This document shows positions 1 to 36,981 of a stretch of 36,981 nt of DNA, one piece after another (the first letter of the stretch is position 1; every line of letters begins with the position of its first letter). Position numbers and translations under genes: made by a program. The stretch is from assembly GCA_010015585.1 (NCBI GenBank), contig ML975198.1. The stretch is one strand, 5' to 3'. The stretch is from Eremomyces bilateralis CBS 781.70. Its lineage: Eukaryota. Under the pieces are notes generated by a model. That model made no database searches. It worked only from the letters and a program-made list of their open reading frames with translations, and was not told where the DNA came from.

Positions 1-223
1 GACGACGAAAGAGAAGGACTGGTTGCTCTCTTGGTGGAGGTCTCATTACCATGAGTACCCACGTATGGCTGCAGCTGCCAGAGATTATTTGGCTATACCA
101 GCATCTGGGGTATCAGTCGAAAGACTGTTCAGTGGGGGAAGAGATCTCTTAGGAGTGCGGAGGAGCTCAATGAGTGCAGAGACTATGAGGCGTCTTATGA
201 TGCTGCGAGATACATGGAAATAG
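1..223 (+). CDS. C-terminus of hAT transposase (hATC dimerisation domain), 5' partial
   Basis: LSWWRSH..EYPRMAAAARDYLAIPASGVSVERLFSGG..L..RRSSMS.ETM..LM matches the hAT C-terminal dimerisation motif (WW...P.LA..A.D.L.IPA.S...ER.FS). Confidence 0.92.
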   Translation, partial: TTKEKDWLLSWWRSHYHEYPRMAAAARDYLAIPASGVSVERLFSGGRDLLGVRRSSMSAETMRRLMMLRDTWK

Positions 224-360
224 CTTCAGAGATTTACGAATAATTACGAATAATTACGAATAATGCGAATATTATTCGTACGAATATTAGTAAGCGGAAA
301 TTCTAAATTTTATTCGTATTCGACTACGAATATTCGTACGAATATTCGTGTCCAGCCCTA
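1..360 (+). mobile_element. Right end of a hAT-superfamily DNA transposon (left part outside window)
   Basis: hAT dimerisation-domain ORF to 223, then subterminal ACGAATA repeats in both orientations (tandem TTACGAATAA x3 near 235-263; perfect 24-bp palindrome ACGAATATTCGTACGAATATTCGT at 326-349). Ends in ...GTCCAGCCCTA at 360 (reverse complement TAGGGCTGGAC, a typical hAT-like terminus). Confidence 0.85.
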
Positions 361-410
361 ATTGTGAACCTCACTGTTTGTTCCCTTGTCCCTCTTTGAG
401 GCTGCCTATA

Positions 411-1470
411 ATGCTCTCTTGGGTTCTACAACTTGGTCTTCTTCTCTCACCTTCTCAGCTTCAGGAACAAAATGTGACCATCCACGAGCCGCTCGCATGG
501 TATGCGCCGCCCTTGCCTTTGGATGTATCTCCAGAGCTATTCTTATGGAAAAGATCATCCTTACTCCGACGGGACCGTTGTACTGATGCATTCGGATCCA
601 ATGCTCTTACAAACATCTGCACACCGAGCAGAACACTTTGCTGTAATACCCCATATATCCAGCCGCATCTCATCTTCGATATGTTGACAAACAAGCAGGC
701 GTCCGGAAGAATCAAAACTTTCCTCAATGTGTTCAAGGACAGGGCCAGGGGTGGTGCTGTCCCGGAGAGTATGTGCTTTACCAAACCATTACCTTCGAAC
801 CTTGACTAACCTCACCTTCAGGAGTACGAGCGATGGGTGCTACATCGACACGGACTCGGCATGCCAACAGCCTAATTCTGTACCGTGTACACAGCTTGCT
901 CCAGGGACGGCTCGAGCATGCTGCCCGAGTGGAACACAGTGCCCGGAAACATGGAATCAGTCCTCAATCGTGCGTTGCGAGCTCCCAAGATCTGTCCTCC
1001 TTTCGAGCTCATCCTCGACCTTTACGTCGCCTACTGTGTCTACTAGACCCACATCATCCACGTCATCCACGTCATCTAGCCCATCTACATCGGCCACATC
1101 ATCATCCGATCTTCCACCGTCGAGTACGGCACCAACAAGAAGTGCAAACAGCGAAAAGCAGCCAACATCGCCACCGATCGAGACCAATCGTTCAGCAGGT
1201 CTCTCTGTAGGCGAGATCGCGGGGATTGCGATTGCTTCGGCGGGAGTTATTGGCATCATTGCCTCGATTGGATTTTTCATCTGGAGACGCAGGCAAAAGA
1301 AGATGCTGGAGCGACCTTCAGTTCGACAGTTGCAGGGGACGTACCCGGAGTTAATGGGCTTAAACCCGCAAAAGTACCCTGCCAGCACGAACCTAGGTGA
1401 GGTCGTACCTCAAGAGATGAATGCCCGACGTACTGTTTATGAAATTGATGGCAACGAGAGAAGAGAATAA
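411..1470 (+). CDS. Cys-rich, Ser/Thr-rich single-pass membrane protein (Mid2/cell-surface-sensor-like); 3 exons: 411-642, 699-768, 822-1470
   Basis: Hydrophobic N-terminus MLSWVLQLGLLL. Introns 643-698 (GTAATA..CAG) and 769-821 (GTATGT..CTAAC..CAG) give a continuous Cys-rich ectodomain (TLCCVRK..GWCCPGE..GCYID..ACCPSGTQC), an S/T stalk, a TM helix GLSVGEIAGIAIASAGVIGIIASIGFFIW followed by RRRQKK, and a tail ending YEIDG. Confidence 0.8.
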
Positions 1471-1512
1471 TGAGCCGGAATTGTTCCGAGAATCCTCAAG
1501 TGTATATAATAA

Positions 1513-2056
1513 TAATGTCCCTGGGACGATGGTGGAATGGTAACTGGAGTGATAGGTGCACAGAAAGACTCAGAGGAACTGAGTTCGAATCTGTGCAGAG
1601 TCACTACAGGAAATCTTCTGTCACACCGCCCAGGGATGCCCCCCGGAACACTTTTCCACAAGCCCTCACGACGACTCCTCAATTGACCAAAAACAAATAC
1701 AACGGACATTTTCGGCAACAGACATTTTCCAAACGAAAAAACCAAAGCGGAGTGAGGGATAATAACCCCAACGGACAAAAAGGGCTCAGCCAGCCCAAAA
1801 TCAACTAAGAGAAACTAAGAGATAACTTGCGACGGGGAGCAATATTGCTGTATTGTTCCACCACGCCGCGGAAGCACCGACCAAGAAGGAGAGCCACGAA
1901 GGCAAAAACGAAAGGACAATTACTACTACAAAGGAGGAGGCGGGGTTTTACGTACCCATAGCCCTGGCAATGGGGAAACTTTTACCGCGACATACTAAAT
2001 AGTAAAATGACCGTGTTCATAGACCATAACGGGAACCGGATAGCACGTTAAATTGA

Positions 2057-2082
<26 letters not shown>
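1513..2082 (+). mobile_element. tRNA-promoter SINE-like non-autonomous retroelement with LINE-derived 3' end
   Basis: A-box TGGTGGAATGG (1530-1540) and B-box GTTCGAATC (1583-1591). 3' ~200 bp resembles the 3' UTR of the adjacent LINE. (TTA)9 tail, and a 10-bp direct repeat TATATAATAA at 1503-1512 and 2083-2092. Confidence 0.65.

Positions 2083-2084
<2 letters not shown>
2058..2084 (+). repeat. (TTA)9 tail of the SINE-like element
   Basis: Nine TTA units directly after GTTAAATTGAA. Confidence 0.95.
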
Positions 2085-2088
<4 letters not shown>

Positions 2089-2092
2089 ATAA

Positions 2093-2701
2093 GAATCAAT
2101 TTAACGTACTATCTGCCATCTGGATCCCTTTCGGGTCTATGAGCACGGCATTCTATCTGGTCTGCCGCGGGCAAAAGTTTCCCTGTAGCCCTGAGGCTAC
2201 GGGTACATAAAATCCCGCCTCCTCCCTTTAGTAGACTGTCTCAAACGTTTATCATCTATCCGTACGAGTCGGTGTTTCCGCCTACGCGGAGAGCTTATTC
2301 TGGCACGTCGTGGAGGAGCTGGAACGGTTTCCAGTCCTCTATTATCTCCTCCTTAACTTCCTTGGCCACCCGGTATTGCTCTAGGCCTCCCGCATCGATC
2401 AGCTACCTTGCTGCGTGCGCACCTTGTCCCTGTTATGCAATATCCTCTTAAAGTCCGTGGTTCCAGCTCGTTGGAGGAGCGCGATCCTCTGGTCGGTCCG
2501 CTGCGGGCAAAATGCAAGGAGATGATAGAGAGACTGTCGGGGGGCACCGCACTCACACGCTGGGTGGATTCCAGGGATATCAATTTTCGCGAGCCATCCT
2601 TTAACTCCAACTACCTCAGTCCGTAGTGCCATAAGCGCCGAAGCCTCGTGTTTCTAAAGGCCGTCGTACCGGTTAAGGCACTGGGTTTCCCACGGGTTCT
2701 G
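2093..2701 (-). mobile_element. 5'-truncated, degenerate non-LTR retrotransposon (LINE, Tad1/CgT1-like) 3' fragment
   Basis: Minus-strand translation PWETQCLNRYDGL*KHEASALMALRTEVVGVKGWLAKIDIPGIHPACECGAPRQSLYHLLAFCP fits the C-terminal CxC..H..C zinc knuckle of fungal LINE ORF2. It carries a stop and a frameshift, followed by a 3' UTR ending GTTAAATTGATTCTTATTA. Confidence 0.8.
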
Positions 2702-5700
2702 GACTCTAATATAAGGCGAAGTCCTCGCAGCGGAAAAGGGAAGAATAGGCGTTATTACTACGGAGAGCGGATATTATAGATGGACTACTCCGACTCGATA
2801 TCCGAAGGTAAGCCCCATTCGTGGGTTTTATTTCTATCTTCTAAGGGCTGGTGACGTAGGTTAGCACAAGACTGAATACTCTACTGGAACAAAACATACT
2901 AGTATCGCCATCATATCGTTATCGGGATCTAGATCAGCCGTCGCTCCTCCCGTCTCGTAAGGTGGCACTATTATTCGGTCTTCATCTCTCGTGACCTTGG
3001 CGTTAAACAGTTCTAGCTTCTTTGTCGCCACCCTTTCGAGCCCGATAGTGTGTATGTCCGGCGCTTGATGTGTGGCTTGCCTACCGCCCCGGTAAAATTT
3101 AATCGAATCGCACGCCAACTCAAATGCCAGGATATGAATATCATCCACTGGAGAGGGCACGGAATGCTTGGAGCTTTCCTTCCGCGCAAATGCTTTCTCT
3201 ATCGCCTTGCGTAGATAAACAGTATATTCTGCCGTCAATGAGGTAGTCTTGAACAGAGCATCTAATCCGAAAGTCGACGTTCGACGGGCCCAAAGCTCTC
3301 TTTTTAGCTCCAGGTTTAGATATTCAAGGCTACGGTCGACTTCTTGCCAGGTATCCCGACAGCCATGCGGATTAACGAGGCTATTCGAGAGTGTTACGCG
3401 CCGAAGCTCCTTATCACAAGCTTTGGTGCTAGTGAGCCGCTTTAGATAGAGCATTTCGAATGCGTAGTTTGATTGTCCAGTCCCTTCGAAGTAAAAGCAA
3501 CAGACACCAATAACTCGATCGATGAGTCCTACATCTCCGTTCTTGATGCCGTGCTTCAAGGTCTTGTATACAACCATTTGTTGAAGGTATCGAGCATGAC
3601 TAAGGAACTCCTCATCAACTGTGTTGTTGGCATGCTTCTCCTTAGACGGTCGCCAGGCTTGCGGCTCAAATGCGGATCTGCGAACATCCTCCACTAGGTC
3701 CATAAAGCCTCTGGTATTCATGTTCCGAATTGCCTTATCAACCTCATCTTGATCCGAGATATCGATGCCGCACTGCTCGAGGCGAGTATAGAGTAGTCCA
3801 ACAACCCGAGCGTCGAAACTGTGAAGCACCAGCTCTTCCAGAACCTGAAAAGCTGCACGGGCCGCTGGAATATTCTTCCGTCCCCAGAAGTTCATGTTAT
3901 GATAGAGAGTTGAAGCATCCTGTTGCTCCATGTTTCCATTATGTGTCTTTTGCATGAGCCATAGAAAATTCATGCGCAGGTGAAAGAGAGCAGCGACTCC
4001 TACTAGCCAGTCTTTTCTATCATACGCCATAGACGCGTCGACTTGCTCAGCCTGCATAGATCGGATGAGTGAAGAGGTTTTTTGATCGCCAAACGCCAAG
4101 AACAGACGGTTGTCGAATTCCTTATTATCTAGTTGGAATTGGTGCTTGTAGATACTCTCTATAACCTCGTAGGAGCCATCTAGAGTACCTTCGTTGAAGA
4201 GAATCGGACCGAGCGTCTTACTATCTGTCTTTCGAAGCTCGAGTAGCTCGATAGCTGGCATAGCGGGGAATGGGATGTCGGAATTAGAGAAGATAGATTT
4301 AACCGATTGTGGATATGCTGTTCGAATCGCCTCCGCTATGAAGTAGCTGTCAATCTTGGAGGCAGTATCGTCGTATATGGCGGCGCTGGGAGAGTAGAAA
4401 AGGTCCTCTATTGAAAGTGGAACCTCGCGGTATAGCATCGACTTCCTTAATCCACCTGGGGGAATGTCGGCGCCTCTGAAAACTTTCCCCGTTATTACAG
4501 AGCGCATTTCTACATGGTTTGAAATAAGCTAGTGCTTAACACATTCTCGATAGTCGAAATTATTGTAGACAACACAAGCGTCCAGCAGCTGGCCGTATCG
4601 ACGGACCGTTCCCTACGAACGGTTAGTCGAAATCCATTCCGAGAGACGGTGGCGATGCCTTCGCTTGCTCTGCCACAGTTTTAAGGTGCTTGTGAACCCC
4701 TTTATACCCTTCACAAAGCCCAAAATGGTGTAATAGATCGAGGACACGCCGTTTAACGCCATTGGAGTGTAGAAAGGCACCAAATACGCGGGGAAACTTG
4801 TTACTTCCTTCCGAGGCTCGAGAATAACAGAGAATCGACGTAATTATCGCAGTCCTGTGCTTGAATTTGGAAGGATCTCGTGGCGGTCGATCTTTTCTCT
4901 CTATCTTCGGCGCCATGAGACCGTCGAGCAGTCCACATAGAAGAGGAGCATGGGTATGGACTTGCTCATACATCCGGCCGAACCGCATGTCGTCGAGTAT
5001 GCACTCGTAGTCCTCTGGTTTCTGGCCATCTTCAGACTGCCCCTCCCGCCTAATACCGCCTTGTAGAGACTTCTCTTGTTCGCGGTCGACCTGGTAGGCA
5101 CTAAACATACCTCCGGCCTCTTCCAGCGCTTTCATTTCTTTTCTCAGTGCCTTCACGGTGACAATTCCTCCCACACTAGACGCAGGATGTTGTCGTATTG
5201 CCTCTAGTACCTCTGGTTGAGTGTATATCGCGTCTGCAAGGCGTTTGGCACGCGTCGCAGGTCGATCTCCGTAGCCGTCATCACCTTGAGTTGTTACGTA
5301 CACTCGAATAAATTCGGCAAGCGTCAAGTGGTGTGTTTTAGACATGTATTTGCATATGTCGCTCACTCGCTTTTCTGACGTCCATACTCGTGATCTTGCG
5401 CGTTTACGATGGACACCGGCCGTCAAAGCAGCAGTTCGTGGCTGTTCTCTGCTCTCAAGAGGCGTTGGGTTCAGTCGTACGCTGCGCCGAGAGGTTCGAT
5501 CTGACATCGTCAAAATTTCACTGGGCTGTTAAGAAATGATAGAGGATTCGATTGAACGTGTCGATTTTACTGTACGATAGCTCCTTGTGGAGAAAAACGA
5601 CGTTGAAGTGGTTAACTTGCTCTCATACAAACGATCTCGACTTAGGCCAAAAATCAATGACAGGATCCTCAGGCTATTTGGTAGAGAACCTTACCGATTA

Positions 5701-5771
5701 GGTATAGCGCGGTTCGTTGCCTCAGGCACTACCACAATGGTGAATGCATGTGGCCTGGGCTTGCTGAGGTA
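2702..5771. mobile_element. AcademH-like DNA transposon, copy 1 (left part including most of the helicase missing; right TIR 5658-5771)
   Basis: 2702-3331 aligns without gaps to 36352-36981 (36 mismatches in 630 bp by manual count). Contains the last ~25 helicase codons (stop 2777-2779), a full transposase-like gene, and a terminal repeat ending GCTTGCTGAGGTA that is the reverse complement of the ends at 31187 and 33120. Confidence 0.8.
2785..5507 (-). pseudogene. DUF6589-like/Academ-type transposase, ~874 aa, 3 exons (5507-4659, 4612-2900, 2847-2785), premature TAG at 4531-4529
   Basis: ORFs 4623-5513 and 2861-4507 join through a GC-AG intron (4658-4613, CTAAC branch). Motifs seen: SNKFPRVFGAFLHSNGVKRRVLDLLHHFGLCEGY, Y(N)NFD, FGDQ, LFHL, SNYAFEM, EYLN. 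A second intron (2899-2848, GTATGT..CTAAC..CAG) gives an acidic C-terminus. Confidence 0.75.
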
Positions 5772-5823
5772 AGCTGGGGCCAGACGGCAAAGGCCTCCCC
5801 TACCACTATATGGCGTTCCGTTA

Positions 5824-6195
5824 ACGTATTCCACAAGCGAGTGGCCCATACAAGCGAGTGGCCCAGCTCATTTTACTAGTAAATTCGACAAAATTCGATA
5901 TCAATATCTCAACAACCACTGGGTAATATAGTCTGAAAACTTAGAATTAGGTTTTCCTATNNNNNNNNNNNNNNNNNNNNNNNNNNNNNNNNNNNNNNNN
6001 NNNNNNNNNNNNNNNNNNNNNNNNNNNNNNNNNNNNNNNNNNNNNNNNNNNNNNNNNNNNNNNNNNNNNNNNNNNNNNNNNNNNNNNNNNNNNNNGTTTT
6101 CAGACTATATTATCCAGTGGTTGTTGAGATATTGATATCGAATTTTGTCGAATTTACTAGTAAAATGAGCTGGGCCACTCGCTTGTGGAATACGT
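5824..6195. mobile_element. Tc1/mariner pogo/Fot1-like element with long TIRs; interior hidden in the assembly gap
   Basis: TA|ACGTATTCCACAAGCGAGTGGCCCA... and ...TGGGCCACTCGCTTGTGGAATACGT|TA. About 100 bp of near-perfect inverted repeat flank the N run; TA target duplication at 5822-5823 and 6196-6197. Confidence 0.88.
5961..6095. other. Assembly gap (135 N)
   Basis: Run of N. Confidence 1.
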
Positions 6196-6883
6196 TAGTT
6201 AGTTAGTTAACTATCTAATAGTTATTACATCGTGACGAGATGTTGTGGTAGCTTCGAGAGGTAATGAATCAGTGTCAATCAAATTACTTTCCTATATGGT
6301 AAAGACCAGCAAAGCAACGCATCAAATAATCACTCCAGCAACGTTGATTTCAGAGTAATTAATAGCGAACCATAACTCCGCGTAACAATAGAAACATGCT
6401 GATCCCTGACTTTGAATACCAGTTAATAGAGGACCCCGTACTTGTGTATTACCGAACTTGGACGATACGCCGGAAATATTCTGTAGGGGTATCCATATGG
6501 TGCTGCTTCTTCAAGTTCAGCCTAGCTTACTCTAACTTACGGAGAACTTACGGACATACGGAGATGCTGTTTAACTTACCTTCTGGGTTCGATATAGTTG
6601 ATAAGATGTGGATATTTGCAGCCTCTTCGATTTCCGCAATTTGTCAGGCTCTGACAAATCTTCCCCGGACCAGAGCCTATCCGAACCAACCACTACGACG
6701 CTGACAAAAAGACCAATGTTGGATTCTGTCTTCAACTTCAAACATGTAGGTATTGAAGGCTTCTTGGGAGTCTGACGTGATAATAATATGCGGCCTTTAG
6801 AAGTCAGGGCGGGCCATACTCGAGCCTTCAGTAATCTCGGATGAACGCAACTTAGAGTTTATTCCTGCCCAGCTTTAAACATC

Positions 6884-7924
6884 ATGTCGTCTATCGTTGC
6901 TGTCGCCGGTGGCACTGGCGGCCTTGGCCGTACTATTGTCGGAGCCATTGTCGGAGATGGCAAATACGAAGTCATTGTTTTAAGCAGGAAGGTAAACAAC
7001 CTAACCCGCCATCCGCGTACAATGACTGAACTCGATATATAGGCCGATGCAGAGAAGGAGAAGGAAATCGGCGTCCGCATTGTTCCCGTGGACTACACCA
7101 GCGTTGACGCTCTGGTAAAGGTCCTCGAGGAAAACAAAGTGGACACCATCCTCGCAACTGTGAACGGACAGGCCGATCCAGAAGTTAATCTTATCGCCGC
7201 AGCCGACAAAGCCACATCAACCAAGCGCTACGTTCCCACCGTCTGGGGGGTGAAAATTCCGGATGAGTGAGACATATATATTTTCATTCCCTTAGGTCAT
7301 GAGGACTGACTCTATTCAAGAATGGCCGCCCTATCTTCCATTTCCAAGGCCAAGCATGCCATTCTTGCTGCTCTGGCTGGCACCACATCACTCGAATATA
7401 CAGTATGGTATCCTGGCTTCTTCAGCGACTACTACGTTGCACCGAACGTGAAGACTCACATGTCGATCATCAACGTCGTGATAGACGTGCCTAATAACAC
7501 TGCTGCGATCCCGGGATCTGGCGATGTTCTCGTGGTGCTGACGCATAGCTCCGACATAGCGAAATTCGCGGCGGCATCGCTTGCGCTGCCGAAGTGGCAA
7601 CCGGAAACATATCTGATCGGCGATAAAGTCACATGGAATGAGGTGCTTGCTATCGCCGAGGAGGCCAAGGGAGTCAAGTTCCAGGTGGCCTACGATTCGA
7701 TCGAGACTTTGAAGTCGGGAAAGGTTACTGAGCTTCCAGGCAACGTCGCAATGTATCCTTTCCTGCCCAAGGAGCAATTTCAAAGCATTCTTTCTATGTT
7801 TGGGATCTTGTTTTCTTCTGGATATTATGATTTCAAGCCAGAGCATCCCATCAACGAGAGCTTCCCAGAGATCAAGACAAGGACTGTCAAGGAGCTGATG
7901 ACCGAGGCTTGGAAAGGAAAATAG
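6884..7924 (+). CDS. NmrA-like / isoflavone-reductase-like NAD(P)-binding oxidoreductase; exons 6884-6991, 7043-7266, 7321-7924
   Basis: N-terminal Rossmann motif VAVAGGTGGLGRTIV, then VDY, NLIAAA...KRYVPTVWG, LEYT...PGFF.DY, AAIPGSGD, DIAKF and GDKVTWNE. Two GT-AG introns keep the frame. Confidence 0.9.
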
Positions 7925-8806
7925 CTCATAGCTCTGTAGTACTGTAGCGTTATGCGTACGTTGAGGGGCTGGTAATTAGGAAATTGCAGACAAGTCCATC
8001 AGATGCCCTCTGTGATGAGCTTGGCTCTCGCACCAAACTGATGCCTATGGTGCCTGTGCTTTTAACCGCTGAGAAGCCCAAGATCAGATGTTCAGTGGCT
8101 CCAATCACTCCAGCCACTCCAGTCCACTTTTGTACAGCGAAGGTCGGGTATTCAGCGTTCGGATCTTGACAGTGACGGTAACAGCGTGTTACAGAAATAC
8201 GTGTAGGAAGCCTTTCGAAGGTATCCATTGTCGCTATAAAACTAGATCAACCAGCAATCAAGCATAGCAGATGTTGCCTTCGCAACATCTGCCTAATCTT
8301 CACCACTTTTGTCCCTTACTCGTTCGACTTCTTTCTCTCGATCTCTCCACTTTCGCTGCTAAAGTTCTCGTCCCTGATGGATTCGGATTCGCCGTCCCCC
8401 TCTCCAACCATGGAATCCTTCTAGTGCAAAAGTACCTTCGGGCTAGTGAACATCTCGTGACTTGAACCATAAAACGCTATTGATGATCGTAATAAAAGAG
8501 GAGCTCAGACAAAAGTTGCATAAGAAGTGGCGACATTTGGATAGTTGTCGTTTTAAGTAAAAACTAATTGCCCCTTTCGCAAAATGGTTGAGTGTAGGCG
8601 AGGAGCGCGGGAACCAAGCCCGTGGTGAAGTCAATTGGAAAATTCCATCTCTTCTGGCAGGCTTAAAATGCAGCAAATATGAGCAGAGACAGTGTCTCTA
8701 CAATTGATAAGAGATGGAAGCTAAATAGCGAAGAATAAGAGACGTGGAATATTTGCGAAAGTTGTCGAGATACAAAGGGGGACGTCTCTGCTCCTTTCGC
8801 TATTAT

Positions 8807-10884
8807 AAAATAGGCCTGTGGTGCATAAAGGCAACCTTTCTGCCCCAAATCATCACGAGCGTAGCTAGTACGTGATCTCTGCCTTCCTAGAGTATACCTA
8901 AGGGAAGCTTCTGTTTGAGTAGAATCACCATCCCTCCCCCGTAGGACTACTAATTAATCAAATATTCTTAATCATGAGGAGGAAACACGGAAATAGCCGA
9001 ATCGCTCAAAAATAGCATCTTCGCGACCAGTGCATACTTCCTAATTAGGAAATCAAATGATCCCCTTTTCTCATCAGATTGTCTAATCGTACAGTGATGT
9101 TTTGATCCTGATCTCGCGCCACATAAACCACCTTGCTTATAGCACTCACTCTCCGCCTTCCGGAAATCCTCCGCATCTATGTCACCCAGCTATAAACGCC
9201 GTCCCTACCGTGCCGCCTGTAAAGGAAGAGGAATTAAGGGTGACGATCCGACTGCCCGTCCGAGATCCTACACTATGTTAACACAGCGCGATTGATTCAA
9301 ATGATGTAAACAAACCTCTGCCGTAATATGCTGGTTCTCCCTCCTGCGCGCATCATCCTTCCGGAACTTCATCGTCTCCCTCTCCGTGCGAGGGTTCAAA
9401 TCCTGTAAATCGAATGGAGCCTCAAACATGATCCCTCGAAGGCCTTTCACACGGGAGACTGCCACGTAGGTCAGGCCAGACGCGAACTCCCGCTCCGAAA
9501 TATCCAGCACAGCCCGTGCTAAAGTCATTCCCTGCGACTTATGCGTTGTGATGGCGTAGGCGATGGTTAACGGGAACTGTGAACGCGAGTAGGAAGTGTT
9601 CTCGATATAGAACTCGCGGCGTGATGGGAGGATTGGGACCAAAGCAAAGCCGTCTACGACCAACGTCGGTCCATCATACCGATCGAATTGAACGAGGAGT
9701 ACGGAAGGAGGATCCTTATGGATATCAGCACCAGCCTGCCAGCTAATATCACGCACTGTTTCCATCGCACCGTTCACCAGGCCTCGTTCGGTCCAGAGAT
9801 TCTCTGTCAATATAACACGGGTTCCTAACGCCATCGGAATCTCAGAATAGAGGTTTCCTGCATCATCAGTCGGAGCCTTTCCTGCCTTCGCCCCTCCTTC
9901 GTGAATTGCTCGACACATTATGACAGGAGAACGGAGATCGCGTAAGCGACGATAGTTAAACACGGCGATAGGCACTTTCTTACCGAAGATACGGAGAGCG
10001 TCCCGGAACGATGCCACCTCCTCAGACGGAAGCATGGCCTGTACTTGTGTACTAAGCAATGTCCAGTCGTCACAAGTTGCGGAGCCTATCCGCAGGTGAT
10101 CGAGAGCCTGGCGGAACTGAATCGACTCAACGTCATTGCCCTGCTGCCGAACAGCTTCATCAAGCTTGATCATTCGCTCGAATTGGTAGTAGATATTACG
10201 CCCATGCCGTTCATCTAGATTTAGATCCTTCTTCTGGTTATAAAGAGCAGTTGCCAAGACTGGAGGAAGCTGGAAGAAGTTGCCACAGAGGAGAATACAG
10301 AGACCGCCGAAAGACTTGTGTATGTAAGGAAAGATCTCGCGGCAACGACGGTCAATATAAGAGAGCTGGCGAAGGCCGATCATAGATTTTTCGTCGATGA
10401 TCAGATACCGTATAACTCGGAACTTGGCCTGAGCGGTTTGAAGAGCAGCCGGCAGGAGGGGATCGAGAAACTTGACATCCCGAACAGGAAAACGAAAAAG
10501 AGTATGCGGTGTTTTACCGTATCGACACCGCCAGCAGGTCTTAAGACGACGCCGTCCGCGATGCTTTGAAGTAAACTCCTCATCCAGCCTCCAATTCCTG
10601 CAATGCTTGCAATAATGAAGAGTGACCCGGTGCAAATGGAAGACGGGGCGGTGGCGGCATGCCACCTCCAGGGTCTCCAGAAGGCATAATTAGTATGCCA
10701 TGAAAAGCAATTGTTGGCGAGAGAAAGAGGGGCAGATAGGAGGAGGAGGCGACCAATCAGACAACGCGCAGCAAAAAGACCTTGAATCACGTGATTCAAG
10801 GTCCACTGACCAATCAGACAGCGTTAAAAAAAATGTCACTCTTCCAATTAAGTAACTCGCTACGGAGTACGCTCGTGATGATCA
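8807..10884 (-). mobile_element. Internally deleted Helitron2/Helentron-like rolling-circle element
   Basis: 15-bp asymmetric inverted repeat ATCATCACGAGCGTA (8849-8863) / TACGCTCGTGATGAT (10868-10882). A hairpin at 8823-8843 lies just downstream (element orientation) of the 3' repeat, followed by TATTTT. Encloses a zinc-finger plus partial Pif1 ORF. Exact ends are uncertain by a few bp. Confidence 0.65.
9268..10665 (-). pseudogene. Truncated Pif1-family helicase fused to an N-terminal C2C2 zinc-finger-like segment (Rep/Hel remnant)
   Basis: Pif1 motifs LIIDEKSMI, FGG..ILLCG(N)FFQLPPV, VRQ, GLVNG, QFPL.IAYAITTHKSQGMTL and GLTYVAVSRV are present. There is no Walker A and no Rep domain; CKHC..CWRC joins directly to GKTPHTLF near 10520. 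Confidence 0.8.
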
Positions 10885-11305
10885 AGGTGATGTGGCTGAA
10901 TGTGGCTAAACCGACCAAAATGTCACATGACACATCGTGCTCATGAGAAGCTAATCTGGAAGGGGAAGGCAGAGGCTCTCAAAATACATGTGACCGTGAC
11001 TGAGGGGTCGAAGAGAGGCCAGGCTTTCCAGTATTACACATCACCGTCTTCAGGGTCTTATATGGATTTGCCAGAAACATGAGAGATGAGGGTCCATCAA
11101 CTTACGTACTTGTAGGCTACCTGTACCGTACTAGACTGCGATTATTTTGATCCGTCAGGGAGCTCCGAATCGGATAGCTTCGAAGATGTGAAGCTCGTTC
11201 TTCCACGTTCCGCTTCTCTCTGAATTATACGAATTTCGTGTGAGACTTGATGAACAATTGTGATGAAACATTATATTTCCAACTGCGCAGATCTGACAGC
11301 TCAAA

Positions 11306-13364
11306 ATGACTCTAGGCAGGTAACCCGAACAAAATTACCCTGGCTTCCAGCACTAACTTTGCAAAGGGAAGCATTTCATCAATGACGTTGGAGCTGTCGT
11401 CGAGCGGGGTTTGCGCAGTCACTTAACAAATGACGGCAGGCTCAGATTAATAGAATCAGAGAAAGGTGAGAAGTAAACGATCCGTTTGAAAATGTTACGT
11501 TGCTTACATTTCGGGGGTAGTTTTGTATTTGCAGCCAAGCTCAAGTAATGAAAAAGTCCATCTAATCTCCGGCGGAGGGTCGGGCCATGAGCCAGCCCAC
11601 GCGGGATATGTGGGTGATGGCATGCTCGATATATGCGTTGCTGGAAACGTCTTCGCATCACCCTCCGCACCCCAGATCTTGGCGGGATTGAGATCCTGTC
11701 CATCAAAGAAGGGGTCCGTATTGACGGCATCAGAATGATAGTTCACGACTGACGAATCCTGAACACAGGACGCTCATGATAGTCAAAAACTACACAGGTG
11801 ACAAACTCAACTTTGGTCTCGCAGCCGAGAAGGCGAAAGCCGGTGGACAAAAAGTCAATGTGATTGTGGTGGGTGATGATGTCGCCGTCGAAGGAAATAC
11901 ACTCGTGGGGAGACGCGGCTTAGCAGGCGTGACATTTGTGCACAAAATCGCCGGTGCAGCAGCAGCTGAGGGGTAAGTACGGGGGTCTTCACGATTGGTG
12001 TTCACTAAACATGTGAAACACACTGGTACTAAATCTCCTTGCAGGAAGTCCCTGGAAGAGGTGACGAAGATCGCACAGCGGGTTGCGGATAGTCTTGTCA
12101 CTGCTGCAGTCAGTCTTGATCGATGCAGCGTCCCCTCAAGAATAGAGCAGTCTTCACTGCCACAGACTGAATTGGAGTTTGGCATGGGTAAGTGACATAT
12201 TTGGGATTGCCCATCGAATTCCACTGATTCATGGGGTACAGGCATTCATAATGAGCCAGGGGTCAAGAGGACTGCGATTCCACAACTACAGGAGACAATA
12301 AATGCACTTCTCGATATGCTCTTGAAGAAGAAAAACTTCTGGACCCCTGAATCTGGTTCAAGGGTCTCTGCGATGGTCAACAACCTTGGAGGGTTGAGCG
12401 TACTTGAACTGAGCGTAGTATCTGAAGAGGCGATGAAACAGCTCGCTGAACGTGGCTTGGTCATCCGACGCATCTTCACTGGGCCGTTTGTCACTTCTTT
12501 GGATGCACCCGGTTTCTCTATCACTCTGCTCGGTGTAGATGACGAGTTAGAGAGGCTTCTCGATGCCCCAACGTCCGCTCCGGCGTGGCCAAAGAAGAGC
12601 GGTGTTCCCTCCGATCTAAAAACTCAGGTAGTAGAGTGTCATACGCTTGGCCACGACGAAATCTCACAAAATGGTGGTCCAGAATCCGTTTCAGGTACGT
12701 AGTCCCCCAAATGTGTTGAGATATTCGGCTGACCTTTGCAGTATCATCTACTGTCGCTACAGAAATCATCGAGTCCATCGCGACATCAGTCAAGAGAGAT
12801 GAACCTACAATCACCCGCTACGATACCATTGCCGGTGATGGTGATTGCGGTGAAACCCTTCTTGCAGGGGCGGACTCCCTGAAGTCCAGCATTCTACCGC
12901 TGCGCGATGAAGGCGTGTCCCTCTCTGTGCTATTCCAGAAGATTGCCGCGGCAGTAGAGACGAGCATGGGCGGTACCTCAGGGGCAATTTACGCGATCTT
13001 CCTCAACGCAGTGTCGAACGCCGTTGCCTCCTCTTCAACCTCGCCCGCGGCTACTCTTCCGCAAGCATTGAGGGCCGGCCTAGATGAGCTGTGCAAGTAC
13101 ACCGCCGCACGGAAAGGCCATCGGACATTGATGGATGCGCTTATTCCGTTCGTGGACACGCTCGAACAGACGACTGATTTCAATCACGCATGCGATGCGG
13201 CTCAATCTGGTGCTGAGTCGACGAAGAATCTGGACGCATTACTCGGGAGGGCATCGTACGTTGATAAAGGCGTCTTTGAGAAGGAAGGCGGTATCCCTGA
13301 CCCTGGAGCACTGGGGGTTGTGAGTGTGTTGAGGGGTATCCAGAAGGGGTTGAAGAATGGTTAG
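11306..13364 (+). CDS. DAK1: Dihydroxyacetone kinase family (Dak1 + Dak2 domains), 7 exons
   Basis: [121 protein letters not shown]. Introns start at 11316 (GC donor), 11466, 11714, 11973, 12188 and 12695. The symbol is family-level only. Confidence 0.93.
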
Positions 13365-14755
13365 TCGTATGCGGATAATGAGTAGCAGTATACTTTGCCA
13401 GTTTCATAGCGTCCAATCTAATATTCTTTGCTATGTTATGTTTTCAAAGATAGTGCCATTCAAATAGTCGAAATACATCTTCAAGGACTGTCCTAACGTA
13501 CGTACGAACGTCGGCTTCAGGAGAGGGGCTCAACACGGACCATGTCCACACCGCAGTAACTTCGGGTACTCTATGCTGATAATTTAGAACATTCGGCATC
13601 TTGGAACTCACTCATCTTGCCAGAAAGGAAGGTGTACCCGCTCGTAAAGCAGTCGATTTCTCGGGATCTTCGGGGAACTGCATCCCATCGGCACACCGGA
13701 AGGACCGGAACGTGGGGAACGTGAAAATGTTACAGTTAAGTACGGACTACTGGCTAGTTACTGTGTTATGTACCGTTAACGTACCCGATCCCGCCCGGGG
13801 TGGAGGCGTGGAGCATGTCTCCTGGCCGATCGGGGGTGATCGATATCCCGTACGCACAGGAGCCGAGTGTTTCGGAACTGGAAGCCGTACCAGGCAACGA
13901 TGAACGAAATCATAACTATGGGAGAACTTAAGGGTTCATACACTGGAGTCCGGAGATTGTAGGTTGGGGTCATCATGACCAATATTCAATTGAGATGATC
14001 CTAATGGAGGGTTGGATTCCCATCCGAGAAGTTCTGGATTGTAGCTGCGGCGAAGTTTTGTCAGATCTCATAGTACAAATATCCTTTCTTCCATTTACCA
14101 CATACATTAGGTCGGTCTGGAAAGATTTCATGGACCGGTCTGAATGGATTTAGGTAGAACGAGGATGTGAAACATGAAGTCGAGAAGATCGCGGGATGGA
14201 GGCGAAGATATGCACATCACGATCCCCTTGAAGGGCTGTCTCTACTGTATCCGGAAGAATCATGATTCTGCTGTTTGATGGCATTTAGAAAATCCCAAAA
14301 CAATTTGAATGCGTATGGTTCGGATCACAGAGACCACAATTTTCGGCGAGTTGGGTTTTTGCAGAGTGCTTGTGTCGTTCGATTGGCGAGAGACTAGGCG
14401 CTTCTGGTTTCCTTAACCGGGCTAGCAGTGGAAGCCATGCACATTCCGCCTCTGAGTCTCAGTCACGCACCACCTCTGCCGTGTTCTCGACTCTCGAATC
14501 ATACCTAATTTTACTCCCATCTCTCAATAGTCAATTCATGGATACGCTTAGGATTTCCATATTGGATGAGTATATCCCCCATCTATGCCAAAGTCCAAAG
14601 TTAAAGGATTCTCGAGCCGCCGAGGTAGATGTATAGATACCGGTACAGTATGAGAAATGCCTTTCTGCTTGCTTTCAATTATTCAATCAAGTCCATTTTA
14701 CTTCGTTCATGTCATTTCTGTCGCTCAGCTATTGAAATTCTTTGGGATCGTGATC

Positions 14756-17176
14756 ATGGCGCCTTCGGCAGTTCCTAGGGAGATCATCCAATCCCCCTCA
14801 GACTACCCCGGTGTCGAATCGAAAGCCGTTGCAACATCACATCAAAATGGAAGCCCTCAGATAGACTCCTCGGAAAGGATAGACAAATCCTTGGGGGAGT
14901 TCAGATGTCTTATCGCAGACTTGACCGAGCAGTTCAAGGGCGGTCACCCAGGGTAAGCCGGACTTCTGCCACATCCCGCTGGAAGCCTTTTGAAGTTGAC
15001 AGTTCCAGGGGTGCTATGGGAATGGCTGCCATAGGTGTTTCGTTATGGAAATATGTGATGAAGTATTCACCCGAGAATCCGAACTTCTTCAACCGGGACC
15101 GATTCGTTTTATCAAATGGTCCGTCATTCCCTTGGATGCAGGAGGAGATCTCTGACACAATGCAGGCCACACCTGCCTTTTCCAATACAGCTTTCTCCAC
15201 CTTACCGGCTACAAGAACATGACCCTCGACCAATTGAAATCATACCACTCTTCACGAATCGATTCCATATGCCCGGGCCACCCTGAGATTGAACACGATG
15301 GCATCGAAGTTACTACTGGACCACTTGGCCAAGGCGTTGCAAACGCCGTCGGCCTCGCCATGGCGACGAAGCATCTCGGTGCCACATACAACAAACCCGG
15401 ATTCCCGCTCGTATCGAATATGACGTATTGCATGATCGGCGATGCATGTCTTCAGGAGGGTGTCGCCCTCGAATCTATCCAGCTCGCTGGCCATTGGAAA
15501 TTGAACAACCTGGTCATCATGTATGACAATAATCAGGTCACATGCGATGGCTCAGTCGATCTCTGCAACACTGAAGACGTTAATGCGAAGATGCGAGCTT
15601 GCGGATGGGATGTCATTGATATTGAGGATGGCTGCTTCGATGTGGAAGGGATCATTGCTGCCCTGGTCAAGGCCAAGGCTAACAAAGAAAGGCCAACTTT
15701 CATCAACGTCCGAACGGTTATCGGTATCGGCAGCAAAGTTCAGGGAGATGCCAAAGCCCACGGTGCTGCATTCGGTGTCGAGGGCGTCGCAGACATTAAG
15801 AGAAAGTTCGGAATGGACCCAGAGCAGCACTTTTCCATCTCGGAAGATACATACGAATTCTTCCGGGATGGCAAGTCCAAGGGCAGGCAGATCGAGACTG
15901 AATGGAACGACTTGGTCCAGAAGTACGCAACTGAATATCCAAACGAGCACTCGGAGTTCCAGAAGCGGGTGAGAGGCGAGATGACGGAGGACTGGAGCAA
16001 ACTTATCCCAGCCAAATCAGAGTTCCCGACTACTCCTACTCCTTCAAGAAAATCGGCTGGTTTAGTTTGCAATCCTATTGCAGCCGAGATGCAAAGCATG
16101 ATGGTTGGGACTGCCGATCTGTCACCATCTGTGAACATGATCTGGAAAGGCAAGGTCGACTTTCAAAATGTATGTTGGTATCGAATTTTCCTTTTTTTCT
16201 GAGGCCTCACTAACCGATAACAGCCTGACTTGCGAACAACATGCGGAATCAATGGCGATTATTCCGGCCGATACATCCATTGGGGCATCCGAGAGCATGC
16301 AATGGCATCGATATCGAATGGGTTAGCAGCCTTCAACAAAGGCACGATCCTACCAGTCACATCCACCTTCTTCATGTTCTACATCGTAAGTGCAATATCC
16401 TACCTACAATGACCTGTAGAGACAGCACTGACTCTGACTAGTACGCTGCTCCCGGTGTCCGCATGGGCGCTCTCCAACACCTCCAATGCATCCACATCGC
16501 TACCCACGACAGCATCGGCACTGGTGAAGATGGCCCAACCCACCAACCCATCGCCCTACCCGCCCTCTACCGCGCCATGCCCAATCTCCTCTACATCCGC
16601 CCCTGCGATTCGGAAGAAGTCGCCGGTGCCTTCATCTCCGCGCTGCAAGCGAAGAACACTCCCTCAATCATCTCCCTATCCCGCCAAAACCTCGAGCAGT
16701 ACCCCGCCTACTCATCACGAGACGGCGTCCAGAAGGGTGCCTACGTCTTCATTGAGGAGGAAAATGCCGACGTCACCTTGATCGGCGTAGGCGCTGAGAT
16801 GATTTTCGCAGTCAGGACGCGCGACGTGCTACGTGAGAAGTTTGGCATCCGCGCACGGGTCGTCTCATTCCCCTGCCAGCGAATCTTCGATGCCCAACCG
16901 ATCGAATACAAGCGCGATGTACTACGGTACCGGAGCAACGCGCCGAGAGTGGCGATCGAGGCGTACGCTGTTAATGGCTGGGAGAGGTACGCGGATGCTG
17001 GATACTCGATGAGCACGTTCGGGCATTCGTTGCCGGGTGCAGCTGCGTATAAGTACTTTGGGTTTGACGAGAACAAGATCGCGCCGAAGGTGGCCGAGCT
17101 TGTTGAAGAGGTGAAGAAAGACGGAATAGAGGCACTCAGGGGGGAGTTCCGTGATTTGAATGAAGGGCCTCGCTGA
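14756..17176 (+). CDS. Transketolase of the dihydroxyacetone synthase (formaldehyde transketolase)-like clade, 5 exons
   Basis: FRCLIADLTEQFKGGHPG-GAMGMAAIG, NRDRFVLSNGHTCLFQY, GHPE, TTGPLGQG, GDACLQEG, TADL, GIREHAM, FFMFY.YAAP.VRMGAL, THDSIGTGEDGPTHQP. These variants resemble DAS-type enzymes more than housekeeping TKL1 (which typically reads NSGHPGAP.G). Introns 14953-15008, 15119-15165, 16170-16223, 16386-16441. Confidence 0.9.
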
Positions 17177-17939
17177 TCTGTAATTTCGGAAAGCGGGTTG
17201 GGTTGTTGGTGTCTTGGTTGTTTAATAGGTTATGAATATATATCACACGTGTGGAAATCACTGACGAATGTCGCATCTAATCTACCCACGGGTGTCCCTT
17301 GCACTCAAAGTGCATGTCTCTAGCTCACAGGTTTTCAGTAGAAACACTTCTCATTTTGGCACGGAAGAGACAAGTATCCTCAAGTTGTGGGCTAAGCTCG
17401 CCAGCATTCAGAGGCAAAATATTTCCCTCCAGCTCAGGGGGAGATGTTGGATCCGTTTAAATTCGGGGACGTTCGGTCTTGGAACAGCGGCGAAATACAG
17501 TGCATTCAGTTCGGCGAGTTCGACGTCTTCGTATTGTTCATGTTTTTGAGCAGGCCGACGACGGAATTTCCTACGGAGTTGGGTCTGCAAGATTAGATTA
17601 CGATGATGCTGTGAATAACGTCAATTTTTAAGAGAAGAGCATTAAGCTGAGCTGAACTCCCACCAGCATACACCACAAAAGTAGTGGATACAATGCAATA
17701 AAAGCGTCAGACCGGCAGCTATACGAAGCACAAGACAAGTAAACATGGAGGAAAGAAGCCAACGACTTCCATTATATGATTTTTCGGTTTTATAATTGGT
17801 GAATACGAGTAAATAACCTCAACGCAAATATGAGAAATATAAAAATCCAAGCAAAGTGCTTTCCCAAATCCATTCATGCACCACACACCTCTCCATGCAC
17901 CAGAGTGAATGGCCGTTATATGGTAACATCATCTCGTTC

Positions 17940-20751
17940 TTACAGCAATGCCATGACGACCGCAACGGCGCCCAGGAAGCCGCTGACGCTGAGAGCTGCG
18001 GCGCTACCGTGGAATTGCGCAGGAGACACCGGCTTCGAGGGCTGGGGGTAGTTCGGGCCGCTCGGCTTTCCGACGGGCGGCTGCACACCGGTACCGGTGG
18101 GCGCAATGCTAGCGGTGGAATTCTTCCCATAAGAATGACCCTCCACTTGCTTGCCAACAACAGGAGGAGACGGCTTGGGGACCACTGTCATGGTAACGAC
18201 AGGGGCGGCAGGCTTGTCACCAGTGACGGTGATGGTGTTGGTGCTATAAGACGTCTTCGAGATCGTCGTCGTTGTCGTCCGGGGCTTGTCTCCACCCGGG
18301 GGGTTTGGCTTGGGGTGGTCTCCACCAGGAGGCGAAGGGCCTGGCTTGTGTGGCCCGTGGGGAGAAGTCGCAGGCACCTCAGTCTCAGTGACGGGGCAGA
18401 CAGTCGTAGTAACGGAGACGACGATCGTGACGACGCGGGGGGTCTTGCTCTCGTTGGGGCAGTTCGGGACCGTGTCGGGGCAATCGGTGATGGTGCTAGT
18501 GAGGGTGGAGTAGATGGTTGAGGTGGTATAAGTGGTTGGAGGGGGTGGGGTCACAGAGCTCTCAGGGGCAGAGGAAGAGGGAGAACCTGGGCTAGAGCTT
18601 GGCGGTGGTGGTGATACAGTGTTCTCAGGTACGGAGGAAGATGGAGAAACTGGGCGAGAGCTCGACGGTGGTGGTGATACAGTGCTCTCAGGGACAGAGG
18701 AAGATGGAGAAACTGGGCGAGAGCTCGACGGTGGTGGAGAGCTGGACGGGTGGTGAGACACTGTTCCGTTGCTGTATGGCGGCCGGGTCGAGACGGTTGG
18801 ATGATGGCTGCTCGGGCTCGTAGGTAGTTGAGAAGAACCGCCGGTCTGAGATCCAGAAGGACGAGGGGAGTGGCTGCTCTGGCTTCCTGACGGACGAGGA
18901 GAGTGGCTGCTGTGGCCTCCCGTAGGATGGTGAGAATGGCTGCCCTGGCTTCCTGAAGGGCGAGGAGAGTGGCTACCATGGCCTCCTGTAGGATGGTGAG
19001 AGTGGCTGCTCTGGCTCCCTGAAGGACGAGGGGAGTGGCTACTCTGGCTTCCTGAAGGGCGGGGAGAGTGGCTGCTGTGGCTTGCAGTAGGATGGTGAGA
19101 TCCGCTGTGGCTTCCAGTGGGGCGAGGGGAGTGGCTGGAAGCACGGCTGCTCGACGGGATGCTTGAGCCTGAAGAAGCGCTTGATCCAGAGCTAGAGGCA
19201 ACAGAGCTGCTGCTGGAAGAGCTGCTGGAAGAGCTGCTGGATGAGGTGCTGGAAGAGCTGCTGGATGAGGTGCTAGAGGCGATGCTTGAAGAGCTGCTGG
19301 AGGAGCTGCTGGAGGAGCTAGTAGTGGAAGAAACGACGGAGGAGCTGGATAGAGGCGGTCCGCAATGTCCAAAGAGTGGCTGGCATCCAGAGTCGCAATG
19401 GGCAGTGCTGCTGCCACAATATCCATGCTGGCTGCAGCAGACACCCGGCTGGCATACGTAGATCGCAGAGGGTTGAGGGCCGCATGAGCCGTCAGGAGAC
19501 GTCTGGGTGGGCTTCGGGGGTGCGGCCGACGAGGACGACGTGGGAGCGCAGCTTGAGAACGTCTTGCCGCTGCCGAGGCTAATCAGGGCATCCTTCATAT
19601 AGTAGGCATATTCCTTTCCGCAGATCTGGTTTCTCTTGCTGTATGTGGATTCCCAGAGCATGATGCCACCGAATTTGTCATCAGTATAGTAGTCTGAAGC
19701 AATTGTGAAGGCCTCGGCGGGGGAAAGGTAGTAAGACTTGTCAGTGAAAATGGCTTCTGTGGAGGCGGGCTGAGAATCCATTAGTCGCGCCCCTCTATAT
19801 TCCTTTCCGGCGACTTACAAGACCAATGTAGTATCTAACATTGGGGTTCCGCGAGGGGTGATCACTCCAAGCATTGTAAGTGAAAGCTGCCATGTCGGTC
19901 AGGCCCGTGCGGGCAGAGCACAGCGCAGTGTTATAGAATTGGACGAAGACAAAGTCGATCCAGGAGTGCTCCAACGCATCAGACAAGTGCGAGTCGGGAA
20001 CGATGCACTGAGGAGCGGCAGAGATATAGTACTCGTTCGGCCCGGCAGGGAAACAATAATCCTTGAGGTAGTTGATCAGGTCGGCATAGCCACGGGACTC
20101 ATAGTCCGCGAACGGCGGGTCCGGCATCAGCGACTCGATATCAAAGTCGAAGCCATCAATGCTGGAGTCGCCGAACGGCCGGGGAAGCCCAGCGGCAACC
20201 CACTCGTCCGTTTGAGGGCCGAAAGCACCCCAGAGGAATTCCGCGAAGTCTTTGGCGGAGGTCGCGTTATTGATATAGTAGTTGGTCGGGGAACCGCCAC
20301 CAATGGAGAGGAGGACTTTCTTGCCAGCGGCTTGGCAAGTCTTGATATCGGGACCAATCTGCGGGCAGTTGCTCCTCAGTTCGGTCTTCACGCCGTTGTT
20401 ACTGTACATCTCCTCGCCGCAGGCATTTCCGAAATTGGTCGCTGGCCATCCACCAGGCGAATTATCGGGAAATCCATTCACGAACGAGAGGTTGATGATG
20501 TCGACGTCGTCACTTTGGCAGGACTCGGAAAGCCGTGCTTGGGATGCACCTTGGCCCTACCAAACAGGAAAACGATCAGCCGGTTCCATAAAAGTCTCAA
20601 ATACGAGATCGATCGACATGCGATGAGATCTTTAAGGCTGACATACCCAGTAGACAGCAACATTATTCTTAGACGTCGGATCGAATGCCGCAGAAGCAAC
20701 TGAAAGCAATGAAGTAGCTGCAGCAGCTACTGTGAAGGAACGCATCATCAT
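17940..20751 (-). CDS. Secreted GH18 class III (subgroup B) chitinase with CBM18, long Ser/Pro/His-rich stalk and probable GPI signal, ~890 aa; exons 20751-20647, 20556-19819, 19769-17940
   Basis: Signal peptide MRSFTVAAAATSLLSVASA, then VYWGQG, NFGNAC, IKTCQAAGKKVLLSIGG, catalytic DGFDFDIE, SAAPQC, VQFYN and FGGIMLW. Hevein-like SCG..C..CCSQHGYCG....HC..GCQ..FGHC at ~19500-19362. Hydrophobic C-terminus. Confidence 0.93.
18538..19350 (-). repeat. Coding tandem repeats in the chitinase stalk
   Basis: 63-bp units (18604-18666, 18667-18729, a degenerate third at ~18538-18603) encoding PPPSSSRPVSPSSSVPE.TVS; alternating SHSPRPSGSQS / SHSHHPTGGH units at ~18850-19140; poly-Ser at ~19140-19350. 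Confidence 0.9.
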
Positions 20752-23700
20752 GAATTAAGTACGCAATAGCAATTCAATGAGGGACTAATATTATAGATAG
20801 GGAGTGGGTAGCCGAAGCCAGTAAAGATCGTAACGAGATAAACTCAACGAGAGGACGCAGACCCGAAGTCTACAATGGTGAACCGTTAACGCTCCGCTGG
20901 ATAAACTTGAAAAGCCGCGAGAGAACTGAGAAGAAGAGAATGAACGAAGAAACAGCGAGGGGGCATCTTGATGAAGAGGCGTCTCTGACTTTCCGCCCAG
21001 GACCGCAGGACTCCAGGCGGTCTGGGGTCTATTTTTGCCTACCGTGCACGGAGAAGACTAGAAGTAAGAAGCCTTGCCGTTCTAAATCCGAATGGAGTAT
21101 TCTCGCTCCATTCTCCAAGCATCGTATCCTGATCCCTGGGATATGCCCATAGTGTAGCGCTGCTAGGCATTCCAATGCCCAATCCATTTGGATATTTAGC
21201 AGCGCCATCATTACGGCGAAGCGGCAATGCCTGCTTTGTCAGGTACTTAACAGGGGGTTCGTGAGGTCTCAAGTCATGGTCGCCCTGCTAAAGGCGTTAG
21301 ACTGCAAGCCGTTGAATGTGGGAGAGGGAAGGTTGCATCGCATGATTATCGCGTGGATGGTTGGAACGGATGGTTGAGGGAATGAGGGGCGTCGCAACCT
21401 TGCGGTCGGTCAACCGTCCAGGCGTCGGTTAATATGGGCGTTAGCGTGATAAACATGATAAATGTAGGGATTCATCCTAGCCGCGCAGGATTTAGCGAAA
21501 GAAAACGCCTGCCAGCCTTCCGAATGGCGTTAGCTGACTACCTGTTCCTGGCATGGAGGATGCGCCCATGTGCAGGCGAGCCTAGAACACCTGGGATTCG
21601 GTACCTGCACAACTCCCTTGACAGTTGACCGAGAACAGCGAGGATAGATCTGGATTATTGGGCCGAGACTGGTTGACCGGTCAGCTTGGATTTGCGCCAA
21701 AGAGAAGCCTAATCAAAAAAGGGGTAGGATCAGCTCCATAGGGAATTGGTTATTGGACTTTGGAATTTGGATGAGAGAATTCCATGTTCGAATTATGAAA
21801 ATTGGACGACTGCAGGTTGTGGACTATGTCCACCACTATGGAAAATTAGTGTTGCTAAAGATATCCTAGAGCTCGATAGTAACGGGGAAGACTTCAACAG
21901 GAGCGGACGATGTAATTAGAAAATATTTAATAGTTCATGCCCAGGCAATCCTTTGATGGCGAACATGTTGTCCGGTAGCATTAATGATATTTAATTTCGG
22001 CTCGTTGTTCCAGATGTCTATGTCGTTGTCGGAGTTAGGCGAAAAATGCACAGGAAAAGCGTGACGCTGCAAGTACTAATTATAGTGAGTTCGGCCAATT
22101 TAGATTCGACAAGTCACCAATAATGAGCCCACAAGCGCCCAATCCCTTAGTATCCACGCCACCAGTTCGTTATCACTTTCTCCGCGGGTAATACGTACAG
22201 GAAATTTAATTTGTGCTTGCAATTTGGCTCGTCGACCCGAACGGGGCGCCGCCTTCGGAATGGTTAGGTTACCGTTGGAATCATCCAGCCTTCCGTCACC
22301 CTTCCAAATCCCTTCCATCCTTCCAGCATCCATAAGTATGACAACCAGAGTGTGGTTGGTAGTATAAATTTGATCCTACAAAGCGATGAGCCTTTCAAAA
22401 TCCATCCAGGAAGTATTATATGCGACTGAACCGGAAAGACGAAAACCATCAAACATCCTCGCTACCAGTGCCCAGTTCCCGCGTGGAAGATGGCTCAATT
22501 TCCGCTTGACCGGACAGCAGCTGGCTAGGATTTCCTAGGCAAATACTTGATTCAGGAATGGGGTAAATCTCGTCCGATTTGCATTTTGATCAGTCCCTAC
22601 TCCCTACATGGAATCCCTTCATCTCAGTTCTCGGCTTGACACAGGGTCTCGTGAAAGAAGAAGGATGCGCTGGTTTTGGTATTCCCCACTGGCTCCTAAA
22701 GTCCCAACTCTCTGGTCTTGGGCATCGATCCAGCCGTTCACTTGATCCAGGGAAACAAAAGGGACACGTTGGTATTGCGGGTCGGCTCACATCTCTCACC
22801 GCCCCTGTTATTCGCTACTCTCCCGCGGAAGATTAGAAATATGCATGTTCCACAATGCTTATGTCTCAGTTCGGAGGAGGACAGCGACAATATTATTCTC
22901 TTTGCACTATTTCAGGTGTGTAGGGAAGTGCATGCCGGGAACAGGAGGGTTGTCGATGGGGCGAAGAGCATACCACAGGCAGGAGACTCTATGTCATTGG
23001 TTCTTGACGTGCAAAGTTAAGCAGGCATGGTAGGTGTCTCTATGGTGAAGGAGGCCGATGCCGCGTGGCAATTAGCGGAATCGACCTCGCCGCTCACCGA
23101 AATTGAACTATCCATGGTACTGGTATCTAGAAGGAAAGACTTCATAGCAAGCTTCAGGCGGTACTACCTATCATGATCGGTACCCGCTCGCAAGTTTCGA
23201 ATTCGTGTTCGGTCGGAACCTTCACCGAACGATAATATCGCGAACTGTCATGACTGATCAGAGTCTTAATAAAGTTTAAATCTTCCATGAACCTATTCTC
23301 ATCCTCTCGACCCTCCTACCCAGCTTCCGAAAGCCCAGGTGCCATTGTCCAAGCAGATGAGACAAGCTACCACATTCTCCGCGAAGCTGTCCGCAAGCCT
23401 AACCCCCAATCTCTCCTGGTTTGAGCCACAAGTGGGCCCAACGCTTGTTACCAGGAAATTGTGAGTAGACATCACCAAATCCGAGGGTTTTTAGCGAGAG
23501 GGGAAACATATTATGTAGGTGAAGAGAGCGACCACGAGATTTGATTTGATTCAGTGCCCCCAGTCTCCTGCCCGCTACAGGTGCCCGGTTTCGCGGAAGC
23601 GAGCGGATGGTTCCCCTAGCCAATCTTGAGGGAGCCCACTCCAGACCTGTAGAGTGTACCAATTATGCTACATGACATATCGTTCTGAGGCGAAGTTGCC

Positions 23701-25596
23701 TCGCCATTGAGAGAGCTGAGTGACATTTCTGCCTTGCAACCCCCAAAGCGAAATTTGTCTGGAAATCATCGCTGTGGAACGAGATGACTGAGGCTGACAG
23801 AAGGAGTTTGGACAAAGGGGTGTGGACAGTGTGAGAGCTTGGCATGGGAGCTCCTTTTCCGATGGAAGATTCTATGGTCAACGTTGCAGGTATGAATGAC
23901 GGTGGCTGGCCGAATCAGTCGTTTCCCCAGCTAGACACCCCAGATATGCCAATGGATTTTCGAGCGAATAGCAGATGTCGAAGGTTCCTTCCACGGCCAC
24001 TGATTTTTGGAGTTAGATATACATACCATGTTAATCGCAATCAAGGTCTTCATTACGCTTCGAAGTCCCACGATATCGTAAGAAGCAAGTCGTCCAAAGC
24101 CGCAGGGAGCTAGCCTACTACAACTCTACACCAGTTTTCCATCGAGCTTAAACTGATTTACAAACCTTGCACGACCTAGGAGAATCCACCAATCCTCAAT
24201 GTCTCTCGAGTTCACGATGCAGATAAAGGTCCTGGCGACGAAGCCCTCAGATTGGAACCTCGCTGGAATGCTCTACAAAGTCAACTGGACGTTATGAAAA
24301 CGATCTGGAACGAACTCCACGAGGGGGAAGCTCATATAAAACTCGGACCGTCTCAGCGGCAGGAATCTCCATCATCAGCAGCCTCATGGGTCGAAAGTTT
24401 GCATGAACAAGGCCTGGGGCTTCAAAGGATGGGATATGCATCTCTCAGGCGTAGTCTGGAACAGCTGCCGTGAGAAACGCAGTAGTGGCAAGCGATGTCC
24501 ACCAATTATGTTATGTCATCATCCGGATGAGCACCACCATAGCCGATGCCTTATTGTCTTCCTGCCCGAGGACGCTACCAGCGCAGGAAATCACCCCACA
24601 GCCATAAAGTCGATCGATAGGTGCCATCCGCCATCCATCAGTGGTAAGGCGAGACCACGACAGCGAGGATCGCATAGGAGTGAATATCAATTAAGAAGCA
24701 GCAGAGGTACTTCCTCCTCCCTATGATAACGAAACTAGAATCCTGATTTCTGGTGCTCGGGCCACTGAAAAGGGGTCGCATTGGGAGATTGATCGAATTT
24801 GTCTCTCTCCCAGCTGGTGAATCCGTTATGGTCCTTGGGTATTAAAGGAACTTCGACAGGTGTATTACCAAGGTGACCACAATGGTCGATTTGGTAGAAT
24901 ATGTGGCTACCTCCCGGGGAGTAACGAGTCGTCTCAAGGTGATGCTGCGCAGAATTAGGGGGTTCGACTCCCCGTCCTTACCATAGTGTTTTGGGCTTTT
25001 TGGGGATTTTTATTGGCAATTCTTTCCATTACGTCTCTTCGGGCATTTGGCCTCGCACATAGTCTTTGAGGAGATCCAGTCTCTGCAATAAGGTTGGATA
25101 TGCGAAATATGAGTACAGCCAACAGCTAAGTCGAATTGTGCAACCCGTTGCCATGGATATGAGTTGCTCATTCCTTCCACAACGAGTTTTTGAGCGTCAT
25201 TTATCACGAATGCAAGTAGATAAGAATCCCATTTGTTAATAATCAATACGGCAGCTCTACCTTATAAAAAGTATAAGTCTGCACGTTGCAAAAAGGAGGG
25301 GCTATGTTGGTGGCGCATGCTATGGGCGCTTAAACTTCATATTAATCTACTACCCAACACAGGTACGGCATCGTTCGGTCATGCTACGGGAAACCAAGAG
25401 CAAGGCTATCTTCTAGGAATTCTTAACTTGTCCTTCGTCATTCTTGTCGTCCATATTTACCATATTTTACAACTCTGTTAATCCACCCTATCTGATACCA
25501 AAGGGTCCCATATCCCGAATTCCCATTAGAAGCAAGGACGAGGCTTGCGAGGAAAGACAAAGGCTATGAGTCCTGCCCTTTCTCACTGCGCCTCCA

Positions 25597-27553
25597 ATGA
25601 ACGGAGCAACCACACTCCCTGACGGCGTGCCAGGCGCCGTATTGGAGTCGAAGATCGAAGTCCAGTTCATAGAAGGATACACGAAGCATAGCACTTGGCA
25701 CAACTTTCGTCAACTCCAGACTCAAGGAACATGGGTGCGCCATTCGAAGCTTGGTAGAGGAGCGTTCGGTAGTGTATCACTTGAGACCCGCCGCTCGGGG
25801 CTGACAGGGAACATTGGTGTGCAACCAGTGCTTAGAGCTGTGAAGAAGATTAAGAAAGTGGACCACAGGGGAGATGGATTGAACTACTGGAAGGAGTTGG
25901 AAGCGATAGCGAAATTCTCGCAAGACCAGGTAAGATTACGGATAATGTCTTGTGCATTTGAGCCGACTTACCCATAGTATCAACCCTTCTTCGTTCGATC
26001 ATACGGATGGTACGAAAACAATGACTCGGTCTTCATAGCCATGGAATACTTCCCGTATGGAGATTTGCGGAAGTACATGCAGACGAACTGGGGATTTCCA
26101 GAATTGGAGGTAAGACTTATCATCAAGCAGATGTTGTCCGGCATCCACTTCTTACATGACGAGGGATTCGTCCACCGAGATCTGAAGCCCGAGGTAAGTG
26201 TCGACAGGTGGGTGTCAAAATCTTCAGTATATGTAAATAGTACGACTAACGTACCCAAGAATCTCCTGGTTGAACACATGGGTCCACGATGGAGGATAAA
26301 GATCGGTGATTTCGGAATCTGCAAAAACACCCAAGCAACAGTTCTTCAAACGAAGATAGGGACATTGTTCTATATGGCTCCGGAGGTATCACTGAGAATG
26401 TGGACGAAGCCTGATACTGAACCACTCGACTCGTATTCCTCTGCGGTCGACATATGGGCAGTCGGAATAATCGCCGTGGAACTTCTTCTTAAGCGCTACG
26501 CGTTCCTATCTAGTCCCATGGTAGGAAACATGCAGCTCAATCTCACTGGGGAAGGCGAAGAGCCACTTTCAGAACCGTGTCGAGACTTTGCGGGCAGGTT
26601 ATTGGCGCTCGATCCCAGTTCGAGACTAACTGCCAGAGCCGCTGGAGATCACGAATGGATCATTACAAGTAGTTTACCCCTGGAGGAGGACTACAGGTGA
26701 CGTCTCGAATCTAGGCGTGCCTGACCTTGTTAACCCCGAACAGATTCTCGATCGCGGAGACAGAACCGTCTGTCACAGATTTTACCGTGTCATCCGCCTC
26801 ATGCAGATGGTCAGACCTAGGATCCAACAGCAAAGCCTCAGGGTCATCGACCGGGACATTACCCACCACATCCCAGAATAGCACGATTGATCCTAACCTC
26901 CTAGCCCCCAACTTCAGAAGCCTCTCATTGCAAACGGTAGGGTTGATCCCCCGATGTAGTTGTTTGCGCTCGCTCACCACCATAACACCAGGGCAAATTC
27001 TTCATCATCAAGTCCAAAAACGACGAGAACGTCGAAAAGAGCATCGAGCGTGGCGTATGGACGTCGTATAATCGGAATAACATCAAGCTTAACGAAGCAT
27101 ACTTGAGCGCGACGGGGCCAGTCCTACTGTTCTTTTCAGTGGTCGGAAGGTAAGAGTCGGGTTTATCCCATACAATAAAAACCTCAACATCGCTAAAATT
27201 TCCGTACAGCAAAAAGTTTTGCGGCGTCGCGAGGATGACGAGTGAGGTCGATTGGGATAACACTGATAACCACTGGGTTGGTGGGGTATGGGAAGGGTAT
27301 GTATTGTCCTGTCGAATGAACCAACATTGACTGATTGGACGTATACTAATTGTCGTCATCAATGCCTAGGCGCTTCACGCTCGAGTGGCTTTCGATGAAG
27401 GAGGTCTGGTTTCGTCGGGTCAACCGTGTTACCGTGAATGCGAACAGTAACGACCTAGTATTGGCAGCAAGGGATGGGACTGAGGTATCGGCAGACGCAG
27501 CATATCAGATGCTTCGAGCATTTTCGGAGAACGGCACGAACCAGCAGCGGTAG
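25597..27553 (+). CDS. Ser/Thr protein kinase fused to a C-terminal YTH domain, ~535 aa; exons 25597-25929, 25978-26193, 26260-26696, 26744-26936, 26992-27149, 27210-27296, 27370-27553
   Basis: Kinase motifs GRGAFGSV, AVKKI, ELEAIAKFS, HRDLKPEN, DFG, GTLFYMAPE, VDIWAVG. An S/T linker is followed by KFFIIKSKNDENVEKSIERGVWTS..NN.KLNEAY...GPVLLFFSVVGSKKFCGVARMTSEVDW.....HW...VWEGRFTLEW...RDGTEV. Six GT-AG introns of 47-73 nt sum to 1608 coding nt with no internal stop. Confidence 0.85.
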
Positions 27554-27657
27554 TGATTCATGAGCGATGTGGATGGATTACTGATTGCTCATAATTACAT
27601 TATCATGCTAGATCTATACGCTCGTAATGCTCATCAAATATATCTAAATACATCATA

Positions 27658-30600
27658 TTATAACACCCAGCTCACTCGCTTTCCCTTCTGCACCACCTTC
27701 ACATCGTCAAACAACACCATCTCTCCCCTCCCTTCCCCCCTCCTCACTCGATCAACTCCCAAATGCTCCTTCCCATCCCTACCCAAATACACTCCAAACC
27801 CATACATCGCGGGCCCACCTACTCCCGCCACCCCCTTCTCCACATCCCCTCTCGGTTCCGGCACCGCCAAACTCTTCCCACTCTTCACCCTCACCTCCTC
27901 CCCAACTCTACCCCCACCGCCCACCAAGCTCGCCACGCTCCCCAAGAACCCGCTCCGCTGCACCACCACCCTCTGCCTGCCCAGCATCCGCGTGACTAGG
28001 TCCGCCTTGCTAGCGCACCGCGCGAACGCCGCGTCGCTAACCATCGGCGACATGTACAGCCAGGAGATAGTCTCAGCGAGGGAGCTGGAGCGGTGGGGGA
28101 GGGAGAGGGATTTATGGCGGGGCGTGAGGAGCAGGATGAAGTAGGGGAGTGCGTGGAGGGAGAGGAAGGCGCAGAGCGCGTAGAGCGCGGGTGGGTGTGC
28201 GGAGATGAGGGTGGTGCCGGAGAGGGCTGATTGGCGAGGGAGGAGGGAATGCGGAGGGATGGAGGTGGAGGTGAAGGCGGGGGCAGGGATGGAGGCGCGG
28301 GAGGAAGGGGTGGAGGGATGGAATTGGGCCCAGAGGAGACCGGAGGCGAGGACGGGGATGGCGAGGTTAAGGAGCGTTATGAAGCTGGTGTAGGCGGGGA
28401 GGACGTGCCCGTTTGCGGCGGCGGCGAGAGTGGCGGAGAGGGGGAAGCGGTGGACGTAGTCGACGAGGAGAGATCGGTCGGCCGTGGCGCCGTTGGAGGA
28501 GGAGAGGGAGGCGTAGGGTTGCAAGGCGCGGATGTGGAGGTCGATGGCCTGGAAGGTGAGGAAGAGGATGAGGCCGAGGAGGGCAGGGATGAAAGCGTAG
28601 AGGAAGTTAGGTGCGGAGAAGCCGGCATCGTCGGCGAGGGCGGGAAGCATGGGGAGGAAACCTTTCATCGTGGCGTTGTTGACAAAGCTAACAACCAAGA
28701 AGGCGATGAGGAGGACGAAGGCAATGACGAACCAAGCCACGGCGAACGTGTCGCGCAGGAACCAAGGGAGATAGCGCCGTCGGATGTCGAGAGAGCGAAT
28801 ATCGGAGCGGATCGAATATCCAGCTTCGATGTCTCGATGGCTTCCAGCCGGTATGTCCGACGGAGTTGATTTCTCCAGGATTCTGCCTCTTTCAACCGAA
28901 TACCTGCGAGTAGGTCCTCCTTCCTCTCCAATTCCATAGAAAACATCACCTGGGCGCTGGCTTGTGTACCAGTAACCCAGGCGATCAGTCCGGTTCCACA
29001 ACCGCTTGTGGAATTCTTGGGTCGTTGCAAATGTTTCGCTGTCCGCATAATCGGACATGATATTCGCTCTCTCGAGCATTGCAGCTATATCTGCAAGGGA
29101 TCGTGGATCCCACCGCAGACCGGTAGCTGCGCGTGCAGGCCAAAGGCCAGCCGCAATCAAAACAAGAGCGAGAAGTTGTAAAACATATAGTCCAACAACC
29201 ACCCAAACCACAATCTGGGCGGCAACCCATCGCCAAACGCCCCCGTCCACCGGCCCAAAGAATTTGACATTATAGCTCGATGCGAGCAGAGGGATCGTAA
29301 AAATCTGGAGCCACAGCAAAATCATACAGACGCCAAGCACTGGCTGTCCAGCGCGAAATTGCCGGAACGCTCGACTAGGTATCAGGAATTGTTTGGCCGC
29401 TAGATCGAGGAAGACGGCTTTTGTACGGGCCTTCCTCGATGGGCTGGACAATGCAATAAAGGGAGAAATTCTAGTCAATGCGATGTCGATCTGCATGACC
29501 CAAATGAGGAGAAGCATGCCAACGAGGGTGGGCAAATATCGAAAGAGGAAGTATCGGGAATCGCCGAAGTCTTGGTAGTCGAGGATGCCAGGGTTCTTGC
29601 GAGTGCTGAAAGAATATACAGCAGAGAGGATGAGGACGAATATAAGACCAACTAAAATGATCATGTACAAGATTAGCCAGATGGGGCGGAGGATAGAGGG
29701 GATAAATCGAAGAGGTGGATGTTCTGCTGAGTCTCGTGTGGGTTGGAATGGCGCAAAGATGTCTGTGAGTCGTCTCGCCGGAGAACTTTCTGGCCGGGAG
29801 GAGCCGTGCGGGCCATGATATGGAGAGGGAGGGTCGGGATATATTGGTTCGGTCTTTGGCGGTAAATGATGGCTCGGTCCCAGTATTTCCGACGATGCGC
29901 GTGTGTGTCCGAATGCCGCAGCATGGCCATCTCCGAGCGGTGGAGTGTGGAAGGACTCTTCACTGGGCGTGAAAGCCCCTTCTGGCACATCCACTGCAGT
30001 CGCACGTCCAGGTGTGCCAGATGATTGGCCTGGTAAACCCGGATACTGCCGTGATGCCCTGCTGACTTCTTCATCGCGGGTAATCTGGTCAATCGCAAAT
30101 CGAATGAACGGACTTGTGTCGACTCCGGGAGTTGTTGCAGGCGAGTACGGGTCCATTGCCTTCTCTTTATTACCACCCGCCAACGCAGGGTGGGTAGGTA
30201 GCCCAGCCTCAAGCGCCTTCAGGTCGTCCGCACCACCTCTTTCTTGGGTCTGAGAGCCGTCCGAGTGGCTTGACAAAGCCGGCTTCCGTCTCACCTCTTT
30301 TGTATTCGCTCGAGTGTGCGGTGATCCAAAGGAGGTGACAATATTGTGGACTTGTCCGTCGCCAGTAGTCAGAAGCCTCACCGTGTGCGGGTCTTGCTGT
30401 GCTGCGGCCGCTCGTTTCTTCTCATCGCTGGTTTCTGGAGTGATGTACTGCGATGGCGGAGTATTGTATATGATGGTGCGTTGCGGGGTGGCATCGGGAT
30501 CGAAGGCGCCGTCCCGGTCGCCGGTTGAGGAAGACGTGTCGGCGAGGGAGAAATAATCTTCAGAGGCGGCAATGCTATGGTTGGAGATTTGATGGAGCAG

Positions 30601-30744
30601 TTGCGGTTGACTGACTACAAATGACGAGGAAAATCAGCGAAATTCGGACAAGGATGCGGCGCTGGAGAATATGCAGGATCCGATATGATGCGGTCACTCA
30701 CCATTAGTGTCTTTCAGAGATACAAGCGGCTTCGGCTCTGTCAT
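27658..30744 (-). CDS. Multipass membrane protein, DUF3433-like, ~999 aa; exons 30744-30702, 30614-27658
   Basis: The long ORF extends upstream of the called GTG start to an intron (30701-30615, GTGAGT..TAG). Two repeats of a TM block (P.ILRP..L / YLPWFLR; FRYLPT / FIPALLG; R..PF / RALQPY) and TGLRWDPRSLAD, as I recall for DUF3433 proteins. Confidence 0.75.
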
Positions 30745-31186
30745 AGTAAAAAATCAAAACAATTTGCAGAAAGACTCAAACTCATAAGCTGACATTAGAC
30801 AGTATAGACATGGACATAAGGCTGAAGAAGAGAACAATTGGGACTCCACTGCGATACATCTTATGAAGGTAACAATGTATGAGTTTGGTGTGGCCGGGAT
30901 GCGGCTGGTAGCATATGTGTGGCTGGGGATAGCCCCCTGCTACAGAGATTGACGTGTCATGCTGTGCTGTCGATCCAAGTTAGTGGCTGATACGTTAGTA
31001 GCATTTTCGACCAAGCCAATTTCATTATTTTAAGTTGGCTTATCCCTTAGGAGTTATTAATTGGAGATTCAGTTGATGATGAAGTTGATACAGATCAGTT
31101 TGAGGTGAGCAAGAGGTTGGAACTGAGACAGGGGTTCCAGTTGTCCACGTGACTACAGTATTCAAGGCTCCAACCAATGGTTGGCT

Positions 31187-33119
31187 TACCTCAGCAAGCT
31201 CAGGCTATTTCTCAGGGGAGTCTAACCTTTTTTGTAAAAGGTCACGTTACTTTAACTACTCCTCTGGTAAATAGCCTGAGGATTCTGTCAATGACGCGCA
31301 CTGCTCTGCATAAATTTTGTATGTGGTTTGTATGTATCTCTGCGGATTTGACAAAATCACGATCCATTAATAACCACATCAAAACACGTCGTATGTACTC
31401 CAAAATCTGATCGATTGTGTATTAAAGTATTCTCTATCTCGTAATTGATTTTTTTTTACATGTCCATGCTTGTGTCGGGTGAAAAACGCTAATATGTGAT
31501 GAACTAGACCACACCGAAATCACCATCCAGCCATCGTTCCGGAGCTTACGGTCGAATGAGCCTGGAAAACACCCATTGGATGTCATATAACGCCTTTCTC
31601 GGTCGGTATTCACACGAATATCTATTATTGAACACATTTTGTGTTCATATTTCCCATGCGAAGCAAGGCGAGCGTTCGAAACGGGCGACGAGAGACTGTG
31701 GACATCGCCAGAGATCTCGTCCACGATGCCTATAGCACTACGAGTATGCTAGCTATACAGCGGCTGGTCGAAATTGCAAGAGACGTGCCCGAGGAAGTGC
31801 AGAAGGTCATCATCCGAGCAGGCCTAGACCGCCATCTCTACCCATTCGAGCCTCGTTAGAAGCAGGTAGATGTTATATGGCATTTAGTATTCAAGTAGGA
31901 GGACCTTCCTCTTGTAGCGAAGATATCTTTTGGTAAAAGTGTCATATTCCAGGTAACGCTATTGCTTTGTCGCGGTGGCATCGGCTTCATCCTTATCCCT
32001 TTGGATCGAATTAGACAGGAGTATATCGACGGACCGTCCCCTAGTTATAATCGGTCGACGTCTATATACTAAGAGGCGATAAGGATGCCTTTGTTTATTC
32101 TGCCACGGTTTCGAGATATCTGTGGGCCCTCTTGTAGCCTTTATAAACCCCAAGCTGGTGAAGAATATCGAGGACACGCCGTTTCACACCATTTGAATGC
32201 AGAAAGGCGTCAAATACGCGGGGAAACCTATTGCTCCCTTCCGACCCCCGAGAATAGCAGAGAATTAACGTGACTATCGCAATCCTGTGGTTAAACTTAA
32301 CAGGATCCCGTGGTAGTCGATCTTTTCTCATCTTAGGTGTCATAAGACTATTAAGCAATCTACATAGAAGAGGAGCACGAGTGCTAACTTGCTCGTATAT
32401 CTGCCTAGACAGTATGTCGCCTAGTATACACTCGTAGTCCTCGATTTTCTAACCCTCTAACTGTTTCCCCCTCCCTACGCCGGTAGGTAAAGTCTTCTCC
32501 TAGATGCAGTCGACTTAATAGGCACTAAACATATCTACGGCTTCTTCTAGTGCCTTCATTTCCTTCCTTAGACCCTTTATAGTGATAGTTCCTGCCGCAC
32601 TAGACGCGGGATTCTTATTAGTGCGTCTAAGACCTCTGGGCTCTGGCTAACCGTAGACAGCCTCAGCGAGCTATTTGGCTCGCGTGACAGAGCACTCTCT
32701 ATAACCACCCAACCCTTAAGTCGTCGCGTAGATGTAGATAAATTCTCAAAATTTAATGCTCTTTTCTTCATGAATTGACATATCTCATTTATTCTCTGTG
32801 GCTTACTGCGTCTTTGAGACCCTCTTACTTTCTGATGTGGTGCATTAGATGTGTTTGACGCAGCACTATGCTGAGGACTTGGAGCAAGTAGCAAAGTGGG
32901 CGAGTTCAACCGCGCGCTCTGACGACGCTGGTTTCAGGCCGACATGACCCAAAATTCAATCAATTATGGAGAAAAAGCAGGGGAATCGAATGGTTATATT
33001 TAATTGACGGAGCACAGTGTGGTAGTGGAAGAAAATGGAGTTAAAAATGGTCTTCCATTTGGTATGAAAGCTCTCCACACACACCCAAAACCCATTGACA
33101 GAATCCTCAGGCTATTTGT
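31187..33119. mobile_element. AcademH-like element, copy 2: degenerate, internally deleted, right TIR interrupted
   Basis: Left terminus TACCTCAGCAAGCTCAGGC. Stop-ridden helicase 5' fragment (~31640-32028, +) homologous to 33607-33996. Stop-ridden transposase exon 1 (32945-~32030, -) homologous to 5507-4595. 33093-33117 is the exact reverse complement of 31269-31293. Confidence 0.8.
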
Positions 33120-33606
33120 TACCTCAGCAAGCTCAGGCTATTTGTGTTCGTGCCTGAGGCAACAAACCACACTATACCTAATCGGTAAATGCAGTTCTCG
33201 AACAAATAGCCTGAGGATCCTGTCAATGACGCTCACTGATAGATCGATAATTTGTATGTGTTTTTCGGGATTTTGGAAAATCTCACTTTTGCATATTCTT
33301 CAATAACAACACGATAACTCATTGGATTTGTCCTCAAATTCACTGGGCTCTGCAGCAGGGTTTACTTTATCTGGAAATTGAATCTTTTTCCACTCCCGAT
33401 GCCTGAGTCTTGTGAAAAACTCTGATATGTAGGAAACGAGAGAGCATCAAAATCGTCAACCAACCACCTTTCCCACGCTTAAGACTAAAGGGGCATAAAG
33501 AGGGCCTAGAGAAATACTACCTAAGGTCAGTGGAATGTCTGCAGATACCATATAAAGCTTTCCTGTGTCGGGATTGACGCGTCCGTAGCATCATTGGGCA
33601 CGTGTT

Positions 33607-36429
33607 ATGGCCACATCCCCTATGCGGAACAAGGCGAGCATTAGAAGACGGCGACGAGAGACTACAGGCGATACAAGTTGTCTTATCCAAGATGCCAATA
33701 ACACTACGAGTATGCTGGCCATACAGGATCTGGTTGAGAAGGCAAGACACTCACCTGAGGAAATTCAAAAAGGCATCATTCATGCAGGCTTGCAGCGCCA
33801 TCTTTATCCATTCCAGCCCCGCCCGAAGCAGATAGATGCAATATGGCATTTAGTCTTCCAGAAGGAGGACCTCCTCCTCGCAGCCAAGACATCTTTCGGC
33901 AAGAGTATCATATTCCAGGCAGCGCCGTTGTTTTGTCGAGGTGGCATTGCCCTTATTATCATCCCTCTCGATCGAATCGGACAAGAGCAGTGTATCAAGA
34001 TCCAGAGACTTCCTGGAGCGAGATCCCTGTTCATTAATGGTAGGACGGATAAGACTGATGCGTTGGCCCAAGAGATTAAGACGGGTATATATACTCATCT
34101 CCTCATGGGCCCAGAGATCGCAGCCGGTTGGTTTCGATCAATAGCAAGCAACCCGTCCTTTAAAAAGCGCGTCTCAGTCGTGGCTGTGGATGAACTCCAT
34201 TTAGTGGCCCTGTGGGGAAGTGGTATCCGTCCACAGTATGCACAACTCTCTCTTCTACGTCGAAGACTAGGAGCGTATATCCCTTGGTTTGGATGTTCTG
34301 CCACGTTAGACCAAGCGACGTTGGATATAGCGAGGAAAATGACAGGCTTCCAAGCCAGCTGCGAGATTTTCCGAACCTCTATCGACAGGCCGGAGATTAA
34401 GCTGATCGTGGAGACTATCGAGCCGCGGACCACGAAAAGGTTCACTAGTCTCTTCTTCGTTCTACAGGACGCCATGACGAATGGGCTACCGACGCCTATG
34501 AAAATTCCGAAAACGATAATTTTCATAGATTCACGACGCGATATCCAAAAATGCGCAGAATGTTTGCGAGACTGGCTGTGCAGACTGTCGTCAGGGGCCA
34601 TAAGACACCGCGACAGCAGAGAGATTATCCAGGTCTACCACTCACACACCACGCTGCATGATAAGGAGGCCCTGTACAGCGAGTTCTCCAAAGTGGATTC
34701 CAAGATTCGAATTATGGTCGCAACTGAGTCACTGGGAACGGGAGTGGACCTCTCGGATGTCATACGTGTCGTCCAATATGGATTCCCCTTGGAGCGGCTT
34801 TTAAGCGTTCTCATCCAACGGTTTGGTCGTGCAGCTAGAATGGCCAGCATCAAGGGGGAGGCTGTCTTCCTGGTGGAAAGCTGGGCTGTAGGCGACAGGG
34901 TTTCATCAACAAGAGCGGCGTTCTCCAGAAGCCGGAAGCAGTCGTCTTTAAGACAGCTTTCTTATACGAGCCAGCTAGCTCAGTCATGCCCCGTCGAGCC
35001 AGAAGCGGAGAGTGATGTTCCAGACCACGAAGCGGATGTTGCTGTAGACGCCATTGACTATGGCGTCCCAGAAGACCAGCGCAAACGCAAAACACAGAGA
35101 GAGCGCCGGACAGAGCTGTACAATGACTGCCCAGCACTATACAATTTTGTCAATCGATCCAATTGCCTACGCCGAATCCTGATGGATTGGCTGCAAGAGA
35201 GTTTGTCAGATCCCGCATCTAAGTTGCCTCCTCCTAGACCGGACGAGTGTTGTAACGCCTGCAACCCTGGCCTGACGCGGACGGTGCCTTTCCCGTGGGA
35301 CATTGCTCCCAGTCTTCGGAAACCCCACGCTGGGACAGCACCAGGTGCATTTTATGACCGCCTAGCCCTCTGGGGAGACAATGTTGTTAACTCGGCGCAT
35401 CAGACGGCGAAGCCCGAACTTTCCGTGAAGCTATTTACTCAGAAGAGTGAGTGGATATCATTATCGACAGAATATGCCTACATCCATACAGCCGCTGAGT
35501 TGGAGGAGTTTGTGAAATCGACCTGGTTGAAAGACCATTCCGATGAACTCTTTAAGGAGTTTAATAATATCAAGTCCTACGTCGTGAGGAACTGGCCTGG
35601 AGGTAGCAGGCTAGAAACGTCACGGACGTCAGGAGCTGCAGGCCCAGTGCAGATTTCCCTTGATTATCAAGAAGTCTACAAGGGTCCAGAAGGGAGAGAG
35701 ACTCAAAAGGGGCAATCTTCAGTCGCGATTGAGCATCCCACTCAGCCAGAGAAACCTGCGTCCTTCTTGCGTAAGAGCGATGATTATATTTCCTCATTGG
35801 AGAAACTCATTGCTCGCGCGAGAGAGAATACAGCATTATGCTCTCCATGTTCACCTGACCGAGCGTTGTCAGAAAGACAGCCTATGATTATTGCCGAGCA
35901 ACAGTTTCGACAAAGTTCGTTGCTCGAGAGACAAGGTCCCCCTGCCACGAAGCAGATGTCCCAACAAGGAGAGCCTCAGGAAAGAAGAGTATCGACCGAA
36001 GTAAAGACTCTAATAACTCCCGATCAAGGACGAAGAGCATCATTTTTGCGTGACCGAGAAGAGTACGCTTCCTCGCTAGAACGAATCACTGCCAACGCAA
36101 GAGAGATATCAGCCTCGTGCTCTCCTTATCTAGCTACCCAATCAGTGCCGATAGTGGTAGCAGATTCGTCATTAACATCCATTAGGTCGGTTACATCGAC
36201 AAACGTAGATTGCTCCTCTGGCATATCTAGTGTTTTCGAAGACAGTGAGAATGGTTTGTCCAGCGTAAGTGGTGGCAATCAGTCGTCGAAACGTCCCGCA
36301 CCGAGTGAAGGAGAAGGAGAAATGATAAAGCGGGTCGCTCTCAGCGTTTTAGACTCTAATATAAGGCGAAGTCCTCGCAGTGAAAAAGAGAAGAATAGGC
36401 GTTATTACCACGGAGAGCGGATATTATAG
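33607..36429 (+). CDS. RecQ-like superfamily 2 helicase (transposon-encoded), 940 aa
   Basis: AKTSFGKS (I), IIIPL (Ia), VDELH (II), GCSATL (III), KTIIF (IV), VATESLGTGVDLSDV..VVQYG (V), QRFGRAAR (VI), Zn-binding C-LRR...CCNAC, then a long low-complexity tail. Confidence 0.92.
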   Translation: MATSPMRNKASIRRRRRETTGDTSCLIQDANNTTSMLAIQDLVEKARHSPEEIQKGIIHAGLQRHLYPFQPRPKQIDAIWHLVFQKEDLLLAAKTSFGKSIIFQAAPLFCRGGIALIIIPLDRIGQEQCIKIQRLPGARSLFINGRTDKTDALAQEIKTGIYTHLLMGPEIAAGWFRSIASNPSFKKRVSVVAVDELHLVALWGSGIRPQYAQLSLLRRRLGAYIPWFGCSATLDQATLDIARKMTGFQASCEIFRTSIDRPEIKLIVETIEPRTTKRFTSLFFVLQDAMTNGLPTPMKIPKTIIFIDSRRDIQKCAECLRDWLCRLSSGAIRHRDSREIIQVYHSHTTLHDKEALYSEFSKVDSKIRIMVATESLGTGVDLSDVIRVVQYGFPLERLLSVLIQRFGRAARMASIKGEAVFLVESWAVGDRVSSTRAAFSRSRKQSSLRQLSYTSQLAQSCPVEPEAESDVPDHEADVAVDAIDYGVPEDQRKRKTQRERRTELYNDCPALYNFVNRSNCLRRILMDWLQESLSDPASKLPPPRPDECCNACNPGLTRTVPFPWDIAPSLRKPHAGTAPGAFYDRLALWGDNVVNSAHQTAKPELSVKLFTQKSEWISLSTEYAYIHTAAELEEFVKSTWLKDHSDELFKEFNNIKSYVVRNWPGGSRLETSRTSGAAGPVQISLDYQEVYKGPEGRETQKGQSSVAIEHPTQPEKPASFLRKSDDYISSLEKLIARARENTALCSPCSPDRALSERQPMIIAEQQFRQSSLLERQGPPATKQMSQQGEPQERRVSTEVKTLITPDQGRRASFLRDREEYASSLERITANAREISASCSPYLATQSVPIVVADSSLTSIRSVTSTNVDCSSGISSVFEDSENGLSSVSGGNQSSKRPAPSEGEGEMIKRVALSVLDSNIRRSPRSEKEKNRRYYHGERIL

Positions 36430-36434
36430 ATGGA

Positions 36435-36981
36435 CTACTCCGACTCGATATCCGAAGGTAAGCCCCATTCGTGGGCTTCATCTCTATCTTCCAAGGGCTG
36501 GTGACGTAGGTTAGCACAAGACTGAATACTCTACTAGAACAAAACATACTAGTATCGCCATCATGTCGTTATCGGGATCCAGATCAGCCGTCGCTCCTCC
36601 TGTCTCGTAAGGTGGCACTATTATTTGATCTTCGTCTCTCATGACCTTGGCGTTAAATATTTCTAGCTTCTTTGTCGCCACCCTTTCGAGCCCGATCGTA
36701 TGTATGTCCGGCGCTTGATGTCTGGCTTTCCTACCGCCCCTGTAAAATTTAATCGAATCGCACGCCAATTCAAATGCCAGTATATGAATATCATCCACTG
36801 GAGAGGGCACGGAATGCTTGGAGCTTTCCTTCCGCGCAAATGCTTTCTCTATCGTCTTGCGTAGGAAAACAGTGTATTCTGCTGTTAACGAGGTAGTCTT
36901 AAACAGTGCATCTAATCCGAAAGTCGACGTTCGACGGGCCCAAAGCTCTCTTTTCAGCTCCAGGTTCAGATATTCAAGGCT
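36435..36981 (-). CDS. 3' part of the DUF6589-like/Academ-type transposase of copy 3 (5' part outside window)
   Basis: About 94% identical to 2785-3331. Open frame, with the same terminal intron (36549-36498) and last exon PLEDRDEAHEWGLPSDIESE*. Confidence 0.8.

Follow-up and report, generated by a model that had tools for sequence, protein, structure and literature searches.

The question raised by this locus of the ascomycete fungus Eremomyces bilateralis CBS 781.70 is whether a protein kinase and an m6A-reading YTH domain are encoded there in a single polypeptide, and what such a protein might do. The known YTH readers recruit the machineries of decay, translation, splicing or polyadenylation, or, in the case of YTHDC2, act by means of a helicase; to our knowledge, m6A-gated kinase signalling has been described for no YTH protein. 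An initial annotation of the window analysed here (a stretch of 36,981 nt from contig ML975198.1), made from the letters alone, had proposed that a kinase ORF is joined in frame to three small downstream exons encoding a complete YTH fold, and that methyl-adenosine might target or switch on the kinase. Altogether, that interpretation is partly supported by the analysis that follows. The architecture itself, one seven-exon gene for a kinase, a linker and a YTH domain and a member of a conserved family, is confirmed; as to its role, we lean slightly towards a CAMK-like kinase that would be tethered to m6A RNA or activated by it.

The seven-exon model occupies positions 25597-27553 of the plus strand, and its splicing yields a 1608-nt ORF with a 535-aa product, letter-for-letter the public NCBI protein P0001, 'kinase-like protein [Eremomyces bilateralis CBS 781.70]'. 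All seven exons and all six introns, every one of them GT..AG, lie where the initial annotation had placed them (Table 1). Its presentation of the fusion as something missing from the ORF track was no discovery, since the public annotation already holds the same 535-aa model with both Pfam domains. The exons translated singly give collinear Pfam matches along the kinase profile and the YTH profile (length 135). The scaffold with this gene is a small one and also carries PIF1-like helicase and DUF6589 genes.

Table 1. Features of the kinase-YTH locus, in positions of the window
Feature	Position	Strand	Remarks
5' leader	25460..25596	+	transcript contig begins at 25460
Upstream ORF	25566-25622	+	18 codons, other frame, overlaps start codon of the kinase-YTH gene
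Exon 1	25597..25929	+	residues 1-111: N-terminal extension, Gly-rich loop GRGAFG, AVK lysine K83, alpha-C KELEAIAKFS
Intron 1	25930-25977	+	joint 25929/25978 present in X1 contigs
Exon 2	25978..26193	+	residues 112-183, catalytic loop HRDLKPE at end; Pkinase profile 58-127
D179 codon (exon 2)	26179-26181	+	
Intron 2 as modelled	26194..26259	+	66 nt, GTAAGT..AG
Exon 3	26260..26696	+	residues 184-329, phase 2: DFG, APE, DIWAVG, C-lobe; Pkinase profile 128-263, E 3.3e-21
Intron 3, first linking intron	26697..26743	+	47 nt, GTGACG..AG; spliced in 4730-nt contig
Exon 4	26744..26936	+	residues 329-393: Ser/Thr-rich linker, predicted disordered, conserved pre-YTH motif at end (IDPNLLAPNFRSLSLQT)
Intron 4, second linking intron	26937..26991	+	55 nt, GTAGGG..AG; spliced in 4730-nt contig
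Exon 5	26992..27149	+	residues 394-446: YTH beta1/alpha1; YTH profile 2-50, E 3.8e-15
Cage Trp W416 (exon 5)	27058-27060	+	by alignment to YTHDF1/2
Intron 5, YTH intron	27150-27209	+	skipped in X1 contigs as modelled
Exon 6	27210..27296	+	residues 446-475; YTH profile 53-75
Cage Trp W468 and W473 (exon 6)	27274-27276, 27289-27291	+	by alignment to YTHDF1/2
Intron 6, YTH intron	27297-27369	+	skipped in X1 contigs as modelled
Exon 7	27370..27553	+	residues 475-535 and stop: YTH C-terminal half, including RDGTEV; YTH profile 85-134, E 2.3e-09

The transcript contigs come from one run of one study (X1), labelled 'RNA?' by guess, which we treat as transcript-derived solely on the strength of six GT..AG joints in its contigs. 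These contigs skip 25930-25977, 26697-26743, 26937-26991, 27150-27209 and 27297-27369 exactly as in the model, and one of them, 4730 nt long, spans from exon 2 to past the stop codon with both linking and both YTH introns spliced, and then continues into the convergent neighbouring gene. The locus is transcribed as spliced RNA that joins kinase and YTH exons, and the in-frame connection foreseen through the two linking introns is borne out by a single contig, although contigs of this kind are no proof of one transcript from cap to poly(A). That a kinase gene and an adjacent gene for a small YTH protein were merged wrongly into one model is extremely improbable. Such an error might be suspected from the two linking donors (GTGACG and GTAGGG), which are weaker than the other donors of the gene, and from the TGA at 26698-26700, at which the kinase ORF ends after 329 aa if intron 3 is retained. 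Both linking introns are nevertheless spliced in one contig, independent predictions in more than 20 genomes give the same architecture, and a separate YTH protein would lack a start codon: with no in-frame Met anywhere between residues 274 and 455, translation of the YTH domain alone from an AUG is precluded. A separate YTH gene was rejected on the splicing of the linking introns and this missing AUG. The intron at the boundary of exon 4 and the YTH domain seems to be conserved, since the intron-blind models P0011 and P0060 enter non-homologous sequence exactly there.

A caveat concerns intron 2, where the 4730-nt contig skips 26208-26259 (52 nt, donor GTGGGT) and not 26194-26259 (donor GTAAGT), the modelled 26193/26260 joint being absent among the X1 records listed. 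Use of this donor, 14 nt downstream, adds 14 nt to the RNA, so that the frame is broken after HRDLKPE and a TAA at 26297 ends translation after 200 aa; as the sole listed contig across intron 2 is out of frame, the full-length protein in this strain is a prediction. The modelled intron is required because the conserved HRDLKPEN depends on it, and the aligned homologues carry HRDLKPxN without any insert. It could be argued that the E. bilateralis gene is decaying or undergoes mainly unproductive splicing, the fusion protein being rare or absent in this species even if orthologues elsewhere are functional. Besides the downstream donor and its early stop, the 105-nt contig with unspliced intron 1 (25900-26004; depth 143 vs 209 for the spliced joint), the upstream ORF overlapping the start codon, and the divergence of P0001, whose branch is the longest in its family clade (0.74) and whose YTH domain has unique substitutions, would all agree with this idea. 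We consider it unlikely, given that the 535-codon frame is open with catalytic and cage residues all intact, that rarer variants are lost from contigs and the joint was judged among the records listed, and that regulated unproductive splicing fits a functional gene too; GTAAGT is, in addition, closer to the usual donor consensus.

The N-terminal part of the protein (residues ~15-325) is predicted to be a catalytically competent, CAMK-like Ser/Thr kinase. When the spliced 535-aa protein was scanned whole, as the initial annotation had advised, the Pkinase profile (PF00069) matched residues 48-317 over positions 3-263 of 263, with an E-value of 2.5e-50 and 171.8 bits vs a cut-off of 31.7. The motifs GxGxxG, AVK, HRDLKPEN, DFG, APE and DIW, already held to be intact, were all found, with the catalytic residues GRGAFG, AVK83, H177-R-D179-LKPE-N184, D200-FG and APE225 in place. 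Among the matches listed, the closest solved structures are those of Rad53, CDPKs, CaMK1 and Chk2 (E 3.9e-33 to 1e-22, residues ~45-325), and relatives are named 'calcium/calmodulin-dependent protein kinase' in source records. P0001 thus resembles the CAMK-group kinases Rad53/Chk2 and CaMK1/CDPK, but its own clade consists of paralogues specific to Pezizomycotina, among which the C-termini vary. Rad53, the best solved match (E 3.9e-33), is only modestly ahead (118 bits vs 92-98 for CDPK/CaMK1), which tempers the idea of a Rad53/Chk2-like kinase acting in genome integrity, whose YTH domain would read N6-methyladenine in ssDNA, or m6A RNA at DNA damage. In this regard, the Pfam scan of P0001 shows no FHA, SQ/TQ cluster domain, EF-hand or calmodulin-binding region, and it has a YTHDF-type YTH domain, a type for which the characterised ligands are RNA. 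Even with the match to Rad53, and with the archaeal YTH-like domains described as binding m6A DNA in one study (PMC7641849), we rate a role of this kind as very unlikely.

Between the two domains lies the Ser/Thr linker of about 65 aa that had been noticed in the letters, now placed at residues 329-393 with Ser and Thr at 24 of its 65 positions (37%). In the AF2 model both domains are folded and the linker between them is unstructured, with pLDDT below 50 over 320-375 and of 70-89 across most of 380-528, at a modest overall confidence (mean pLDDT 62, pTM 0.47, 8-sequence alignment). Judged by its sequence, the C-terminal part (~380-530) is a YTHDF-type YTH domain with a complete three-tryptophan m6A cage. 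The YTH profile (PF04146) covers residues 395-526 from position 2 to 134 of 135 (E 9.4e-40, 135.9 bits vs a cut-off of 22.1), exon by exon and collinearly, as befits the complete domain claimed for the three small exons. Residues 390-532 compare with YTH clusters at a TM of 0.83-0.91 in the Atlas model, where both sides are predicted. Among the matches listed, the closest solved YTH domains are those of YTHDF1/2/3, m6A readers of the animal cytoplasm (~90 bits, E ~1e-24, 133-134 residues aligned); the cage Trp of YTHDF1/2 are matched in the alignment by W416, W468 and W473, and the RD(G/T)xE segment aligns as well. The likeness is confined to the YTH domain: in YTHDF proteins, which lack an enzyme domain, the N-terminal effector region is long and of low complexity, whereas the N-terminal 330 residues of P0001 are kinase, and membership of the YTHDF family was rejected. 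Fungal YTH proteins of the Pho92/MRB1 kind and of the PHO92/YTH1 reader clades are a further point of comparison; the MRB1 structures of S. cerevisiae (62.7 bits) and Z. rouxii (65.6 bits) are matched, with scores below those of YTHDF, and the Atlas YTH clusters in Ascomycota hold either RRM plus YTH or YTH alone.

From cage conservation alone we infer m6A specificity for the family. P0001 itself deviates from the other 24 family sequences at three positions that belong to the YTH pocket or contact RNA (N406 vs D in 24, K400 vs R in 22, R509 vs Y in 18). N406 aligns with D422 of YTHDF2, and Asn at the equivalent position is the state of YTHDC1, in which m6A binding is retained; the position aligned with another YTHDF2 residue, Y418, is K in P0001 and D in most family members. 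There is only a slim chance that the YTH domain is a general module for localisation to RNA or RNP granules, or regulates the kinase from within the same chain, with no specificity for m6A. The substitutions at the Y418-aligned position, K400 and R509 would suit such a module, as would the precedent of Mmi1, whose YTH domain need not read m6A according to a survey of fungal YTH proteins (PMC10826363). The three cage Trp are, however, invariant in the family (the first in 25 of 25 sequences, the second and third in 24 of 24), which is hard to account for without a methyl-adenine ligand, and the D422-aligned position is D in 24 of the 25, with P0001 in the YTHDC1 state. The same survey reports one m6A writer across Pezizomycotina (PMC10826363).

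The fusion is not confined to E. bilateralis. At least 22 other named species of Pezizomycotina carry it, at 38-43% identity to P0001. The family is thus small and conserved, and P0001 is divergent within it. A phmmer search against 1.84 billion representatives placed kinase-plus-YTH proteins in the top five positions (272-403 bits), vs at most 220 bits for kinase-only proteins, and a profile search found PF00069 together with PF04146 in 20 of the 120 proteins listed, all from Pezizomycotina. Word-index searches, queried with exon 3 of the kinase or with the YTH part, returned P0001 alone, a result that marks the sensitivity limit of the method and is no sign of uniqueness. Across 25 family sequences both active sites are conserved, the kinase keeping its HRD Asp, catalytic Asn, DFG and APE in all 25 and its VAIK Lys in 23 of 23, alongside the cage Trp. 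The layout is also collinear in the alignment, with the kinase followed by a linker bearing the pre-YTH motif LDSxLLxPxFRxLxLE and then by the YTH domain, and in the kinase tree all eight fused rows (8/8) fall inside one 10-row clade (SH-aLRT 92); P0001 goes with the family in collinearity, in the motif and in its clustering in this tree. The fused clade also includes P0017, which has another C-terminus of 360 aa with no Pfam match past the kinase and no BLAST similarity to linker or YTH. The distribution of the fusion is patchy over five classes, with one cluster per species among the family members seen.

A wider look at the 149 nearest representatives found as C-terminal modules YTH in 6, TPR in 25, WD40 in 12, ankyrin in 5, RhoGAP in 3 and SH3 in 2, in counts for which the E-value cut-offs differed (1e-5, 1e-8 and 1e-3). 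These modules agree with the statement in the initial annotation that kinases of this type often carry swapped C-terminal domains, and the kinase-YTH family would have arisen within a paralogue-rich kinase clade that exchanges C-terminal binding modules. The kinase-TPR, -WD40 and -ankyrin paralogues resemble P0001 in their N-terminal extension and kinase (35-48% identity) and in having the kinase first and the binding module last, but they end in protein-binding repeats and have no modified-nucleotide reader; no characterisation of them was found within the literature searched. TPR, WD40 and ankyrin repeats are among the sensor domain classes of fungal NLRs in one report (PMC12258605), and their pairing with kinases of this clade (25, 12 and 5 of the 149) could point to surveillance of nonself or aberrant RNA, with a putative fungal analogue of PKR whose YTH domain would sense viral or transposon RNA that is methylated, or methylated in an unusual way, and whose kinase would trigger defence or growth arrest. 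The patchy occurrence of the fusion across five classes, and the small scaffold with its PIF1-like helicase and DUF6589 genes, could be taken in the same sense. Another fungal NLR paper reportedly gives the same repeat classes as sensors. Such a role is nonetheless quite unlikely, as NACHT and NB-ARC are absent from P0001 and from the scanned paralogues, and a single cluster per species was seen, with no sign of expansion or diversification of the immune type. As for P0001 being itself a fungal NLR, this was rejected for want of a NOD domain, neither NACHT nor NB-ARC appearing in P0001 or in the 149 representatives among the best 25 families per protein.

With regard to other systems, PKR (EIF2AK2) and GCN2 combine an RNA-binding module, a flexible linker and a Ser/Thr kinase that is activated by RNA-driven clustering. 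The kinase-YTH protein may follow the same logic, by functional analogy only, since PKR and GCN2 use a dsRBM or a HisRS-like module and not a YTH domain, the domain order of PKR is reversed, and their kinases are of another family. Membership of the eIF2-alpha kinases was rejected: P0001 has no dsRBM or HisRS-like Pfam domain, and none of these kinases is among its best 60 solved matches, which comprise Rad53, CDPK, CaMK, Chk2, Aurora, ROCK, MELK, STK17A and YTH proteins. YTHDC2 offers a precedent for a YTH domain and an enzyme, a DExH RNA helicase, in one chain, but that helicase works on the RNA itself and the kinase here presumably on proteins. In this line, archaeal McrB-YTH-like restriction proteins also couple a YTH-like reader of methyl-adenine to an effector enzyme; they differ in being prokaryotic, in their DNA ligand, in a GTPase/nuclease effector and in a YTH-like domain barely separable from EVE (PMC7641849).

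Returning to the reading that we favour, an m6A-RNA-tethered or m6A-activated kinase, the YTH domain would dock the protein on m6A-marked RNA, which would raise the local concentration of the kinase. The kinase could then phosphorylate itself, with the Ser/Thr linker as a likely substrate, as well as proteins that share its RNPs, and clustering might switch it on, like PKR on dsRNA. By this route a methyl mark on RNA would be turned into a signal by phosphorylation. A 'reader-kinase' in this full sense, in which m6A binding recruits or activates the kinase and turns the mark directly into phosphorylation, and which may monitor foreign or aberrant RNA as PKR does, is a tentative proposal and more doubtful than probable.

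A literature search that did not extend to subscription papers or to ~1.7 million of the articles in PubMed Central found no account of a kinase-YTH protein, in agreement with the earlier statement that no characterised fusion was known. The architecture is on the other hand catalogued, since public databases hold it, by way of automatic annotation, for at least 22 further species, and it stands there uncharacterised, as no paper on it was found. The survey of fungal YTH proteins describes three YTH clades, filtered its entries by protein name and uses the word 'kinase' 0 times in its main text, while its supplementary YTH lists may hold these proteins (PMC10826363).

The fusion suggests a direct signalling link between RNA methylation and phosphorylation, in an architecture that is not included in the published census of fungal YTH readers, as far as its main text shows (PMC10826363). 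A kinase-YTH protein would be the first case in which the reading of m6A could directly write a phosphorylation signal. With its two domains in ~535 aa, it offers a compact and testable system for studying a possible gating of kinase activity by RNA methylation, and a natural scaffold for tools of m6A-proximity phosphorylation.

The seven exons, six introns and in-frame joining of a kinase to a YTH domain proposed in the initial annotation turned out to be letter-identical to a public protein, P0001, a 535-aa 'kinase-like protein [Eremomyces bilateralis CBS 781.70]' recovered with exon 3 in a homologue search, whose record, on a contig of 36,981 bases that the window covers in full, already carries PF00069 and PF04146. 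All six introns are GT..AG and short (47-73 nt), and the spliced frame of 1608 nt has one stop, the terminal one. Exons translated singly gave collinear Pfam matches, Pkinase and then YTH, and the spliced protein showed both profiles expected by the initial annotation, Pkinase at residues 48-317 (E 2.5e-50) and YTH at residues 395-526 (E 9.4e-40). They are joined by a 65-residue linker (37% Ser+Thr), which stays below pLDDT 50, with both domains folded, in an AlphaFold2 model from an 8-sequence alignment (mean pLDDT 62, pTM 0.47).

Exons of the kinase-YTH gene and other features of the scaffold
Feature	Position	Strand	Match
Exon 1	25597-25929	+	
Exon 2	25978-26193	+	Pkinase profile 58-127 (Pfam, exon translated singly)
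Exon 3	26260-26696	+	Pkinase profile 128-263 (Pfam, exon translated singly)
Exon 4	26744-26936	+	
Exon 5	26992-27149	+	YTH profile 2-50 of 135 (Pfam)
Exon 6	27210-27296	+	YTH profile 53-75 of 135 (Pfam)
Exon 7	27370-27553	+	YTH profile 85-134 of 135 (Pfam)
Convergent neighbour, 991-codon open frame	27658-30633	-	DUF3433 (E 2.9e-35)
ORF	2864-4528	-	DUF6589 (E 6.5e-66)
Partial ORF	9271-10689	-	PIF1-like helicase (E 8.1e-12)
Dak2 ORF and adjoining transketolase-like gene	12720-13361 and 15156-17173	+	Dak2 (dihydroxyacetone kinase) domain; transketolase-like

The single public sequencing run over the gene, X1, comes from one study, is stored as contigs and bears an 'RNA?' label that is a guess. 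Its contigs contain six GT..AG joints within the gene. One of 4730 nt aligns to 25976-26205, 26258-26692, 26740-26935, 26991-27147, 27208-27295 and 27369 onward, with both YTH introns and both linking introns (26697-26743 and 26937-26991) spliced out as modelled, so that the joints 26696/26744 and 26936/26992, which the initial annotation had wanted verified, coexist in one transcript contig; intron 1 is spliced out in another. Moreover, P0001 has no Met between residues 274 and 455, and an AUG-started separate YTH protein would therefore begin a third of the way into the domain and lack the cage residue W416. Retention of either linking intron leads to an early stop, and the same architecture has been independently predicted in many other genomes. 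The transcript contig, the Met-free stretch and the independent predictions agree that kinase and YTH exons are one gene, and a wrong merging of two neighbours is hardly credible.

At intron 2, the 4730-nt contig skips 26208-26259 (donor GTGGGT) instead of the modelled 26194-26259 (donor GTAAGT). The additional 14 nt shift the frame right after HRDLKPE, ending the product after 200 aa (TAA at 26297). The possibility that the E. bilateralis gene is mostly spliced unproductively, or decaying, draws on this frame-breaking donor in the sole contig listed across the intron; we consider it unlikely. HRDLKPxN is present without insert in all homologues aligned, so the 66-nt intron 2 is the form yielding the conserved protein. 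The gene is expressed as spliced RNA and, as modelled, would encode a kinase-linker-YTH product, the productive 26194-26259 joint lying outside the X1 contigs listed, and contigs drop minor variants; donor 26208 may serve regulated unproductive splicing. A 105-nt contig (25900-26004) keeps intron 1 at a depth of 143 versus 209 for the spliced joint; its source is unspliced RNA or else carried-over DNA in X1. In the 5′ leader, where the transcript contig begins at 25460, an 18-codon upstream ORF (25566-25622) in a different frame extends over the annotated start codon (25597).

Word-index searches with exon 3 and the YTH region found nothing beyond P0001 itself. Searched exhaustively with phmmer, 1.84 billion representatives gave 414,552 kinase matches, the best five after self (P0002-P0006; 272-403 bits, 41-44% identity) scoring above kinase-only matches (220 bits at most). 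P0002, P0004 and P0006 align in one stretch through both domains, P0003 in two, and the truncated P0005 up to query residue 475. In Pfam scans of the 149 nearest non-self representatives, these five and a fragment, P0060, combine Pkinase and YTH; the sources are Nemania abortiva, Orbilia javanica, Podospora australis, Emericellopsis atlantica, Dactylella cylindrospora and one metagenome protein. With a family profile run against 5.8 billion proteins (8000 candidates scored), both domains occur in at least 20 of the 120 proteins listed: P0001 and 19 others, from Xylaria or Xylariales (11), Nemania (2), Emericellopsis (2), and one each from Dactylonectria macrodidyma, Orbilia ellipsospora, Hyaloscypha variabilis and Halenospora varia. 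The fusion is thereby found in at least 22 other named species of Sordariomycetes, Leotiomycetes and Orbiliomycetes, in addition to Eremomyces, a dothideomycete.

Among 25 aligned family sequences, truncated rows being left out per position, the HRD Asp, catalytic Asn, DFG, APE and cage W1 are kept in 25/25, the VAIK Lys in 23/23, and cage W2 and W3 in 24/24 each; judged from this alignment, phosphotransfer site and methyl-adenine cage are evidently both under conservation. A fast maximum-likelihood analysis of 88 kinase domains (from the first 90 representatives whose match was long enough, plus fused proteins, with multi-kinase and short rows admitted only if their best match reached 230 residues) placed all eight fused rows within one 10-row clade (SH-aLRT 92), where P0001 is sister to the remainder on a long branch. 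Of the two other rows, P0011 has an intron-blind model that breaks off directly behind the conserved pre-YTH motif, and probably belongs to the family as a truncated member. P0017 (692 aa) carries an unrelated C-terminal region of ~360 aa that lacks Pfam matches and resembles neither linker nor YTH; it may represent a domain replacement. The intron-blind models of P0011 and P0060 both lose homology precisely where the linker meets YTH (family alignment columns ~470-490), which suggests that intron 26937-26991 keeps its position across the family.

The closest solved kinases to P0001 are Rad53, apicomplexan and plant CDPKs, CaMK1 and Chk2, so its kinase is CAMK-like. The likeness to Rad53 and Chk2 speaks for signalling of 6mA DNA or damage, to which we give only a slim chance. 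The clade is modular, bearing out the swapped C-terminal modules that the initial annotation ascribed to this kinase type: in three scans (E-value cut-offs 1e-5, 1e-8 and 1e-3), the partners among the 149 were TPR (25), WD40 or beta-propeller (12, one weak), YTH (6), ankyrin (5), RhoGAP (3), SH3 (2), and WW, VPS13_C, C2H2 fingers, ricin-B lectin, ENTH and DUF7613 (1 each), together with several multi-kinase and many kinase-only proteins. The TPR, WD40 and ankyrin paralogues recall an NLR-like layout with the NOD module missing; neither NACHT nor NB-ARC appeared in the Pfam scans of these representatives.

On the YTH side, the closest solved structures are YTHDF1/2/3 (~90 bits), followed by YTHDC1, MRB1/Pho92 of Z. 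rouxii and S. cerevisiae, YTHDC2 and plant CPSF30 (62-66 bits). The complete fold seen in the initial annotation is borne out by a Pfam profile over the full domain and by predicted structure: residues 390-532, in the Atlas's own model, match YTH clusters with TM 0.83-0.91, the 30 nearest Atlas feature clusters are all YTH, and no kinase domain occurs in the cluster rows listed. W416, W468 and W473 align with the three Trp of YTHDF1/2 (W432/W486/W491 in YTHDF2). At the position aligned with YTHDF2 D422, P0001 has N, the YTHDC1 state, and the other 24 family members D. P0001 alone shows K400 (R in 22 of the others), N406 (D in 24) and R509 (Y in 18), R509 being the state aligned in YTHDF1/2. 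A use of this fold independent of m6A has a similarly small likelihood to that of DNA signalling.

Among neighbouring genes, some 105 nt separate the end of the DUF3433 frame from the stop codon of kinase-YTH, and both genes are crossed by the 4730-nt contig, so their 3′ ends probably overlap. The DUF6589 and PIF1-like ORFs of this small scaffold may be transposon-related. The transketolase-like gene is split over two ORFs and, with Dak2, is reminiscent of dihydroxyacetone synthase/kinase pathways.

In the mechanism we favour, the YTH domain would bind m6A in RNA and the flexible linker would give the kinase access to proteins of the RNP thus bound. Where an RNA carries several methyl marks, clustering could set off trans-autophosphorylation, hence activation, with the Ser/Thr-rich linker as the obvious candidate substrate; PKR, activated by clustering and trans-autophosphorylation, provides an analogy. 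The ligand is plausibly available, since a fungal survey reports only one m6A writer throughout Pezizomycotina (PMC10826363). A kinase devoted to nonself-RNA surveillance seems rather improbable.

In agreement with the initial annotation, which knew of no characterised kinase-YTH fusion, no description or test of one was found in the searchable full-text literature. In the passages covered, a survey of EVE/DCD/YTH fusions has DCD, KH, zinc-finger, eTudor and McrB partners, kinase being absent (PMC7641849); a Sordariales NLR paper leaves YTH unmentioned (PMC12258605); and a fungal m6A-factor survey, which screened 2,029 fungal YTH entries and discarded 'irrelevant protein names', has the word kinase nowhere in its main text (PMC10826363). 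The fusion can nevertheless not be called uncatalogued: P0001 and its relatives stand in NCBI/UniRef, where they bear generic names ('kinase-like protein', 'calcium/calmodulin-dependent protein kinase') and computed annotations of both Pfam domains, and are thus catalogued automatically. Altogether, kinase-YTH is a real, conserved, uncharacterised domain fusion that varies two known kinds, the YTH reader and the modular CAMK-like kinase of fungi. Its appeal is below that first perceived, because the architecture is already in databases, recurs in other genomes and has a wholly inferred function; if true, a reader-kinase would represent a new way of using m6A.

Follow-up and report, generated by a model that had tools for sequence, protein, structure and literature searches.

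Why should a DNA transposon keep a RecQ-like helicase? The question is raised by an element in a 36,981-nucleotide stretch of DNA from Eremomyces bilateralis CBS 781.70 (contig ML975198.1 of assembly GCA_010015585.1), referred to here as the window, which is the entire contig C50. An earlier note on this DNA had described three co-oriented copies with a RecQ-like helicase on the plus strand and a DUF6589-like gene on the minus strand. Three co-oriented relatives are present, but copies 1 and 2 are without the full gene pair. The features, including the target site duplications (TSDs), are:

2696 to 5772, plus strand: copy 1, an older right half, 92% to subfamily A
5773 to 5822, plus strand: flank of copy 1, resembling a sister family 2 end minus its first 9 bases
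31178 to 31185, plus strand: left TSD of copy 2, 8 bp TGGTTGGC, repeated after C20:5044
31186 to 33118, plus strand: copy 2, a non-autonomous 2.02-kb deletion derivative, subfamily C
33111 to 33118, plus strand: left TSD of copy 3, 8 bp GCTATTTG, equal to positions 90-97 of the copy 2 right end
33119 to 36981, plus strand: copy 3, the left 3863 bp of a 6309-bp autonomous element, subfamily A
33119 to 33229, plus strand: left end of copy 3, starting TTACCTCAG, with CTCAG at 5 and 14 and CTGAG at 36 and 93
33622 to 36429, plus strand: RecQ-like SF2 helicase, 935 aa from a conserved MRNK start
36435 to 36497, minus strand: last transposase exon (20 aa and stop), placed from splicing; same C-terminus in P0005
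36498 to 36549, minus strand: transposase intron, 52 nt, GT-AG, spliced in a run X1 contig and mapped by a 34480 offset
36550 to 36981, minus strand: 3' part of transposase exon 2, DUF6589

Copy 3 is cut by the contig end and resumes on contig C20, where its remainder is G000:C20:1-4947; the overlap with C20 is 2501 bp at 99.8% identity. The joined element is 6309 bp long, in agreement with the ca. 6.3 kb proposed from merging copies 1 and 3 at an offset of 33650, an alignment that gives 94% identity over 636 bp. The two genes are convergent and, with the C20 part, both frames are open, and copy 3 appears intact, as had been suspected. Copy 2 is 73% identical to copy 3, 99.0-99.8% identical to other 2.02-kb copies (5/5 compared), and 95% and 86% identical to the intact 6016-bp subfamily C copy on C26. 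Its final 89 bp were pushed onto C20 by the insertion of copy 3. Copy 1 is without its left end and nearly the whole helicase, and its transposase is broken (YDN reads YNN, with a stop at 4529-4531).

The element is a real, multi-copy, dispersed cut-and-paste transposon with terminal inverted repeats, present as near-identical copies (99.8-99.96%). A 13-mer of its end gave 69 exact matches in the genome against 1 for the reversed control. The element copies are dispersed and have TSDs, which bears out the earlier expectation. The imperfect repeats of about 110 bp were also confirmed, the left and right ends being 86% alike over 111 bp. Their tips had to be moved, however: a T precedes the 13-mer in 70/71 ends, so that the ends begin TTACC rather than TACC and copy 3 starts at 33119 rather than 33120; the same shift puts the start of copy 2 at 31186 and the end of copy 1 at 5772. 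Reading the ends from TACC, with a 10-bp duplication, fits 1/19 loci and none elsewhere, and was rejected. A check for RIP among the copies gave no clear signal: C-to-T changes favour CpA (38/82), but transitions go in both directions. Viral contigs gave five pattern matches, none of them confirmed.

A duplication of 9-10 bp had been predicted; it is instead 8 bp, with 23 such sites reconstructed and 0.05 chance matches expected among 3240 pairs. The copy 3 duplication GCTATTTG recurs directly after the element's right end on C20 and occurs once in 2.02-kb members that are not interrupted. Of the loci with both ends on one contig, 13/19 have a perfect 8-mer, 1/19 has 9 bp and 5/19 have none, and an empty site with a single 8-mer was found. 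Four 13-nt matches, which derive from the end's own hairpin, were removed from the count. The counts refer to this genome; contigs of the 51 metagenome loci break at the ends or are degenerate. Sister family 2, which ends in TT (54/54), has an 8-bp TSD in 8/8 same-locus pairs, and one cross-contig match is 9 bp.

The minus-strand gene matches the Pfam DUF6589 profile (E 6.5e-66), which has 3499 representatives at E ≤ 0.001, and encodes a full protein of 880 aa in three exons in the C20 copy. Its last exon stops 5 bp from the helicase stop. Both predicted introns are removed in contigs of one public run (X1), whose status as RNA is tentative. The core has a dN/dS of 0.07-0.15, which places this gene too under purifying selection. 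The term 'DUF6589' occurs in one preprint among those searched.

An AF2 model of the transposase core (pLDDT 84.6) gave the P-element transposase as its best structural match (Z 9.7, rmsd 5.8, 286 aligned), followed by integrases (Z 8.0-8.6) and Hermes (Z 8.1), and the top 27 matches listed were all DDE transposases or integrases. Foldseek returned nothing at E ≤ 0.001 for either model, the best match for the core being Hermes (E 0.049). The YDN, GDQ and EYLN residues are present, and the model is consistent with the acidic-residue RNase H fold that had been proposed. Across 81 relatives, conservation is 38/40 for D17, 77/81 for D176, 79/81 for H211 and 79/80 for D426 and E430. Judging from the model and known DDE enzymes, the protein would adopt an RNase H fold interrupted by a helical insertion, like the P and hAT enzymes, and D306, D465 and E719 (core D17, D176 and E430) would form the active site. 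Its cuts would fall 4 nt beyond the conserved CTCAG, on the outer side, and the ends would be joined at an 8-bp stagger. For the N-terminal 289 aa, the only matches were weak, helix-turn-helix-like ones at residues 242-289 (best Z 4.9), and a putative region of this type is a lead. A further lead is the likeness to DUF6589 clusters of molluscs and basidiomycetes in an atlas (0.96, recognition low).

It is extremely improbable that the element belongs not to Academ but to a separate hAT- or P-like group. The P element and Hermes also have 8-bp TSDs, and they are its top eukaryotic structural matches. The model has in common with them the RNase H core, a sizeable helical insertion and an H conserved behind the second D; no Academ structure was among the matches listed. 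Their identity is only 7-11%, however, they have no helicase partner, and no hAT or P Pfam family matched at E ≤ 1. A distant related family in the same genome, family 3, has TAG ends, which we take to be of the Academ type. Academ termini are described as YR...YR (TA/TAG), whereas those here are TT...AA; termini were not treated as decisive. Also against a hAT- or P-like group, the D-N-x-D, GDQ, H and D-x3-E of the Academ profile are all found here in order. In Muszewska et al. 2017 (PMC5751038) the Academ RNase H profile reads fDNwD 2-6, gdq 190-192, H223, D450-x3-E454 and K462; here YDNFD, GDQ, H211, D426-x3-E430 and K437 follow in the same order, with 413 residues from first D to last E against 451 profile positions, as compared by eye on five parts without a score.

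The element is almost certainly an Academ-type helicase transposon with an 8-bp TSD. The AcademH lineage of the Academ superfamily was reportedly described by Kojima in 2020 (Mob DNA 11:15). According to PMC10045372, AcademH elements make TSDs of 9 or 10 bp, and AcademX elements have a nuclease partner and TSDs of 3-4 bp. The present element resembles AcademH in its Academ-type DDE transposase and helicase, its inverted repeats and its occurrence in fungi including Ascomycota, and differs from AcademX in both partner and TSD. Given 8 bp as against the 9-10 bp of AcademH, it is filed in the Academ superfamily as an AcademH-like variant; the group is known but has received little study. As to the suggested little-described Pezizomycotina lineage, the occurrence of such elements in ascomycetes has been published before (PMC10799480); 'Academ' and 'PF20231' are both absent from the supplements of that paper. 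A literature search, outside which most subscription papers lay, found no Academ 8-bp TSD, end-targeting or fungal horizontal transfer. Kojima's lineage is not the only point of comparison. Kolobok elements target TTAA, a target absent here, where the 8-bp TSDs are varied. KolobokH is likewise a fungal DDE transposon with a RecQ helicase, but that helicase lies downstream of the transposase domain (PMC9587614), whereas here it is a separate convergent gene.

The helicase lies in an open frame of 946 codons (33589-36429) with Pfam DEAD and Helicase_C matches, PDB matches to WRN/RECQ1 (E 2e-17) and Zn-binding-like C526/C554/C555/C558 in invariant alignment columns. It is 25% identical to the host Sgs1-type RecQ and on a separate branch; the Sgs1-type grouping that the earlier note had named as refuting was not seen. 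The genome's 1626-aa OrsD-domain helicase (24% identity) also groups apart, in a tree without named telomere-linked helicases; all trees were quick trees. Public records name the two products 'ATP-dependent DNA helicase' and 'hypothetical protein', much as had been foreseen.

Is the helicase needed for transposition? It is likely to be. It occurs in 13/51 metagenome loci, in all 13 convergent with the transposase, and this linkage persists where transposase identity has dropped to about 30%, and also in the genome's two other families. Judged by its core dN/dS of 0.125-0.13, it is under purifying selection. These observations argue against a captured host RecQ carried as a passenger with no role in transposition, as do its separation from three host helicases (SH-aLRT 99) and the lack of any RQC or HRDC match at E ≤ 1, the host Sgs1-type gene having RQC. 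A passenger would account for the non-autonomous copies without helicase, and for metagenome loci L093 and L120, where no helicase was matched although the sequence past the transposase exceeds 2.3 kb, but is rather improbable. A needed helicase would perhaps unwind stem-loop-forming ends or strand-transfer or repair intermediates, the weakest step of the proposed mechanism.

Helicases from other fungal classes are 78-84% identical to that of the element, which suggests horizontal transfer; the genomes with these relatives belong to Hypocreales and Helotiales. The identity to a Sordariomycete copy is 84%, against 79% to the genome's own subfamily C. A single clade of the genome's own copies was rejected (p-AU 1.3e-5), the clade having been chosen after the helicase tree was seen. 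Vertical descent of old, strongly conserved subfamilies could produce similarity across classes: purifying selection is strong, several subfamilies per genome permit hidden paralogy, and the comparison was made without DNA of the named species. It is nevertheless unlikely, as the best non-self match of the host's own Sgs1-type core reaches 67%, well below 84%, and dS to two metagenome copies (0.66-0.99) is not saturated. From these comparisons, horizontal transfer of the family is very likely, with probably two or more separate entries into this genome.

Copy 3 is inserted within the right end of copy 2, a nest missed by the earlier note. Both 8-bp duplications, the inner one of copy 3 and the outer one of copy 2, are intact and close on C20. 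Such nests recur: 15/81 family ends adjoin the end of a related element, 80-131 bp from its tip, and 0/81 adjoin element interiors. The 15 junctions are not independent and represent 9-11 events by our grouping; a flank match at L042 was excluded as an empty-site paralog. The flank of copy 1 (5773 to 5822), which aligns with four family-2 ends with 25 invariant columns, is a probable older nested insertion, left out of the BLAST tally as too diverged. With termini taken as 1.5-3% of neutral target space and 45 elements as our estimate, P(≥ 9 of 45) is 2e-8 to 7e-6. There is a strong excess of insertions 80-131 bp inside own and sister-family ends.

This hot spot was very probably made by transposition. 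An origin by recombination or gene conversion between near-identical repeats, or by their misassembly, deserves consideration, since contigs C50, C20 and C17 are connected across collapsed repeats, full-length copies lie mostly at contig breaks, and C20 and C17 are 99.96% identical, outer piece included. That C20 piece mixes subfamily B and C letters, with two B letters near the junction. However, two nests, one in a family-1 end (window/C20) and one in a family-2 end (C37/C29), are still flanked on either side by an 8-bp TSD, the guest is of another subfamily or family than its host, both orientations are seen and several junctions lie inside contigs (C2, C5, C21 and C28), making such an origin improbable. 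Tomato MULEs with extra, tandem repeats likewise move as composites that have one end doubled and a single outer TSD, but inner TSDs were not found there (PMC3310237). As two nests here have the inner TSD, nesting is a documented route to doubled ends. Survival bias or local hopping, with repeats as harmless targets and elements re-inserting beside themselves, is very unlikely. The genome is compact (26.9 Mb) and P constructs are known to self-insert (PMC4744444), but interiors are far longer and equally harmless, the excess is far above the neutral expectation and hosts are frequently not sister copies.

How transposition finds the ends is less clear-cut. The transposase may also bind the inner CTGAG at resident ends, which would tether the integration complex and place about a fifth of insertions beside a resident end; later moves might use the host's outer end, carrying the doubled end. 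There is about an even chance that such tethering is the cause. CTCAG/CTGAG lies within 28 bp of 0/20 non-nested sites (background 4%), so the motif does not guide most insertions, and family 2 carries the same motif yet never nests (0/54 ends). The insertion sites show a weak local sequence preference (1.6 bits); the nested ones rank at the 33rd and 81st percentile. Hairpins and junctions are substrates of RecQ helicases, and a doubtful but possible reading is that a stem-loop is extruded, the inner arm of which is targeted at its base by the helicase or transposase. The left end of copy 3 folds into a stem-loop (fold z -3.5), family-1 ends fold better than shuffles in 4/4 cases (z -3.0 to -6.0) and family-2 ends in one of two (z -2.9 and -1.6), and positions 90-97, the main site, belong to the 3' arm. 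One junction is at position 80, however, and that of copy 1 near position 9, and the CTCAG/CTGAG motifs make up the stem arms, so the effect of the fold is inseparable here from that of the motif. In bacteria, IS5075 and IS4321 also insert into transposon ends, those of Tn21-like transposons; PMC8269217 describes IS110/IS1111 chemistry and near-strict targeting of another family, in contrast to a eukaryotic DDE enzyme sending about one insertion in five to own and sister families.

Taken as a whole, an Academ helicase transposon with end targeting and horizontal transfer is the best explanation, and a likely one. It is a rather speculative extension that the element's own RecQ-like helicase helps it home in on subterminal stem-loops in its own kind and its relatives. 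These would be a safe harbour of its own making, with ends also reshuffled between families, while the element would be spreading horizontally among ascomycete classes. We know of no biochemical study of an Academ-type transposase. Open, spliced, near-identical copies with exact ends make the question of the helicase directly testable, and insertions at the end hot spot could be counted as another read-out in mutants of the helicase or the motif. For the family, the results tie Pfam DUF6589 to Academ-type transposases, show that TSD length in helicase-carrying Academs is not fixed at 9-10 bp and serve as a warning that helicases of this kind get annotated as RecQ genes of the host, and the nesting habit gives a handle on target choice.

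The window is the whole of contig C50 in an assembly of 26.9 Mb and 95 contigs. The earlier note had claimed three co-oriented copies of a helicase-carrying AcademH-like transposon (family 1), each with a helicase and a DUF6589 gene. Three co-oriented relatives are indeed present, and the gene pair was found in copy 3 only: copy 1 has a broken transposase and copy 2, reduced by deletion to 2.02 kb, is 99.0-99.8% identical to five other copies. An intact 6016-bp member of the subfamily of copy 2 lies on contig C26. The features of the window besides copies 2 and 3 are:

2-220, + strand: hAT transposase C-terminal dimerisation domain (PF05699; E 1e-14), cut by the contig start
1923-2234: ~310-bp inverted repeat with an AT-rich centre and 34-nt arms of 88% complementarity, probably a MITE from a different family
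2696-5772: copy 1, left-truncated relative, transposase broken
5822-6197: element whose inverted arms (99-100%) enclose an assembly gap; it immediately follows the family-2-like remnant beside copy 1
9268-10689, - strand: frame of 473 aa for a PIF1-like helicase (E 8e-12), belonging either to a host gene or to a transposon
12720-17176, + strand: DAK2-domain and transketolase genes, ordinary metabolism
17940-19814, - strand: chitin-binding protein (PF00187) with tandem repeats of 63, 33 and 12 bp
25597-27553, - strand: protein kinase (domain search)
27658-30633, - strand: DUF3433 protein (domain search)

The + strand of copy 3 has a 946-codon open frame with DEAD and Helicase_C domains, and its minus-strand gene is DUF6589 (E 6.5e-66); the two gene ends are separated by 5 bp. 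The window's final 2501 bp are 99.8% identical to the start of contig C20. Following copy 3 onto C20, where its right end lies at position 4947, gave 6309 bp, in agreement with the ~6.3 kb proposed. The copies on C35, C44, C17 and C20 share 99.8-99.96% mutual identity, which, judged from sequence, points to recent movement.

Genome-wide, the terminal 13-mer has 69 occurrences and its reversed control has one. The base before it is T in 70/71 ends and the next base outward is varied. The T therefore belongs to the element: the true family-1 end reads TTACCTCAG, which puts the start of copy 3 at 33119; the element placed at 33120..36981 was real, with its start one base off.

Target-site duplications (TSDs) of 9-10 bp had been expected, and were not borne out. 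At 19 same-contig loci with both ends, family 1 has a perfect 8-bp TSD in 13, 9 bp in 1 and none in 5. When ends were also paired across contig breaks, 23 8-bp sites were reconstructed, against a chance expectation of 0.05 matches in 3240 pairs. At a paralogous empty site the 8-mer is single, and no additional T or A is present. This genome also holds a sister family, family 2, whose transposase is about 30% identical; it has ends TTATCTCAG in 54/54 and 8-bp TSDs in 8/8 same-locus pairs; L154 and L202 (C26:172418-179075) form a complete-length element of 6.66 kb, both frames open, with an 8-bp TSD. Family 3 ends in TAG. One of two complete copies has an 8-mer with one mismatch and the other no duplication; complete-length TAG-ended elements of about 6 kb, with interrupted frames, lie at L157 and L158 (C1). 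CTCAG at position 5 is common to all three families.

Two side observations concern ends. In a metagenome relative (39% identity; L084:4597-4605) two ends lie tip to tip over a 7-bp spacer, which is a tandem copy, an excision circle or an assembly loop. A solitary 80-bp left end (L057:4985-5064, C26) and the C33 insertion's empty site are 6 bp apart, which suggests a transposase-made rearrangement.

Copy 3 splits the right end of copy 2: GCTATTTG (host positions 90-97) flanks it on both sides, and the TSD of copy 2, TGGTTGGC, is completed after the displaced tip on C20. In a second complete nest a subfamily-B element lies inside a family-2 end with duplication TTTCTCAG, and the flank of copy 1 resembles a further, older case. 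Among fetched loci, 15/81 family-1 ends adjoin the end of a related element at 80-131 bp from the tip, and 0/81 adjoin element interiors; for family 2, 0/54 ends adjoin termini or interiors of related elements (Fisher p 0.0004 for ends, 0.004 for estimated events). The nested junctions represent an estimated 9-11 events in an estimated 45 or so elements. Termini total about 19 kb; with these set at 1.5-3% of neutral target space, the excess has p 2e-8 to 7e-6. Against a nesting reading, the assembly runs across collapsed repeats, the outer piece on C20 carries two subfamily-B letters and family 2 never nests.

A simple target consensus was rejected as the cause, the 20 non-nested sites holding 1.6 bits and two nested sites falling at the 33rd and 81st percentiles. 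An inner CTGAG lies within about 12 bp of most nested junctions, and there is roughly an even chance that the hot spot arises through tethering to this inner motif of resident ends. CTGAG doubles as the inner arm of a stem-loop; reading of that structure is the less likely cause of the hot spot. Four doubled-end composites (C22, C14, C3 and C40) moved as units, because one outer 8-bp duplication flanks each. Transposon ends are known insertion targets in bacteria (PMC8269217) and doubled ends are known in plant MULEs (PMC3310237).

A triple nest was also seen at L048 (C5:489223-490789): a family-1 MITE in a subfamily-C end, the latter in a family-2 end, with the LTR-like repeat described next on the opposite side. 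At L035, L041, L043, L048, L033 and L050 (C8, C42, C5, C54 and C20) family-1 ends occupy the same spot of a ~140-bp TG...CA repeat resembling an LTR, with duplication TCCTCTAG (9 bp at one locus); on C8 both flanks are the same arm, inverted. Either a single insertion was copied together with the repeat that holds it, or this is another hot spot.

The transposase gene model has three exons and 880 codons. Intron 1 (46 nt, GC-AG) immediately precedes the YDN motif and intron 2 (52 nt, GT-AG) is near the 3' end; both are absent from contigs of public run X1 (one study, whose RNA status is a guess). The core model of the C20 copy (pLDDT 84.6) gave the P-element transposase as top hit in a wide structural search (Z 9.7, 286 aligned positions at rmsd 5.8), followed by integrases and by Hermes (Z 8.1); Foldseek gave no match at E <= 0.001, Hermes being best below threshold. 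Conservation among 81 sequences is high at D17 (38/40), D176 (77/81), H211 (79/81), D426 (79/80) and E430 (79/80). The motifs agree, by eye and unscored, with the Academ profile in the supplement of PMC5751038 (D-N-x-D at 3-6, g-d-q at 190-192, H at 223, D-x3-E at 450-454). The RNase H-type enzyme with YDN/GDQ/EYLN acidic residues proposed earlier is supported, the model matching DDE enzymes. The DUF6589 profile matched 3499 representatives at E <= 0.001. One public protein model, P0020, fuses a Piwi domain to this transposase, probably an element in or beside an Argonaute gene mis-joined by gene prediction.

The nearest solved structures to the helicase are WRN and RECQ1 (E 2e-17); a domain search found no RQC domain in it and found one in the host Sgs1-type gene. 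In a quick 41-row tree the helicases of the elements branch separately from three host helicases (SH-aLRT 99, with long branches flagged). A related transposase was found at 51 metagenome loci, of which 13 have the helicase, convergent in 13/13; of the other 38, 36 stop <=1041 bp from the match and 2 have more room yet no match. dN/dS is 0.07-0.15 for the transposase core, and 0.125-0.13 for the core and 0.32 for the tail of the helicase.

Over the helicase region, identity is 84% to a protein of Metarhizium robertsii (Sordariomycetes), 78-80% to proteins from five Helotiales genera (Halenospora is in the Leotiomycetes, as presumably are the others) and 79% to subfamily C of the same genome. 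Of the 120 best matches listed for the host Sgs1-type core, no non-self one exceeds 67%, and the genera named there are taken to be Eurotiomycetes and Dothideomycetes; the host is presumably a dothideomycete. In the tree, copy 3 pairs with the Metarhizium copy as its sister (98), and subfamilies C and D cluster with copies from other Hypocreales (97). A single clade for the genome's own copies was rejected (p-AU 1.3e-5; quick tree of 15 rows, the group chosen after the 41-row tree). Horizontal transfer is the likely explanation, with hidden paralogy an unlikely alternative.

By its motifs and predicted fold the element is an Academ superfamily member, and it works like AcademH. It is classed as an AcademH-like variant because its 8-bp TSD misses the 9 or 10 bp that PMC10045372 reports for AcademH; for AcademX that paper gives 3 or 4 bp. 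AcademH in ascomycetes is already published (PMC10799480, PMC5751038); the literature searches listed no paper on Academ elements that make 8-bp TSDs or target transposon ends.

For family 1 it is established that the element moves with an 8-bp duplication and exact ends, that its transposase is spliced, that both genes are under selection and that insertions have a hot spot. Its D306, D465 and E719 (D17, D176 and E430 of the core) would perform P/hAT-like cut-and-paste chemistry on ends recognised via CTCAG. The helicase would open the ends or intermediates, and is probably required for transposition.
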